From Obrimoposthia wandeli (lineage: Eukaryota), in NCBI GenBank assembly GCA_977020255.1, contig CDROCS010005398.1, positions 1 to 64,000 of the forward strand: a DNA stretch of 64,000 nt, given 5' to 3'. Numbering within the stretch: position 1 is the first letter of the stretch; each line of letters opens with the position of its first letter. A model generated the notes under the pieces. That model was not told the DNA's origin, made no database searches, and saw only the letters and a list, made by a program, of their open reading frames with translations. Below are positions 1 to 64,000 of this stretch, piece after piece. A program made the position numbers and the translations under genes.

Positions 1-159
1 AATGCCACGTACACCGCTTCTAACGCTTCATCAGCTTTAAGTAATACTTTTGCTGATTCGAAATCACCTGCCTTTGCTTCACCATTGCTTGCATTACGCA
101 GAGCGCGCTGCACCAGCCGGTACAAAGTGTCATCAAAACTCTTCAGTAATTTCCATCAT
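1..159 (-). pseudogene. PTS lactose/cellobiose-family IIA subunit (ChbA/CelC-like), 5' part, frameshifted, runs off window edge
   Basis: Reverse strand reads MMEITEEF, then across frame changes segments like ARSCVMQAM..EAKAGDFESAK..ADEALEAV, typical of lactose/cellobiose IIA. It lies downstream of IIC and IIB. Several single-base indels. Confidence 0.7.
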
Positions 160-251
160 CCGTTCCTTCATCTTGGCATTATAATTTGGGAGTTAATCAG
201 CCACCCTTACCTTAAAACTGACTATAAAAGATGGCTATTTGTGAATACTTA

Positions 252-1596
252 CTACTTCTTATTAACCTGCAGCGTTGGTGATAATAATTTTTCGTCAGCG
301 CTTTCTTCAAATTTTTCTTTGTACTAGCAATTCTTTTTCAGCGTGCTTTGAAGAATGGGTAGAAGATTAAACCACCACGGTGAAACAAGGCCGATAACGG
401 CAGCGAACATCGAGCTTTTGTCCACATTACAGCACCGATTGGCGCAGGCATTGTCCATGGTGTGCCAACAAACCTTTAGATTACTCAGGTCTAGCTTGAA
501 TGCACCCCAAACGATACATGCGTTAACTAATGGTGCAGCGATCCAAGGGATAAAGAAGGTTCATTACAATTGGCGTACCAAAAGTCACAGGTTCGTTAAT
601 GTTGAAAACAACCAGGGATGAATGACATTTTTACCAATCGTACGTAAGTGAGCAGATTTAGAACGCGCCATCATACAAACAAGTGCTAATGTACCGCCTG
701 AACCACCAACAAATACGAAGAAGTCCATCACAGGGTTGATGAAGATAGCTGGTAATCTCTACCTGTTTCCCCAAGTGCTTCTTGGTTTGCACCTAAGTTG
801 ATTAGTAATAATGGGACCAATGATGCCAGCCGAAAACAGATGCACCATGAATACCAGCAAACCACAATAATTGGATTAATAAGATAGCGAGTGCAAAGGC
901 GAAGAATGTATCAGATGCCGCAACAAGTGGCTTAAACATAGCCATAATGCCAGTTGCAATATTGAGGTCAAAGTTACCCAGTACGCCATTGATGATTTGT
1001 ACAATTAAGATCATGACAACGACAGGAATAAGCAGATCAAACGACGCTGATATTTTTTCTGGCACCGCTTCTGGCATTTTGATTCGAATGTTCTTTTCAA
1101 CAAGGAAGGTTTGTAGCGTTGGTACTAATAGACCACAAATGATGGCTGTAAATGCACCCGCACCACCTAAGTAAGCCATCGGGATCACACTACCTAGCTC
1201 GCCACCAACCCAAACAGCTGGAGCAATATGAGTAGGGAAAGAGAACAGAGATAATATTCTGAGTTCATTGGCCAACACCTTTGGTGTTGCTGCCCTGCTG
1301 TTGTATGCGATACCGTAGGCAGAATACATTGCGAAGATACCCATACTCACAAAGAATGGACCAACAATGTTATCACGACCGATAAACTGAACGACTGAGT
1401 GCCAACCGTCTAAGAACCAATTACCTGTACCGGGAGGGTTTGCAAATACCAGTAACAAAGAACCCACAATCAAGAAAGGCATCGTTGAAATAAAACCATC
1501 TTTAATGGCGCAGATATGTTTTTGATTCGCAACTTTACCTGCGACGGGAGCAATGACTCGCTCTACAAAATCCATGGTCGAACTAATAAGTGACAT
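252..1596 (-). pseudogene. PTS cellobiose/chitobiose IIC permease (CelB/ChbC-like), multiply frameshifted
   Basis: ORF 802-1650 from Met at 1596 (MSLISSTMDFVERVIAPVAGKVANQKHICAIKDGF...WFAGIHGASV). The rest (FFVFVGGSGGTLAL, GKMSFIPGCFNINEP) continues in other frames to TAG at 252-254. Confidence 0.85.
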
Positions 1597-1758
1597 AAAA
1601 TTTCCTTTTTTATAAAAATATGTATTAGATCTGGGTAAAAAAATGCGCAACGGTAAAGCTACGCATTAATTAAATAATTGGTGATAACACTAACGCTACC
1701 TATCTCAGTGCTTATAACTTAAGTTAAAAACACAATAAGAATGAAGGACTGGCGACAA

Positions 1759-2064
1759 CTAGCCTTTTAAATTAATCGCTTGTTGAAGGATCTCTTTGCC
1801 TTTCATCATGCCGTATTGCATCATGTCTATTTGCCCGCACGCTACGTTTTCTTCTGCACAACGCTTGCTGAATTCAGCAAATTTGTATTTCACTTGTGGC
1901 GCGACGAGACAAACATCATTTTTTTTCACTTCAGTTTCAAAAGCTGAAATAGAGTAAGCATTAATTTCTGCTTTAATGTCTGCAGCTTCGGCGGCTTGAC
2001 GCATTTTATTAACAACCATTGACGTAGACATACCTGCTGCACAGCAAAGGAAAATTTTAATCAT
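1759..2064 (-). CDS. PTS cellobiose/chitobiose IIB subunit (CelA/ChbB-like)
   Basis: MIKIFLCCAAGMSTSMVVNKM carries the CxxGxSTS phosphorylation motif. Start reassigned to ATG at 2064. Confidence 0.92.
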   Translation of the reverse strand: MIKIFLCCAAGMSTSMVVNKMRQAAEAADIKAEINAYSISAFETEVKKNDVCLVAPQVKYKFAEFSKRCAEENVACGQIDMMQYGMMKGKEILQQAINLKG

Positions 2065-2648
2065 TTTTAACAACCTTTTGATTTTTAAGTTTAAAATTAA
2101 TTTTAAGGTGACTATTCTCAATTTAAACACCAATCAAGCAGCACTCCCCTTTGAGGTATATGTTGCGCTAATGTTTTTTGTAATACAAACGGCAAAAACT
2201 TAATTTGTGATCTGAAATATGTTTTATATTAAAATTACATAATCCAATAATAAGATGTAATACGCTGTCTACATGGCAATATGATTTACATTTTAAACTG
2301 ATGAATTTAATTTAAAAATAAAATTCACACATCAAAACAACCACTTGAGATCATTCAATATACTTTTATGCTATATTCCTAAAAAGTATAAAGTGATGGG
2401 TTAAAGCTTGTTATTGAGTCATTAATATTTAAAACACACAACTTATTTCTCTGTGAATCATTCTCACTAGCCACATTTGTGTTCCGTTAAGAGATTTTGT
2501 AGATTTTAAATAACGAGGTTATTGTTTAAACAGAGGGTTTACAAGATCAACAAAAATACCAAAGCATGGAAAAGAAGACGTAACGGAGAATAATGACGGC
2601 GATTACTTATAATCACAGCCATATTTTTTGATTGGAAGAATTAAGCGG

Positions 2649-3446
2649 CTACAACACCACTGGGTAACCTTTTTCAGGATGCGCCATAATGGTGATATTA
2701 TGTTGGTATACCTTGCTGATATTCTGCTTGGTAATAACCTCAGCAGGCGACCCATCAGCAACGATATGGCCTTTATTCAAGATAACTAATCTATCCGCGT
2801 ATTGTGATGCTAAATTTAAATCATGAATGACAATGATGACTGCCGCGCCCGATTGCGCTAACTGCTTTGCTAAAATTAAGACTTTATGTTGGTACTCTAT
2901 ATCCAATGCGGCCGTTGGCTCATCAAGTAATAAAATCTTTTTGTCACCACCTACAGATAACTGCGTTAATACCCTTGCCAAGTGCACACGCTGCTTTTCA
3001 CCACCTGATAATAACGGATATCGGACGTCAACTAAGTGACTAACACCGACTTTTTTCATCATAGCGTTGACTATTTCATCACGTTGTAAAGTTGAAACCG
3101 CGAGCGGAATAGCACCTAACTCAATCACTTCTTGCACGCTAAAGTTAAACGTTAAGTTACTTGATTGCGGTAATACACCAAGCAATTTTGCCAATTCATT
3201 GGGTTGCCAATGACTCGCAGACTCGCCAAATAAAGTTAAATTATCGTAACTTAATTCATAATTTTTTGATTTTTTCAATGGTAATTCTTGCGTAATAACC
3301 TTCAAGCAAGAGCTTTTCCCTGTGCCATTAGGACCGAGTATTGCGGTGAGTTGCCCTGCATTAAAGCTTAAGTTGACCTTGTCTAATACTGTTTTATTGC
3401 CAAACCTTAAGGTGACATTGTGCATCGACATTACGTTTTTCATCAC
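2649..3446 (-). CDS. hutD: Heme ABC transporter ATP-binding protein (HutD/HmuV)
   Basis: Walker A GPNGTGKS, LSGGEKQRVHLARVL, LLLDEPTAALD; last gene of the tonB-exbBD-hutBCD operon. Confidence 0.93.
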   Translation of the reverse strand: MMKNVMSMHNVTLRFGNKTVLDKVNLSFNAGQLTAILGPNGTGKSSCLKVITQELPLKKSKNYELSYDNLTLFGESASHWQPNELAKLLGVLPQSSNLTFNFSVQEVIELGAIPLAVSTLQRDEIVNAMMKKVGVSHLVDVRYPLLSGGEKQRVHLARVLTQLSVGGDKKILLLDEPTAALDIEYQHKVLILAKQLAQSGAAVIIVIHDLNLASQYADRLVILNKGHIVADGSPAEVITKQNISKVYQHNITIMAHPEKGYPVVL

Positions 3447-4498
3447 GCTAGCGTCCCTTTTTGTTTAACCAATAAATACATAAAAAATGGTGCGCCAATT
3501 AACGCAGTAACAATACCGACGGGCATGTCGAGTGGTGCAACAACGGTTCTTGCAATCATGTCCGACACCAACAGCAGCAACGCACCAATCACCATAGACA
3601 CAGGTAATAACAGCTTATGCCTTGGCCCTATTAACATGCGGCCTAAGTGCGGCACAATTAAGCCAATAAAACCGATCATACCAGACAGTGAAACAGTCAC
3701 CCCGACCCCCACTGCAGTGAGTAAAATCAACTTCTTTTTTAAACGTTGAACCCGAATACCAAGGTGTTTTGCTTCTGACTCACCGAGCAATAAGGCATCC
3801 ATCTTATTGGCGTCTTTATAAAACACAATGAACAACACAATGAGGGTGACAAATGACAGTGCGATACCCAACCAATTTGCACCAGCCAGTGAGCCCATAG
3901 TCCATAATGACAGGTCTCTTAGCGCTTGGTCATCGGCATAATAGTTCATCAATCCAAGTCCCGCGCCAGCCAGTGCACTAATCGCTACACCGGCAAGTAA
4001 CATCATGGTCACAGAGGTGCCATTGCTGCTTGTACCTAGGTGATAAACGATAATAGTCGTGATTGCCCCGCCCATAAATGAGAACAGCGGCACTGCGCCT
4101 AATAACAACAATGTCGGATATAATTCAGCAAGCGAACCAAACATGACGATTGCAATTGCCGCGCCCAGAGATGCACCCGCAGACACACCGATAATGCCCG
4201 GATCTGCTAACGAATTACGAAATAACCCCTGCATTACCGTGCCGCAAATAGCCAGAATGGCCCCCACACTCAATGCCAACAATGTCCGTGGCAAGCGTAT
4301 TTGTTGGATAACTAACTCGATATGTGCAGGTAAATCAATGCGATATTGTGATGGTAATAAGGCGCTCATGCTTTGTGCCAAGGTAATATCCATTGGCCCA
4401 AGGGCAATTGAAGCCACTATCGCAATATACAAAAGTACAATGCCGCTAAATATTAAGATCTTGGTGTTGTTTGCTTGGAAAAAAGTAGACGTTAACAT
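3443..4498 (-). CDS. hutC: Heme ABC transporter permease (HutC/HmuU, FecCD family)
   Basis: IRLPRTLLA, QGLFRNSLADPGIIGVSAGA, GFIGLIVPH. The likely start is ATG 4498 (MLTSTFF); the ORF-track extension overlaps the repetitive 3' end of hutB. Confidence 0.93.
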   Translation of the reverse strand: MLTSTFFQANNTKILIFSGIVLLYIAIVASIALGPMDITLAQSMSALLPSQYRIDLPAHIELVIQQIRLPRTLLALSVGAILAICGTVMQGLFRNSLADPGIIGVSAGASLGAAIAIVMFGSLAELYPTLLLLGAVPLFSFMGGAITTIIVYHLGTSSNGTSVTMMLLAGVAISALAGAGLGLMNYYADDQALRDLSLWTMGSLAGANWLGIALSFVTLIVLFIVFYKDANKMDALLLGESEAKHLGIRVQRLKKKLILLTAVGVGVTVSLSGMIGFIGLIVPHLGRMLIGPRHKLLLPVSMVIGALLLLVSDMIARTVVAPLDMPVGIVTALIGAPFFMYLLVKQKGTLA

Positions 4499-4505
4499 GC
4501 TTTCC

Positions 4506-5270
4506 TCAGTCTTGAACGTAGGTTTGTGATTGTGATTGAGGCTGAGATTGAAGTTGAGATTGATATTGAAGTTGAGAGTAATGAAGCTGTAGCGTTTTAG
4601 CCAGAGCGATGCTTTCAAGACCAAAGCCACCAATTAATGCGCTGCCTTGCACTGCAACTATTTGTCCTTTCGCACCGGCAGGCGTGGCTTTTAATAATGG
4701 GAAGTCTTGTAACAGTTTATCGGCACTGCCATAAGGTAAGAAATCACGATCGCTCACTAAGATATAATCAGGCTGCAGTTGAATGATCGCTTCATAAGAC
4801 AAAGGTTTGTAAGATTCGATGACGCTATTTGCTGGATTAACCGCACCTGACAGTGTAATAATTTCATCTATCGAGGTATTTTTACCTGCCGCTGTTACCG
4901 CTCTGTCTTTACTGATCATTAAGAACAATACACTGGGTTTGTCTGTTAGTGGGGTACTTTTTTTCAATGCTAGAATGGCTTGTTTAGCTTGCTGTTTAAC
5001 TTGCTTCGCTTGTACTTGGCTATGAGTCAGCTCTGCAATCACATCTATCCGTTTATCTAAATCTGCCAAAGTATTACCACTCGGTACGGTGATGACCTTT
5101 ACATTACTGGCTGTTAATAAATCTAATGTCGACTTTGGCCCCATCTCATCAGAACCAATCAAATATGTGGGAGCAAGAGCCATCAGACCTTCAGCAGATA
5201 ACTGTCGATGATAGCTGCTGAGCATGCTTAAACTCATCACCACGCTCATACCTATTATTGATTTTTTCAT
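4506..5270 (-). CDS. hutB: Periplasmic heme-binding protein (HutB/HmuT-like) with an apparent in-frame N-terminal deletion
   Basis: YHRQLSAEGL, LIGSDEMGP, SYKPLS, LKATPAG and ALIGGFG match HutB. The usual RIISAGSAVTELxxALG...VAVDVTS segment is absent. Gln/Ser hexamer-repeat tail. Confidence 0.85.
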   Translation of the reverse strand: MKKSIIGMSVVMSLSMLSSYHRQLSAEGLMALAPTYLIGSDEMGPKSTLDLLTASNVKVITVPSGNTLADLDKRIDVIAELTHSQVQAKQVKQQAKQAILALKKSTPLTDKPSVLFLMISKDRAVTAAGKNTSIDEIITLSGAVNPANSVIESYKPLSYEAIIQLQPDYILVSDRDFLPYGSADKLLQDFPLLKATPAGAKGQIVAVQGSALIGGFGLESIALAKTLQLHYSQLQYQSQLQSQPQSQSQTYVQD

Positions 5271-5271
5271 A

Positions 5272-5691
5272 TTAGCTATCTTCTTCCATCATTACGTTAA
5301 TTTTAGTTACATCATTATTTTTTAAAAATGCTAATATTTTCATCATCTTGTCTATTGGCGCCGATTTATCAGCGGTAATCAAAATGGTGTGTTCTGGCGC
5401 GTCCTTATGGCGGATTAACAATTGTTGTTTAAACGAATCCCAATCTGAGATCTTGTTGTCATCAATGCCCCACTCGTCGGCTTCCGCCAAAATACTGATA
5501 GCAATCACCTTGGTATCAGTCTGATTTAACACCGCCGTTTCGTCAGTAACGGGCACGTCCACCGCTAAGCTTTTAATGCTGATATTTGCAGTGAGCAACA
5601 AGAAAACCATGACAATAAAGATGATATCTAACAGTGGCGTTAGATCCGGTTTATAGTCAGTGAAGTTGCTATTGTCGCCAGCACTGATCAT
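5272..5691 (-). CDS. exbD: ExbD/TolR biopolymer transport protein
   Basis: DLTPLLDIIFIVMVFLLL transmembrane motif; ITADKSAP. Confidence 0.93.
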   Translation of the reverse strand: MISAGDNSNFTDYKPDLTPLLDIIFIVMVFLLLTANISIKSLAVDVPVTDETAVLNQTDTKVIAISILAEADEWGIDDNKISDWDSFKQQLLIRHKDAPEHTILITADKSAPIDKMMKILAFLKNNDVTKINVMMEEDS

Positions 5692-6407
5692 CGTTTATTA
5701 CCGCCATTGCTGGTTGTTTTAACTTTATGCAGATCACCCTTAATTTGGTCGACCTTATATTGTTCAACCCTATGCTGATCAACATAAACGCCTTCTAAAA
5801 ACAGATTACAATGGTTCAATGCATGCTCTACTTTGGCCATGATATTGTCCGCCCATAAATGCAGTAACTGCGAGCCGAGGATTGCAGGCAATGCAATTAA
5901 TAAACCCGCGGCAGTGGTCGCCATTGCTAAACCGAGACCATCAGCGAGTAAAGCGGGTTCAATAGTGCCCTGTGTTAACGCTAAGTCTTTAAACATTTTT
6001 ATTAAACCAAGTACAGTACCAAGCAAGCCAATAAGCGGTGCTATCATGCCAATGATTGATAATATCTTTAAACCCGAACCGTAATTACGACGTTGTTTAT
6101 GCAACCACAGCGATACTGTTTCTTCTCTTAAATTCTTAGCATGATCGTGGTGCATAAGCAGTATTCCAGCCCCTTTTTCAAAGGTATTATTACTTTTCAG
6201 TAATTGCCGAGCGGTGCTTTCAAAATAGTTACCGTCGATATTCTGTTGCTGATATAAAGCCTTAATTAATCGCTGACTGTTTGAACGTGAATTCATTGAT
6301 AAGTAAAGAAGACGCTCTAAAATAATCAGCAATACCACACATGACATGAGCGTTAATGGCCAAGTCATCAGACCTAATTGCGCGTATAAGTTATTAAAAA
6401 AATTCAT
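5688..6407 (-). CDS. exbB: ExbB/MotA/TolQ proton channel
   Basis: IAPLIGLLGTVLGLI and GLAMATTAAGLLIALP. Confidence 0.93.
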   Translation of the reverse strand: MNFFNNLYAQLGLMTWPLTLMSCVVLLIILERLLYLSMNSRSNSQRLIKALYQQQNIDGNYFESTARQLLKSNNTFEKGAGILLMHHDHAKNLREETVSLWLHKQRRNYGSGLKILSIIGMIAPLIGLLGTVLGLIKMFKDLALTQGTIEPALLADGLGLAMATTAAGLLIALPAILGSQLLHLWADNIMAKVEHALNHCNLFLEGVYVDQHRVEQYKVDQIKGDLHKVKTTSNGGNKR

Positions 6408-6410
6408 TAT

Positions 6411-7163
6411 CTAATCCAATTTAAATCTAATGGGTATTTGCAAACGGTACGCGTATGCCTGTCCTGCTGTTTTTTGTTCTGCAAACTGCCAAGCCGCAAT
6501 TGTTTTTAGCGCGGCGTCATCAAGCAAACTATAACCAGTAGAATCCAGCAGCCGTTGCTTAATTTGCTTGCCATTTTTGTCCAGCCACACTTCGATTAAC
6601 GCCTCTCCTTCTAAGTTCTTTCGTTTGGCTAATCTTGGATATTTAATGGCCGTTGGTTTGACTTTAAATTTAGGTTTAGCGATTAACTTGGGCATTGCTT
6701 TACTCGATTGACTGCTAATAATCTCGCTGCTATTGCTCACTGTCGGTGTTATTTCAGCGGTTAATTCAGGTACGACCTTCACCTCTTTTTCTACCACGGC
6801 TGATTGCTTGTCTTGAATGACTGGTTTGGTTTCTGGCACTTGCTTTGGCTTTACTTTAACTGCGACTAATTTATTAACCTTAGATTTCGCTTTAGGTTTA
6901 GGCTTAGGCTTAGGTTTCACCTTTACTAATTTTTCACTTTCAACTTCAGTTTTTGCTTTAATTTCGGGCTTTTTTTTGGGCTTAGCCTTTTCTGCTACCT
7001 TGGGTTTACTCACTGCAATAAATTGCACGCTATTATTGGTTTGTTGCGATTTATCATCCAATGATATGGTGACCATTTTTTCTTCATTCTGCATGAATGA
7101 AAATGCAACACCATGAATTAAAAGAGAAAGCGAAGTAAATACGACATATCTTTTGAGATTCAT
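6411..7163 (-). CDS. tonB: TonB energy transducer (TonB1-like)
   Basis: N-terminal anchor SLLIHG, Lys-Pro repeats, C-terminal YPRLAKRKNLEGEALIEV...IPIRFKLD. Start chosen at ATG 7163 (track start 7187). Confidence 0.9.
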   Translation of the reverse strand: MNLKRYVVFTSLSLLIHGVAFSFMQNEEKMVTISLDDKSQQTNNSVQFIAVSKPKVAEKAKPKKKPEIKAKTEVESEKLVKVKPKPKPKPKAKSKVNKLVAVKVKPKQVPETKPVIQDKQSAVVEKEVKVVPELTAEITPTVSNSSEIISSQSSKAMPKLIAKPKFKVKPTAIKYPRLAKRKNLEGEALIEVWLDKNGKQIKQRLLDSTGYSLLDDAALKTIAAWQFAEQKTAGQAYAYRLQIPIRFKLD

Positions 7164-7233
7164 TTTGACCCTTGATGATTTAAACAAGATAAAGCCTGTT
7201 GTTAAGTGCGGTCATAATGCCACAAAAACACCC

Positions 7234-7266
7234 AAATGCAAATAAGATCCATTATCATTTGCATTT
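7234..7266. promoter_or_regulatory. Fur box / inverted repeat between divergent tonB and hutX
   Basis: AAATGCAAAT...ATTTGCATTT arms enclose AAATAAGATCCATTATCATTT, which matches 17 of 21 positions of an extended Fur consensus AAATGATAATCATTATCATTT by hand alignment. Confidence 0.75.
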
Positions 7267-7321
7267 ATCTTTTCATTCAGTATTATGTGCTCATCATTTT
7301 ATAATTGATAACTTAATCACT

Positions 7322-7858
7322 ATGTATCAGCACACTACACAGCAGCAGGTAATCTCTTCTATTAGCGAATTAATGGCAGAAGATGATGGAATTCCGGTTT
7401 CATCCATGGCTCAGCAGCTCGATTTAACTGAAGGTGAAGTCACATTTGCACTGCCTAAAACACAAGTAATGCAGGTCGCAGGTCAATATTGTGAACAAGT
7501 ATTGAGTCTGTTACCAAGCTGGGGAAAGGTCACAACAATAGTGCATTCTTGTGGGTCAATATTCGAATTCAAAAACCCCTTTCCAAATGGCAAAGTCGGA
7601 CATGGTTATTACAATATAATGGGAAAAGAAGGTCTACACGGACATTTGAAAATTGATCAGGTCGCCAATATAGCCTTTGTCAGCAAACCATTTAGAGGCA
7701 TGGAAAGTCATTACATTGGCTTCTATACCCAACAAGGCCAGTGCGTTTTCAAAGTTTACTTAGGCCGAGACAAAACCAGACAACTATTTCCAGAGCAAGT
7801 ATCCGCATTTACCACTTTAAAGCAAAAATTAAGTATCCAAACGGAGTTACAACAATGA
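7322..7858 (+). CDS. hutX: Heme utilization carrier protein HutX/ChuX
   Basis: WGKVTTIVHSCGSIFEFKNPFPNGKVGHGYYNI...FKVYLGRD. Start at ATG 7322; ATGA overlap with hutZ. Confidence 0.9.
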   Translation: MYQHTTQQQVISSISELMAEDDGIPVSSMAQQLDLTEGEVTFALPKTQVMQVAGQYCEQVLSLLPSWGKVTTIVHSCGSIFEFKNPFPNGKVGHGYYNIMGKEGLHGHLKIDQVANIAFVSKPFRGMESHYIGFYTQQGQCVFKVYLGRDKTRQLFPEQVSAFTTLKQKLSIQTELQQ

Positions 7859-8379
7859 TCACTAAACAACAACGCATTGAAAATCGCATCAGCCCTGAAA
7901 TTCAAGAATTTAAGCAGCAATGTAAAACTCTGCAAATGGCAACGCTATCTTCAGGCATGCCACATGTGAGTTATGCACCGTTCACTTACAATAAAGCCGG
8001 TTTTTATATTTTGGTTAGTGATGTTGCTCAACACGGACAGAATTTAAAACACTCACAAAATGTATCAATCATGCTTATCGAAGATGAAAGTAATTCTAAG
8101 CAGTTGTATGCTCGCCGCCGCTTAACGTTTGATACTACAGCAAAATTAATAGCAAAAAACTCGACTATTGGTCAGCAAGCAATCTTAGATTTAAGCCAAC
8201 GTTTTGGTGACATCATTGATAATTTAGCTGGTCTTAAAGACTTTAACCTTTATCAATTAACACCTGAAAAAGGCCGTTTTGTGAAAGGTTTTGGTAAAGC
8301 ATTTGATATTTCTGGCGACGATATGATTGATATTGTGCATTTAAATGAAGGTCATGTGAAAGCTAATCAAGATCAGTAA
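7855..8379 (+). CDS. hutZ: Heme utilization protein HutZ (split-barrel heme oxygenase-like)
   Basis: PHVSYAPF, YARRRLTF, GRFVKGFGKAF, HLNEGH. Start at ATG 7855. Confidence 0.92.
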   Translation: MITKQQRIENRISPEIQEFKQQCKTLQMATLSSGMPHVSYAPFTYNKAGFYILVSDVAQHGQNLKHSQNVSIMLIEDESNSKQLYARRRLTFDTTAKLIAKNSTIGQQAILDLSQRFGDIIDNLAGLKDFNLYQLTPEKGRFVKGFGKAFDISGDDMIDIVHLNEGHVKANQDQ

Positions 8380-8437
8380 GGTAAGTCAGATCAGATCTGC
8401 AAACTTAATAATAAAAGCCATTAAATTAAAGTTAAAC

Positions 8438-10666
8438 ATGGAAGAGTCTAGAATCATGAGTCAGGCGAATTTAAAAGTGAGTAACACACGACCTCATATA
8501 ACAACGTTAAAACCATTAGCCTATATTATCGCGGCTATTTGCTACGCCCCTATTATGACTTACGCTGCAGATGATACTACCTTTACCTTTGATGAAGTTG
8601 TTGTGTCGGCGACACGTTCAGAGCAAAAATTAAAGGATGTGTCATCGTCGGTTGGCACCAGTAACGCACAAAAAATTGATGCGCAAATGGCGACTGACTT
8701 GAAAGACGTTTTAAACACAGAGCCCGGCGTTTCGATGGAAGGTCAAGGTAGATTTGGTCTCAGTAGTTTTAATATTCGTGGGCAGGATGGAAATCATGTC
8801 AAAGTCATTATCGATGGTATTCAACAAACCTCAATTTATAATACCGGTATGGGTGACGATGATGTCATGCGTAAAGGTCAAAACACCATTGAAATAGATA
8901 CCTTACAAACAGTTGAAGTAAACAAAGGCCCCTCTTCTAGTTTATATGGTAGTGATGCCTTAGGTGGCGCGGTCATTATGCGTACCAAAAACCCAAGCGA
9001 TCTATTAGATGACGCTGAAGAGACATCGTTTAGCAGTGTTAAAACGGGTTATGCAAGTGTCGATGACAGCTTTAAATCGACTGCAACCATGGCTGGTCGT
9101 TCTGGTAAATGGGAATCGTTATTCATGTATACCTATAAAACAGGCCATGAGACCCAAACTCACAGCAGTGGTGCTGACATTCAAGGCCCAGACCGAGGTC
9201 AAGCTGATCCTTTTGATATTAAATCTGATAACTTTTTAGGTAAAGTATTTTATCAAGTAAACGATGCCCATAAAATAGGCCTTACTTTAGAAAATTATAA
9301 CAGTACAAGCGATGGCGATATTCTGTCAAAAGAAGGGAAAAACTTAGCGCCTGGTTACACTTATACCCAAAACACGGCCAGTGATGCTGATGAAAGACAG
9401 CGCATCAGTATTGAACATAAGTGGACGGCAAACAATGCTGCCTTCGACACGCTTGACTGGAATCTGTCTTATCAGCAAAGTGCGTCAGAGCATGACAACT
9501 TTGATCATACAGATGCCAAGGGTTACCGCAACAGACAACGTAACGGTGATGAGCAATCAACCCAGTTTAATGCTCAATTTGATAAAGCCTTTGAATTAGC
9601 GAATAGCTATCATGAAGTCATTTACGGCTTATCTTATCTCAATAACAGCTTTAAGTTAGATTACACTGATTACCTGTTCAAAAATGCAAGTGTTACCCCT
9701 GCTAATCCAGAAGTACCATCGGCATCGTCTGATACTTGGGGTCTATTTATACAGGATCAAGGTTTCTATTTTGACGAAAAATTAGTCATCAATATGGGGC
9801 TGCGTTACGACTCTTATACAACGGATCCAGACGCTTCAGCAACGACTTCATTTGAGAAAAACACCAATGATGCGTTAACAGGTCGACTTGGCGGTGTTTA
9901 CCATTTCACCGATCAGCTAAGTACATTCGCTAATATCAGTCAGGGCTTTAAATCGCCGTCACTTGATCAGTTGTATTACAGCCGTCTGAATACAGGTCAT
10001 GGTTATAGCATTATATCAAACCCTGATTTAAAACCTGAAGAAAGCTTGGGTTATGAAATTGGTTCTCGCTTTGCCAATGATCACGGTCGTATCGAGTTAG
10101 CTGCCTACTACAATGATTACAAAAACTTTATTGAGCAAACTGAACTGGCACCAGATGCAAATGGCATTGTCTACACCAATGAGAATATTGCTCAAGCACG
10201 TATTTATGGTGCCGAGTTAAAATCGCAACTGAGCTTTGATTCATTATTAACAAGTACACCGGGTTTTTATGGTTCATTTAATGTCGCGTATTCACAAGGG
10301 GAAGATAAAGCAACGGGTAAAAGTATTGACTCTATTGCCCCGTTAACAACCAATGTTGCTTTGGGTTATGATGCTCAAGACAACACATTTGGCGGCGAGT
10401 TATCAACACAATGGATGGCTGAAAAATCAGGCTCAGACTGGAAAGATAGCAACAACGTCGATGCACCTAGCGCTATCGTCACCGACATTACCGTATACGT
10501 TCGTCCGACGACAGACCTGACGTTACGCGCGGGTATATTTAACGTTACTGATGAAAAGTACTGGTTATACAGCAACCTTAAAGATAAAAAAGCCAGTGAC
10601 CAAGGCTTAGAACGCCGCACTGAACCTGGACGTAATTGGGGGATAAACGCAGAATACATTTTCTAA
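8438..10666 (+). CDS. hutA: TonB-dependent heme/hemoglobin receptor (HutA-like)
   Basis: TonB box DEVVVSATR, plug NIRG and EVNKGPSSSLYGSDALGG, GFKSP, NPDLKPE, C-terminal Phe; sits in the hut locus. Confidence 0.9.
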   Translation: MEESRIMSQANLKVSNTRPHITTLKPLAYIIAAICYAPIMTYAADDTTFTFDEVVVSATRSEQKLKDVSSSVGTSNAQKIDAQMATDLKDVLNTEPGVSMEGQGRFGLSSFNIRGQDGNHVKVIIDGIQQTSIYNTGMGDDDVMRKGQNTIEIDTLQTVEVNKGPSSSLYGSDALGGAVIMRTKNPSDLLDDAEETSFSSVKTGYASVDDSFKSTATMAGRSGKWESLFMYTYKTGHETQTHSSGADIQGPDRGQADPFDIKSDNFLGKVFYQVNDAHKIGLTLENYNSTSDGDILSKEGKNLAPGYTYTQNTASDADERQRISIEHKWTANNAAFDTLDWNLSYQQSASEHDNFDHTDAKGYRNRQRNGDEQSTQFNAQFDKAFELANSYHEVIYGLSYLNNSFKLDYTDYLFKNASVTPANPEVPSASSDTWGLFIQDQGFYFDEKLVINMGLRYDSYTTDPDASATTSFEKNTNDALTGRLGGVYHFTDQLSTFANISQGFKSPSLDQLYYSRLNTGHGYSIISNPDLKPEESLGYEIGSRFANDHGRIELAAYYNDYKNFIEQTELAPDANGIVYTNENIAQARIYGAELKSQLSFDSLLTSTPGFYGSFNVAYSQGEDKATGKSIDSIAPLTTNVALGYDAQDNTFGGELSTQWMAEKSGSDWKDSNNVDAPSAIVTDITVYVRPTTDLTLRAGIFNVTDEKYWLYSNLKDKKASDQGLERRTEPGRNWGINAEYIF

Positions 10667-10695
10667 TCTATTGATAACTTTAGAAGTCTAAAATG

Positions 10696-10725
10696 AAAAA
10701 ATCCTGCTATTTCAGCAGGCTTTTT
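10696..10725 (+). terminator. Bidirectional rho-independent terminator between hutA and ydeP
   Basis: AAAAAATCCTGCT-atttc-AGCAGGCTTTTT. Confidence 0.75.
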
Positions 10726-10802
10726 ATTACAATTACTTATCTCGATAAATCTAACTTAATCTCGCCTCGTTTAACATATGAAAATCCCAAAGAGTAAATG
10801 AA

Positions 10803-13112
10803 CTAAACGTTAACCAACTGAATTTTATTATTTTGCAATACAGCCTTGGATAGCACCACTGGAATAGCTTTCGAAATAGGGGTATCACTCAAATCCCCTT
10901 TGCCATCGATAGAGACCAAGGGATTCGTTTCAGGAAAATAAGCGGCAATATTACCCTCTGGAATGTCATAAGCCACCAGCTTAAAACCAAACACTTTACG
11001 CTCAATGCCATCGGGCCAAAGCGATTCAATATCGACTAATTGGTTATTTTCCATGCCTAATGCGCTGATGTCATTTTCGTTAATAAAAAGCACTTTACGT
11101 TCGCCAGAAATACCACGGTAGCGATCATCAAAACCATAAATAGTGGTATTGTATTGGTCGTGTGAGCGCATGGTTTGTAATACCAATACCGGATCCTGAC
11201 TAAGCTCTCGTAAGTTTGCTGGCAGTAAATGAACGGGCAGATCATGGCGCATAAATTGGGCTTTTTTAGAGACAGTTCGCCATACTCTTTCAGCCGCACT
11301 GTTACCAAGATAGAAACCACCCGGCTGTGCTATTTTACGATTAAAGTCACTGAAGCCAGCAATACTTTTTTCAATTAAATCACGGATCCGCGCATAATCT
11401 TCAATAACCCAATCCCAATCAATTGGCTGCTTACCCAAAGTTGCAGCGGCAATACCGGCAATAATCGCCTGCTCAGAACGCATTTCACCGGTATCACCTT
11501 CCACGACACCCGCAGAGGCATGTACCATACTAAACGAGTCTTCAACAGTGATACTTTGTGGCCCCGATGCTTGCATATCAACATCGGTGCGCCCTAGGCA
11601 AGGTAATATCAGTGAGTCTTTACCATATACCAAATGCGTACGGTTGAGTTTGCGCTATTAACCGCCGGGCGACAGCTTGAGTGCTTGTTGTGTTAATACC
11701 AGGCCAAGTGTTGCTGCCGCAAAATTACCGCCTAAGCCAATAAAGACTTTACTCTCACCAGCCAGCATCGCTTTGATCGCTGCAACGGTATTATGTCCGG
11801 GTGCTGTGGGCGCTTGAAAATCAAATGCGTTAGAGAGGCTATTGATAAATGCCGCCGTTGGTTTTTCATCAATACCCATGGTGCGATCGCCTTGCACATT
11901 ACTGTGCCCACGCACTGGACACAATCCAGCGCCTGGTTGTCCCAATTGGCCAAACAAGAGTTGTAAGTTAGCGATTTCTTGAATGGTTTTTACTGAATGT
12001 TTATGCTGCGTAATACCCATCGCCCAGGTAATAATAACGCGTTTGGATTGACGATAAATAGTAGCGGCTTGTTCTATTTCCGATTGTAATAATCCTGCCT
12101 GTTCGGTAATTTCATCCCATGGCGTCGCTTTAACGGCGGTGAGGTATTCATCAAGTCCTTGGGTATGTTCAGCAATAAATGCATGGTCGAATATAGAGGG
12201 TAGTCCGGCGTCTAACTCGGCTTTATCAAGTACACAAAGTGCTTTGACCATACCGCGTACAACGGCCATGTCGCCACCGAGTTTCGGCGTGAAATAACAC
12301 TGACTAATTTGGGTCGAGCCATCGGTGAGCATTTCGGTCACTGATTGTGGATTAGTAAAACGCTCTAGACCGCGTTCTTTTAGAGTATTAAAAGTTACAA
12401 CTGCAGCGCCCCGACGCGATGCCTGTCGAAGTGTATCGAGCATGCGCGGATGGTTTGTCCCTGGGTTTTGACCAAACACAAAAATAGCATCGGCATGTTC
12501 AAAGTCTTCTAGCGTCACCGTCCCTTTACCGATACCAATGGCTTGCTTTAAACCTACTCCACTGGCTTCGTGACACATATTGGAACAATCTGGAAAGTTA
12601 TTCGTGCCAAACTTACGCACAAAAAGTTGATATAAAAAGGCCGCTTCATTGCTTGCTCGACCGGATGTATAAAACTCGGCTTGGTTAGGGTGTTCAAGGG
12701 CATTGAGATGTTTGCCTATGAGGGTAAATGCCTGCGGCCAACTCACTGCTTCATAGCAATCGGTTGCACTGTTGTACTTAACGGGATGACTCAACCGCCC
12801 TTGCGACTCTAAGAAGTAATCACTTTGTTGTGTTAACCAACTGACGGGATGTTGTGCGAAAAAGGCGGGCGTCACACGTCGACGGGTTGCTTCCCAGTTC
12901 ACGGCTTTAGCGCCATTTTCACAAAATTTAAACCGCGTTTGCTCTTTCGATTCGCCCCATGCACAGCCAGGGCAATCAAAGCCTTTATCTTGATTTGTTT
13001 TCAGTAAGTTGCGAATGTTACGCGACACATTTTCGCTTTTAACCAGATGTTTAGTCGTGCTTAATAAGGCACCCCAGCCACCCGCTGAGCCTTCGTATTT
13101 TTTAATTGTCAT
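10803..13112 (-). pseudogene. FdhF/YdeP-family molybdopterin oxidoreductase interrupted by in-frame TAA TAG
   Basis: GFDCPGCAW, FCENGAKA, FYTSGRASNEAA, PDCSNMCHE, RGHSNVQGDRTMG and, in the downstream ORF, ILPCLGRTD and RSHDQYNTTIYG. Both ORFs are in the same frame, separated by two stops near 11655-11660. Confidence 0.88.
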
Positions 13113-13190
13113 GTTGATCTCTATATCGAATAATCTATATCACATTATTTATAAAAGAAGGTCTTTATAAAAAGGTCTATAGCAGAAGGT

Positions 13191-14231
13191 CTATAGCAGC
13201 GGTGCTATATCGGTCTTTAGATTTAAGCGAAAAGCACCATGGTAGATGTTGAACCCGCCGTCACGGCTAAAGCCAATCAGTGTTAAGTTGAAGCGTTTAG
13301 CCATGTTAATCGCCAGATTAGAAGGTGCGCCCACAGCGACCAGTATTGAAATACCTGAAACCAGTACTTTTTGCACCAACTCAAAACTAATTCGACCGCT
13401 TAGAAATACCACTTTACCTTGCTGATCAAGCGTTGTACTTCTTGCTAGTTTTCCCATTAATTTGTCTAAGGCATTGTGACGACCAACATCTTCACAGCTT
13501 AGTAGCAACTCACCTTGTGCATCGAATAAGGCGCAGCCATGCACCCCACCGGTTTGATTAAACATCGATTGGTATTGACGAAGTTGCTCACTAAAATGAG
13601 GAATAACATGACCTGACAACCAAGCAGCCGTCGGATCTAAATTGGGAATATTACGTAGTTCTAAAGATTTTATTGATGACTTACCACACACGCCACAACT
13701 GGAAAAAGAGGTAGTATCACGATTGATTAACGCCCAATCGACAACAACATCAGGCGATAGCTGTACATCAATTTCGTTTTGGCGAATGTCATTGTGGTAA
13801 ATATCGTTTTGGCCTATTTCATTTTCGAGAATATCATCTAAATCAAATTGCTCATTAATGCCAGTAATATCGCTAGCACTGTTGATAATGCCTTCGGCCA
13901 ATAATAAACCGGTAACCAGATTAAGATCGTCACCCGGTGTACGCATCGTCACTAAGTAAACACGTTCTTGCTCTTTGCCCGCGCTATCATTATAAATAAG
14001 CCGTATCTCTAAAGGTTCTTCTATGATCACAGCGTCGATTGCAAGGCTGACGTTTACGCCATTAATATGTTGAAGAGAGCATGTCGCAACACCAGCCTGA
14101 TATGAGGAGTGTGTGCTTACAGATGTACTGAATTGATGATTGTTAGGCGTACCGAGCTGGCTATCCACATTAAAGGCGGCGTATTTAACAACTGAGGCGT
14201 GGTTTTCGGGATGCTTTTTTTGTTCAGCCAT
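13191..14231 (-). CDS. fdhD: Formate dehydrogenase accessory sulfurtransferase FdhD
   Basis: EEPLEI, MRTPG, SSCGVCGK, FNQTGGVHG, EDVGRHNALDK, SGRISFELVQK. Confidence 0.95.
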   Translation of the reverse strand: MAEQKKHPENHASVVKYAAFNVDSQLGTPNNHQFSTSVSTHSSYQAGVATCSLQHINGVNVSLAIDAVIIEEPLEIRLIYNDSAGKEQERVYLVTMRTPGDDLNLVTGLLLAEGIINSASDITGINEQFDLDDILENEIGQNDIYHNDIRQNEIDVQLSPDVVVDWALINRDTTSFSSCGVCGKSSIKSLELRNIPNLDPTAAWLSGHVIPHFSEQLRQYQSMFNQTGGVHGCALFDAQGELLLSCEDVGRHNALDKLMGKLARSTTLDQQGKVVFLSGRISFELVQKVLVSGISILVAVGAPSNLAINMAKRFNLTLIGFSRDGGFNIYHGAFRLNLKTDIAPLL

Positions 14232-14497
14232 AGTGATGCTTCACTCTAATAGATTGATATTAAAAACCACTAGGCGCCACAAGGCTTTTTTACGGTGATC
14301 TTTAACATGCGCAAAATAAGATCTTCACACTACCTTTTGTATAACAATAAACATAACTGGAAATTTCTTTCATTTGATAAGTAAAAGCTATCAGCTCGCG
14401 CAGCGTAAGGTAAACAAAGGGTTGCTGGATTCAAGCAATAAGTGCAGCACGCACGAGGAATATCAAATTTAGGCATGCTGCTATTCCGTGGTGGCAA

Positions 14498-17257
14498 TTA
14501 ACCTCTCGATTTTAGTATCTCGTTAATCGGCGCGGGTTTGCCAATCCCATAACCTTGCGCATAATCGACGCCCATTTCTTGTAATCGCTGCCTGATAGCA
14601 TCATTCTCAACGAACTCAGCAATTGTTTTCATGCCCATGACATGACCAATATCATTGATTGATTTAACCATAGCTTCATCTATCGGATCGTCCAAAATAT
14701 CTTTAACAAACATGCCGTCGATCTTCAATGTACACACAGGTAAATTTTTCAAGTAGGCAAATGAAGACAAACCACTGCCAAAATCATCCAGTGCAAACTG
14801 ACAACCAAACTCAGATAATGTTTTTATAAATGAAGTCGCGTCTCGCAAATTACTGATCGCGGCTGTTTCTGTTATTTCAAACTTGATCATGCTTGGTGGT
14901 AAATTATGTAATGTGATCTGCTGCATGATATGACGGAGTAGCGTCTGATTCCCCAATGATGTACCGGACAGGTTGATGGCGAGGTGATCAACATGGTCTA
15001 AATGCTGTAAATGTAGTTCCATCCAAGCAAAGGTGTGATCGACGACCCACCTGTCTATCGCGTCGGATAAATTATAACGTTCTGCCGCGGGTAAAAATGC
15101 ACCAGGCGGCACAATGACACCCTTTCGAGTACGCAGACGCAGCAACACTTCATAGATAGGCTTTTTAGACGAGTCTGAAAGCGATACAATCGGTTGTGCA
15201 TAGAGTTCAAATCTATTTTCATTTAACGCATATTTTAATTCATTAACCCAACGGAATTCACCATCACGTTTAGCTAACAATGCATCGTCTGAATGATAGA
15301 TATGAATACGGTTACGCCCTAAGTCTTTAGCGGCATAACAAGCGGAATCAACACCGATTAATATTTCGGTAATATTTTTAGTTTGACTATTAATTTCAGC
15401 CAAGCCGATACTCGCACCGATACTGAATATGTTTTTTTCCCACATAAACTGAAAGTTCGCAATTAATGCCAATATACCCTGCGCCTTTGTCTCGGCTTGC
15501 ACAAGATTACATTGCGTCATTAAAATGGCAAATTCATCACCGCCTAACCGAGCTAATATATCTTGTGGTTCAATATGTTCACTTAGCAACATACCTAATT
15601 GGCGTAACAGTTCATCTCCAGCCATATGGCCGCAGGTATCATTGATAATTTTAAACTGATCTAAGTCTAAGAAGCATAATGCATGAGTAGTATTATCTTG
15701 TTGAGCTGACGAAATGTTTTTCCCAAGTAGCTCCTCAAATTCATAACGATTAATTAACCCTGTCAACATGTCATGCGTCGCTTGATAGGATATTTTTTGC
15801 GAAGAAACTCTAGCTTTGGTTACATCGACTTGAATGCCAATAAAATGGGTTGTAGCGCCATCATTTTTGACCGGTACAATACAGACTTGAGCCCAAAATA
15901 GTTCACCATTTTTCTTACAGTTTTTTAATTCACCACGCCATTCATCACCTGCTAATATCGTTGCCCATAGATCTTTATAAACACGGTCAGGGGTATCTTT
16001 TGAACGAAAAACATTGGCTTTTTTACCAATAACTTCGGTTCCAGTATAACCCGTGGTGACAGTGAACTTAGGATTTACATACTCAATGAGACCGCGAGTA
16101 TCCGTTATAAATATGCTCTCAGGGCTGTATTCAACAACCGTAGATAGTTTTTTGAAATTTGCTGTATTTTGCTGTATTTCAGTTATGTCATTATAAACAC
16201 CGATACCACCGTCTAACTCTCCAGCACTGGAATAAAGCGGGACGAAATTGGCATGTATATGCATAAAGCGTTGGCCAGATACCGATGTATAAGGGCCTTC
16301 ATATCTACTCACTTTACCTTGTAGCGACTGTTTCACCATGTTGAGCATTTCAATGTTTTGAAGCTTTTCCAGCATGTTAAAGCCAATAAGCGTATCCCGA
16401 TCTGCTCGGAGAATTTCCTCAAAACGTCGATTGGTTTTTTTGATCACACCATTATTATCATAGTGAAATATTCCAACAGGAGAATGTTCAAAAATGGACG
16501 TAAGCTTCGCTTCACTTTCAACCAACTCAGATGTTTGTTTTGTTACCTTTTTTACCAAAACTTTAATCTGTCGACGAGGTTCTAAACAGAGCACAGCGAA
16601 TAAGGGGCTGGCAAACAATAAAAATAACGCAGAGATAATTAAAGTGAGGTATAAGTTTTCATTTAATAACGAATCAATATAGTCAATTGAAAGATCGGCA
16701 CCAACAATATATACGCTACCATCATCTGCCTTCATTGGAATGAGGATACTACGAAAATCGCCCCACTTATCGCTACTTTGATGAATTTGGCTTTGGTTAT
16801 TCTTAAAGATGGCCGCAATATCAGTTGCTGCATCGTCGTAATGTTCAAAATAGTTAAACGCAAATTCTTTGGCATTCAGTTCAGTGTCAGAAGCGCTTGA
16901 GCTGGTATAGAAAATGTCATTATCTCGCAATATCAATGTATAAAGATACACAATATCAGTGCGCTGAGTATATTCAGATAACCTTAAGGTAATAGCAAGA
17001 TCTTGTTGTTTAGACAGATCAGTGTTGCTCATTTCCTGATGGTGAAAGCCTTTGGGTAAGATAGCGGGGATAAGTAATGCTGCATTTTTAAGATCTTGAT
17101 CCAAAACAGAATACAGATTTTTCTTTTCTTTAAAGTAATTTAATTCCGAAAAAATGAATACCCATATGACATAAATCGCAATAGCAACGTAGATCCGAAA
17201 GCTATTTTTTACTGGCAGGAACAAAACAAAATACCACTGTGAATCATAAACTATCAT
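14498..17257 (-). CDS. Membrane sensor-PAS-PAS-GGDEF-EAL c-di-GMP signalling protein
   Basis: Two hydrophobic segments flanking a Cache-like region, two PAS regions, intact RLGGDEF, EVLLR, EITET and DDFGSG motifs. Confidence 0.92.
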   Translation of the reverse strand: MIVYDSQWYFVLFLPVKNSFRIYVAIAIYVIWVFIFSELNYFKEKKNLYSVLDQDLKNAALLIPAILPKGFHHQEMSNTDLSKQQDLAITLRLSEYTQRTDIVYLYTLILRDNDIFYTSSSASDTELNAKEFAFNYFEHYDDAATDIAAIFKNNQSQIHQSSDKWGDFRSILIPMKADDGSVYIVGADLSIDYIDSLLNENLYLTLIISALFLLFASPLFAVLCLEPRRQIKVLVKKVTKQTSELVESEAKLTSIFEHSPVGIFHYDNNGVIKKTNRRFEEILRADRDTLIGFNMLEKLQNIEMLNMVKQSLQGKVSRYEGPYTSVSGQRFMHIHANFVPLYSSAGELDGGIGVYNDITEIQQNTANFKKLSTVVEYSPESIFITDTRGLIEYVNPKFTVTTGYTGTEVIGKKANVFRSKDTPDRVYKDLWATILAGDEWRGELKNCKKNGELFWAQVCIVPVKNDGATTHFIGIQVDVTKARVSSQKISYQATHDMLTGLINRYEFEELLGKNISSAQQDNTTHALCFLDLDQFKIINDTCGHMAGDELLRQLGMLLSEHIEPQDILARLGGDEFAILMTQCNLVQAETKAQGILALIANFQFMWEKNIFSIGASIGLAEINSQTKNITEILIGVDSACYAAKDLGRNRIHIYHSDDALLAKRDGEFRWVNELKYALNENRFELYAQPIVSLSDSSKKPIYEVLLRLRTRKGVIVPPGAFLPAAERYNLSDAIDRWVVDHTFAWMELHLQHLDHVDHLAINLSGTSLGNQTLLRHIMQQITLHNLPPSMIKFEITETAAISNLRDATSFIKTLSEFGCQFALDDFGSGLSSFAYLKNLPVCTLKIDGMFVKDILDDPIDEAMVKSINDIGHVMGMKTIAEFVENDAIRQRLQEMGVDYAQGYGIGKPAPINEILKSRG

Positions 17258-17408
17258 ATTGAATTGTTAATTATAATAATGCAAATGAACGCAATAAGTT
17301 ACAGCCGTTAACATACTAATCTATGATCTGGCACAATATGCGCGCAATGATCTATCCTATTAATTGGTATAAACTTTATACAGCACGCTTACTTTCAAAG
17401 GAATCATC

Positions 17409-17885
17409 ATGAAAATTATACTTTTCACTACTTTTCTTTTACTCAGTAACCTTACCCATTCAGCCTCGTTAACGGCGGGCAGTAAGTCTGTGGGAATAAA
17501 ACTAGGCGGTGCTTCAATTGGCTCCGAGAACTACACCATTGCGGGCGCTTCAATTAACTATTTTGCCTTAGATAACCTTGCTGTTGGTGCTGCTTATGAA
17601 TACTGGTTTTCAGGTAAGCCAACAGTTTCAAAAGCAACTGTAGAGTCCACCTATTACATTCCCGCGTCGGCGCAATTTAAACCCTATGTGGGTTTGCTAT
17701 ACAGCCGTTACTTTGTCGAAGATAACAGTGATATAGATGCGTATGGTTATCGTGTTGGCATCGCTTATATTAACTCGCCTATGTTCTTTAGCGCCGGTCT
17801 TCGCCAAGAAAAATACACATCAGACAGAGCCATATTTTCTAACGAAGACGCGACTGGCGAATTCATGATTGGTTTTTCATTTTAG
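17409..17885 (+). CDS. Small outer-membrane beta-barrel protein
   Basis: Signal peptide, alternating amphipathic strands, C-terminal GFSF. Confidence 0.7.
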   Translation: MKIILFTTFLLLSNLTHSASLTAGSKSVGIKLGGASIGSENYTIAGASINYFALDNLAVGAAYEYWFSGKPTVSKATVESTYYIPASAQFKPYVGLLYSRYFVEDNSDIDAYGYRVGIAYINSPMFFSAGLRQEKYTSDRAIFSNEDATGEFMIGFSF

Positions 17886-17935
17886 CACCACCAGCAATAT
17901 TTAATGCTTAAGTTTAAATAGCCACACTATTGCTG

Positions 17936-17961
17936 TGATCTTTATAGGTAGTTATTACGTA
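17936..17961 (+). promoter_or_regulatory. RpoE(ChrR)-type promoter upstream of ABC1 kinase
   Basis: TGATC-N17-CGTA, same spacing as four sites at 58-60 kb. Confidence 0.75.
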
Positions 17962-18002
17962 TGGATTATACGTGTGTATCCATCTTAGGTAGCGAGTAAA
18001 CA

Positions 18003-19364
18003 ATGCAAAAATATATAGGAAAAAGAGTACCGACCTCTAAGATTTCACGAATGTCTAAATTGGGCGGTTTAGTTGTGCAAGTGGCAGGTAACGTCGCTTT
18101 GGAGGGGGTTAAGCAGTTTTCTCAAGGGAAAACACCGACATTGTCCAAGCTGCTATTAACACCTCGAAATATTGAAAACCTAGCCGATAAACTAGCCCAG
18201 TTACGGGGCGCCGCGATGAAAGTCGGACAGTTGTTATCGATGGATGCAGGTGATTTACTACCAAAAGAACTCAGCACGTTACTCAGTAAGCTACGCTCTG
18301 ATGCCCACCCAATGCCGTATAAACAACTTCGACGAGTATTAACAGATAATTGGGGACAAGACTGGCTTGATCAATTTAGTCAGTTTGAATTAAAACCTTT
18401 CGCTTCAGCTTCAATAGGCCAAGTACATTTAGCCTATGGCGACCGTGGCGAAAAGTTAGCTGTAAAAGTGCAATACCCAGGTGTGCGTCAATCAATCGAT
18501 GCAGATGTCGATAATGTTGCCATCCTTTTAAAGTTATCGGGGTTATTGCCAGAACAAATTTCGCTAGATTCTTTACTTGATGAAGCTAAAAAACAACTTA
18601 AAGTAGAAGCGGATTACCAGCAAGAAGCGGCCTTCAATCGTCGTTATGGTTTATTACTTGGGCAAGACCCGCATTTTATTATTCCAGAAGTGTTATTAGA
18701 CCAATGTACTGACAATATTCTCTTGATGACTTATGTCGATGGTAAAACCATAGAGCAAGCTGTTAATCAATCTCAGCAACAAAGGGACAACATAGCAACC
18801 CAACTTATTCGCTTGTTTTTTGCCGAGTTATTCGACTTTAAACTAATGCAAACCGACCCTAATTTTGCCAACTACTTATACCAAGCCGAACAACAAAAAA
18901 TAGTGTTACTTGATTTTGGTGCCACCCGAGATATTCCACCTGCAATTAGCCAAGGTTACCTCGCTTTAATTCATGCCGCTAGCCGAGGCGATCGCCCTGC
19001 GATGCAACAAGCGGCAGAGAACATAGGATTTTTTGGTCAAGATATCGATAACGACTACCTGCAACAGGTTTTAAGCACGTTTATAATCGCAACCGAGCCT
19101 TTGCAGTGCCAGGAAGAGTATGATTTTGCCAGTACCGATTTAGCTTATCGCATTAAACAAGCAGGCATGGCGATAAATAACAGACAAGACCAATGGCATA
19201 CACCACCTGTCGATGCGATCTTTATTCATCGTAAGTTGGCAGGATTATATTTATTGGCGGCGAGATTAAACGCCAAAGTCAATGTGTCGGCATTATTTGA
19301 ACCTTATGTGGCTAAATTGGATTTAAGCAGTGAGCAAGAACATATGATTGCAACGCGCAGTTGA
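18003..19364 (+). CDS. ABC1/AarF/UbiB-family atypical kinase
   Basis: LRGAAMKVGQLLS, FASASIGQVH, LAVKVQYPG, QTDPNFANY, LLDFGA. Confidence 0.92.
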   Translation: MQKYIGKRVPTSKISRMSKLGGLVVQVAGNVALEGVKQFSQGKTPTLSKLLLTPRNIENLADKLAQLRGAAMKVGQLLSMDAGDLLPKELSTLLSKLRSDAHPMPYKQLRRVLTDNWGQDWLDQFSQFELKPFASASIGQVHLAYGDRGEKLAVKVQYPGVRQSIDADVDNVAILLKLSGLLPEQISLDSLLDEAKKQLKVEADYQQEAAFNRRYGLLLGQDPHFIIPEVLLDQCTDNILLMTYVDGKTIEQAVNQSQQQRDNIATQLIRLFFAELFDFKLMQTDPNFANYLYQAEQQKIVLLDFGATRDIPPAISQGYLALIHAASRGDRPAMQQAAENIGFFGQDIDNDYLQQVLSTFIIATEPLQCQEEYDFASTDLAYRIKQAGMAINNRQDQWHTPPVDAIFIHRKLAGLYLLAARLNAKVNVSALFEPYVAKLDLSSEQEHMIATRS

Positions 19365-19391
19365 AGTGATCAGCACCGAGCTCCTAAAACG

Positions 19392-19420
19392 AAAAAAGCC
19401 TGCTCAATGAACAGGCTTTT
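19392..19420 (-). terminator. Bidirectional terminator (tRNA operon copy 1 / ABC1 kinase)
   Basis: AAAAAAGCCTGCTCAATGAACAGGCTTTT hairpin with A and T tracts. Confidence 0.8.
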
Positions 19421-19449
19421 CCAAGTTCCAATGACTTGGAATAAATAAG

Positions 19450-19526
19450 TGGTCGGTGATAGAGGATTCGAACCTCTGACCCCCTGGTCCCAAACCAGGT
19501 GCGCTACCAAGCTGCGCTAATCACCG
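19450..19526 (-). tRNA. tRNA-Pro(TGG)
   Basis: CGGTGATTAGCGCAG...CCTGG TT TGG GA CCAGG...TTCGAAT...ACCA, 77 nt. Confidence 0.97.
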
Positions 19527-19530
19527 AACA

Positions 19531-19615
19531 TGGTGCGGAAGGAGAGACTTGAACTCTCACACTTTGCAATACTAGAACCTAAATCTAGCGCGTCTACCAA
19601 TTCCGCCACTTCCGC
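19531..19615 (-). tRNA. tRNA-Leu(TAG)
   Basis: GCGGAAGTGGCGGAATTGGTAGAC...CTAGA TT TAG GT TCTAG, long variable arm, CCA, 85 nt. Confidence 0.96.
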
Positions 19616-19686
19616 ACTAACTATCAACTTATCAGCAGGTAATACTGACAAGGGTCGATAACATCACCTTAGCGTGTTATCAAATA

Positions 19687-19764
19687 TGGGGGCGACTGAA
19701 GGGGATTCATCCCTCGACAACCGGAATCACAATCCGGGGCTCTACCAACTGAGCGACAACCGCC
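19687..19764 (-). pseudogene. Degenerate tRNA-His(GTG)
   Basis: Compared with the intact copy at 56881, the T-loop TTCAA is changed to ATGAA, there is an extra C before CCA, and position 9 is C. Confidence 0.8.
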
Positions 19765-19818
19765 ACAAACTTTTACATCAACCCGTTTTGGTAAACGAAT
19801 CGATTTTAATATGGTGAC

Positions 19819-20200
19819 TGAAGTGGTCAACTAAATGGTAATATTTATATAAAAGCCAGTCTATATCTGCGTTTCCGCTCTTTTAATTTTGTTTTATCGG
19901 TATAACTGGTATCGAATTTTCCTGCCTAATCAGCTCTCTGATTGCCTCACTGTCATAGTCTTTTCAACTATAATGTAGTCACAATCGGATGATTTTTCGT
20001 TGTATTTCCTGTAACACTTTACCAATCGCTTCATGATTATCAGAAACTGTACCTGCGCAATGTTGATGAACTTTAACAATGCTACCGTCAATAAATTCCC
20101 ATTCAAGATCAGGCTCGCTTTTACATGATTTGAATAACCCTATCAATATGCCTTTTTTAGACCAAGTATTAAATCATCAGTATATGGAGCTCCAATCACA
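19819..20200 (-). mobile_element. Degenerate IS5-family (IS427-like) transposase remnant
   Basis: Manual translation: WSSIY**FNTWSKKG...PDLEWEFIDGSIVKVHQH.AG...AIGK / GNTTK / KDYDSEAIRELIR...IPVIP...GNADIDW.LYKY.HLV. Stops, frameshifts and an internal deletion; not in the ORF track. Confidence 0.75.
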
Positions 20201-20336
20201 AAAGATCAACACGCTCTAGTTAACAATTAAACTAAACCCTAAAGCAATTGTTAATGACATGATTACTTTAAGGTTAAGAAATAAATAAGCCTTTAACCGC
20301 TATTAAACATCAGCAAAAAATAACACCACAGAGAAA

Positions 20337-20376
20337 GCGATAAACGATCCGTTACAGGTAACGGATCGCTTATCGC
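20337..20376 (-). terminator. Near-perfect 40-bp palindrome downstream of the NSS transporter
   Basis: GCGATAAACGATCCGTTAC-ag-GTAACGGATCGCTTATCGC (19-bp arms, 1 mismatch). Confidence 0.65.
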
Positions 20377-20396
20377 AAGCTAATATTACAGATTGA

Positions 20397-21797
20397 TCAC
20401 ACTAGGGCATTGATGAATACAATTACGATAGCCAGCGGTGTGAGGTAACGCATAGTGAATTGCCATACCTTAAATAACAAGCCGCTACCCAGCCCCAATT
20501 CTTCTTGTGCTACTTTTGCGTTAATTACCCAAGCCGCAAAGATTGCGATTAATAAGCCACCTAAAGGCATTAACAGGTTAGCGGTCAAGAAGTCGATTAA
20601 CTCAAAGAAATTCTTACCGAAAATTTTGTGATCTTCCCATATATTGAAGGAAAAGACGACACCTACGCCCATTACCCACAAGACCAAACTAAAACATACA
20701 CAGGCTTTTAGACGAGAAAATTTATATTTTTCTGTCAACCAAGAAACCGAAGGCTCAATTAAAGATATCGAAGAGGTCAGCGCCGCAATCGACACCATGA
20801 TAAAGAACAATGTACCAAAAACAACACCAAGAGGCATCTGACCAAATGCAATTGGTAGCGTGATGAACATCAAACCTGGACCAGCACCGGGCTCTAAGCC
20901 ATAAGCGAATACAATCGGGAACATAGCCATACCAGCTAACAAGGCAACGCCAGTATCAAGTAACGCAATAACCATCGAAGTTTTTACAATCGAGGTATTT
21001 TTAGGCAGGTAAGAGCCATATGCCATGATCGCACCAGCGGCCAAACTCAGGGTAAAGAAAGCATGACCTAACGCAACCAAGACACTTTCGGTAGTCAGCT
21101 TGCTAAAATCTGGAGAAAATAAGAACTCAAGCCCTTCCATAAAATGGCCAGTACTCATCGCGTAGCCAACTACGATCAGGAGCAGTGCGAGCAGAGCTGG
21201 CATTAACAGATTAATCGCTTTTTCCAAACCAGCATTAAGGCCTCGTCCGACAATCAGCATGGTTAGTAGAATGACGACTGTACTCCACGAAAGTAGACCA
21301 ATTGGATCAGCCAGCATACCACCAAACATTGCACCAGCCTGATCGGCGGTGATATCAACAAAGGCACCGCTGCCAGATGTGAACACATAGGATAGCGCCC
21401 AGCCAGCAATAACGGTATAGAAGCTCAGGACCAAAAATCCGGTGATAACGCCCATCCAGCCAACACCTCTCCAAAGTTTACTCGCCTTAGCTTCGATGGC
21501 TAAATGTTCCATTGCATCAGCAGGGTTCTTTTGAGCACGACGACCGATCATTATTTCTGCCATCATAACCGGAATACCGATTAACAAGATGCAGCCCAAG
21601 TATACTAATACGAAAGCGCCACCACCATTTTCACCAGTGATGTAGGGGAACTTCCAGATATTACCCAGGCCGACGGCAGAGCCAGCAGCAGCGAGGATAA
21701 AAGCCATGCGGCTTGACCACTGAAGACGTTTTTTACCTGTTGTTGCAGCCGAACTGCCATCTGCTGATTCAGTGATGGTACCGGTTAGATCAGACAT
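20397..21797 (-). CDS. Sodium-dependent transporter, neurotransmitter:sodium symporter (NSS/SNF) family
   Basis: WSSRMAFILAAAGSAVGLGNIWKFPY, GGGAFVLVY, GHAFFTLS, GPGLMFITLP. Confidence 0.95.
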   Translation of the reverse strand: MSDLTGTITESADGSSAATTGKKRLQWSSRMAFILAAAGSAVGLGNIWKFPYITGENGGGAFVLVYLGCILLIGIPVMMAEIMIGRRAQKNPADAMEHLAIEAKASKLWRGVGWMGVITGFLVLSFYTVIAGWALSYVFTSGSGAFVDITADQAGAMFGGMLADPIGLLSWSTVVILLTMLIVGRGLNAGLEKAINLLMPALLALLLIVVGYAMSTGHFMEGLEFLFSPDFSKLTTESVLVALGHAFFTLSLAAGAIMAYGSYLPKNTSIVKTSMVIALLDTGVALLAGMAMFPIVFAYGLEPGAGPGLMFITLPIAFGQMPLGVVFGTLFFIMVSIAALTSSISLIEPSVSWLTEKYKFSRLKACVCFSLVLWVMGVGVVFSFNIWEDHKIFGKNFFELIDFLTANLLMPLGGLLIAIFAAWVINAKVAQEELGLGSGLLFKVWQFTMRYLTPLAIVIVFINALV

Positions 21798-21872
21798 AGA
21801 TTCTTCCTTGTTTCTTATTGTTTAGTATTGTTTTATTTAGAAAACGCAGGCGCTTTAAACTCGCCATATAAT

Positions 21873-23060
21873 TTATAAAACTTTGGCAATAGACTTCGCC
21901 AAGTAATCAACATTATGGGTAGAAATACCCGCGATACTTATGCGACTAGAGTCCACCATGTATATAGAGAATTCATCTTGCAACAATTGCACCTGCTGAG
22001 CTGTAATCCCTAAAAAAGAAAACATACCGGTTTGACGCGTAATAAAACTGAAATCGCGAGTAACACCGTTACTAATTAATTTATCCACTAAAAGTTGGCG
22101 ATTTTCGTTAATACGGTCACGCATTATTTTTAGCTCTTGATGCCATTGTGATGTCAATGCTTCAGAGCTTAAAATAGTTTCAACAATGGCAGCACCATGA
22201 GCAGGAGGCATTGAATACACACCTCGGATAACAGATAACAATACCGTCAACGCATTATCGACAATGAGAGGCGACTTCCCGACGAGGGAGCAACCTCCAA
22301 TACGCTCACGATATAAACCAAAGTTTTTTGAACATGAGCTACAAACGATCATTTCGTCTACGCTACTAGCCAATAGACGAAGTCCGTAAGCATCCTCATC
22401 CAGACCGGTTCCAAACCCTTGATAAGCCATGTCTACTAATGGCATAAAACCAACATCTCGGGCGACATCTGTTATTTTTTGCCACTGCTCATTCGTTAAA
22501 TCCATGCCACTTGGGTTGTGACAACAAGCATGCAGTAATACGACATCGTCTTTTGAAACTTCTTTAAGGGTTGCCAACATGCCATCAAAATCTAAGCAAT
22601 GATCTTCATAGTCATAGTAAGGATAAGTTTTTATGTTCAAACCCGCGGCCTCGAACAAAGCCATGTGGTTTGCCCAAGTAGGATTACTCACCCATATATT
22701 CGCTCCAGGTCTGCAAGAGTTGATAAATTCAGCGGCCACGCGTAATGCCCCCGTTCCCCCAGGGGTTGAAATGGTACGAACACGATCTTCAATTAAAACC
22801 TGATGAGCACCAAAGATTAACTTACTCATTTCATCATTAAATTGTGCCGAACCAGTCGGACCAATATATACCTTGGTATCTTCTGTATCTAAGCGATGCT
22901 TCTCTGCTTTTTTCACACAATTTAGGATCTCAGTGTGTCCTAATGCGTTCTTGTATACTCCAACGCCTAAATCGATTTTATGAGGGTTTTCATCTTGTTT
23001 ATACTTAACCAAGAGTCCTAAAATAGGATCTGCTGGCATAGCATCTAAGTGACTAAACAT
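21873..23060 (-). CDS. Aromatic amino acid/aspartate aminotransferase (TyrB/PhhC/AspC class I)
   Basis: DPILGL, KIDLGVGVYK, TPGGTGALR, HACCHNPSG, DMAYQGF, SCSKNFGLYRERIG. Confidence 0.93.
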   Translation of the reverse strand: MFSHLDAMPADPILGLLVKYKQDENPHKIDLGVGVYKNALGHTEILNCVKKAEKHRLDTEDTKVYIGPTGSAQFNDEMSKLIFGAHQVLIEDRVRTISTPGGTGALRVAAEFINSCRPGANIWVSNPTWANHMALFEAAGLNIKTYPYYDYEDHCLDFDGMLATLKEVSKDDVVLLHACCHNPSGMDLTNEQWQKITDVARDVGFMPLVDMAYQGFGTGLDEDAYGLRLLASSVDEMIVCSSCSKNFGLYRERIGGCSLVGKSPLIVDNALTVLLSVIRGVYSMPPAHGAAIVETILSSEALTSQWHQELKIMRDRINENRQLLVDKLISNGVTRDFSFITRQTGMFSFLGITAQQVQLLQDEFSIYMVDSSRISIAGISTHNVDYLAKSIAKVL

Positions 23061-23196
23061 AAATTTTTTACCTTATACTTATTGATAGATAATTGAACTA
23101 CTTTCAATTGTTTTAACATTAGGTGGATGAATTAACGTCCATAACCATTTTTCACAAAACGCCCTTGCCTTTAAGCAAGTCAAGCTACTTTACTGG

Positions 23197-24486
23197 CTAT
23201 CCCCAATGTTCAATAACATCGACAAACTTAGCCAAAAACATATTCGTTTGATGGGCATCAAGTGCGCGATGGTCAATACTTAATGACACATAACACTTAG
23301 GTTTAATCACCATCGTATCTACACCCGATATTTCTTCTACCGTCACTCGTTTTTCTAATTTCCCGATGCCGAGAATAGCCACTTCAGGCTGATTGATAAT
23401 AATAGGGGTCGCAAACAAACTACCGCTGACACCGTGATTCGAAATCGTAAAAGTACCGTTTTTCATATCACTCGGAATGAGCTTACCGTTGCGTGCTTTT
23501 TCTGTTTGAATATTAAGACATTGAGCAATAGAAAATAAATTCATCGTTTGTACCTGCTGCACTACAGGTACCACCACGCCTTTATCACCAAGTGCGGTGC
23601 CGACACCAATATTGATATCACTAAATAGCTCTAGGGCATCTTGATGGAAACGGGCGTTTACTTGTGGTACTTCTTGCACAGCTTTAACAACCGCAGCTAA
23701 GAAATAGGCGGTAAAGGTCAAATTAACACCGAGCTCAGCAAACTCTTTTTTATGCCATTTTCTATGTTCTATAATGTTGCTCATATCCATTTCAAAAACA
23801 CTGGTAACATGAGGTGAGGTTTTCAACAAACTGTCAACCATATGCGAGGCAATGGCTTTACGTATTTTAGTGTGCGGTACCATGGTGCCCGCTAACGCTC
23901 GTGCAACAGGAAGCGAACTTGAAAGTGGAGCTCTTGAAAGTGAATCTTTTGAATGTGGAGCAATATCAGCAGTGGCCGGACTTATCTGATCGTTCGCCCT
24001 CGTTGAAAATTCGGCTAAATAAGCGTTAACATCATCTCGTGTTACTCGACCGCGTCGGCCTGTACCACAAATGCTATCAATGTTTACATCATGAGCACTT
24101 AATAAACGACGTACAGCCGGCCCCACTAAATGATGGGCAGAGCCTGCTTGTGGGCTACTTGCATTTTGCGATAAAGTCGAAGATTGACTATCTGTATTAG
24201 CGTATTCTTTTAAGCCTTTTTCTGGCATTGCCGTCGCATTTACATTTGATGTATCAAGCAAGCCTAACACTACATCAACTTCAATTTCGTCACCTTCATT
24301 AGCAATTATTTTGCTTAGGCTACCTGCTCGTTCGGCACAAATTTCCATAGAAACTTTGTCGGTTTCCAACTCAATAATTGGCTCACCTTCAAGTACTTGC
24401 TGGCCAATTTTCACTAACCACTTTGATAACGTGGCAGAGGTTCCTTCAAGTTGTTCAGCTGGTAAAATAATATCCATTGTATTCAT
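23197..24486 (-). CDS. 2-oxoacid dehydrogenase E2 dihydrolipoamide acyltransferase
   Basis: Lipoyl domain ETDKV, E3-binding PAVRRL...GTGRRGRVT, catalytic DHRALD. Confidence 0.93.
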   Translation of the reverse strand: MNTMDIILPAEQLEGTSATLSKWLVKIGQQVLEGEPIIELETDKVSMEICAERAGSLSKIIANEGDEIEVDVVLGLLDTSNVNATAMPEKGLKEYANTDSQSSTLSQNASSPQAGSAHHLVGPAVRRLLSAHDVNIDSICGTGRRGRVTRDDVNAYLAEFSTRANDQISPATADIAPHSKDSLSRAPLSSSLPVARALAGTMVPHTKIRKAIASHMVDSLLKTSPHVTSVFEMDMSNIIEHRKWHKKEFAELGVNLTFTAYFLAAVVKAVQEVPQVNARFHQDALELFSDINIGVGTALGDKGVVVPVVQQVQTMNLFSIAQCLNIQTEKARNGKLIPSDMKNGTFTISNHGVSGSLFATPIIINQPEVAILGIGKLEKRVTVEEISGVDTMVIKPKCYVSLSIDHRALDAHQTNMFLAKFVDVIEHWG

Positions 24487-24497
24487 ATTACTTCCCC

Positions 24498-26651
24498 TTA
24501 AATTTCGACGCAGTCGATGATGGTAGACTTTATACGTGCGACAGTCGGTACGGCGGCATTTAATAAATGAATATTATGGGGGCTTGGCGTATCAGGCATG
24601 GTTAATCGCTCTATTGGCGCATCTAAATCAAAAAATGCTTCCTTGGCTAATACCGCCGCGATTTCAGCACCAAAACCAGCAGTCAGGTTATCTTCATGAA
24701 CAATTATACAACGGCCTGTTTTTTTAACGGACGCTAATATAGTCTCTTTATCCCATGGTTGAATCGTACGTAAATCAATAACTTCAATTGCTAAACCTTG
24801 TTCATTTACAAGTTCGGAGGCTGCTATTTCACAACGTTCAACCATCGCCCCCCAAGTAACAACCGTGACTTTGTCACCTGCCATTAAGATATTGGCTTTT
24901 CCAAATGGAATAACATAATCATCACCAGGGTAAGGTCGGCGTGCCCAACGGTTATCCAGTAACGTTCTATGTTCAAAGAAAATAGTTGGGTTGTTATCGC
25001 GTAAAGCATAACGAAGTAATCCGGCAGCATCTTCAGCATTTGACGGCATAACAACTTGCCAACCCGTTTTGTGTGCCCATTCAACTTCATCACACATTGA
25101 ATGCCAAGGATCACCACGACCAGCAAAACCACCAGGAATACGTATAACCATAGGCGCAGCAAACTGATTATTAGTGCGCCAGCGCATGATGCCCGTATCG
25201 ACAATTTGTTCGGCGGCAGGTTCTGCATATTTTCTGAATTGAATTTCAGGTACCGGCATTAAACCAGAAAGCGCCATACCCACTGCACGGCCAATGATGC
25301 CTTCTTCAGAAAGGCTGGTATCGAATACACGATGGTCACCATATTTTTCATTCAAGCCAATTGTTGCGCCATGAACACCACCTTTAGGACCAACATCTTC
25401 ACCAAATACGAGTACCTTCGGGTTAGTGTTAAGTTCATGGTCTAAAACTTTACGAATAGCTGTTTGCATATTTAGGCGTTGACCTTCAGGTTTTGCTATT
25501 TCGCTCACTTCAGGAAATTGATAATTATCGCCGTGTAAACCGCCACGAAGTTGTACTTCTGGTACGCCGTTTTGATCTTTTTCGGCATAAACATAACGGG
25601 TTAAATTGTCAACATTTGGTTCTGGACGTTGCTTGCCTCTTTTAGCACTTTGACGAATATCGTCATAAGCTTTTTCTTCCAAAGCTTGCCATTCACTTTC
25701 ACTGATAATTTGTTCTTTAGCCAAATGTGCTTTTAGTTTTGGTAAAGGATCGTTAGCTTGTTCTTGTGCAACCATCGCTTCAGGCTTATAAGTTTGCGTA
25801 TCCTGGAAAGTATGCCCACATAAACGAGGTACTTTTAATCGTAATAAACAGGTGCCCTTGCCGCTACGAACATAATCAACCGCTTCTTGCACTAATTTTG
25901 GGGTTAGTACAGGATCGGTTCCGTCACCATCAATTATTTTTAAATTTTTATAGGCTGACAAGTTAGCAACCTGATCACCACCCGGTGTTTGTACTGTTTG
26001 TGGCACTGAAATACCGTAGCCATTATCTTCAATATAAAACAAATGAGGTAAGTTATTGGTGGTTGAGATATTTAACGATGCCCAAAAACCACTTGTTGAC
26101 ATAGAAGAGTCGCCCCCCATAGATAAACCTAGCGCACCTCGATAAGATTCATCTTTAAGTTCATCGCGATGATAAATAATAGATTGAGCCCAGCCTGCAA
26201 TAGGAGAATATTGCGCGCCAACACCGCCACACATAGGAAATAACATCGCGCCAGTTCGTTCAACATTAGGGTAGTTACAGACCACACCAATATCACGACC
26301 GTCACTATAACCACCTGATTTTGCCATCGGAGAAGCAACCGCTTCATCAATATCTAAACCAAGGGATAATACGAATGGGCGAGAACGATAATAACCGGTA
26401 GCGCCATCATGAGGATGTGTTAATTGAATCCCCAGTAATATCTGAGCAAAATCATGACCGCGGGCTGAAAACTGATTAAATACCAACTTCTCAGGTACTA
26501 ATTCTTTTTCTTCAATATCATCCATAGCACGGGATAGTAGTAGTAAATAACTTATTTTATGCCAGTCAAGAATTGGTCGTTCACTGATACGAGGAATACT
26601 AATAGTGTCTCTATCGGTGAACTGACTGCTGTACATTTCAGCTATATTCAT
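24498..26651 (-). CDS. Fused E1 alpha/beta 2-oxoacid dehydrogenase (BCKDH-like, TPP-dependent)
   Basis: Alpha part RLCGH..QD...Y and a TPP-motif variant GDSS...EDNGYGIS; beta part GEDVGPKGGV, FDTSLSEEGIIG, EIQF, GDPWHS, EVIDLRTIQPWD. Confidence 0.9.
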   Translation of the reverse strand: MNIAEMYSSQFTDRDTISIPRISERPILDWHKISYLLLLSRAMDDIEEKELVPEKLVFNQFSARGHDFAQILLGIQLTHPHDGATGYYRSRPFVLSLGLDIDEAVASPMAKSGGYSDGRDIGVVCNYPNVERTGAMLFPMCGGVGAQYSPIAGWAQSIIYHRDELKDESYRGALGLSMGGDSSMSTSGFWASLNISTTNNLPHLFYIEDNGYGISVPQTVQTPGGDQVANLSAYKNLKIIDGDGTDPVLTPKLVQEAVDYVRSGKGTCLLRLKVPRLCGHTFQDTQTYKPEAMVAQEQANDPLPKLKAHLAKEQIISESEWQALEEKAYDDIRQSAKRGKQRPEPNVDNLTRYVYAEKDQNGVPEVQLRGGLHGDNYQFPEVSEIAKPEGQRLNMQTAIRKVLDHELNTNPKVLVFGEDVGPKGGVHGATIGLNEKYGDHRVFDTSLSEEGIIGRAVGMALSGLMPVPEIQFRKYAEPAAEQIVDTGIMRWRTNNQFAAPMVIRIPGGFAGRGDPWHSMCDEVEWAHKTGWQVVMPSNAEDAAGLLRYALRDNNPTIFFEHRTLLDNRWARRPYPGDDYVIPFGKANILMAGDKVTVVTWGAMVERCEIAASELVNEQGLAIEVIDLRTIQPWDKETILASVKKTGRCIIVHEDNLTAGFGAEIAAVLAKEAFFDLDAPIERLTMPDTPSPHNIHLLNAAVPTVARIKSTIIDCVEI

Positions 26652-26819
26652 TGTTTCATTCCTTGGAAATTTTTGGACGCTATCCCACTCTTAACCTATA
26701 CATGATCGAATCAAGCTCTAAGCGACTGTGGATGATAAATTCTGAACCATAACGCCAACACGACAGACTGTCGCGTTAACAGCAAGTTACATTAGATTTA
26801 ACAGCTGCGCAACAAAGTA

Positions 26820-26833
26820 GTTGCACTTACAAC
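26820..26833. promoter_or_regulatory. Candidate MarR operator
   Basis: GTTGCACTTACAAC imperfect palindrome between the divergent E1 operon and marR. Confidence 0.35.
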
Positions 26834-27023
26834 AAACTATGTGATCCATAACTAAAGTAGCTTCATTTACAGTGAATTAATTAAATCATTACTTACGCCC
26901 GCCCGTACAGGATTACAATTAGCAAGGCATCACTCACGTAAATTTAAAATTGATCTTTCATTGCTATATAAAGAGCGTTATTATGCTGTTGAAATCCGAT
27001 AATCGCATAAATGAAACCAGCCT

Positions 27024-27575
27024 ATGTCAGATAAACCAATAGTGACAATAAAAAGTAAAAACCTTAATAAGCAAGCTAAATCACCTGAAGGAAAAGTTAC
27101 TTCAAACTTAGATTTACAAACATTTTTACCTTATAGAATGTATTGTTTAGCTGCGCAAATGTCTCACGCTGGCAATGACTTACCTGAATTATTAAATGAT
27201 ACTGGTTTCACCATTGGAGAAAGAGAGTGGCGTGTTGTTTCAATTTTGGGAGCGTACGGCGGATTAACCAATGGATATGTTGCTAACGCACTGAAAACCG
27301 ATGCTGCCACCGTTTCTCGTGCAGTGAAGGTATTAAAAAGCGCAAACTTAATAGATACATTAAATTCAAAAAAAGATAGGCGCAAAGTGTTAATTTATTT
27401 AACAGAATCGGGTGCTAGACTTTATGATAAAGTAACCCCTAAGCGTATTGAAACCGGACAAATGATCGACAGCGGCTTCACACATGAAGAACTATCTACT
27501 TTGCATCACCTATTAAATAAACTTGATCGTCATTTGCAACATATGGAAAATGAATACGAAGATGAATGGGAGTAA
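27024..27575 (+). CDS. MarR-family transcriptional regulator
   Basis: FLPYR, EWRVV, ATVSRAVK.L, DRRK..IYLTESG winged helix. Confidence 0.92.
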   Translation: MSDKPIVTIKSKNLNKQAKSPEGKVTSNLDLQTFLPYRMYCLAAQMSHAGNDLPELLNDTGFTIGEREWRVVSILGAYGGLTNGYVANALKTDAATVSRAVKVLKSANLIDTLNSKKDRRKVLIYLTESGARLYDKVTPKRIETGQMIDSGFTHEELSTLHHLLNKLDRHLQHMENEYEDEWE

Positions 27576-27857
27576 TGAGAAGACATTCTATTTACTGACA
27601 ATATAATTCATCTCTCTTTTAATCTCCCTTATAACAATCTCGCTAAATATAATCTCCGATTGAATTATACTGATAATAAGATATATCATATAACCAGGTA
27701 TAGAGTCACTTAATGGCATAAGTTTTTGAAAGCCATGGTTTACCCGAGTTTGATGGTATGGATAAAGCAGTATTAAGTATCAATGTATTAAAACGCAACC
27801 GGTAATAAGACAAAAGATGACACCAACCTACAGAGAGTTGGTGGTTCACCTATCTAT

Positions 27858-27892
27858 TCAACACTGTCGCTCAAGTTGAGCGACAGTGTTGA
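27858..27892. repeat. Perfect 35-bp palindrome within a multi-hairpin intergenic stretch
   Basis: TCAACACTGTCGCTCAA-g-TTGAGCGACAGTGTTGA; flanked by hairpins CACCAAC/GTTGGTG and TCCACTTT/AAAGTGGA. Confidence 0.85.
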
Positions 27893-27972
27893 CACAAGGC
27901 ATCACGACAGTAACCTCCACTTTGCTCGACTGGCTCACCCCAAACTGCCTTCGCTAAAGTGGACATTAACAG

Positions 27973-30090
27973 TTATTGCTCAGCTAACCTCTGACCATTC
28001 TCAAGCAAACGTATCAATAAAGGCGCTGGAGACCAATAGCGACTGCCAAATTGCTGTTCAAATTGCTTTATCGTTGCTACGACAGTATCTAAACCAAGTT
28101 CATCTGCGTAACACATAGGTCCGCCTAAATAGCGAGGGAATCCATAACCATTTAGCCATATGACATCAATATCGCTAGCACGACTTGCAATGCCCTCTTC
28201 TAAAATATGAGCACCTTCATTGATCAAAGCAAAAATTAGCCGTTGTTGAATTTCTTCATCACAAATATTATCGCGTTGGGTAACGCCTAGTGCTTGTGCT
28301 TCATTAGCAAAAATAGTCAGAACGCTATCATCTGCTATTTTAGCCCCACTTTCTTTATCATATAGATAAAAACCAGCCGCTGTTTTTTGCCCAAGACGCT
28401 CCGCTTCGACCATCAAATCAGCCGCTTTGAAATACGTAGGATCATCAGGTAAGTTACTATTTTCGCGTCGTGCTTTATAAGCAATATCAATGCCGGACAT
28501 ATCATTAACCGCCAGCGGTCCCATTGCCATGCCCCACTGCTGCAACGCGTTATCGATTTGGCTTGGCGTTGCGCCTTCTAGCAATAACATATTAGCTTCG
28601 CGGCCATAACAGGCGTACATTCGATTACCCACGAAGCCATAACATACGCTCACGGCAACGCTAATTTTGCCAATTTTCTTACCCAGTGCCATCGCTGTTT
28701 TAACACTTTGATCGTCAGTCGCATCAGCCCTGACCACTTCGAGCAGCTTCATGATATTGGCGGGACTAAAGAAATGCATCCCCATCACCTTATGCGGTCG
28801 CCTTGTCGCCTTCGCAATTTCATTAATATCCAAATAAGAGGTATTACTGGCTAATATCGCCTCAGGCTTACAGACCTTGTCTAAGGTGGAGAAAATTTGT
28901 TGTTTAACAGCCATAGTTTCAAATGCAGCTTCGACCACTAAATCTACATTCGCTAGATCTTGATAATCACAAGTGCCTTGAATCAATGCCATGCATCGCG
29001 TTAATTGCTCTTCACTCATGAGACCACGCTTTAACGCTTGTTCAAATCTAATTTTAATCGCGCTAATACCGCGTAATAGATTTTCTTCGCTCATTTCGAG
29101 TAACTTAACTTCGATACCTGCTTTGGCAAAACACATCGCGATGCCACCGCCCATGGTGCCTGCGCCAATAATAGCAACAGCATTAATATCCAGAACTGCC
29201 ACTTCATTGTCAACACTAACGGGTAGTTTGGCCGCGCTGCGTTCAGCAAAAAAGGCATGGCGCATCGCGCGAGATTGGGCCGAATTTCGACAATGAATAA
29301 ACATCTCGCGTTCCTTTGCCATTCCCAACGAAAAAGGTAAGCGTAGCGCATTTTCAATCGAGTCAATCGCATATTGCGGTGCCTGTTGTCCGCGAGCCTT
29401 CTTCGCGAGCTTCGCGCGCCATTGGGTAAATAACGACTCATGTTGATCGTTATGATCTATGGTTAGCTCAGACGTTGGTCGCGCAGTTTTTTCCTGAATT
29501 AACAATTCATTAGCAAAATCGATAGCGCGTTGTGTCAATTCATCTTCTACCAGTAAATCAATCACCGCTGTTTCAGCGAGTTCTTTGGCTAATTTAGGCT
29601 TGCCGGAGCAGATCATCTCTAGCGCTAATTCTCCTCCGCCAATCCGTGGTAATAATTGAGTGCCACCAGCGCCAGGGATAAGTCCAAGAGTAACTTCAGG
29701 TAAACCTAATTTGGTATTGGCCTGTGCCACTCGGTAATGGCACGAAAGAGCCACCTCAAAACCGCCACCTAACACAGTGCCAAATAAGGCTGCGACGACT
29801 GGTTTTGAGCACTGATCCAATTTTTGTAACACATCCGGAAGATGAGGCTCTAATGGTATTTTACCAAATTCTGAAATATCAGCACCGGCGATAAAGGTGC
29901 GTCCATCACATGTAACCACGATAGCGGCAATTGAATCATCAGCCACCGCTTTTTCAATGCAATCAACAAGCCCCTGCCGCACTGCAACAGACAGCGCATT
30001 AACGGGTGGATTATTAATACCAATAACGCCAATAGCGCCATGATTGGTGAGTGTGACGGGGCCATTTTCCTGATTTTTGAAACAAGACAT
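27973..30090 (-). CDS. Bifunctional enoyl-CoA hydratase / 3-hydroxyacyl-CoA dehydrogenase (FadB/PimF-like)
   Basis: NNPPVNAL, FIAGADI, GGGFEVAL, GLPEVTLG; then GAGTMGGGI, NTSYLD, GMHFFSPAN. Confidence 0.93.
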   Translation of the reverse strand: MSCFKNQENGPVTLTNHGAIGVIGINNPPVNALSVAVRQGLVDCIEKAVADDSIAAIVVTCDGRTFIAGADISEFGKIPLEPHLPDVLQKLDQCSKPVVAALFGTVLGGGFEVALSCHYRVAQANTKLGLPEVTLGLIPGAGGTQLLPRIGGGELALEMICSGKPKLAKELAETAVIDLLVEDELTQRAIDFANELLIQEKTARPTSELTIDHNDQHESLFTQWRAKLAKKARGQQAPQYAIDSIENALRLPFSLGMAKEREMFIHCRNSAQSRAMRHAFFAERSAAKLPVSVDNEVAVLDINAVAIIGAGTMGGGIAMCFAKAGIEVKLLEMSEENLLRGISAIKIRFEQALKRGLMSEEQLTRCMALIQGTCDYQDLANVDLVVEAAFETMAVKQQIFSTLDKVCKPEAILASNTSYLDINEIAKATRRPHKVMGMHFFSPANIMKLLEVVRADATDDQSVKTAMALGKKIGKISVAVSVCYGFVGNRMYACYGREANMLLLEGATPSQIDNALQQWGMAMGPLAVNDMSGIDIAYKARRENSNLPDDPTYFKAADLMVEAERLGQKTAAGFYLYDKESGAKIADDSVLTIFANEAQALGVTQRDNICDEEIQQRLIFALINEGAHILEEGIASRASDIDVIWLNGYGFPRYLGGPMCYADELGLDTVVATIKQFEQQFGSRYWSPAPLLIRLLENGQRLAEQ

Positions 30091-30157
30091 ATTATTTTAT
30101 CCTAGAAAAGAAATTACTTAGACAATGCCATTTAATGATTAAAATACATTGCGGCAA

Positions 30158-30475
30158 TCAAAGGAGACGGGAGAATTCGCTTATCTGGACTTTCGGTTCA
30201 ATGTCGGTAAAGTTTTGGATATCTTTGACTAATTGGCTGCCAACAGCTTTGTTCGCTTGCATAAACTGTTTAACAGAATCAAACATCATATAACCAATAA
30301 TCAAATATGGCCCAGCTTGGGATCCCGATTTAACATTAGCTTCATCAATTTCGACGCTAATGAGACCATGATCCTGATAGGTTTTAATAACCAGCGGCAT
30401 ATGTTGCTCACGGTAATAATCAAAATCAAAATGCTTGTCAGCGATATTTGGGTACATAATGGAAATGCGGATCAT
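30158..30475 (-). CDS. EthD-family protein
   Basis: MIRISIMYP...FDFDYYREQHMPLV...DIQNFTDIEP.VQIS pattern. Confidence 0.8.
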   Translation of the reverse strand: MIRISIMYPNIADKHFDFDYYREQHMPLVIKTYQDHGLISVEIDEANVKSGSQAGPYLIIGYMMFDSVKQFMQANKAVGSQLVKDIQNFTDIEPKVQISEFSRLL

Positions 30476-30526
30476 AGTGCTAATACCTATTTAAAATATA
30501 TTTGAAATAGCTATTAGCTATTTACA

Positions 30527-31465
30527 TTAATGTGGATTCAAACCGTCAAAACGTTTAAAAAATATGGCGTTAGCGGCTGGCAAAGTGCCTTGAGCATTAC
30601 TTAGATTCTGTTGCACGTAAGATAGTGAAGACTCGGCTAAAATTTTATAGCTTCGTTGCACCAAATCATGCACTTCATATCCGACCCACCCCTGCGGTAG
30701 CACCGCACTTGGGAAATCGGGGTCGCGCAATAATATGCGCCTAAAATCATGGATCATCGATACCCTAAGCATAAAACACTCTTGAGGATCCGGTAATTTC
30801 ATAAATATCTTTTGACATAGCGGGCGATAAAAATTTAAAAATTCATGATAATTAGTCGCGAGTTCATCTAGTTTCCAACGCGACTTAGTCAGTTCTTTGA
30901 TAACGTCTTGTGAATTTAAATCAGCGGTTGTCGCATTAAATACCACCACATCATTGACGATGTCTAATTCATGAATTGCTTCATTCAGTGACGAACGTTC
31001 TGACGAGGGATGAGCATACAATCCTGAACTCAACGAATTAAATCCCTGCCAAATAAGACTTTTTACAAACTCTTCTTTTTTATCATCCGTCACAGAAATC
31101 GGTAATACCAGCGTCCATGTATTATCCCATGGCAATTGTTCGCCAGCATAAATGCGTCGAGCTGCTTTCTCGTAATGACGCATTGCCGACTCTGTAAAGC
31201 AGTAGTAGCTACAACGTCCAACTTTGTTAACCTGTAACCAATCACTTTGCACTAAGCGATAAACCGAAGTTCTAACTTGACGTTCGTTAAAACCAAATGG
31301 AGCCAGCGTAGAAATAAGACTCGAAAGCCATACCCAATTTCCGTGTTGAGAAACCACATCGCCAAAGACAGTAACCACCATCGAGGTGCAACTAATGCTC
31401 TGCTCTTTGATGTGTTGGCTAATTTTTTTTGCCCGTTTATTGATTGCTGTCAAAATATTTCCCAC
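30527..31465 (-). CDS. paaX: Phenylacetate degradation repressor PaaX
   Basis: VTVFGD, VRTSVYRL, ARRIY, RRILLRDP. Confidence 0.93.
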   Translation of the reverse strand: MGNILTAINKRAKKISQHIKEQSISCTSMVVTVFGDVVSQHGNWVWLSSLISTLAPFGFNERQVRTSVYRLVQSDWLQVNKVGRCSYYCFTESAMRHYEKAARRIYAGEQLPWDNTWTLVLPISVTDDKKEEFVKSLIWQGFNSLSSGLYAHPSSERSSLNEAIHELDIVNDVVVFNATTADLNSQDVIKELTKSRWKLDELATNYHEFLNFYRPLCQKIFMKLPDPQECFMLRVSMIHDFRRILLRDPDFPSAVLPQGWVGYEVHDLVQRSYKILAESSLSYVQQNLSNAQGTLPAANAIFFKRFDGLNPH

Positions 31466-31524
31466 TGATTGATTTACATTAGATTTTAATCAATTTAGCC
31501 AGTCAATGAAAACATTATTTGCAA

Positions 31525-32622
31525 TTATCTCTCATCAAAACTGACGATAACTTCATCGGATACTGGATGTGCCTGACAGCTCAAAATAAAGCCTTGTTCA
31601 ATCTCATGCGGCTCTAAACCATGGCTTATATCCATATCGACCTGGCCTTTTATGACCTTGCACTTACAAGTTGAACAAACACCAGCTTTACACGAATAAG
31701 GTAAATCAATACCATTTTTCATACCCGCATCGAGGATGTTTGCGCCAACAGCAGCCAATTTGAATTCAACACCTCGACCATCGGAAATAACAGTAACTTT
31801 GCTGGTTTTCTTTTCACCATATTCATGTATGCGTTGGCGAGACTTCTCAAGAATAGTCGCCGAATCTTCCACCGAGTTAGCAAATAGTTCGTAATGAATT
31901 TGCGACTCTGCTAAGCCTTCAAGCCTAAAGCCATGCGAGACTTCCGAAATCATCGATTCGGGACCACAAATAAAGGCCTCGTCGGTATTTAGGATGTCGA
32001 TCATTTTTTTCTTTTGCAGTTGATAACCAGTGACATTGTCGATTCGGCCTTTAAGCACATCGGAGCCTTGATCTTCCTCGCTCATCACATTTATCCACTT
32101 AAAGCGTGCTAAATAGTTATTCTTAATAAAACTAAGTTCTTCTTTAAACATCACCGTATTAGTGCGTTTGTTGCCATAAACCAGGGTCACGGTGCTGTCT
32201 TGAGAGCTTGATAACACCGACTTGATGATCGACAAAATAGGCGTAATGCCACTACCAACCGCCAAACACATGTAGCTTTTGCCACCTTCATCTGACACCT
32301 CTGGACTAAAGTTACCTTGTGGCGGCATCACTTCGATAACATCACCGACGTTGAAATGATCGTTAGCATGGTTTGAAAACACACCACCATTTACCCGTTT
32401 AATCCCAACACGTAATTGCTCATCATTGATACCCGAACATATTGAATAGGCACGGCGTACTTGCTGGCCGTCAATTTGCGTTTGCAGGGTCAAAAATTGC
32501 CCAGGGTTAAAGGAAAAGGTGTTAGCCAACTCCTGTGGCACATCAAAACTAATACACACTGCGCTTTCTGTTTCTGGCTGTATATCGGTTATTTTTAGTG
32601 AATAAAAATTTGTATCAGACAT
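31525..32622 (-). CDS. paaE: Phenylacetyl-CoA epoxidase reductase subunit PaaE
   Basis: RRAYSICS, AVGSGITP, YGNK, FICGP, ferredoxin PYSCKAGVCSTC...LSCQA. Confidence 0.95.
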   Translation of the reverse strand: MSDTNFYSLKITDIQPETESAVCISFDVPQELANTFSFNPGQFLTLQTQIDGQQVRRAYSICSGINDEQLRVGIKRVNGGVFSNHANDHFNVGDVIEVMPPQGNFSPEVSDEGGKSYMCLAVGSGITPILSIIKSVLSSSQDSTVTLVYGNKRTNTVMFKEELSFIKNNYLARFKWINVMSEEDQGSDVLKGRIDNVTGYQLQKKKMIDILNTDEAFICGPESMISEVSHGFRLEGLAESQIHYELFANSVEDSATILEKSRQRIHEYGEKKTSKVTVISDGRGVEFKLAAVGANILDAGMKNGIDLPYSCKAGVCSTCKCKVIKGQVDMDISHGLEPHEIEQGFILSCQAHPVSDEVIVSFDER

Positions 32623-32737
32623 ATTGCACCTTTGTTTTCTATTTTATTTTTGTCTCATTAACCAGAGTGTTGGATAACAGTTTTGTATTTAGCGGCTATC
32701 AGCGTTATTGGGCAAAGTCGCTTATCTGATATTCAGA

Positions 32738-33280
32738 TTAAATATGTTTAAAAAGATCAAATGGTTCCAAGCAATCATTACATTTAAATAATGCTTTGCA
32801 CGCTGTTGAACCAAACTCACTCACCAACGTTGTATCGGCTGCGCCGCAATGAGGGCATGTGACTTTGGTATCTTCATCGATTAATTGCCCATCGCCGCCA
32901 ATCACGTCATCTGGCGGCGCGATGCCATAGTTGCGCAGCTGCACGCGACCTTTATCGGTCATCCAATCTGTGGTCCATGCCGGAGAAAGCTGCGTTTTCA
33001 CCACCGACTTTCTAATCCCATGGGCGGTGAGTGCGATCTGAATATCTTCAGCCATTACATCCATCGCCGGACACCCCGAATAGGTCGGAGTGATGGTGAC
33101 CGTCACTAACTCATGGCTGTGCTCAATATTCTTAAGTACGCCGAGATCCCACAGCGATAACGCTGGAATTTCCGGATCATTAACTTGATCTAGCACCTGC
33201 CACAGTTGTGGCACTAGCGAGTTACGGCGGTATTGCTCCCGCTCAAACTGTTCTGGTGATTTCGTTGGAATAACTATCAT
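32738..33280 (-). CDS. paaD: Phenylacetyl-CoA epoxidase subunit PaaD
   Basis: DPEIP, TPTYSGCPAM, LSPAWTTDW, CPHCG..T..SEFGSTACKALFKC. Start at ATG 33280. Confidence 0.95.
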   Translation of the reverse strand: MIVIPTKSPEQFEREQYRRNSLVPQLWQVLDQVNDPEIPALSLWDLGVLKNIEHSHELVTVTITPTYSGCPAMDVMAEDIQIALTAHGIRKSVVKTQLSPAWTTDWMTDKGRVQLRNYGIAPPDDVIGGDGQLIDEDTKVTCPHCGAADTTLVSEFGSTACKALFKCNDCLEPFDLFKHI

Positions 33281-33284
33281 GGCA

Positions 33285-34061
33285 TTACCACTTCGCGCCA
33301 GGCATAGAACGATGAACAAACTGCATCTCGGTTAAGATGTGTCCCAAGCTTTCAGTATGATAGCCTTCACGACCACCTCGTACAGCCCATTCGACTTCGG
33401 GTACTTTGAGCGTTGCCTGTTCAAGTATTGCGCTGACATCCTTGAGCCATGCCTGTTTAAAGCTGGCGCAATCCACCGCGATACCCACAGCGACTAAGCG
33501 TTGCTCTAGATCATCTTGTTCGAACATCTCATGGGTATAACCCCACAAATCATCGACTGCATTTTGCATGCGTTCGTTGCTCTCACTGGTGCCATCGCCA
33601 AGACGCAGGGTCCACTCTTTACTGCGGCGATTATGATAAACCGTTTCTTTAGCAGCCTTATGAGCGATCGCAGCTAAGGTTTCATCCGTCGATAACTTTA
33701 ACGCCTCAAGATAATGGGCGTTATAAACATCCACGAGCAGTTGGCGCAGGATGGTATAAGCAAAATCACCACGAGGTAATTCATTGATTAAATGATTTTG
33801 ATACTCACGTTCATCGCGCATATAGGCAAAATCATCTTCAGATTTACTCGTTTCGCCGCCTTGAGCATTGTACACTTCGGCGGCATAGGTGTAATACATC
33901 CGCGCACGACCGATATAATCTAAGGCTACATTGCCCAGCGCGATATCTTCTTCCAAAAATGGGCCATTGCTTACCCACTCAGAGAGACGGTGACCCAATA
34001 TTAATGAGTCATCACCAAGGCGCGTGGCATATTGCATAATGTCTTGTAATTGTGGATTCAT
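33285..34061 (-). CDS. paaC: Phenylacetyl-CoA epoxidase subunit PaaC
   Basis: LGDDSLILGHRLSEW...PFLEEDIA, KETVYH, HTESLGHILTEMQ. Confidence 0.96.
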   Translation of the reverse strand: MNPQLQDIMQYATRLGDDSLILGHRLSEWVSNGPFLEEDIALGNVALDYIGRARMYYTYAAEVYNAQGGETSKSEDDFAYMRDEREYQNHLINELPRGDFAYTILRQLLVDVYNAHYLEALKLSTDETLAAIAHKAAKETVYHNRRSKEWTLRLGDGTSESNERMQNAVDDLWGYTHEMFEQDDLEQRLVAVGIAVDCASFKQAWLKDVSAILEQATLKVPEVEWAVRGGREGYHTESLGHILTEMQFVHRSMPGAKW

Positions 34062-34073
34062 AACAACTTCCTG

Positions 34074-34364
34074 CTACATGTTGGTGACTTCTTTAGGGAG
34101 CGGATAATGAGTCGCATGGCGATAAGGTTTATCGTCCGCGGGATCAAAGAAACTTTCGCTGTCATCTTCTTGTGATGCACAGATATCTTTTGATTTGACC
34201 ACCCAAATACTGACCCCTTCACTGCGACGAGTATAAACATCTCTGGCATACTCCAGCGCTTGTTCCTGATCTTCGGCATGCAGGCTGCCAGTATGTTTAT
34301 GATCCAAACCCCGCTTAGAACGCACGAACACTTCAAATAATTCTAATTTTTCTACACTCATCAT
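34074..34364 (-). CDS. paaB: Phenylacetyl-CoA epoxidase subunit PaaB
   Basis: EVFVRSKRGLDHKHTGSLHA, ARDVYTRRSEGVSIWVV, DKPYRH. Confidence 0.96.
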   Translation of the reverse strand: MMSVEKLELFEVFVRSKRGLDHKHTGSLHAEDQEQALEYARDVYTRRSEGVSIWVVKSKDICASQEDDSESFFDPADDKPYRHATHYPLPKEVTNM

Positions 34365-34388
34365 AATTCTCCGTTGAGTTACTGCGCT

Positions 34389-35360
34389 CTAAGCGACATG
34401 TTGGGCTTTGCGTTGCGCTTTCTTTTCGTTATAAGCGGCCATAGCCTCACGAACCCAAGCCCCTTCTTCATGCGCTTTTACATGATGCGCAATCCGTTGG
34501 CGATTACAGTGGCCATTGCCATTGATCACCGCATAAAATTCTTCCCAGTTAAGCTCACCACTATCGAAATGGCCGCGCGCTTCATTCCATTTCAAATCTT
34601 TATCTGGGTGTTCTAACCCTAAATATTCGATTTGACTGACAGTCTGGTCAATAAATTTTTGACGTAGATAGTCATTGGTCTCACGCTTAATCTTCCACTT
34701 CATCGATTTAGCCGAATGGGCAGATTCAGCATCATGTGGACCGAACATCATTAAAGAAGGCCAGTAAAAACGATTAAGCGAGTCTTGCGCTAGGCGTTTT
34801 TGCGCTGGTGTGCCATGAGCTAATTCAATCATGACTTGGTAGCCTTGACGCTGATGGAAACTTTCTTCTTTACAGATCCGCACCATGCCGCGTGAGTATG
34901 GACCGTAAGATGTACGCTGCAATGACACCTGATTGACGATGGCAGCACCATCAACTAACCAGCCAATTGCGCCCATATCACCCCAGGTCTGTGCCGGATA
35001 ATTAAAGATAGAAGCGTACTTTGCGCTGCCATCTTGAAGCGCCGCGATTAAATCGCTACGAGATACCCCTAGGGTCTCAGTCGCACTGTAGAGATACAAA
35101 CCATGCCCGGCTTCGTCCTGAACCTTAGCCAACAACACCGCTTTACGACGCAGTGAAGGCGCTCTGGTGATCCAGTTTCCTTCTGGCTGCGTTCCAATTA
35201 TTTCAGAATGCGCATGTTGCGACATTTGACGAATTAAATTTTTGCGATAGGCATCAGGCATCCAATCTTTAGGTTCAATTTTTTGCTCATCAGCGACCTT
35301 TTGTTCAAAAGCTGCTTCGAGTTCTGCTTCAGTCTTATTATATTTTGTCATTTTTTCCAC
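34389..35360 (-). CDS. paaA: Phenylacetyl-CoA epoxidase catalytic subunit PaaA
   Basis: [42 protein letters not shown]. Confidence 0.97.
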
Positions 35361-35383
35361 CGTTTCTAAGCACCAACACTTTC

Positions 35384-35419
35384 GATACGAATATATTCAA
35401 ATAAAAATAATAACGTATC
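35384..35419. promoter_or_regulatory. Candidate PaaX operator upstream of paaA
   Basis: GATACG-N24-CGTATC inverted repeat. It resembles the GATACA-N26-TGTATC type operator recalled for Pseudomonas PaaX, but the spacing differs. Confidence 0.45.
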
Positions 35420-35488
35420 ATATCATGTGATTTTTAACATGTTGACAACAATCTGCCTAATTTTTTGTCTTTCTTGCTGAAAGGTGAC

Positions 35489-36691
35489 TTAGACCCGTTC
35501 AATGATCAGCGCTATACCTTGTCCAACACCAATACACATAGTGCAAAGGGCATATCGGCCGCCTGTGCGATGGAGCTGATACATTGCAGTGGTGACTAGT
35601 CTCGCGCCACTAGCACCTAAAGGATGACCAAGGGCAATGGCTCCGCCATTCGGATTAACATGCGCCGCATCATCACTTAACCCCAGCTCCCTAAGCACCG
35701 CTAATCCTTGTGCAGCAAAGGCTTCGTTAAGCTCGATAACATCCATTTGTTCTAAACTCAGTCCTGTGCGTGCCAACACCTTACGTGTGGCAGATACAGG
35801 GCCATAACCCATGATCTTCGGTTCCAGTCCAGAGGATGCCATACCAACAACGCGTGCTTTTGGGGTGAGCCCATGGCGCTTAACACCAGCACTCGATGCC
35901 AGCAATAACGCGCAAGCACCATCATTAACACCTGACGCATTACCCGCAGTAACACTACCTCCTTCACGAAACGGCGTGGCTAATTTTGCCAACGCTTCGA
36001 TACTGCTCAGGCGTAAATGCTCATCGGTATCAAAAACAAGGTCATCTTTCTTACGTTGTGGGATGATCACTGGCACGATTTCCTGAGCAAATATCCCTTC
36101 GCGCTGTGCATTTGCAGCCTTGGTCTGGCTGTTAAAAGCAAACAAATCTTGCGCCGCGCGATTGATATTAAACTGCTCGGCAACATTTTCTGCGGTCTCG
36201 GGCATCGAGTCGACGCCGTATTGTCGCTTCATCTGCTTATTAACAAAGCGCCAACCGATCGTGGTGTCATACATTTCGGCACTACGACTAAACGCAGTGT
36301 CCGCTTTAGCCATCACAAAAGGAGCACGGGACATGGATTCGACACCACCGGCAATCATAAGATCAGCCTCGCCACTGCGGATCGCACGAGCCGCGCTACC
36401 CACCGCATCAATACCAGAACCGCACAAACGGTTAAGCGTTAGCCCTGGCGCCTCAATCGGTAAACCGCCGAGTAATCCGCTCATGCGAGCAACATTGCGA
36501 TTGTCTTCCCCTGCCTGATTAGCACAGCCGTAATACACATCATCGAGCATAGTCCAATCAACATCTGGATTTCGCTTGATCAATGCGGCAATGGGCACCG
36601 CGCCCAAATCATCGGCTCTGACACTGGCTAGCGTTCCGCCGTAGCGGCCAAAAGGAGTTCTTATTGCGTCACAAATAAATGCATCTATCAT
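35489..36691 (-). CDS. paaJ: 3-oxoadipyl-CoA/3-oxo-5,6-dehydrosuberyl-CoA thiolase (PaaJ/PcaF)
   Basis: [50 protein letters not shown]. Confidence 0.93.
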
Positions 36692-36705
36692 TTCTTATTC
36701 CTTAA

Positions 36706-37158
36706 TTATGCTGGCAGTACGCTACGTTTAATTCTCACAGAGTTACCTTTAAACAAAGCAACCACTTGATGGTCTTGATTACTGACAGTGACGTGATAAA
36801 TCCCACTGCGCTTACCTTGATGTAATTGGCTTGCCTTAGCAGTCAATACATCGCCTTTAAATGCGGGCATCAGATAATCGATTGAGCAACCAGCGGCAAC
36901 GGCGGCAAAATTTTCTGAATTACAAGCGAAGGCGAAAGCAGAGTCCGCGAACGAAAAAATATTGCCACCATGACAGGTTCCGTGACCATTGAGCATGACC
37001 GCAGTAATGGACATGATGGCTGTTGCCTCACCGGCATCGACTTCTATAAAGTTGATACCCAACGCCTTTGAGGCGGCATCGTTTTCCATCATGTGTGCGG
37101 CACATGCTCGCGCTAGTTGCTTTATCTGCTGTGCATTTTGATTTGTGCTCATTGGCAT
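36706..37158 (-). CDS. paaI: Hydroxyphenylacetyl-CoA thioesterase PaaI
   Basis: MLNGHGTCHGG..F..ADSAFAFACNS hotdog motif. Confidence 0.95.
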   Translation of the reverse strand: MPMSTNQNAQQIKQLARACAAHMMENDAASKALGINFIEVDAGEATAIMSITAVMLNGHGTCHGGNIFSFADSAFAFACNSENFAAVAAGCSIDYLMPAFKGDVLTAKASQLHQGKRSGIYHVTVSNQDHQVVALFKGNSVRIKRSVLPA

Positions 37159-37164
37159 CTGATC

Positions 37165-37956
37165 CTATTCACCGCTGAACACTGGCTGACGTTTTTCCAT
37201 AAAGGCGCTCACGCCTTCGCGGTAATCATTAGAGCGACCAAGATCCTGCATCGCCTCTTTTTCTAGTTCTAACTGTTGATGCAACGGATTCGAAAACGAA
37301 TCATTGAGTAATTTTTTAATCATCCCTAGGCCTTTGGTAGGCTGGGCAGCTAAATGCTGGGCGATGTTTAAAGTTTCACTCATCAGCTGATCATCATCAA
37401 CACACTGCCAAATCATTCCCCAACTTTGGGCTTGCTCGGCGCTTAACTTACCACCAAGCAACGCCAAGCCTTTGGCACGGGGTAATCCGAGTGCGCGCGG
37501 CAAGTTAAAAGTGCCGCCTGAATCGGGAACCAAACCAATTTTACAAAACGCCTGGACAAATTTAGCGCTGCGCGCTGCCAATACAATGTCACAAGCTAGT
37601 GCTATGCTCGCACCAGCGCCTGCTGCAACGCCGTTTACTGCGCAAAGTACTGGTTTTTCCATCGTCATGATATTGCGAATAAGCGGGTTATAATATTTTT
37701 CAATCGACTCACCCAAATTCGGCGCTTCGTCACTCGCTTTTACCGAGCGGTCACCTAAATCCTGTCCTGCACAAAAACCTCGTCCTGCGCCGGTTAACAC
37801 TAAACAACGCACATCAAAATTAGTGCGGGCGTCTTTAATCGCCACTTTTACCTCGTCATGCATTTGTACGGTAAAACTGTTTAATGTCTGCGGACGATTT
37901 AGGGTTAGCACTGCAACCCCGTTATTTATTTCGTATGTAATTGTTTCAAAATTCAT
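37165..37956 (-). CDS. paaG: Epoxyphenylacetyl-CoA isomerase PaaG
   Basis: LNRPQTLNSF, GRGFCAGQDL, GLVPDSGGT, DYREGV.AF.EKR.P. Start at ATG 37956. Confidence 0.93.
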   Translation of the reverse strand: MNFETITYEINNGVAVLTLNRPQTLNSFTVQMHDEVKVAIKDARTNFDVRCLVLTGAGRGFCAGQDLGDRSVKASDEAPNLGESIEKYYNPLIRNIMTMEKPVLCAVNGVAAGAGASIALACDIVLAARSAKFVQAFCKIGLVPDSGGTFNLPRALGLPRAKGLALLGGKLSAEQAQSWGMIWQCVDDDQLMSETLNIAQHLAAQPTKGLGMIKKLLNDSFSNPLHQQLELEKEAMQDLGRSNDYREGVSAFMEKRQPVFSGE

Positions 37957-38052
37957 CAAAATTCCCTTTCTCTTTACTGATCCAGTGCTCTGGACATCAT
38001 TGTTATTTTCAGCCACTATAAGTTCAAAATTAACCCAAATGGAGTTGCTGCA

Positions 38053-38643
38053 ATGCCAATTTATGCCATGGAAGATCTAATTCCGGTTATCGACCCTTCT
38101 GCTTATATCCACCCCACCGCCGTGATTATCGGTGACGTTATTATTGGAAAAGACTGTTATATTGGCCCCAATGCCGTATTACGTGGCGACTTTGGCCGCA
38201 TCGTGCTCGAACAGGGCTGCAATGTGCAAGATACTTGCGTTATTCATAGTTTTCCGGACAAAGACTGCGTCATCAAACAAGATGGTCACATCGGTCACGG
38301 CGCGATCCTGCATGGCTGTGTCATCGGCCGCAACGCCCTAGTAGGCATGAATGCGGTGGTAATGGACGATGCTATTATTGGTGATGAGTCCTTGGTTGCC
38401 GCCACCGCCTTTGTTAAATCAGGTTTCCAATGTCCTCCAAGAAGCCTGCTTGCCGGTAGCCCAGCGCAAATCAAACGTGAGTTAAGCGAAAAAGAAGTGG
38501 CCTGGAAAACCAGTGGCACCGCCGAATATCATCACCTAACCACCCGTTGCCATCAGAGCATGCATGAGGTCGAACCGCTACGCGAAGTTCAGGCTCAGCG
38601 CCCTCGCTTTAGTACCAGCAATCATCGGCCTAAAGAGAGCTAA
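38053..38643 (+). CDS. paaY: PaaY (gamma-carbonic-anhydrase-like hexapeptide protein)
   Basis: Hexapeptide repeats, [29 protein letters not shown]. Confidence 0.93.
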
Positions 38644-38687
38644 TCGTTAACCTCGAGCATCATGATTGATACTCGATTTCAACCACA

Positions 38688-40736
38688 TTAAGCTTCTTGT
38701 CGCTCAACCAAAGTTAAGATGTCGTAAAGCGCGACAATAACACCATGCTGATTGACCACCTCAACATCCCATACCACCACGCCAGTCGCTTTAAGCTCAT
38801 CAGGGCGCTGGTCTTTCTTGATTTTTTTCTTCGCGGTAATTTTGACTTGAATGGTATCGCCAATTGCTACCGGTTCAACAAAACGCAAATTTTCGAGACC
38901 ATAGTTGGCTAAAACAGGACCTGGTGCTGGATCAACAAACATCCCTGCCGCCGCCGAAATAATGAAATAACCATGGGCAACACGCTTACCAAACAACGAG
39001 TCTTTAGCCGCTAATTCGTCAAAATGGGCGTAAAAATGGTCGCCAGATAAGCAACCGAAATTAACGATATCCGCTTCCGTTACCGTGCGGCGATGCGTAG
39101 TTAAGCTTTCGCCTACCAGCAGCTCTTCGAAGTATTTTCTAAATGGGTGTTTTTCGTGATTGCAGGTCTTTGCGCCAGCCATGTATTCCTTCGTGACGGC
39201 CATTAAGGTGCTTGGTGAACCTTGAATAGCACTGCGCTGCATATAATGCTTAATTGCGCGAGAGCCACCAAGTTCTTCACCGCCACCAGCGCGCCCAGGG
39301 CCACCATGTACCAATGTTGGCAATGGCGAACCATGTCCGGTTGATTCTTTGGCACAATCACGGTTAAGGATCAGCATACGGCCATGATACGCGGCGGCAT
39401 TTAATATAAATTGCGTCGCTTCTTCATTATCATAGGTGACGATTGAACCGACTAAACTCCCCTTACCTAAACGAGCGATCTCGACTGCTTGTTCGATCCC
39501 TTCATATGGCATGATGGTACTCACAGGGCCAAAAGCCTCGATACTATGGGGTGCATCGGTGGTCAATGGATTAGCGCAATACAATAAGGTCGGAGGATAA
39601 AATGCGTTAGGTTCAACATTGTCGCCTACAACTTCAAACGAGGCGTGATTGCCGCCATAGATCACTTCGCAGTAATCACTCAATTTGGCAACTGTGTCTT
39701 TAATATCTGCACATTGCGCACGGCCAACTAATGGGCCCATACGTACACCTTCGACTGCGGGATCGCCCATCACCACTTTATCTAATCGCGCTTTTAGTGC
39801 ATCGCTTACAGCGCTAACCTTAGTCGCAGGCACGATAATGCGGCGGATCGCGGTACATTTTTGTCCTGCCTTGATTGTCATTTCTTTAACGACTTCTTTA
39901 ATAAACAAGTCAAATTCAGGATCATCAACAGCAACTGTTTCGCCCAGTACCGCACAGTTTAATGAATCAGCTTCCATATTAAATGGAATGCTGTTGTCCA
40001 CAATATTTGGATGACAACGTAATTTTTTGCCTGTAGCAGCCGACCCTGTAAAGGTAACAACATCTTGCTCATCTAAATGTTCGAGTAAATCCCCGACATA
40101 ACCACAGATCAACTGAATTGAACCCTCTGGTAATAAGCCAGAATTAATAATTTCTTCCACCACTGCCTGAGTTAGGTAAGCAGAAACAGTAGCAGGCTTA
40201 ACAATTACCGGTACGCCGGCGATTAAGCTCGGTGCAATTTTTTCTAACATACCCCAGCACGGGAAGTTAAACGCATTGATATGTACCGATACACCAGGCT
40301 TAGAGGTTAAAATGTGGCGCGCTGCAAAGGTACCATTAGCTGATAACAGTTCTGGTGCACCTTCAACAATAAACTTTTCATTGGCAAATTCGCGACGCGC
40401 AATACCAGAGTAGCTAAACATAGTGGATAAACCACCTTCGATGTCAATCCAGCTGTCAACTTTGGTGGCGCCAGTTTTGGCCGAAATAGCATACAAGTGC
40501 TCTTTTTTCGCTAATAGGTATTTACCAAGATTTTTCAGTGCAGTGGCTCGTTCATGAATGGTCATCTCGCGCAGCGCTTTACCACCAACATCACGTCCGT
40601 ACTCAACCATTTTCTTAAAATTTAAACCATCACTACTCACATTGCAGACCAACTCGCCACTTATTGCATTATGAACCGCCACTCCTTCACTTTGTCCTTC
40701 CACCCAGCTTCCACAACAGTAACTTGCTGATTTCAT
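38688..40736 (-). CDS. paaZ: Bifunctional oxepin-CoA hydrolase / aldehyde dehydrogenase PaaZ
   Basis: [57 protein letters not shown]-terminal MaoC domain. Confidence 0.97.
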
Positions 40737-41228
40737 TTGTTAACCCTCTAGTTAAAATCAAGAACATCTGATTTATTGTTTTAATTTATATATAAACAAT
40801 TTGAGTTAATGATACCAAATATTAAAAACAAGTAAGTGAAGCGTGTCGCATTTAACAAGTTTAACACACTGACAACATAACCTTGTAAAATTGAGCGCAC
40901 CAGAGCCCTCTCCCTCAATCGGCCAAAATTACGCCATAAACCAACCATTTACTGCCAGTTTTTTACCTAAAAAGCTTAAACCAAAAAACAGCGCCAAAAA
41001 TGGCAGGTTCCTTAGCGTAGCCAAGCAGCAATTAAACACTTATGTTACTGATATTTAAATTATGAGGTGATTGCTAAACAACATTAAAGATAAGTTATAA
41101 GCAGCCATCAAGAGTTAGTTTTCTTAACGTCTAAAACCAAAAAAGCCTGCTATCTAAGCAGGCATTCATCATTATCTTTTTATCACACCATCAACTCAAA
41201 CATGACACCACATTCAAGTTAAAACTGT

Positions 41229-41273
41229 CTATGTTGTAACAGACTATGTTGTAACAGACTATGTTGTAACAGA
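41229..41273. repeat. 15-bp tandem repeat x3 (CTATGTTGTAACAGA)
   Basis: Three exact units; a single variant unit is present in copy 3 (about 56166-56180). Confidence 0.95.
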
Positions 41274-41609
41274 CTAAAGTGCAGCAGCTTCTACGTCAGC
41301 TACAAGTGCGTTTATTTGCGCGATATTGTCTGTCATTTCAGCACGGAAATCATCCGCAACCGTTTTAACAGGTAGCGTAAGGTAAGTTTCAAGCTGTACA
41401 ACTAACAACTTCAATAACGCAGATTAAGTCGCCGTATTTTGCTCTTATTCTAACGCTAACAATGCAGAACTAATTGCAAAGTGTTGTGTTTTTGGTTGGT
41501 CTGCTTTCGCTAAATGCCTATTTACTTTTAACTCAGCGTAATCAACAAATTGTAATTTAACGTCGATGTCGTTGTTTAGCTTTTCTAAAAATTGTGTATT
41601 ATCAGTCAT
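41274..41609 (-). pseudogene. Hypothetical 'gene X', second copy with a nonsense mutation
   Basis: Paralog of 56181-56516. The codon TAC (Tyr) is TAA at 41424-41426. Confidence 0.88.
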
Positions 41610-41677
41610 ATGTATACCTTTGTTTTTAAATGCTTACTTAAACCAATAAGCAGCAATTTTTGAAAAATGGTATAACG

Positions 41678-41707
41678 AAAAAAAGCCTGCTCAATGAGCA
41701 GGCTTTT
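41678..41707 (-). terminator. tRNA operon terminator, copy 2
   Basis: AAAAAAAGCCTGCTCAATGAGCAGGCTTTT. Confidence 0.8.
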
Positions 41708-41736
41708 CCGAATTCCAATTACTTGGAATAAATAAG

Positions 41737-41813
41737 TGGTCGGTGATAGAGGATTCGAACCTCTGACCCCCTGGTTCCAAACCAGGTGCGCTACCAAGCT
41801 GCGCTAATCACCG
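41737..41813 (-). tRNA. tRNA-Pro(TGG), G37A variant
   Basis: Identical fold to the other copies, but the anticodon loop reads TT TGG AA instead of TT TGG GA. Confidence 0.85.
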
Positions 41814-42045
41814 AACATGGTGCGGAAGGAAAGACTTGAACTCTCACACCCTAAGATACTATACCCATGATCTTTGATAATGCTTCTCATCGAGAAAAAA
41901 GAATTGAAATTTAATTTAATAAGATCAAACTAGGAACATGAAAATATTACTCACTATTAGGCGACAATTAACTTGTCCGGTTGACGACAACTAGCTTGGC
42001 CGGTTTTGGTACACTCTAAGCATATGAAATCTTTCGGAGATCGAT

Positions 42046-43544
42046 ATGCCTGGGAAGCCCATAACCCAACAACAGGTTAAGTTATATATGTCTTATCGTA
42101 ATCAACCCAAACAATCTCAGGCTAAAGCAGCAGCGAAAGCCGGTATATCAGAGCGAACAGCTCGACGTATTGATACTCAGCAACATCAAGTGCAAGGTCA
42201 GCCAAGACAATACCGTACGCGTAAAGATCCATTTGATGGCTTGTTCGAGGCACATCTAGTGCCGTTATTAAAAACTAATCCGGCCTTACAACCAATTACC
42301 CTACTCGATGCACTAGAAGAGCATGCGCCTGGCAAATTCGACCATAAGCACTTGAGAACCCTGCAACGCAGGGTTAAACGCTGGCGAGCTAAAGAAGGAC
42401 CAGATCAAGAAGTTATATTCCTTCAACTTCACACTCCCGGTGATATGGGGATCTCTGATTATACTTGGGCAAATGAACTCAATATTTCGATTGCAGGTGT
42501 CTCTTTCAAACATAAACTTTATCACTATCGTTTGGTCTATAGCGGCTGGACATATGTGCAAACAATACTCGGTGGAGAAAGCTTTGAATCGCTTTCTTCT
42601 GGCTTTCAAAATGCACTCTGGGCAAGTGGTGGCGTGCCACTGAAACACCGTACTGATAGCCTTAGCGCTGCATTTAAAAATCACACTGAAGAGACGATAC
42701 TCACCCAGCGATATGAAGCTCTATGCAAACATTATGGAGTCAACCCGACCCGAAATAACAAAGGGGTCGCGCATGAAAACGGGGCAATTGAATCCCCAAA
42801 TCGTCATTTAAAACGGAAAATGGAGCAGCAGCTACTGTTGAGAGGAAGTCGTGACTTTAATGCGCTGGCCGACTACAACCAGTTCATCAATCTAATTGTC
42901 GCGAAAATTAATCGCCAGTGTAAAACACGATTTGAAGAAGAAAAAGTGCATCTCTCAGCACTACCTTGTCGTCGTACTAATGAATTTAGCGAGCAATTTG
43001 TCAAAGTATCATCAAGCAGTACTATCAATGTAAAAAGAGTGACTTACACAGTGCCATCACGACTTATCGGCAGTGGATTACTGGTACACATTTTTGATGA
43101 CCGATTAGTATTATTCTACGGCCATGAGCTAACACTTACGCTTGATCGCGTTTATGCTGAAGCTCCTTTACGAGCTCGCAGCATCAACTATCGGCATATT
43201 ATTCATTCCTTGGCCAAAAAACCGAATGCATTTAAGTGTTCACGCATTCGTGACGACATCGTTCCTGTTGGTGATATGTCACTGCTGTGGCAGCAATTAA
43301 CAGCTCATAGCGTGAGCGACTCTGATTGTAAATACATGGTTAACTTACTGTTGCTTGCACACAATTATGATTGTGAGGGAGCACTAGGCGTTATGTATTA
43401 GCGAGTATTGAAAGCGGTCAGCGAGCCACCATTGAGCAGTGCAGAAAATTGTTCGGCCCTGAACGAATTGAAGTGCCGAAGATTAGCACTCAACAACACA
43501 GTCTTAGTGGTTATGATAATTTAATCGGAGGGTTAAATGGCTAA
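42046..43544 (+). CDS. istA: IS21 transposase IstA (1-bp frameshift near 43390)
   Basis: HTH, DYTW, GGVP..HRTDSL, GVAHENGAIES. The tail continues in another frame to TAA at 43542-44. Confidence 0.88.
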
Positions 43545-44308
43545 TGGGCCGTACAAAGCTTACCTATATTGCTCTGGGAAGAGTTACGAGCATGCCATTG
43601 CTAAAGCATGGCCGGAATTGTCAAAGAAAGCAGTCGAAGAACAGTGGCAACCAGAAGTATTTCTCGCTGAGCTCTGTGAAATAGAAGCGTCACATCGCTA
43701 TGAAAACAAACTAAAACGTTTATTAAAAGACAGCCAATTGCCCATTGGGAAACAGTTGTCACAGTATGATTTCAGTGAGGTATCGGGGATCTCAGCACAG
43801 CAAATAAAACAAAAAATGCAGAACTTGGACTGGCTTAGGCAGGGTCACAATATCTTATTATTTGGCGCTAGCGGGCTTGGTAAAACGCATCTAGCCTCAG
43901 CGCTAGGTTACGCCCTCATTGAGCAATCAGTTCGGGTTAAATTCAGTACCAGTACGGCCTTAGTGCAGTTGTTACAGAGGGCAAGAGAAGAACTTAGGCT
44001 CGAGGAAGCGCTCAATAAATTAGACAAATACGAGCTGTTGATACTTGATGATATTGGTTATGTGAAAAAGAGTGACAGTGAAAGTCAGGTGTTATTTGAG
44101 TTGATCGCACATCGTTATGAACGTGGAAGTCTTTTGATTACAACAAATCAAGCGTTTAGTGAGTGGGATAGTATATTTGGTGACAATATGAGGACCAGCT
44201 GCAGCGATCGACAGACTTGTACATCACGCGGTAATTTATCAAATAGAAGGGGAAAGTTATAGAAAGAAACAAGCAATGAAATCGAATGCTAAAAACCGGC
44301 CAAGTTAA
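43537..44308 (+). CDS. istB: IS21 helper ATPase IstB (frameshifted ends)
   Basis: GASGLGKTHLA, LLILDDIGY, ITTNQAFSEWDSIFGD. AAIDRLVHHA...EGESYRKK appears in a shifted frame. Confidence 0.88.
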
Positions 44309-45476
44309 TTGACGCCAACCGGCCAAAGTAGTTGACGTCTAATACTCACACACCAAGAAAAGCTAACCTTAGAGTCACGCCACAGAAAAAGCAGTGATAA
44401 ACGTGAGTGTGACCGAATTAAAGCAATTTTACTCTCTGCTGAAGGTTGGTCAACAATGATGATATCTCAAGCTCTTCGAAATCATCAAACAAGTATTATT
44501 CGTCACCTAAATGATTATATATCTAATGAGAAACTCACTTCAGAAAATGGTGGTTCAGATAGTTATTTGAATGAAGTACAAACAGAAGTCGCTATCGCTC
44601 ATCTAAGTGATATTACTTACTTTCATATGCATGATATTCGAGACTATATAAAAGACACTTTTGATGTTGAATATTCAATTTCAGGTTTGCACAAATGGCT
44701 TCATCGTAACGGCTTTAGCTACAAGCAGTTAAAAGGCGTTCCTCACAAATATGAGCAAGAAAAACAAGATGTTTTTGTTGAGGAGTATGAAGTACTAAAG
44801 GCAACGGTAGCAAGCGATGAGCCTATTTTATTCATGGATGCAACACATCCTACCCAAGCGACAAAAGTCAGCAATGCCTGGATACAAACAGGAAGAGATA
44901 AGCCAATAGAAACGACAGGCTCACGTACTCGATTAAATATTGTAGGCGCAATAAGATTGGGTCATTTAGAGGATGCAATTACGCAACAATATCCGACTGT
45001 AAATGGCGAATATATAATTGATTTTTTTTGCTGTGTAAAAGAGAAATATCCTCAAAGGAAGACAATTCATTTAATACTTGATGGTGCAGGATATCACCGT
45101 AGTAAGGTCGTCAAAAGTAAAGCGATAGAATTAGGCATTGAACTTCATTATTTGCCCCCCTACAGTCCAAATTTAAACCCTATTGAGCGGTTGTGGAAAG
45201 TAATGAATGAGCATGCAAGAAATAACAAGTATTTTTCATCAGCCAAAGAATTTCGACTGAGCATAGATACCTTTTTTGATGAGACTCTACCCAATATAGG
45301 GAATACTTTGAATGGTAGAATCAATGACAAATTTCAAACCTTCGACTTTTCATCTTGAAAGGCGACGGGTATAGAACCTAAGTCTAGCGTGTCTGCCACT
45401 TTCGCACTAACTATCAACTTATCAGCACGTAATTCTGGCAAGGGTCGATAACATCACCTTAGCGTGTTATCAAATA

Positions 45477-45553
45477 TGGGGCGACTGAAGGGGATTGAAC
45501 CCTCGACAACCGGAATCACAATCCGGGGCTCTACCAACTGAGCGACAACCGCC
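45477..45553 (-). tRNA. tRNA-His(GTG), C9 variant
   Basis: G-1, CCGGA TT GTG AT TCCGG, intact T-loop; position 9 is C as in copy 1. Confidence 0.85.
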
Positions 45554-45618
45554 ACAAACTTGTTGTTAATTTCGCGATGTAATTATAAATAATACATTAG
45601 CAAAACTAATCTTAAAAA

Positions 45619-45664
45619 TGGTAACCCCTATAGGATTCGAACCTATGGCCTACGGCTTAGAAGG
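45619..45664 (-). repeat. 3' 46 nt of tRNA-Arg(TCT): att-like duplicated half
   Basis: Matches 57020-57064 (1 mismatch) and ends just 5' of the anticodon loop. Confidence 0.9.
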
Positions 45665-45687
45665 TTATACAGGGCCAAACTAGCGCT

Positions 45688-45780
45688 TGGTGTTTAATCG
45701 GTGTAAATTTGTTTTAACTTACTTTTCAGTTAGATAGAATCGAACTTAAAATTACCCATTTACACCGTTCTTCACCGTTC
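45688..45780. repeat. Short direct and inverted repeats next to the half tRNA (possible integrase arm-type sites)
   Basis: TACACCGTTC-TTCACCGTTC tandem (45761-80); inverted CGGTGTAAAT (45699-708) versus ATTTACACCG. Confidence 0.45.
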
Positions 45781-46174
45781 TAGCTACGTTAATCGTAATT
45801 ATGGTCACAATGTATTGCATCGAAAGTGAACAATAAATTGTTGATATAATTCTGGCCACCAGCGATTGGGCAGCTATAAATGACGATTATGTTTTCTAAT
45901 ATGGATCTAATTAGTGGTGCTACTTTATATATTTTTTAAACTTCAGCTGTGAAAGTGATGAACACAATCGTTGAAATTGATGCTATCAAAGATCAACTTA
46001 ATACGGGTCTTGTTCGACAACGCATCAATTCAGATAAAATAAAAATTGAACTAGATGACTTATAAAATCGTGTGACGGATTCTGCAGCATAACGCGATGA
46101 CTGGTGCTAACCAAGCTAAGCGAAAATATTTTCGACCAATTTGATAAGCAACAGCAATTGAATCTGGACTAAAA

Positions 46175-47233
46175 CTACTCGTCTGCACCTTTAGGTCGAC
46201 GCATATTACAAGTCTGACAAAGTGGATTAGTCATGTAATTCTCACGTAAGTGATGGTATTCAGTACTGTGCCAAATATCTGCCACAGATTTTTGATTCAG
46301 GTTACCAAAATTTCCCAATTTTTTTCGTTGCTGATCTGGTGCACAACAAACATTAAAACGCCCATTTGGATCTACCCACATCTCTTTGCCAAGAAAAGGA
46401 CACTCCCCCTCTGGAGAAATATTATCTATTTCCGTTGGATCCAATTCAAAAAAGTTTTCGAGTAACATCTTATGTTCGCTAACATGATTGTGCCTATCTA
46501 CAATGTCATGGCAAATTTTCACGGTCTCATTCCAACACTTTATTGAGTCACTATCCTTACGCAATGATAACGATTTTATCTCTTCAAAATGTGCCCATAA
46601 ATGATGACCTTTTACACGGTCAAAACCAAGTTCAATGGCCATTTCGACCATCTGTGGGATCTCGGCTATATTCGACTCCAAAAATGTTAATTGCATTGTC
46701 ATTTTACAATAATTATTGGTATCTTTAGCCACTTGATCACGAACAGCAATAAAACGCTTAGCATGATCTATGTGCTGCGTAAAACTAGACCGTGGCATGA
46801 TTTGCTCTTGTGTTTTAGCTGTTGCTCCATTCCATGAAATCTTAACATCACTGCCAATCGGTGTTATCCGCGTGGCCCAGTATTCAACGTTCTTTTCTTT
46901 CTCCGGACTTGGGAAAGTACCATTTGTTGTAAGGTTTATTTTTAGATTAAGCTCTTCACACAAATCTAAAATCAAATCAAAATGTCGATATAAAAGTGGC
47001 TCACCCATTGTTGAAGGAATAAGCTCTGTTATGCCAATCTCAGCAGCTTCTCGTACAACTTTTTCTACCAGCGCCTTATCCATATTTTTTCGTTGGGTTC
47101 CATTTCGCTTTCGCTCACTCTGAGGTTCAGCATGAATAGAATGATCCTCACACATAACACAATTTAGGTTACATTGATCAGGGTTAGTATCAATTGTTAT
47201 ACGCCACGGTTGAGTAGCCCTATTTTTTTTCAT
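46175..47233 (-). CDS. Radical SAM protein with C-terminal SPASM/twitch domain
   Basis: CNLNCVMC, TMGEPLL, TTNGT; C-terminal CPFLG..WVD.NG...VCC...GNL....DIW...CQTC. Confidence 0.92.
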   Translation of the reverse strand: MKKNRATQPWRITIDTNPDQCNLNCVMCEDHSIHAEPQSERKRNGTQRKNMDKALVEKVVREAAEIGITELIPSTMGEPLLYRHFDLILDLCEELNLKINLTTNGTFPSPEKEKNVEYWATRITPIGSDVKISWNGATAKTQEQIMPRSSFTQHIDHAKRFIAVRDQVAKDTNNYCKMTMQLTFLESNIAEIPQMVEMAIELGFDRVKGHHLWAHFEEIKSLSLRKDSDSIKCWNETVKICHDIVDRHNHVSEHKMLLENFFELDPTEIDNISPEGECPFLGKEMWVDPNGRFNVCCAPDQQRKKLGNFGNLNQKSVADIWHSTEYHHLRENYMTNPLCQTCNMRRPKGADE

Positions 47234-48522
47234 ATCAATCCCTTATATATTTCTTCCATATCTCTTATTTGTTTGGTGATATCTGGAATGTCGCCATTAT
47301 CACTAAACGGATAGCCTCGTTTACCTAATTTTTCTGACCACGAGGGATCATCAACCATACGCTGCATCTGCTTGGCCATATCTTCAACTGAACGATGTTC
47401 AAATAACAAGCCATTGACGTCATGGTGAACATACTCCGCCATACCGCCTGTATTTGCAGTAATAACAGGAACTCGCGCTTGCTGCGCTTCATGAATAACT
47501 AAAGGAGAGTTTTCCACCCAGATTGAAGGTACAACGATCGCATCAACTTGATTGAATACATCACGAACTATCTCTTGATTCTTATATTCAGCCACCCATT
47601 CAATTTTTTCACATTTCCCTTTTGGTAAGGCTGCAGCAATATCTTTTAGCGCTTTTGTCTCCTGGCCATGCTCCCTGCCCCAGATACGTAATATCGCATC
47701 TCCTTGAACCAACCCAAAAGCATTAATCAATTGATGGATCCCCTTCGCTGGAATATGCGTACCAATGTAACCAAAAGTAAATGATGGTTCTTGATTGCGT
47801 TCACGGTTTTTCATTCTTTCGCGATCGAAACCATAATCGAGATAAACGCTTTTTTCCTTTGGTAACCCAAAATCTTGTTCATAACGATTTTTAAGGTAAT
47901 GGGCTGGAGAAATAAACAGATCAACCTGATCAACTACTTGACGAATATGTGCCATTCTCCTTTCTACCCAGCCCTCCCAATAAGCAATATCAATTTCTCT
48001 TTCTTCATTAGCTCCTGAAAAATAACGAGCATAGCATTGTGTTGCACATTTTTTGTTTTCTTGACCATCACAAGCAGCCCACAAGTTCTGTTCTTGAGAA
48101 TGCATCTGCATGAACTGCCCTCGAGGGCACATCAACCAATAGTCATGTAATGTATATACAACAGGAATATTATTTTTCTTTGCTTCAAAAACAAGTGATG
48201 TGGATAAGTGATTAAGGTGACCAATATGCACTATATCTGGTTTCACTTGCTCAAGTACTTTTGCAAATTCTTGGTCAATGACATCCAAACGGTAACGGTC
48301 TTTATGCCTAGGGTTATTCGTTATATATAATTTAATGCGTGGATCATCAACGTCAGTTTCATAACGCATTGCCCCATCAGCTCTAAAAGGGTCTTCTTCT
48401 CGTGTAAATACATGAACCTCATGCCCTTGTGCAGCAAGGCCAAGGCAAAGTGTTTGAGAATATACTTCAGAACCCGCATTATAACGCATAGGATAACCAT
48501 GGATAACTTTCAAAATCTTCAT
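47230..48522 (-). CDS. Glycosyltransferase family 4 (GT-B)
   Basis: KPDIVHIGHL, YTLHDYWLMCPRG, VPSIWVENSPLVIHEA, GGMAEYV...NGLLF. Confidence 0.92.
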   Translation of the reverse strand: MKILKVIHGYPMRYNAGSEVYSQTLCLGLAAQGHEVHVFTREEDPFRADGAMRYETDVDDPRIKLYITNNPRHKDRYRLDVIDQEFAKVLEQVKPDIVHIGHLNHLSTSLVFEAKKNNIPVVYTLHDYWLMCPRGQFMQMHSQEQNLWAACDGQENKKCATQCYARYFSGANEEREIDIAYWEGWVERRMAHIRQVVDQVDLFISPAHYLKNRYEQDFGLPKEKSVYLDYGFDRERMKNRERNQEPSFTFGYIGTHIPAKGIHQLINAFGLVQGDAILRIWGREHGQETKALKDIAAALPKGKCEKIEWVAEYKNQEIVRDVFNQVDAIVVPSIWVENSPLVIHEAQQARVPVITANTGGMAEYVHHDVNGLLFEHRSVEDMAKQMQRMVDDPSWSEKLGKRGYPFSDNGDIPDITKQIRDMEEIYKGLI

Positions 48523-48525
48523 GTT

Positions 48526-49431
48526 TTATTCACCTAACTCTTTTAATTTAAAATCATTCACCAACAGCTCAATACCTTGCTTAGGTGTCACTTTAGCCTT
48601 CCAGCCTAAAAGTAACTTGGCACGCTCAGGATCACCAACAAAACGACTGACATCATATCTACGTGAGGGAGCAACTTGGATGGTCGCATCACTTTGTGCA
48701 GCTTGAATGGCAAACTCAGCCGCTTCTTGCAAAGTCGTCGCAATACCTGGTAATAAATGAATTGGCGGTAAGTCCATAATTCCCGATTCCAGTTTTGAGA
48801 TAATTAGCATTAACCCATCGATAGTGTCGGTGATATGTGTAAAGTCAAATGTATGATTCAACCCATCAACGCGTAGTTGTTCACCTAAAACTGCTGCGCG
48901 ACAAAATGCTGGTAGTACTCTATCTACATGATCATCGATACAACCGTATACATTGGCTAATCGTACAATAGCAGTTTGTAACCCCTGTACTCTTGCCGTC
49001 ATTGTCGAATCTTCCATTGCCATTTTAGATCTACCATAAATATTCACAGGATTCACAACACAGCTTTCAGCAACGGGCAGTTCAGTGGGTTCCCCATACA
49101 CTTCCCTACTACTTGCAACTAACACCCAAGGTGACAACTCACTTTCTAAAGCAATTTTAAGCAATTTCTGGCTTGCCTCCGCATTAGTTTTCCAACATAA
49201 ATCAGGGTCATTCTCACCCCAAACTACGCGAGAGACAGCTGCAAGATGTACTACCCCAGAGCATCCTTGAATTGCCTTTCTAATTTGTTCTTCATTGCAA
49301 ATACTGCCTTTAAACTCAGCAAATTCAGCGACAAGATCCAATCCAACCACGTTAAAGCCGGCATGATTCAATGCAGCGGTTAGCGCCCGGCCCACCAGCC
49401 CTTCATGCCCGGTAATTAATATCTTTTTCAT
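48526..49431 (-). CDS. NAD-dependent sugar epimerase/dehydratase (extended SDR)
   Basis: ILITGHEGLVG, VVHLAA, ASSREVYG, YGRSK, RLANVYG, FDFTHITD. Confidence 0.92.
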   Translation of the reverse strand: MKKILITGHEGLVGRALTAALNHAGFNVVGLDLVAEFAEFKGSICNEEQIRKAIQGCSGVVHLAAVSRVVWGENDPDLCWKTNAEASQKLLKIALESELSPWVLVASSREVYGEPTELPVAESCVVNPVNIYGRSKMAMEDSTMTARVQGLQTAIVRLANVYGCIDDHVDRVLPAFCRAAVLGEQLRVDGLNHTFDFTHITDTIDGLMLIISKLESGIMDLPPIHLLPGIATTLQEAAEFAIQAAQSDATIQVAPSRRYDVSRFVGDPERAKLLLGWKAKVTPKQGIELLVNDFKLKELGE

Positions 49432-49487
49432 ACATATATCCTTACTTGAATTACTACAATACTTTATGCTTTACCATTGAGATGCTT

Positions 49488-51044
49488 CTAAGAAGACCAC
49501 AGGTATTTAACACCTAGATTTTTAGCTTCATCTATTGCTTGTTGGAATGAACCGACGATAGGCACACCACGTCCGTTAAATGAGGTATTTATCACCCCAT
49601 ATATCTGATATTCATCATGCAGTGTTCTTAAAATCTGATAAATATGGTTATTGTCGAAAGAGCTCTTGCTAATGACTTGGGCGCGTACTGAATCATCAGC
49701 ATGAATACAACCTGAAAATGCCATTTTCCATGTTGATTTTATCTGCCATGCGCCCAACATAAATAATGAAAGGTTTGAATCGGGTTTATAACCAATGAGT
49801 GCAGCTTCCGCTACTTCTGGGAGCATGATCGGCGCAACGGGTCGATACCATTCCCGTTGCTTAATGTCTTCGCTTAAATATTTTCTGAGTGATTTTGAGT
49901 CGGGGCGAATTAATAAACTTCGATGACCTAATGCTCTGGGGCCTATTTCAGCATCCCCTTTAAATACAGCCACAACTTCACCAGCTGCGATAAGCGCTGC
50001 CGCCTTAGCACTTTCTTGAAATACTTCAATACCTTCTGTATTAACCCCATCGCTATCATCTATATGATTTAAAAAAGCATTGTGAATTTTTATCTCGCTG
50101 CCCTTTTGCCACTCAAAGAATGCTGCAGCGCCCAATGCGAGCCCGCAATCGCTTGGTGCTGGCGGTATGTATATATTTTTAAATCCCAATTCACGCTCAA
50201 TTCTTGTATTAACATGAATATTTAAGGCCGCGCCACCTGAGTAATACAGTGAAGTAGCACCTGTATTTTTTTTGAATTTTTCGATATAGCTTAACGCTTG
50301 TATTTCTATTTCACGTTGCATGCAGGCAGCAATGTCAGCACCTTTCATACCTTCAACATCAACTATTTCGGCATTGTCCATATACCAGTTATTTGTCTTT
50401 AAATTCTGATGCAAAGCTTGGGAATATTGACCGTAACTTGCTAGCCCCATCAGTTTTCCAGGTAAAGATAAATGATCGTCAAGCGATAAGTTTAATATTC
50501 TGGCAGACAATGGATTGGCGTTAAAATTATTCACAGCCTGCTTTAGCTTTGCATGCCAGCTATGATCTAAATGACATATTTTTTTGCCATCAAAATACCA
50601 TGCTGATGCGCAGGATTTCGATGCGCCACCATCAATATGGATAAGTAAACTATTTGCTTTAAAGCCACCAAAGAAAGGTAAGCATGTACCAATGTGAGCC
50701 ATCTCATGTGCAATAACATGTTTATTTTCAGCTGTCTTTTTAAGCATCTCTTCAATAGCAAAGTTCGTGATATCGTCAAATATAACGTCACCACAGTCAC
50801 TATGAAATTGATTGCTCATAAACGAATTAGCCAACACCCATTGCACATCATCTTCATTGTTTAACCAAGGCTTGAGTAGTTTACTAATATATTCATTCAG
50901 TCTGCCATCATGTTTATGCTGCGTGAACCTTTCTAACTCGCAGCTGTAAATAACAGCGCCATTTTGCATAACAGCAACACCATGATCATGAGAACGGTAT
51001 TGCCCCGTGACATCCGCATCGCCATATACTCCAATCGTAAACAT
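49488..51044 (-). CDS. O-carbamoyltransferase (NodU/CmcH/TobZ family)
   Basis: SHD, ELERF..HKH, HEMAH, IDGG, GKLMGLASYG, GGAALN, SDCGLALGAA, EIGPRALGHRS, REWYRPVAP, NTSFN. Confidence 0.93.
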   Translation of the reverse strand: MFTIGVYGDADVTGQYRSHDHGVAVMQNGAVIYSCELERFTQHKHDGRLNEYISKLLKPWLNNEDDVQWVLANSFMSNQFHSDCGDVIFDDITNFAIEEMLKKTAENKHVIAHEMAHIGTCLPFFGGFKANSLLIHIDGGASKSCASAWYFDGKKICHLDHSWHAKLKQAVNNFNANPLSARILNLSLDDHLSLPGKLMGLASYGQYSQALHQNLKTNNWYMDNAEIVDVEGMKGADIAACMQREIEIQALSYIEKFKKNTGATSLYYSGGAALNIHVNTRIERELGFKNIYIPPAPSDCGLALGAAAFFEWQKGSEIKIHNAFLNHIDDSDGVNTEGIEVFQESAKAAALIAAGEVVAVFKGDAEIGPRALGHRSLLIRPDSKSLRKYLSEDIKQREWYRPVAPIMLPEVAEAALIGYKPDSNLSLFMLGAWQIKSTWKMAFSGCIHADDSVRAQVISKSSFDNNHIYQILRTLHDEYQIYGVINTSFNGRGVPIVGSFQQAIDEAKNLGVKYLWSS

Positions 51045-51048
51045 ATAG

Positions 51049-52317
51049 CTAACCTTTATATTCAGAGATTAAACGAACCGATAAATCATTGCCCGATTTA
51101 ACAAAACAGATTCCAGCTAGATAATCACACCAATCATTTCTATTAGGTACTTTCAAACCAAGAAATGACATCAAGCATACAATATGCAGATCATGGGAAA
51201 CCAAAACAGAAATTGATTCTTTAGATAGCTGACTTTTAACAAAATCAATTAACTCGTTTGAAGCATCTGCAATTGGTCGCATACCACTCGCAAAACCAGT
51301 CGTAACATAGTGTTCAATAAAAGCATAAAAATCCGCCGCCATTTCTGATTCATGTTCAGAAGAACCATCAAAATATACACCGGGATCACCTAGTAATGGA
51401 TTTAATTCTATAGGCTGTTGTGAGTCATAACTTGATAATATATCGCGCCCTGTTTCAACGCAGCGTGGTACAGGACTAGTGATGACCTTAAGTTTTTCAG
51501 CCGGAGTAAAAAATGATCCAAATACAGTAGCACGCTCTTTACCTTGTCCCGTTAAGGTGACGTCATGACCCCAGTTCGGCGTATCGGCATGAATAACTTG
51601 CCTCTCGGCGTGTCTAACTAGCATTACCATCTGATCGTTATCACCAATCATATCGTTTATAGTAGCTATATTGACTGGAGGATATTTTTGTAAAATCAAG
51701 GTATAGTGGCCATTCTCATGCAAACGTACCAACTGACCATCCAGTGTTTCACAAAATGCATAGTTATTGTAAAACGGCTCCGCGCGTTTAAAACGATGTT
51801 GGTAAATCGCATTTCCATTAACATTAATATGAAAGAAACCATGCTCATCTCTAACGACCGCAAAACCTTTATGGAAAGGTTCAGCATATTCAAAACTATG
51901 ATTATATATTCGCTGTCCAACGTGATTAATATGAAATGCTTTTTCTCCTTGATACGCAACGGCACGTTCATAACGGTAGTCACCCACATAACTAAATCGA
52001 CTTACGTAAACGGGCTCACCAGTCTTATCGATATGATAAAATCCCGTACCGTCTTCAACAACGCAAACATTACCTTGAAAATTACCTGACCATTTAAATT
52101 TATGGGAATGAATAGTCCCTCCCAACACATCAATATGAAAATAACCTAACTCATCAACAACCGTTGCCACGGCATTATAAAAACCAAATGTTTTTATAAA
52201 TCGATGTGAGTAAGCTTCTTTTTCATTCTCATAAATATGATATGCACCCGAAGTATCTATCACGGCAGCAAGTCCTTCTGGAAAATGAAAACTCATTCTT
52301 TGTTGTTCATCTATCAT
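51049..52317 (-). CDS. WG/KWG-like repeat protein fused to a C-terminal histidine phosphatase domain
   Basis: About five ~36-aa repeats (F..G.A.V.D..G.(Y/F)HI...G..(I/A)Y...F); then LVRHAE, SPVPRCVETG, VLVSHD. Confidence 0.8.
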   Translation of the reverse strand: MIDEQQRMSFHFPEGLAAVIDTSGAYHIYENEKEAYSHRFIKTFGFYNAVATVVDELGYFHIDVLGGTIHSHKFKWSGNFQGNVCVVEDGTGFYHIDKTGEPVYVSRFSYVGDYRYERAVAYQGEKAFHINHVGQRIYNHSFEYAEPFHKGFAVVRDEHGFFHINVNGNAIYQHRFKRAEPFYNNYAFCETLDGQLVRLHENGHYTLILQKYPPVNIATINDMIGDNDQMVMLVRHAERQVIHADTPNWGHDVTLTGQGKERATVFGSFFTPAEKLKVITSPVPRCVETGRDILSSYDSQQPIELNPLLGDPGVYFDGSSEHESEMAADFYAFIEHYVTTGFASGMRPIADASNELIDFVKSQLSKESISVLVSHDLHIVCLMSFLGLKVPNRNDWCDYLAGICFVKSGNDLSVRLISEYKG

Positions 52318-52399
52318 TCGTTCACCTAATTAAATCCATTAATAACAATGATAATTAAAGGCAATGCAAAAATTTGTTATTGCCCTTAAGAAGCTACAT

Positions 52400-52603
52400 T
52401 TACCAAGCTCTTTGTTGTTTAGTTAAATGCCAACCTCGCCCATTAGGACACTGGTATACCCGAAGTTTGACGTACTCTGTTTCCGCTAAAAAATCAGCGG
52501 TTTCTTGAGCCTCAGACTTTGAGCCATAGGTTGTTTTTACCTTGCCACCAGCACCTGTACAACTTTGACATAGTTCATTAGCGTTCATTATTTCCATGTA
52601 CAT
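52400..52603 (-). CDS. Small Cys/His protein, putative Zn-binding
   Basis: CQSC...YQCPNGRGWHLT; first ORF after the sigma54 promoter. Confidence 0.65.
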   Translation of the reverse strand: MYMEIMNANELCQSCTGAGGKVKTTYGSKSEAQETADFLAETEYVKLRVYQCPNGRGWHLTKQQRAW

Positions 52604-52696
52604 ATTGATATCCTTATTTTGGTTAAGCTCTTATGAGCAAGATTCAATACGCTAAATCCATACATCTAAATTGAACTGCGCACTTACTTTATGTAT

Positions 52697-52712
52697 TGCA
52701 CAACAGATGCCA
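52697..52712 (-). promoter_or_regulatory. Sigma54 (-24/-12) promoter for the island B operon
   Basis: Minus strand TGGCATCTGTTGTGCA, with GG and GC at the canonical spacing of TGGCACG-N4-TTGC; divergent from a sigma54 activator. Confidence 0.72.
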
Positions 52713-52881
52713 AGTTAAAATTAACTACAAGATAAAACAAATTAATCAAATATAACAATTACTTAAATTATAAGTTTGACGAAGGACTCATTTCAGCATT
52801 AATTAATTTACATAAGACTTAACTTTTATGTAAATTAAAACAAACATAAAGGTTAATCTAATTTGATCATTTAAGGAATTA

Positions 52882-54726
52882 ATGATGACAGGAACATTTA
52901 CTTTCATAACTCCTTTTTTCCAACGCCACGGAGTTGGATATCTGGACGTTATATTACACACAGTGGATAAAGAGCATGACTCACTGTCAAGTGCCGGTTA
53001 TCAATCGAAAGAACATGACCAATATGATGCATTCACTAACACATTAAAAAATGGAAAATTAAGCCAACTTAACAAAGTTTTTTACTTATTACCTAAAGGG
53101 TATAAAAACCACAAAGACGCACCTTCGCGATGGAAAGAATTTGTATCGAAAGAAAAAATCAATTTGATCAAAGAAAGTATCGAATCAACATCTAACAACC
53201 CAAAAAATAGCGAGGTAGATCTAGACAAATTAATCACGTATTTGAATAAAGAAGATGGATTGTTTCCTAGTTATGAATGGTTAAAAGGTGAGTGGCGAGA
53301 AATGCCCGATCTTTGGCATATCATTAACGAGTTCAGCCTTGCGACTCAGGTTGAATGGTATAAGAATCATTCACCTGTGTATCAAAAGCATAATGCTCTA
53401 ATTCATTTTGTTGAAATAGACACAACATATTCTCAATTAGAAAATGAATATGAAGTAACTGCTGCATTAAAAAAATGGACTCAGCAAGAGATATTTAACG
53501 AACATACATATATTAACCTCTGGGGAACTGCCACAGCATTTCAACTGGCATGGCACTATTTAGCTTGGTCATCACCAAGGTTAAAACCCATTAGCTTCAT
53601 AAAATGTAAAACATTAAAAGCGACTAAAGATAAACAGCGATTTACCCCACTAATAATCGAATCAGTAAACAAAAATTTATTAGACAAATTAGAACAACAC
53701 AGTCAAAAATCAACATTATCCCAACAACAAAATAATACTGCAGCATGGCTAAAAAAGTATAAAAGTCTTGATGATAACTTTACGATCTTACTTCTAGGTC
53801 CAAAAGGCACTGGTAAGACAAAAGTCGTAGCTGAAATATATAATGAAAACAGCACCGGTAAAGATAACCGAATAATATCTATTAACTGTGCTCAGTTTCA
53901 AAGTAACCCAGAAATTGCACGTAGTGAGCTTTTTGGACATGTAAAAGGATCATTTACTGGTGCTAATGAGAATAAAGAAGGGGCATTTAACGAAGCTAAT
54001 AATAAAGTCTTATTCTTAGATGAGATTCACCATCTTGATAAAGCAACACAATCGATGCTTTTAACCGCGTTACAAACTGATAATGAAGGTTTTTTCAGGT
54101 TTTCTGCGTTAGGAACTACCAATATCCAAACAACAAAATTTCAGCTTATTGTCGCAAGTAATATAAAACACGAAAGTTTAGAAGCCCATATACTCCCCGA
54201 TCTCTTAGACCGTATCAGTCAACGGGTATTAAAATTTGATGCTTTAAAATCCGGAACCACAATAAAAAAAGAATTTAATAGTGTATGGATGTTCATGAAA
54301 ATCTCAGAAGACGCCGTAAACCCCTTACTCTCAGGTGTAAAAACTTACGACTCTAGATTCGAAAAATGGCTAACTAAAACATCACATACATTTGAAGGAA
54401 ATTACCGAGATTTACAAAAAATAGCCATTCTGTGCGCAGACTATCAACGCAGCTGCGATAATCCAGATTTAATACCATCAGACCTTTCTTTGGTTGAATA
54501 TATTAAAACTAATTGGAGAATAAAGACCCGTAAAAAAGACATTACGATTGAGAACTTCCTTGATGAGCATAATCGTCTATCTCTCAAAGAGATCACTAAT
54601 GAATTTAAATCCAAATTAGTCCGTTCAGCTGAAATATTATGTGGAGATCAAAAATCTGCAGCAAAAATGCTTGGCATCACAGCTAAATCATTAATAGAAA
54701 TAAAGAAGAGAGATGAGCCGTCCTGA
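52882..54726 (+). CDS. Sigma54-interacting AAA+ activator, RtcR-like, with putative CARF-like N-terminal domain
   Basis: GPKGTGKT, INCAQF, SELFGHVKGSFTGA, LFLDEI, DLLDRI, GNYRDL, C-terminal Fis-type HTH (DQKSAAKMLGI); no receiver domain. Confidence 0.85.
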   Translation: MMTGTFTFITPFFQRHGVGYLDVILHTVDKEHDSLSSAGYQSKEHDQYDAFTNTLKNGKLSQLNKVFYLLPKGYKNHKDAPSRWKEFVSKEKINLIKESIESTSNNPKNSEVDLDKLITYLNKEDGLFPSYEWLKGEWREMPDLWHIINEFSLATQVEWYKNHSPVYQKHNALIHFVEIDTTYSQLENEYEVTAALKKWTQQEIFNEHTYINLWGTATAFQLAWHYLAWSSPRLKPISFIKCKTLKATKDKQRFTPLIIESVNKNLLDKLEQHSQKSTLSQQQNNTAAWLKKYKSLDDNFTILLLGPKGTGKTKVVAEIYNENSTGKDNRIISINCAQFQSNPEIARSELFGHVKGSFTGANENKEGAFNEANNKVLFLDEIHHLDKATQSMLLTALQTDNEGFFRFSALGTTNIQTTKFQLIVASNIKHESLEAHILPDLLDRISQRVLKFDALKSGTTIKKEFNSVWMFMKISEDAVNPLLSGVKTYDSRFEKWLTKTSHTFEGNYRDLQKIAILCADYQRSCDNPDLIPSDLSLVEYIKTNWRIKTRKKDITIENFLDEHNRLSLKEITNEFKSKLVRSAEILCGDQKSAAKMLGITAKSLIEIKKRDEPS

Positions 54727-54736
54727 TAACGGTCAG

Positions 54737-55636
54737 TTATTCTAGCCCTCCTTTTTGGTAGCCGACGCGCATACTCAGGTATTGAGCCAAGGCTAATAAA
54801 ATATTTATAGGGCTAATTTTCGCAGGCAAAAATAGCGTGGGTTTTAGATCTAACTGATACTTCAGCGCCAATTGTTTATTTCCTCTGCCATAGCGTTTAA
54901 ACCGATTAATAAAACCAATAAAACCATCATCAAATTCATGCTGAGTGCAACTCGCGAATTGGTAGTCGATCTCACCCACCTCTAGTAACCTGAAGGCCAG
55001 ATCAATATCTTCACCACCAGCCTGTTTAAACTCAGGATCAAAAAAGCCTACTTGTCTTATTGCTGATTTTTGGATCAGGCAGTTGGCTGTAACCAAGTAA
55101 TCGGGGCGCTTTCTTTCTAAATATGTCGCTTCAGGAGGGATGAGTGTCTCTTGAGTTTTATAATAACGAGAAAGGTAATCATCCGACACAACATCTATTC
55201 CACCAGCGTAAGCTAATACTTTATTATTATTAGTACAGTATCCAGATATGGTGCTTACCGTTGGTATGCAGTCCGAATCGGTAAACAATATCCACTCTCC
55301 ATTTGCCAACGACACACCTTTATTTCTTGCTGCCGCAGGCCCCACTTCCTTACAAGTTGAAAGAATTAGAGATGTAGGATAATCATTCGGTAAATGCAAT
55401 GCTGGGGTCGAATTATTATCAACAATAATTATTTCTTGTGGATAATGTTCAACAGAAGTGACTTCGGTAAACTCAGCTAAAAAACGATCAATACCAGCCT
55501 GATTATTTTTGACTGGAATGACTACACTGATATTTTTAGCCTCAATGTTCTTTAATGTTTCTAACGTTTTCTTTTTATTGGGGCTATAACCAAGTGTACT
55601 TAAAAGCGTCATACCAAAATCCTTGCAGATAAACAT
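54737..55636 (-). CDS. Glycosyltransferase family 2 (GT-A)
   Basis: ISVVIPVKN, IIIVDNNS, GPAAARNKG, ILFTDSDC, GFFDPEF...GEDIDL. Confidence 0.92.
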   Translation of the reverse strand: MFICKDFGMTLLSTLGYSPNKKKTLETLKNIEAKNISVVIPVKNNQAGIDRFLAEFTEVTSVEHYPQEIIIVDNNSTPALHLPNDYPTSLILSTCKEVGPAAARNKGVSLANGEWILFTDSDCIPTVSTISGYCTNNNKVLAYAGGIDVVSDDYLSRYYKTQETLIPPEATYLERKRPDYLVTANCLIQKSAIRQVGFFDPEFKQAGGEDIDLAFRLLEVGEIDYQFASCTQHEFDDGFIGFINRFKRYGRGNKQLALKYQLDLKPTLFLPAKISPINILLALAQYLSMRVGYQKGGLE

Positions 55637-56069
55637 CTATATATCAAAACATAACTTAACAAAAAAACGTTGAGATATACAATAAATATCCACTGTAATG
55701 AATTAACAATACCTCTTTTACTGTGTGTGCGTAAAATCATTATCGTACATCAAACAGCTAGTAATATCGGATTCTAGCTTGTGAATGTGGGAATATCGGT
55801 ATTTCAATAAATAAGTCAATTATCGGAAACCTCTCGATGATTTCATCTACCACGTGTTTCTTGAAGGGCGTTAACCAGTGTGAATTAAGACCAAATTGTT
55901 ACCAAGAAGCATTTAGCTAATGTTATTTTAACAACATCACAGCTATCAAATGCGGATCTTAACAGCATTCTCGAGATCGTTAAATGCAAAGACACCATAC
56001 ATCATTGTCGAGTAAACAGGTGGCAATTCACGACCTCATTAAAAATTATTTTTATTAACGCCTAAAACC

Positions 56070-56097
56070 AAAAAAGCCTGCATCTTCAGCAGGCTTT
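56070..56097 (-). terminator. Terminator downstream of gene X
   Basis: AAAAAAGCCTGC-atcttca-GCAGGCTTT; counterpart at 41139-41166. Confidence 0.75.
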
Positions 56098-56180
56098 CAT
56101 CTTTCTATATACTATTCACTAACACCATCAACTCAAACATGACTCCACATTCAAGTTAAAACAGTCTGTATTGTAACAGA

Positions 56181-56516
56181 CTAAAGTGCAGCAGCTTCTA
56201 CTTCAGCTACAAGCGCGTTTATTTGCGCGATATTGTCTGTCATTTCAGCACGGAAATCATCAGCAACTGTTTTAGCAGATAGCGTAAGGTAAGTTTCAAG
56301 CTGTACAACTAACAACTTCAATAACGCAGAGTAAGTCGCTGTGTTTTGCTCTTCTTCTAACGCTAACAATGCAGAGCTAATTGCAAAGTGTTGTGTTTTG
56401 GGTTGGTCTGCTTTCGCTAAATGCTTATTTACTTTTAACTCAGCGTAATCAACAAATTGTAATTTAACGTCGATGTCGTTGTTTAGCTTTTCTAAAAATT
56501 GTGTATTATCAGTCAT
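56181..56516 (-). CDS. Hypothetical helical protein ('gene X', 111 aa)
   Basis: RBS, ATG and own terminator. The paralog at 41274-41609 shows synonymous and conservative changes, which supports coding status. Confidence 0.75.
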   Translation of the reverse strand: MTDNTQFLEKLNNDIDVKLQFVDYAELKVNKHLAKADQPKTQHFAISSALLALEEEQNTATYSALLKLLVVQLETYLTLSAKTVADDFRAEMTDNIAQINALVAEVEAAAL

Positions 56517-56584
56517 ATGTAGGCCTTTGTTTTTAAATGCTTACTTAAACCAATAAGCAGCAATTTTTGAAAAATGGTATAACG

Positions 56585-56614
56585 AAAAAAAGCCTGCTCA
56601 ATGAGCAGGCTTTT
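56585..56614 (-). terminator. tRNA operon terminator, copy 3
   Basis: AAAAAAAGCCTGCTCAATGAGCAGGCTTTT. Confidence 0.82.
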
Positions 56615-56643
56615 CCGAATTCCAATTACTTGGAATAAATAAG

Positions 56644-56720
56644 TGGTCGGTGATAGAGGATTCGAACCTCTGACCCCCTGGTCCCAAACCAGGTGCGCTA
56701 CCAAGCTGCGCTAATCACCG
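56644..56720 (-). tRNA. tRNA-Pro(TGG)
   Basis: Full cloverleaf, CCA, 77 nt. Confidence 0.97.
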
Positions 56721-56724
56721 AACA

Positions 56725-56809
56725 TGGTGCGGAAGGAGAGACTTGAACTCTCACACTTTTCAATACTAGAACCTAAATCTAGCGCGTCTACCAATTCCGC
56801 CACTTCCGC
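56725..56809 (-). tRNA. tRNA-Leu(TAG)
   Basis: Full cloverleaf with variable arm, 85 nt. Confidence 0.97.
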
Positions 56810-56880
56810 ACTAACTATCAACTTATCAGCAGGTAATACTGACAAGGGTCGATAACATCACCTTAGCGTGTTATCAAATA

Positions 56881-56957
56881 TGGGGCGACTGAAGGGGATT
56901 GAACCCTCGACAACCGGAATCACAATCCGGGGCTCTACCAACTGAGCTACAACCGCC
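56881..56957 (-). tRNA. tRNA-His(GTG)
   Basis: G-1, T8A9, GTG anticodon, TTCAA T-loop, C73-CCA. Confidence 0.96.
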
Positions 56958-57019
56958 ACAAACTTTTACATCAACCCGCTTTGGTAAGCGAATTAACTTC
57001 TACTTTTACGTAGATAATA

Positions 57020-57096
57020 TGGTGACCCCTATAGGATTCGAACCTATGGCCTACGGCTTAGAAGGCCGTTGCTCTATCCAACTGAGCTAAGGAGTC
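57020..57096 (-). tRNA. tRNA-Arg(TCT)
   Basis: GACTCCTTAGCTCAGTTGGATAGAGC AACGGC CT TCT AA GCCGT...TTCGAAT...CACCA. Confidence 0.97.
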
Positions 57097-57097
57097 G

Positions 57098-57174
57098 TGG
57101 TCGGTGATAGAGGATTCGAACCTCTGACCCCCTGGTCCCAAACCAGGTGCGCTACCAAGCTGCGCTAATCACCG
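57098..57174 (-). tRNA. tRNA-Pro(TGG), first gene of the operon
   Basis: Identical to 56644-56720. Confidence 0.97.
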
Positions 57175-57207
57175 AACGTTGGAGGCAATGCCTTGTCAAC
57201 GAGGTGG

Positions 57208-57236
57208 ATATTACAGAGTTGGACTGAACTCGTCAA
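57208..57236 (-). promoter_or_regulatory. Sigma70 promoter of the tRNA operon
   Basis: TTGACG-N17-TAATAT followed by a C-rich discriminator. Confidence 0.8.
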
Positions 57237-57392
57237 ACTTTTTTAATGCCTCCATTCATTCTGCTCATTAGTTATACGACAAATGTAATAAACGCCGCAA
57301 TATGTAGGATTTAACTGCAAAATAACGCTTGTTCGCTGTTTTCATTCAAATATTGAGCTTTTTTAACTCATTGGTGAACAGTTTAGTCAATA

Positions 57393-57932
57393 TCACTCTA
57401 GCTCAGCCAATGCGGTTCGTAGGTTATTCAAAGCGCCCACAGAAAAACCGCGATCATAAAAGTAAACAATCTCATTATTGCTATTTAACAAGATGATACG
57501 CGCGTTATTCGGATTTTCATTACCCGTGTACGCCTGCATTTTTTCGCCGTCGTTATATAAAGTGATCACCCCACCCCATAATTCCTCTGGAATTCCCCGA
57601 CGCATGCCGTTATTAATCATAGAACTGAACATTTTTGGAAACATACCTTGGATAGCAGGTAATTCGTAAATGTCGACAACTGTACTCGTCATGTCTAAAC
57701 CAATTAACCAGCGGTCAATATCAAATTGGGTATCTTGTTTATAACCCACCAGCAATAACGTCGGTTTATTACCAAATAAAGCAGGCATCGACACATCTTG
57801 TTTTTCCAGCGTCTGCCCAGAAAAAGTCGGCAATGCCTGCCCCACTAACGATTGATTGCTGTAACTCGACGAACAGCCAACCAGTAATACCGTTAATGCG
57901 ATAAAGATCCATTTTAATTTATCCATGTTCAC
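57393..57932 (-). CDS. Hypothetical lipoprotein (thioredoxin-like/ATP10-like)
   Basis: Lipobox LLVGC; TQFDIDRW, PEELWGGVITLY; RpoE-type promoter upstream. Confidence 0.65.
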   Translation of the reverse strand: MNMDKLKWIFIALTVLLVGCSSSYSNQSLVGQALPTFSGQTLEKQDVSMPALFGNKPTLLLVGYKQDTQFDIDRWLIGLDMTSTVVDIYELPAIQGMFPKMFSSMINNGMRRGIPEELWGGVITLYNDGEKMQAYTGNENPNNARIILLNSNNEIVYFYDRGFSVGALNNLRTALAELE

Positions 57933-57986
57933 CTGCTTATAGTTAGAGTTGAGAATGAGGGTCTAAGTCATTGCATGCATAGTCAA

Positions 57987-58012
57987 TACGCCGGTATTTA
58001 TCACTTCGATCA
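57987..58012 (-). promoter_or_regulatory. RpoE(ChrR)-type promoter
   Basis: Minus strand TGATC-N17-CGTA. Confidence 0.8.
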
Positions 58013-58107
58013 CTGTGAATGTTATTTATTCACTTATTAATCGCTAATTACTCTCTCACTATTCATTCCTTATGCACTCCTTATAAAACAAGTGCACCCA
58101 ATATAAA

Positions 58108-58133
58108 TGATCGATTCCAGGCATCCGTACGTA
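58108..58133 (+). promoter_or_regulatory. RpoE(ChrR)-type promoter
   Basis: TGATC-N17-CGTA. Confidence 0.8.
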
Positions 58134-58167
58134 TTGGAGAGTGTCAGATTAATTCGAGGCACTACTT

Positions 58168-58776
58168 ATGATGTTAGCAATCTTTCCCTTACCTATCGTA
58201 TTACTCCCCGGCGGGGTAACACGCTTGAGTATATTTGAACCCAAATACATGCGTCTAGTAACAGAGTCTTATCGAAATGGCGGCTTTGCTTTATTACCCT
58301 ATAACCAATCAAAAACGGATACCGCTTTAGCAACCGCTGATCACAGCATTGCAGCTTGGGTCGAAATCATTGATTTTAATACATCTGACGACGGCTTGCT
58401 GAGCATCGATATTAAGGCCAAGCGATTAATTGAAATAACCGCCGTCGAATCTGATGCCGATGGTTTGCTCAAAGGATGTTATCACGAGGTGCAGCATTGG
58501 CCTGACAGTAATGAAGTCAGTAACATTGACCAAAATGATAGCCAAAATAGAAAGTTAACCTCGGTATTAAGATCCATTTTTGAAGAACATCAAAACTTAG
58601 CCTCGCTTTACCCTCACGCCAATGAACAGGATCTACGCTGGGTATGTGCGCGCTTTATCGAACTATTACCCCTGGACATTAAACATAAAATTAACTTTAT
58701 GGCGCCAGAAAGCTTTGAACAATGCTTAGCCTTCTTGCATACTACAATTAATGGACATAATAATGCGCCTGCCTAA
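58168..58776 (+). CDS. LON peptidase N-terminal (substrate-binding) domain protein
   Basis: LAIFPLPIVLLPGG...LSIFEPKY.RLV; IIDF...DGLL.I; W...R..ELLPL...K. Confidence 0.85.
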   Translation: MMLAIFPLPIVLLPGGVTRLSIFEPKYMRLVTESYRNGGFALLPYNQSKTDTALATADHSIAAWVEIIDFNTSDDGLLSIDIKAKRLIEITAVESDADGLLKGCYHEVQHWPDSNEVSNIDQNDSQNRKLTSVLRSIFEEHQNLASLYPHANEQDLRWVCARFIELLPLDIKHKINFMAPESFEQCLAFLHTTINGHNNAPA

Positions 58777-58804
58777 CTTATTTAAATAAGTTATAGAAAT
58801 AAAG

Positions 58805-58830
58805 TGATCGATGTTATTCATCGTCACGTA
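58805..58830 (+). promoter_or_regulatory. RpoE(ChrR)-type autoregulatory promoter
   Basis: TGATC-N17-CGTA directly upstream of the sigma gene. Confidence 0.82.
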
Positions 58831-58869
58831 TGACTCTTTACGCATGGCTACATTATATGAAGAATCCAG

Positions 58870-59499
58870 ATGATAAATCCGATAAGTATAAGTAATTCAC
58901 CTCGCGTCAATTACGTAACTAAAAAGTTCATAATGGAAGATGACGAAACACAACAACTAAGTACCTGCTTAGTTAAAATCGGCAATGCACGAGATAAAGT
59001 AGCCTTTGCAACTTTGTTCAAATGGTTTGCGCCCAAAATAATCCGCTTTGGTATCAAAACATTAAATACCGAGGCGCATGCCAAGGAATTGTTGCAAGAA
59101 ACAATGACCAAAGTATGGAAGAAAGCCCATACCTACGATGATACCAAAGGTAAAGCCAGCACCTGGGTGTATACCGTTATGCGTAACGTGTCTTTTGATA
59201 TGCTCAGAAAGATCCAATCTAACAAAGAAGATACCATCAGTGATGATATCTGGCCTATGCTCGACAGCGATGAAAACAGTAATGAAGATGCTTACCCCGA
59301 TCACCTGATGAGCCGAACCATGTCCGTTCATGTGGATCAGTTACCCGAAAACCAGAAACAAATAATTAAGGGTGTGTACTTCAACGAACTGTCGCAAGAA
59401 CAACTGGCTAAGCAACTTGATATCCCGGTCGGTACCGTTAAATCAAGACTACGCTTAGCGCTCGCCAAGTTAAAACAGTATATCGGAGAAGATTCATGA
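58870..59499 (+). CDS. ECF sigma factor (RpoE of the RpoE-ChrR pair)
   Basis: AF..LF..FAP, ELLQETM..VW.KA..YD..KG.ASTW.YT..RN, GTVKSRLRLAL; overlaps chrR. Confidence 0.93.
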   Translation: MINPISISNSPRVNYVTKKFIMEDDETQQLSTCLVKIGNARDKVAFATLFKWFAPKIIRFGIKTLNTEAHAKELLQETMTKVWKKAHTYDDTKGKASTWVYTVMRNVSFDMLRKIQSNKEDTISDDIWPMLDSDENSNEDAYPDHLMSRTMSVHVDQLPENQKQIIKGVYFNELSQEQLAKQLDIPVGTVKSRLRLALAKLKQYIGEDS

Positions 59500-60176
59500 T
59501 TAAATATCACCCTAGCCATGAGTTACTCGATACCTTCGTTACAGGTCAACTACCTGCCTCGTTCAGTGCTGCTATCGCGATACATACTGAGCTTTGCGAG
59601 ATTTGTCGAAACAAAGTAGCGCAGTTAGAGTCAACTCATGCAACAAGTACCTTCATTTCATCAACTGCCGACGAAGAGTCTGATTTGACAGCTGACATGT
59701 TATTTAATGACTGGGAAATAGACAGTTTAATCTGCTCGATCACTGACAATGATGAGATAATTCATGCGACAGCGGCAGTACCGCAGGCTATTAGCTTTAA
59801 CCACACTGAATATCTACTACCGCGCGCATTACAACACATCGCCTTAGGTAAACAGCTTAACGTAGGCAAGTTGACCCGTTCTCGGTTAGATCTTAATGAA
59901 GGTGCGATACACGCAAGTTTACTGCATATTCAAGCTGGCGGCAGCATCCCCAACCATACGCACAAAGGTACTGAGTTAACCTTGTTACTCGAAGGTAGTT
60001 TTGAAGATGAAATGGGCACCTACAATAAAGGTGATTTTATTGTACTCAATAATAAGCATACCCATAGCCCCATCACTCAGCAAGGTTGTCTCTGTTATAC
60101 CGTGGTAGATAGTCCACTGACATTTACTGACGGCATAGCCAAAATACTTAACCCCCTCGGAAACTTTATCTATTAA
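59496..60176 (+). CDS. chrR: Anti-sigma factor ChrR (ZAS plus cupin)
   Basis: HP...HTELCEIC ZAS motif; cupin P.HTHKG.ELTL.L.GSFED..G.Y..GDF. Confidence 0.93.
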   Translation: MIKYHPSHELLDTFVTGQLPASFSAAIAIHTELCEICRNKVAQLESTHATSTFISSTADEESDLTADMLFNDWEIDSLICSITDNDEIIHATAAVPQAISFNHTEYLLPRALQHIALGKQLNVGKLTRSRLDLNEGAIHASLLHIQAGGSIPNHTHKGTELTLLLEGSFEDEMGTYNKGDFIVLNNKHTHSPITQQGCLCYTVVDSPLTFTDGIAKILNPLGNFIY

Positions 60177-60180
60177 ATCA

Positions 60181-60216
60181 ACGGCAGTTTATTGTAATTA
60201 ATTGATAAACTGCCGT
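60181..60216 (+). terminator. Terminator after chrR
   Basis: ACGGCAGTTTAT...ATAAACTGCCGT perfect 12-bp stem. Confidence 0.75.
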
Positions 60217-60330
60217 AAATTGTTATGCCTCCTGCCATTATTTTCGCTACACTTTTCTTTAGTATCACAACTCTTTTCATTACGACAATTAAACTAACCA
60301 TTAAACTAACCATTAAATGAATCATACATG

Positions 60331-60356
60331 TGATCCTTTTTCTGCTTCCAACCGTA
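60331..60356 (+). promoter_or_regulatory. RpoE(ChrR)-type promoter
   Basis: TGATC-N17-CGTA upstream of the SnoaL-SDR-oxidase-DUF1365-cfa operon. Confidence 0.82.
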
Positions 60357-60421
60357 TTAAAGACATAACACTTATAAATAGCACTTACACAGTCTACTTA
60401 TAAATAGTACTTAATCATTAG

Positions 60422-60898
60422 ATGGAATTAACAATGATAAATACCTCGCTAAGTAATACTACATTGGAACAAGATCAGGGACAGTGGCTCAATCATTTTA
60501 TTGAAATCTACACACGTTTAAATAAAGCAAACTTGCACACCCTTGCAGACATTTATCATGATGATATTCAATTTCAAGATCCTTTGCATAAAGTAGCGGG
60601 GATAACCCAGCTGATCACTTACTTTGAAAACCTGTATACCAACTTAATCACCTGCACATTCGATATCACCCACCAACTGCTTAACGATAAAGAAGCCGCT
60701 ATTTACTGGAATATGACCTACGTTCATCCGAAATTAAATGCCGGCAAAGCCATCACCGTATCGGGTCATTCACACCTTAAAGCAGTAGACGGTAAAGTGA
60801 TCTATCACCGTGATTATCTCGATGTCGGCGCGATGTTATACGAACATATTCCTGTTCTTGGTAAAGCCGTCCGTTATTTAAAAAAGCATGTTGGATGA
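60422..60898 (+). CDS. NTF2/SnoaL-like protein
   Basis: IY.DDI.FQDP.H.V.G, W.MTY.HPKL, I.YHRDY.D.G.MLYEHIPVLG. Confidence 0.88.
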   Translation: MELTMINTSLSNTTLEQDQGQWLNHFIEIYTRLNKANLHTLADIYHDDIQFQDPLHKVAGITQLITYFENLYTNLITCTFDITHQLLNDKEAAIYWNMTYVHPKLNAGKAITVSGHSHLKAVDGKVIYHRDYLDVGAMLYEHIPVLGKAVRYLKKHVG

Positions 60899-60923
60899 AG
60901 CGCATTCATAAGGAGTACAACTA

Positions 60924-61643
60924 ATGAAATCGATATTAATTACAGGCGCATCATCAGGTATTGGGGCTGCATTAGCCACTCATTACGCCGACAAGGGTTA
61001 TCAAGTATTTGCTGGCGGTCGTAATATTCAACGACTGAATAAACTCAGCGCGGGATATGACAATATCACCCCCTTGGTTTGCGACGTGACATCGAAACAG
61101 AGTATCACCGAGGCAAGTTTAAACTTACCGCCATTAGATGTACTGATTCTTAACGCAGGTGACTGTGAGTATATTGATGATGCTAAACATTTTGACGGTG
61201 ATTTATTTGCCCGCATCATCACCACCAATTTAATTTCCGTTGGTTACTGCTTGCAAGCATGGTTAAAATTAATAAAATCAGGTGGTAAATTGGCATTAAC
61301 TAGCTCTAGCGCAGCGTTTCTCCCCCTCCCTCGCGCCGAGGCGTACGGCGCCTCAAAAGCTGGACTAAGTTACCTTGCAAAAACATTAAGCATAGATTTA
61401 AAGGCCCATAACATTCATGTGTCCGTTATTCATCCGGGGTTTGTTGATACACCATTAACGCAAAAAAATACCTTTGTGATGCCCCAGATTGTCACAGCAG
61501 AACGCGCCGCAAGTTATATCGCCTCCGGACTGGATAACAACAAGGTTGAAATTAACTTCCCGCGTTATTTTATTTGGATCATGAAAATCATTCGTTTGTT
61601 GCCTTTTTCATTATGGCAAAGAATAGCCCTGAGAATGTCTTAA
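60924..61643 (+). CDS. Short-chain dehydrogenase/reductase
   Basis: ITGASSGIG, LNAG, YGASK, PGFVDTPLT. Confidence 0.92.
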   Translation: MKSILITGASSGIGAALATHYADKGYQVFAGGRNIQRLNKLSAGYDNITPLVCDVTSKQSITEASLNLPPLDVLILNAGDCEYIDDAKHFDGDLFARIITTNLISVGYCLQAWLKLIKSGGKLALTSSSAAFLPLPRAEAYGASKAGLSYLAKTLSIDLKAHNIHVSVIHPGFVDTPLTQKNTFVMPQIVTAERAASYIASGLDNNKVEINFPRYFIWIMKIIRLLPFSLWQRIALRMS

Positions 61644-61765
61644 GGCTATTGTTATCAACAAATACTGAACATAAATACTAAAGAATATAGCGCCTAAAAC
61701 TGACAATGACATCTAACCAAATACAGAATATCTGTCGACAAAGAGCACTACAAGGAAGTTGAATT

Positions 61766-63034
61766 ATGAAAAAGAATATTGCGATTATCGGTACCGGCAT
61801 CTCCGGACTCACCAGTGCTTATTTATTAAATCAGCAACATAACATCCGTGTATTTGAAAAAAATGATTACATCGGCGGCCATACCGCAACCAAAGACATT
61901 CATTACGATGGTCAAGATTATGCCATTGATACTGGTTTTATCGTCTGTAACAACAAAACCTACCCGTATTTTTTAAAGCTACTCGAACAACTCAATGTGC
62001 CACTGCAAGATACCGAGATGAGCTTTAGCGTATTCAATAAAAATAACAATTTGGAATACAACGGTTGTGATTTAAATGGCTTATTTTCACAACGTCGTAA
62101 TATTTTCAATTTGAAATTTTGGCGGTTAATCTCAGAAATTTTGAATTTTAACAAACGTTGTAAAGCCCATTATCATGCCGATGATATTAGTGATGAACAC
62201 ACGCTAGGGGCATTCTTAACTGAAAACGGTTTTTCCGATTACTTTTGTCAGAATTATATTTTGCCGATGGGCGCAGCCATTTGGTCCACCAGCTTAAACG
62301 AAATGAAAGATTTTCAGCTTAAATTCTTTGTGCGTTTTTTCTTTAATCATGGTTTGCTCAATATCCAAGACCGACCTCAGTGGTACGTGATCCCAGGTGG
62401 CTCACGAGAATATATCACCCCGCTGATTGCCTCATTCAAAGACAAGATCCAATTAAACAGCAATATTACCCGCGTCAGCCGAACCGCAACCCATGTGACG
62501 ATACAATTCGCAGATGGCAGTGAGCAGCTGTTTGATGAAGTGGTATTTGCTTGCCATTCCGATCAAGCGTTAGCCTTACTCGGTGATCCATCACCGCAAG
62601 AAACAGCCATTTTAGGCGCGATCCCTTATAGCCGTAATGAAGTGGTGCTACACACAGATATTAATATTCTGCCTAGAAATACCCGTTCATGGGCAAGTTG
62701 GAATTACCTACTTAGTGAAGATAAACAAGCACAGCTTACTAAACCATCTTGCGTTACTTACAACATGAATATACTGCAGGGCATTGAATCAAAACATACC
62801 TTCTGTGTGACCTTGAATCAAACCGAACAAATAGCACCGCAAAAGATCATTCAAAAATTTGTCTATCACCACCCAGTATTTAATCACCTCAGCTTAGCGG
62901 CGCAACAACGTCGAGATGAAATTTGTGGTCAAAATCGCACCCACTTCACTGGCGCTTACTGGCACCATGGTTTCCATGAAGACGGCGTCAACAGTGCGGT
63001 TATCGTGGCGCAACGTTTTGGTATTAACTTATGA
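61766..63034 (+). CDS. FAD-dependent amine-oxidase-like protein
   Basis: IAIIGTGISG, FEK...GGH, DTGFIV.N...YP, WASWNY, HHGFHEDG. Confidence 0.9.
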   Translation: MKKNIAIIGTGISGLTSAYLLNQQHNIRVFEKNDYIGGHTATKDIHYDGQDYAIDTGFIVCNNKTYPYFLKLLEQLNVPLQDTEMSFSVFNKNNNLEYNGCDLNGLFSQRRNIFNLKFWRLISEILNFNKRCKAHYHADDISDEHTLGAFLTENGFSDYFCQNYILPMGAAIWSTSLNEMKDFQLKFFVRFFFNHGLLNIQDRPQWYVIPGGSREYITPLIASFKDKIQLNSNITRVSRTATHVTIQFADGSEQLFDEVVFACHSDQALALLGDPSPQETAILGAIPYSRNEVVLHTDINILPRNTRSWASWNYLLSEDKQAQLTKPSCVTYNMNILQGIESKHTFCVTLNQTEQIAPQKIIQKFVYHHPVFNHLSLAAQQRRDEICGQNRTHFTGAYWHHGFHEDGVNSAVIVAQRFGINL

Positions 63035-63807
63035 CAGACACAAGCTATCACAGTGGTCTTTACCAAGGTTCAGTCACCCATCGCCGCTTTAGCCCACGGA
63101 AAAACAGCTTTACTTATCAGATAGCCATGCTCGGCATAGATCTCGACGAACTCGATGATGTTATTGCGCAACATTGGTTATTGGGTAAAAACTGGTTTAA
63201 TCCAATCCGCTTTTTTGAAAAAGATTACTTAAAAAATGATCCTGGTACGCTGCGCCAACGTATAGAAAATAAAGTAGCTAAACTGGGGGGCGATTGGGAT
63301 GGCTCGAGGGTATTGATGTTAGCCCAATGTCGTTGTTTGGGAATTTATTTTAGCCCGATTAATTTGTACTACTGTTTTGAGCAATCTGGTGACTGTAAAT
63401 ACATGTTAGCCGAAGTCAGTAATACCCCTTGGAACCAACGCCATTACTATCTGGTTGATATGCACTCTAGCGCACTAACGCCAAAAGAGTTTCATGTATC
63501 CCCGTTTATGACGTTGGATATGAAATACCGCTGGCGGTTAACCACACCTGGACAGAAAGTGAAGGTCAACATCGACAACATTGGTTTAAACAGTACTGAT
63601 TTAAACCATACGGGTTTAAAAAATAATAAGCTGTTTGATGTATCAATGCGCTTAGACAAAACCAAAATAACAACAATTGAACTTGGTAAGAGCTGGATAA
63701 CGTTACCCTTTAGTGTCATCAAAGTATTGATCTTGATTTACTGGCAAGCACTTAAGTTAGTGGCGAAACGTATCCCCTTTATCTCTTATCAGAAGCACGG
63801 AGATTAA
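63031..63807 (+). CDS. DUF1365 family protein
   Basis: G.V.HRRF, LGIYFSPINLYYC, AEVSNTPW..RH.Y, K.FHVSPF, IYWQALKL. Confidence 0.92.
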   Translation: MTDTSYHSGLYQGSVTHRRFSPRKNSFTYQIAMLGIDLDELDDVIAQHWLLGKNWFNPIRFFEKDYLKNDPGTLRQRIENKVAKLGGDWDGSRVLMLAQCRCLGIYFSPINLYYCFEQSGDCKYMLAEVSNTPWNQRHYYLVDMHSSALTPKEFHVSPFMTLDMKYRWRLTTPGQKVKVNIDNIGLNSTDLNHTGLKNNKLFDVSMRLDKTKITTIELGKSWITLPFSVIKVLILIYWQALKLVAKRIPFISYQKHGD

Positions 63808-63809
63808 TA

Positions 63810-64000
63810 ATGACAACAACTCAAAATTTAGATTTAAAACCAGCATCGAGTACTGAACGTGCAAATGTGAAAACAAAATTAAGCTGGTTTAATAATAAAT
63901 GCCGTTCATTAGTGTTATCGACATTAGATAAGATGGAAGATGCCTGCTTACAAATTGAAGAGCATGGCGACATCATTGAACTGGGTAACCCAAATGCCAG
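63810..64000 (+). CDS. Cyclopropane-fatty-acyl synthase/SAM methyltransferase N-terminus (partial, by synteny)
   Basis: Open frame from ATG 63810 to the window end, directly after DUF1365, where cfa normally lies. The catalytic region is not visible. Confidence 0.55.
   Translation, partial: MTTTQNLDLKPASSTERANVKTKLSWFNNKCRSLVLSTLDKMEDACLQIEEHGDIIELGNPNA

What the first reader, a model, noticed from the sequence alone, without database searches (positions are those of the whole stretch)
52697..54726. Divergent RtcR-like activator with CARF-like sensor facing its own sigma54 promoter
Seen: no receiver, GAF or PAS domain. The segment LIHFVEID...LENEYEVTAALKKWTQQEIF.EHTYINLWGTATAFQLAWHYLA aligns by eye with the RtcR N-terminal pattern (V...EI...PWDFEEVY..L.DF...YLIHITTGTHVAQICW.LL). 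The AAA+ motifs DLLDRI and GNYRDL are also RtcR-like, and the sigma54-contact loop is GSFTGA. Known: RtcR has a CARF domain and is activated by RNA/tRNA ends with 2',3'-cyclic phosphate to induce RNA repair genes. Inference: the same sensing logic has been rewired to a biosynthetic output, with about 100 extra N-terminal residues.
Basis: partly seen in the sequence, partly recalled or inferred. Interest (0 to 1): 0.8.

Follow-up and report, generated by a model that had tools for sequence, protein, structure and literature searches.

The report
RtcR-like CARF activator, new operon
This gene encodes a sigma-54 transcription activator whose sensor domain is a distant, insertion-bearing relative of the RNA-damage sensor of RtcR. 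Across several bacterial lineages it sits head-to-head with the same uncharacterised sugar-modifying enzyme operon instead of RNA-repair genes.

Summary
ORF 52882-54726 (+) encodes a 614-aa sigma-54 enhancer-binding protein (PF00158 E 2.6e-33) with a GSFTGA loop, Walker A/B motifs and a C-terminal HTH. It has no receiver, GAF or PAS domain.

Residues 172-249 are homologous to the RtcR CARF domain (N-terminal-only profile-profile E 1.2e-6). [quoted passage not shown] Its best-probability Foldseek matches are CARF proteins, but none reaches E 0.001.

The extra ~100 residues are a helical insertion between strands 2 and 3, and it carries the family's most conserved residues.

The -24/-12 element TGGCAT-N5-GTGCA (52697-52712, minus strand) recurs at the same place in five close lineages. 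So does a two-site enhancer (AACC-W4-GGTT type; here 52822-52833 and 52843-52854).

The promoter drives a divergent six-gene operon. Its core (GT4 glycosyltransferase, radical-SAM/SPASM, phosphatase, carbamoyltransferase) stays next to this regulator family even where the sensor domains are only 16-25% identical. No rtcA or rtcB was found.

Ligand and product are unknown. This is a new subfamily and regulon of the known RtcR-like CARF activators.

The parts
52882..54726 (+). Gene for the 614-aa RtcR-like sigma-54 activator (CARF-like sensor, AAA+ module, HTH)
   Evidence: ORF. PF00158 E 2.6e-33. PADLOC RtcR_PspF1--CARF_AAA_HTH E 5.2e-62. 13 close homologues and about 40 representative clusters.
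52882..53670 (+). CARF-like sensor domain, residues 1-263. Strands at 6-11, 63-71, 174-179, 209-212, 238-244 and 257-262.
   Evidence: AF2 model with pLDDT 93.7 and pTM 0.91. Foldseek high-probability hits are CARF proteins: Can2, Csm6, Cdn1, Sso2081. hhalign to the RtcR CARF gives E 1.2e-6 for residues 172-249.
53131..53391 (+). Helical insertion (about residues 84-170) between strands 2 and 3 of the CARF-like fold. It carries the nearly invariant W145, Q156, W159 and S164.
   Evidence: Secondary structure. Conservation. No similarity to RtcR.
53758..54414 (+). Sigma-54 interaction AAA+ module (about residues 293-511): Walker A GPKGTGKT 306-313, GSFTGA loop 356-361, Walker B LFLDEI 377-382, DLLDRI 440-445, GNYRDL 506-511
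54643..54711 (+). C-terminal Fis-type helix-turn-helix (residues 588-610)
   Evidence: Aligned to the end of the RtcR_PspF1 model (query 260-608 = model 137-465 of 468) and to the ZraR HTH. Conserved in the family.
52697..52712 (-). Sigma-54 -24/-12 promoter element TGGCATctgttGTGCA, driving the divergent operon
52822..52854 (.). Candidate enhancer (UAS): two sites 21 nt apart, AACTTTTATGTA (52822-52833) and AACATAAAGGTT (52843-52854). They lie about 110-145 nt upstream of the -24 element and 60 and 39 nt from the regulator ATG.
   Evidence: AACCTTTTGGTT plus TTAACC-W4 are conserved at the same spacing and position in L002-L006. Window sites.
52400..52603 (-). First operon gene: 67-aa Cys-rich (CxxC ... 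C) zinc-ribbon-like protein of unknown family
   Evidence: Only three close homologues. Replaced by a DUF4258 protein in L010, and by small proteins with no Pfam or PADLOC family match in L008/L009.
51049..52317 (-). WG-repeat plus histidine-phosphatase (His_Phos_1) protein, 422 aa
49488..51044 (-). NodU/CmcH-type carbamoyltransferase, 518 aa
48526..49431 (-). NAD-dependent sugar epimerase/dehydratase (SDR), 301 aa
47230..48522 (-). GT4 glycosyltransferase (also matches GT4-conflict), 430 aa
46175..47233 (-). Radical SAM/SPASM enzyme, 352 aa; last gene of the operon
   Evidence: Fused to the GT4 in the relatives P0020 and L008.

Best explanation
The gene encodes a bacterial enhancer-binding protein of the RtcR-like CARF-AAA+-HTH group.

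Shown or strongly supported: the domain order, the conserved -24/-12 promoter, the conserved two-site enhancer, and the conserved partnership with the divergent operon.

Inferred mechanism: the C-terminal HTH binds the paired AACC-W4-GGTT-type sites at 52822-52854. In the resting state the N-terminal CARF-like domain holds the AAA+ module inactive, as in RtcR. Binding of a ligand or partner to the CARF-like domain releases it. The AAA+ ring then contacts sigma-54 through the GSFTGA loop. It opens the promoter at 52697-52712 and transcribes 52603 -> 46175.

That operon encodes a zinc-ribbon-like protein, a WG-repeat/histidine phosphatase, a carbamoyltransferase, an SDR epimerase/dehydratase, a GT4 glycosyltransferase and a radical-SAM/SPASM enzyme.

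My guess for the ligand is a nucleotide- or RNA-derived signal, by homology with RtcR and other CARF domains. The conserved helical insertion would act as an added lid or partner-binding surface.

My guess for the output is a glycosylated acceptor that is dephosphorylated, carbamoylated and radical-SAM-modified, either a small molecule or a macromolecule. Neither ligand nor product is shown.
For: Activator architecture:
- bEBP module and motifs.
- RtcR-group affinity: NCBIfam RtcR is the best hit. PADLOC RtcR_PspF1, RtcR_PspF2 and RtcR give 5e-62, 2e-35 and 8e-31. hhalign to E. coli RtcR gives E 1e-33 and extends into the CARF domain. N-terminal-only hhalign gives E 1.2e-6. 4 of 34 family members hit Pfam RtcR PF06956. 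BLAST of RtcR reaches back to RtcR residue 84 in L011.
- Fold: six strands with a terminal hairpin, pLDDT 93.7. CARF proteins are the high-probability Foldseek hits.

Promoter and enhancer:
- Promoter conserved in five lineages at 158-188 nt from the ATG, with weaker matches in L008-L010.
- Enhancer conserved in sequence, spacing and position.

Operon partnership:
- It is kept in relatives whose sensor domains are only 16-25% identical to this one.
- The phosphatase is replaced by an unrelated phosphatase in L011/L012, which argues that the activity itself is needed.

Precedent: RtcR's CARF domain represses until ligand binds (PMC7790460).
Against: - No Foldseek match reaches E 0.001, and TM-scores are at most 0.46.
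- The first 80 residues and the insertion show no sequence similarity to RtcR.
- The query's own N-terminus hits no CARF/RtcR model.
- The window's enhancer sites are degenerate (1 and 3 mismatches to AACC-W4-GGTT).
- The -12 element reads GTGCA, not TTGCA.
- The Photobacterium and Enterovibrio members face a different operon, so the regulator is not strictly tied to one output.
- rpoN itself is not in the window.
- No ligand or product evidence of any kind.
Confidence: 0.7

Rival explanations
1. Same activator and promoter, but the CARF-like domain has been repurposed as an ordinary metabolic sensor. It would bind a pathway substrate, intermediate or product (for example a nucleotide-sugar). 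The operon would then be a housekeeping-type accessory glycoside or envelope pathway with no link to RNA damage or infection.
For: Many bEBPs sense metabolites. The most conserved residues sit in the family-specific insertion, not in RtcR-like positions. The enzymes are those of sugar chemistry. No PADLOC defence model hits the enzymes apart from weak generic radical-SAM similarity to pVip.
Against: The sensor retains RtcR-type sequence around strand 4 (the G-T...Q motif) and detectable homology to the RtcR CARF. The locus is a low-GC island in a tRNA cluster with IS elements. At least one relative (L010) starts the operon with a DUF4258 protein; I recall this family as toxin-like but did not check that here. 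The GT4 matches the 'GT4 in conflict systems' Pfam family.
Confidence: 0.25
2. The CARF-like domain is controlled mainly by a protein partner rather than a small ligand, as RtcA and RtcB bind the RtcR CARF domain. The first small gene of the operon (zinc-ribbon-like here, DUF4258 elsewhere) or one of the enzymes would feed back on the activator through the conserved helical insertion.
For: RtcAB bind the RtcR CARF domain and are required for activation (PMC9650030). A small gene is usually first after the promoter. The insertion is strongly conserved, as a protein-interaction surface would be.
Against: The small gene is absent in Shewanella L005 and is not one family across loci. No interaction data exist.
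Confidence: 0.2
3. The N-terminal domain is a generic Rossmann-like fold unrelated to CARF, and the similarity to RtcR comes only from the shared AAA+ module.
For: Foldseek E-values are all above 0.001. The top-ranked hit by E-value is a methyltransferase (AviRa), and XRN/Rat1 hits also rank high. Single-sequence searches of the N-terminus find nothing.
Against: With the AAA+ module removed from both sides, the profile-profile match is still E 1.2e-6. The non-CARF Foldseek hits have rmsd 11-15 A. The CARF hits have rmsd 3.6-9.5 A and probabilities of 0.84-0.99 from several independent CARF families. Some family members hit Pfam RtcR directly.
Confidence: 0.07
4. The -24/-12 match is a chance occurrence, and the operon is read from a sigma-70 promoter independent of the activator.
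For: One relaxed match per 64 kb is about what chance gives. AT-rich DNA offers many sigma-70-like hexamers.
Against: The motif recurs at the same distance and strand in five lineages, including loci with a different operon, against a background of about 0.02 per 200 nt. It sits the usual 110-145 nt from a conserved enhancer and next to a sigma-54 activator gene.
Confidence: 0.05

Closest known systems
RtcR (E. coli and Salmonella), activator of the rtcBA RNA-repair operon
   Same: Same order of domains: divergent CARF, sigma-54 AAA+ module, HTH. Divergent arrangement facing a sigma-54 promoter. 36% identity in the AAA+ core. Homologous second half of the CARF domain, including the strand-4 G-T...Q motif.
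   Different: 131 bits against the 650-bit equivalog cutoff. No rtcA or rtcB nearby. About 100-residue conserved helical insertion between strands 2 and 3. The first third of the domain is not alignable. Different regulon. The known RtcR ligand (tRNA 5' halves ending in 2',3'-cyclic phosphate; PMC7790460) is untested here.
RtcR_PspF1 / RtcR_PspF2 CARF-AAA-HTH families (PADLOC models). They may correspond to the non-Rtc RtcR homologues linked to R-M and CoCoNuT systems.
   Same: Best overall model match: RtcR_PspF1 at 208 bits over the AAA+ module and HTH, and RtcR_PspF2 from residue 184. They share the idea of an RtcR-like sensor driving a non-Rtc operon (PMC4012209, PMC11090510).
   Different: The CARF part of the RtcR_PspF1 model (positions 1-136) is not matched. 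The published non-Rtc RtcR homologues are usually co-directional with restriction or CoCoNuT genes (PMC4012209, PMC11090510). Here the partner is a divergent enzyme cassette with no nuclease.
Canonical CARF sensors (Csm6, Can2, Cdn1, ring nucleases such as Sso2081, Csa3)
   Same: [quoted passage not shown] These proteins are the high-probability Foldseek matches.
   Different: No significant E-value. No CRISPR locus was noted in the parts of the window examined (I ran no dedicated scan). Large helical insertion. The output is sigma-54 transcription, not a fused nuclease or wHTH.
PspF / NorR / NtrC-type bEBPs
   Same: AAA+ sigma-54 interaction module and Fis-type HTH.
   Different: Those carry no sensor domain (PspF), a GAF domain (NorR) or a receiver domain (NtrC), none of which is CARF-like.

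Membership tests
Sigma-54-dependent enhancer-binding proteins (bEBP) | Sigma54_activat AAA+ domain above the Pfam threshold | tested here: met
   PF00158 at 115.5 bits against a 20.2 cutoff, residues 293-447
Sigma-54-dependent enhancer-binding proteins (bEBP) | GAFTGA-type sigma-54 contact loop plus Walker A and B motifs | tested here: met
   GSFTGA 356-361, GPKGTGKT 306-313, LFLDEI 377-382. The loop is conserved in the close family.
Sigma-54-dependent enhancer-binding proteins (bEBP) | Cognate -24/-12 promoter with an upstream enhancer | tested here: met
   Motif at 52697-52712 (-), conserved in five lineages. Paired enhancer sites conserved.
Sigma-54-dependent enhancer-binding proteins (bEBP) | ATP- and RpoN-dependent activation | not testable with these tools
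   Needs reporter assays in rpoN+ and rpoN- hosts.
RtcR proper (NCBIfam NF038308 equivalog) | Score above the curated equivalog cutoff | tested here: not met
   131.3 bits against 650
RtcR proper (NCBIfam NF038308 equivalog) | Adjacent rtcB/rtcA RNA-repair genes | tested here: not met
   tblastn with E. coli RtcA and RtcB finds nothing in the window or in 11 related loci
RtcR proper (NCBIfam NF038308 equivalog) | N-terminal RtcR-type CARF domain (Pfam PF06956) | tested here: inconclusive
   The query itself has no PF06956 hit, even at E <= 10. 4 of 34 family members hit it, best E 7e-4. Profile-profile E 1.2e-6, but only for RtcR residues 68-146.
RtcR proper (NCBIfam NF038308 equivalog) | [quoted passage not shown] | not testable with these tools
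   Needs EMSA or ITC with purified residues 1-270.
CARF superfamily | Six-stranded Rossmann-like core with a strand 5-6 beta-hairpin (PMC4012209) | tested here: met
   Predicted only. Strands at 6-11, 63-71, 174-179, 209-212, 238-244 and 257-262, alternating with helices; pLDDT 93.7.
CARF superfamily | Conserved motifs after strand 1 and strand 4 that line the ligand pocket | tested here: met
   H16-G17 after strand 1 and N212 (with the consensus G-T..Q) after strand 4 are among the few nearly invariant positions across 37 sequences. As in RtcR, there is no basic residue after strand 4.
CARF superfamily | Significant structural similarity to solved CARF domains | tested here: inconclusive
   Foldseek probabilities of 0.84-0.99 for Can2, Csm6, Cdn1 and Sso2081, but E 0.016-0.09 and TM <= 0.46. 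No RtcR CARF structure is in the PDB copy.
Known anti-phage defence systems (PADLOC v2) | Operon enzymes match a defence-system model | tested here: not met
   Only the regulator hits (the RtcR-type models). The radical-SAM enzyme gives weak generic pVip similarity (E 4e-7). The other enzymes give none.

The most novel reading that the evidence does not exclude
The family is the switch of an undescribed inducible conflict or stress system. A CARF-type sensor detects an infection- or RNA-damage-derived nucleotide signal. Its conserved helical lid would tune what it recognises. Through sigma-54 it turns on a compact GT4, radical-SAM/SPASM, phosphatase and carbamoyltransferase pathway.

That pathway would make a carbamoylated glycoside (a chemical defence, aminoglycoside-like in logic) or would glycosylate and carbamoylate a macromolecule. 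In some lineages the first operon gene is a DUF4258 protein. I recall this family as related to RelE-type RNase toxins, which I did not check. If so, it could generate the inducing RNA ends as positive feedback.
Probability: 0.2. Interest if true: 0.85.

Novelty: new variant of a known kind. Interest (0 to 1): 0.6.

Why it matters
CARF domains are known as sensors for type III CRISPR signalling and, in RtcR, for RNA damage. This is a distinct, cross-lineage subfamily. Its CARF fold carries a conserved 100-residue insertion, and its output is a conserved enzyme cassette rather than a nuclease or repair enzymes.

If the sensing logic is retained, it would link nucleic-acid damage or infection signals to inducible small-molecule or glycan chemistry. 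If it is not, it shows how a CARF fold was re-tooled for another ligand.

Either way the system is compact: one activator, one mapped promoter and enhancer, and six genes. It occurs in lineages with cultured representatives (Shewanella, Photobacterium), so ligand, regulon and product can be tested directly.

Tried and rejected
- Single-sequence searches of residues 1-290 against PDB sequences, Pfam and NCBIfam found nothing.
- E. coli RtcR residues 1-190 have no solved structure in the PDB copy, so no direct structural comparison with RtcR was possible.
- The first AF2 model, built from 14 sequences (pLDDT 78.9), gave only weak Foldseek hits. A 37-sequence alignment raised pLDDT to 93.7 and sharpened the CARF signal, but not to significance.
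- hhalign of the first 80 residues, or of the insertion alone, against the RtcR N-terminus gave nothing.
- The genome-contig scan found only 3 loci. Cluster look-up gave no taxonomy for distant members.
- The small zinc-ribbon-like protein has no Pfam, PADLOC or PDB match and only three close homologues.
- Literature searches for the cassette (carbamoyltransferase, radical SAM, glycosyltransferase with CARF, sigma-54 or DUF4258) found no description. The 2020 CARF classification paper was not held.
- The sigma-70 and terminator scan was uninformative in this AT-rich region.
- I considered a RiPP reading (small ORF plus SPASM enzyme). I set it aside because the small ORF is absent or of another family in several loci.
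- I considered a viperin-like reading of the radical-SAM enzymes. The pVip matches are weak and cover only the generic radical-SAM core.
Full report
**1. What is at the coordinates**

The finding spans an intergenic region and one long ORF. ORF 52882..54726 (+) encodes 614 aa. Pfam finds a sigma-54 interaction AAA+ domain at residues 293-447 (PF00158, E 2.6e-33). It finds no receiver, GAF, PAS, V4R or other known sensor domain.

Solved bEBPs (NifA, ZraR, LuxO, NtrC1, FleQ, PspF) align only to residues ~296-514. ZraR also aligns weakly to the C-terminal HTH.

- Walker A GPKGTGKT, 306-313
- GSFTGA, 356-361
- Walker B LFLDEI, 377-382
- DLLDRI, 440-445
- GNYRDL, 506-511
- Fis-type HTH, 588-610

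DLLDRI and GNYRDL are this family's versions of motifs that all bEBPs share (compare RtcR EDLYARI and GNFREL). They are not specifically RtcR-like.

**2. Is the N-terminus RtcR/CARF-like?**

Taken alone, residues 1-290 hit nothing in PDB sequences, Pfam or NCBIfam. Whole-protein searches do point to the RtcR group:
- The best NCBIfam model is RtcR (131 bits; query 175-515 = model 71-415). This is far below the 650-bit equivalog cutoff.
- The best PADLOC models are RtcR_PspF1--CARF_AAA_HTH (E 5e-62, query 260-608), RtcR_PspF2 (E 2e-35, from residue 184) and RtcR (E 8e-31).

To separate the sensor from the AAA+ signal, I collected the family. There are 13 close homologues in Colwellia, Shewanella, Photobacterium and metagenomes. 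A profile search of 1.84 billion representative proteins with the N-terminal alignment found 40 proteins. Nearly all are 590-670 aa, so the domain essentially always comes with the AAA+ module.

I then ran hhalign of the family's N-terminal columns only against an alignment of 20 RtcR N-termini (residues 1-185). It gave Prob 90.7 and E 1.2e-6, with query 172-249 aligned to RtcR 68-146. TYINLWGTATAFQLAWHYLA against ... YLIHITTGTHVAQICWFLLA).

Further support:
- 4 of 34 family members hit Pfam RtcR (PF06956) directly.
- BLAST of E. coli RtcR against related loci reaches back to RtcR residue 84 in L011.

The first 80 residues and residues 72-172 show no similarity to RtcR.

**3. Fold**

With 14 sequences, AF2 gave pLDDT 78.9. 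With 37 sequences it gave pLDDT 93.7 and pTM 0.91. Both models have the same order of elements:
- strand 6-11, then helices
- strand 63-71
- a block of helices, about 84-170
- strand 174-179, helix
- strand 209-212, helix
- strands 238-244 and 257-262

This is the six-stranded Rossmann-like core with a terminal strand 5-6 hairpin that defines CARF (PMC4012209), interrupted by a ~100-residue helical insertion between strands 2 and 3.

Foldseek against the PDB finds nothing at E <= 0.001. The matches with high probability and low rmsd are nonetheless CARF proteins from several families (the same tendency appears):

| Protein | PDB | Probability | rmsd / columns or TM |
|---|---|---|---|
| Can2 | 8bao | 0.99 | 5.8 A over 239 columns |
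| Csm6 | 8jbc | 0.96 | 3.6 A over 113 columns |
| Cdn1 | 8z4i | 0.95 | 9.4 A over 238 columns |
| Sso2081 ring nuclease | 7ygh, 8htw | 0.89-0.92 | target TM 0.42-0.46 |

The non-CARF hits that rank high by E-value (AviRa, XRN/Rat1, Dam) have rmsd 11-15 A. Alignments of 240-250 columns to CARF-only proteins of 180 residues suggest that the match bridges the insertion, but the tool does not report which query residues are aligned. No RtcR CARF structure exists in the PDB copy.

Across 37 sequences that are only 16-71% identical to the query in this domain, few positions are nearly invariant:
- H16-G17 in the loop after strand 1
- Q47
- N212 at the end of strand 4 (followed by the consensus G-T..Q, which RtcR also shows)
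- L227
- F239
- R253-F254
- W145, Q156, W159 and S164, all four inside the insertion

The two CARF pocket loops are therefore conserved, and the insertion is a functional part of the sensor.

**4. The promoter and enhancer**

The motif at 52697-52712 lies on the minus strand: TGGCAT-ctgtt-GTGCA. It has the invariant GG and GC at the canonical spacing. On its own it is no better than chance in 64 kb (0.93 expected).

A GG-N10-GC motif with at least 9 of 11 consensus matches lies on the same strand 158-188 nt upstream of the regulator ATG in five close lineages:
- Colwellia MAG (L002)
- Enterovibrio MAGs (L003/L004)
- Shewanella (L005)
- Photobacterium swingsii (L006/L007)
- this window

The background rate is about 0.02 per 200 nt of one strand. 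Weaker matches (8 of 11) occur at 133-155 nt in L008, L009 and L010.

Between the promoter and the regulator gene, L002-L006 share AACCTTTTGGTT (AACCTTTAGGTT in L005) followed 20 nt later by TTAACC-W4. The window has the same two-site layout in degenerate form:
- AACTTTTATGTA at 52822-52833
- AACATAAAGGTT at 52843-52854
- The sites are 21 nt apart. They lie 60 and 39 nt from the ATG (61 and 39 nt in L006) and about 110-145 nt upstream of the -24 element.

This is the standard geometry of a bEBP enhancer. The sites lie in the regulator's own upstream region, so autoregulation is possible. That is inference only; the sigma-70 scan is uninformative here.

**5. What the promoter drives**

Downstream on the minus strand is a tight six-gene operon running 52603 -> 46175:

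| Coordinates | Product |
|---|---|
| 52400-52603 | 67-aa Cys-rich zinc-ribbon-like protein |
| 51049-52317 | WG-repeat plus histidine phosphatase |
| 49488-51044 | NodU/CmcH-type carbamoyltransferase |
| 48526-49431 | SDR sugar epimerase/dehydratase |
| 47230-48522 | GT4 glycosyltransferase (also matches Pfam 'GT4 in conflict systems'; best NCBIfam relatives BshA/MshA) |
| 46175-47233 | radical-SAM/SPASM enzyme |

The partnership with the regulator is the strongest new result.
- The same cassette sits divergently from the regulator in Shewanella (L005) and Colwellia (L002).
- It also does so in relatives whose sensor domains are only 18-34% identical to the query: P0014/L008 (33%), P0020 (32%), P0026/L009 (25%), P0027/L010 (24%), P0035/L011 (18%) and P0046/L012 (18%).
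- In P0020 and L008 the GT4 and the radical-SAM enzyme are fused.
- In L011 and L012 the histidine phosphatase is replaced by an unrelated Pol-beta nucleotidyltransferase plus Y_phosphatase3 protein. This indicates that phosphatase activity as such is required.
- The core is therefore GT4, radical-SAM/SPASM, phosphatase and carbamoyltransferase, with or without the SDR.
- GT4 plus phosphatase is the usual two-step route to glycosides of phosphorylated acceptors, as in MshA or sucrose-phosphate synthase. This is general knowledge and an inference here.

The first small gene varies:
- zinc-ribbon-like in this window, Colwellia and Enterovibrio, and degenerate in Photobacterium
- absent in Shewanella
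- a DUF4258 protein in L010
- small proteins with no Pfam or PADLOC family match in L008 and L009; by eye they show a motif I recall as DUF4258-like, which I did not test

Photobacterium and Enterovibrio keep the regulator, promoter and enhancer but face a different operon. It encodes a 441-aa protein with only a weak MatE hit, a 284-aa radical-SAM enzyme and a kinase-PRTase fusion.

No rtcA or rtcB occurs in the window or in any related locus. None of the enzymes matches a PADLOC defence model beyond weak generic radical-SAM similarity to pVip.

**6. Mechanism**

Shown or strongly supported: the domain architecture, the promoter, the enhancer and the operon partnership.

Inferred by analogy with RtcR (the CARF domain represses until ligand binding allows oligomerisation; PMC7790460) and with bEBPs in general: the HTH binds the paired sites. 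The CARF-like sensor gates assembly of the AAA+ ring. The GSFTGA loop engages sigma-54 at 52697-52712.

The ligand is unknown. Homology favours a nucleotide- or RNA-derived molecule. The conserved insertion, and the precedent of RtcA/RtcB binding the RtcR CARF domain (PMC9650030), leave room for a different ligand or a protein partner. The product is unknown.

**7. Comparison and novelty**

RtcR-like CARF-AAA-HTH activators that are not linked to rtcBA are already known. They are associated with R-M systems (PMC4012209) and with CoCoNuT superoperons (PMC11090510). PADLOC carries models for two such families, but I could not confirm that these are the same proteins.

The idea of an RtcR sensor rewired to another output is therefore not new. 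What I could not find described is:
- this subfamily, whose sensor domain escapes the Pfam and NCBIfam models;
- the conserved helical insertion;
- the conserved coupling to a GT4, radical-SAM/SPASM, phosphatase and carbamoyltransferase cassette.

It fails the RtcR equivalog tests (score and rtcBA linkage), so I do not file it as RtcR. I rate it a new variant of a known kind.

**8. Setting**

The operon, the regulator and a convergent MftF-like GT2 gene (54737-55636) form a low-GC segment. GC is 34-36% at 52-56 kb, against roughly 38-48% in the rest of the window.

The segment is bracketed by duplicated pieces of a tRNA cluster:
- 41106-41816 is similar to 56037-56723.
- 45382-45561 is similar to 56786-56965.
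- The tRNAs are Pro, His and partial Arg on the left, and Pro-Leu-His-Arg-Pro on the right.

IS elements lie at 42046-45358: an IS21-type pair (an IstB-like ATPase gene with an upstream 451-aa ORF that has no Pfam hit) and a DDE_3 (IS630-like) transposase. The flanks are ordinary chromosomal genes. The cassette therefore looks horizontally acquired.

**Verdict**

Interest is moderate to high for people working on CARF domains, bEBPs or defence systems.

Noticed in passing
window 41106-41816, 45382-45664 and 56037-57177: The operon, regulator and GT2 segment is bracketed by duplicated pieces of a tRNA cluster. A 300-nt repeat at 41248-41547 matches 56155-56454 at 94%. There are extra copies of tRNA-Pro and tRNA-His and a partial tRNA-Arg. 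GC drops to 34-36% at 52-56 kb. It looks like an island inserted into, or recombined within, a tRNA array, and no integrase is visible.
   Followed up: partly
window 42046-45358: Two insertion sequences sit side by side between the duplicated tRNA pieces. One is an IS21-type pair: a 451-aa ORF with no Pfam hit, followed by an IstB-like ATPase gene. The other is a DDE_3 (IS630-like) transposase.
   Followed up: partly
L010 8515-8805; L008 2549-2941; L009 4563-4937: In more distant loci the first gene after the promoter is not the zinc-ribbon-like protein. In L010 it is a DUF4258 protein; in L008 and L009 it is a small protein with no family match. I recall DUF4258 as related to RelE-type RNase toxins (not checked). 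This resembles the BrnT-like genes reported next to RtcR-associated CoCoNuTs (PMC11090510).
   Followed up: partly
L006 5856-9788 (Photobacterium swingsii); L003/L004 (Enterovibrio MAGs): These loci have the same regulator, sigma-54 promoter and enhancer but a different divergent operon. It has a degenerate zinc-ribbon-like ORF, a 441-aa protein with only a weak MatE hit, a 284-aa radical-SAM enzyme and an AAA_17 kinase fused to a phosphoribosyltransferase. This suggests nucleoside or nucleotide chemistry.
   Followed up: partly
L011 4985-6421; L012 1867-3267: In two distant loci (L012 also carries a T9SS-associated-domain gene, which hints at Bacteroidota) the histidine phosphatase of the cassette is replaced by a Pol-beta nucleotidyltransferase plus Y_phosphatase3 protein. 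This is a non-orthologous displacement, implying that the phosphatase step is essential to the pathway.
   Followed up: no
window 54737-55636 (-): A GT2 glycosyltransferase lies convergent with the regulator and inside the low-GC segment. Its best match is the mycofactocin glycosyltransferase MftF (E 1.5e-31, below cutoff). It is not seen next to the regulator in the other loci examined.
   Followed up: partly
window 56725-56809 (-): The tRNA cluster beside the island includes tRNA-Leu(UAG). This is the tRNA whose 5' half was the best RtcR CARF ligand in Salmonella (PMC7790460). It is probably a coincidence.
   Followed up: no
window 52807-52836 (+): A weak sigma-70-like promoter (TTTACA-18-TAAATT) facing the regulator gene overlaps the palindrome and enhancer region, so the activator might autoregulate. 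The match is no better than chance in this AT-rich DNA.
   Followed up: no
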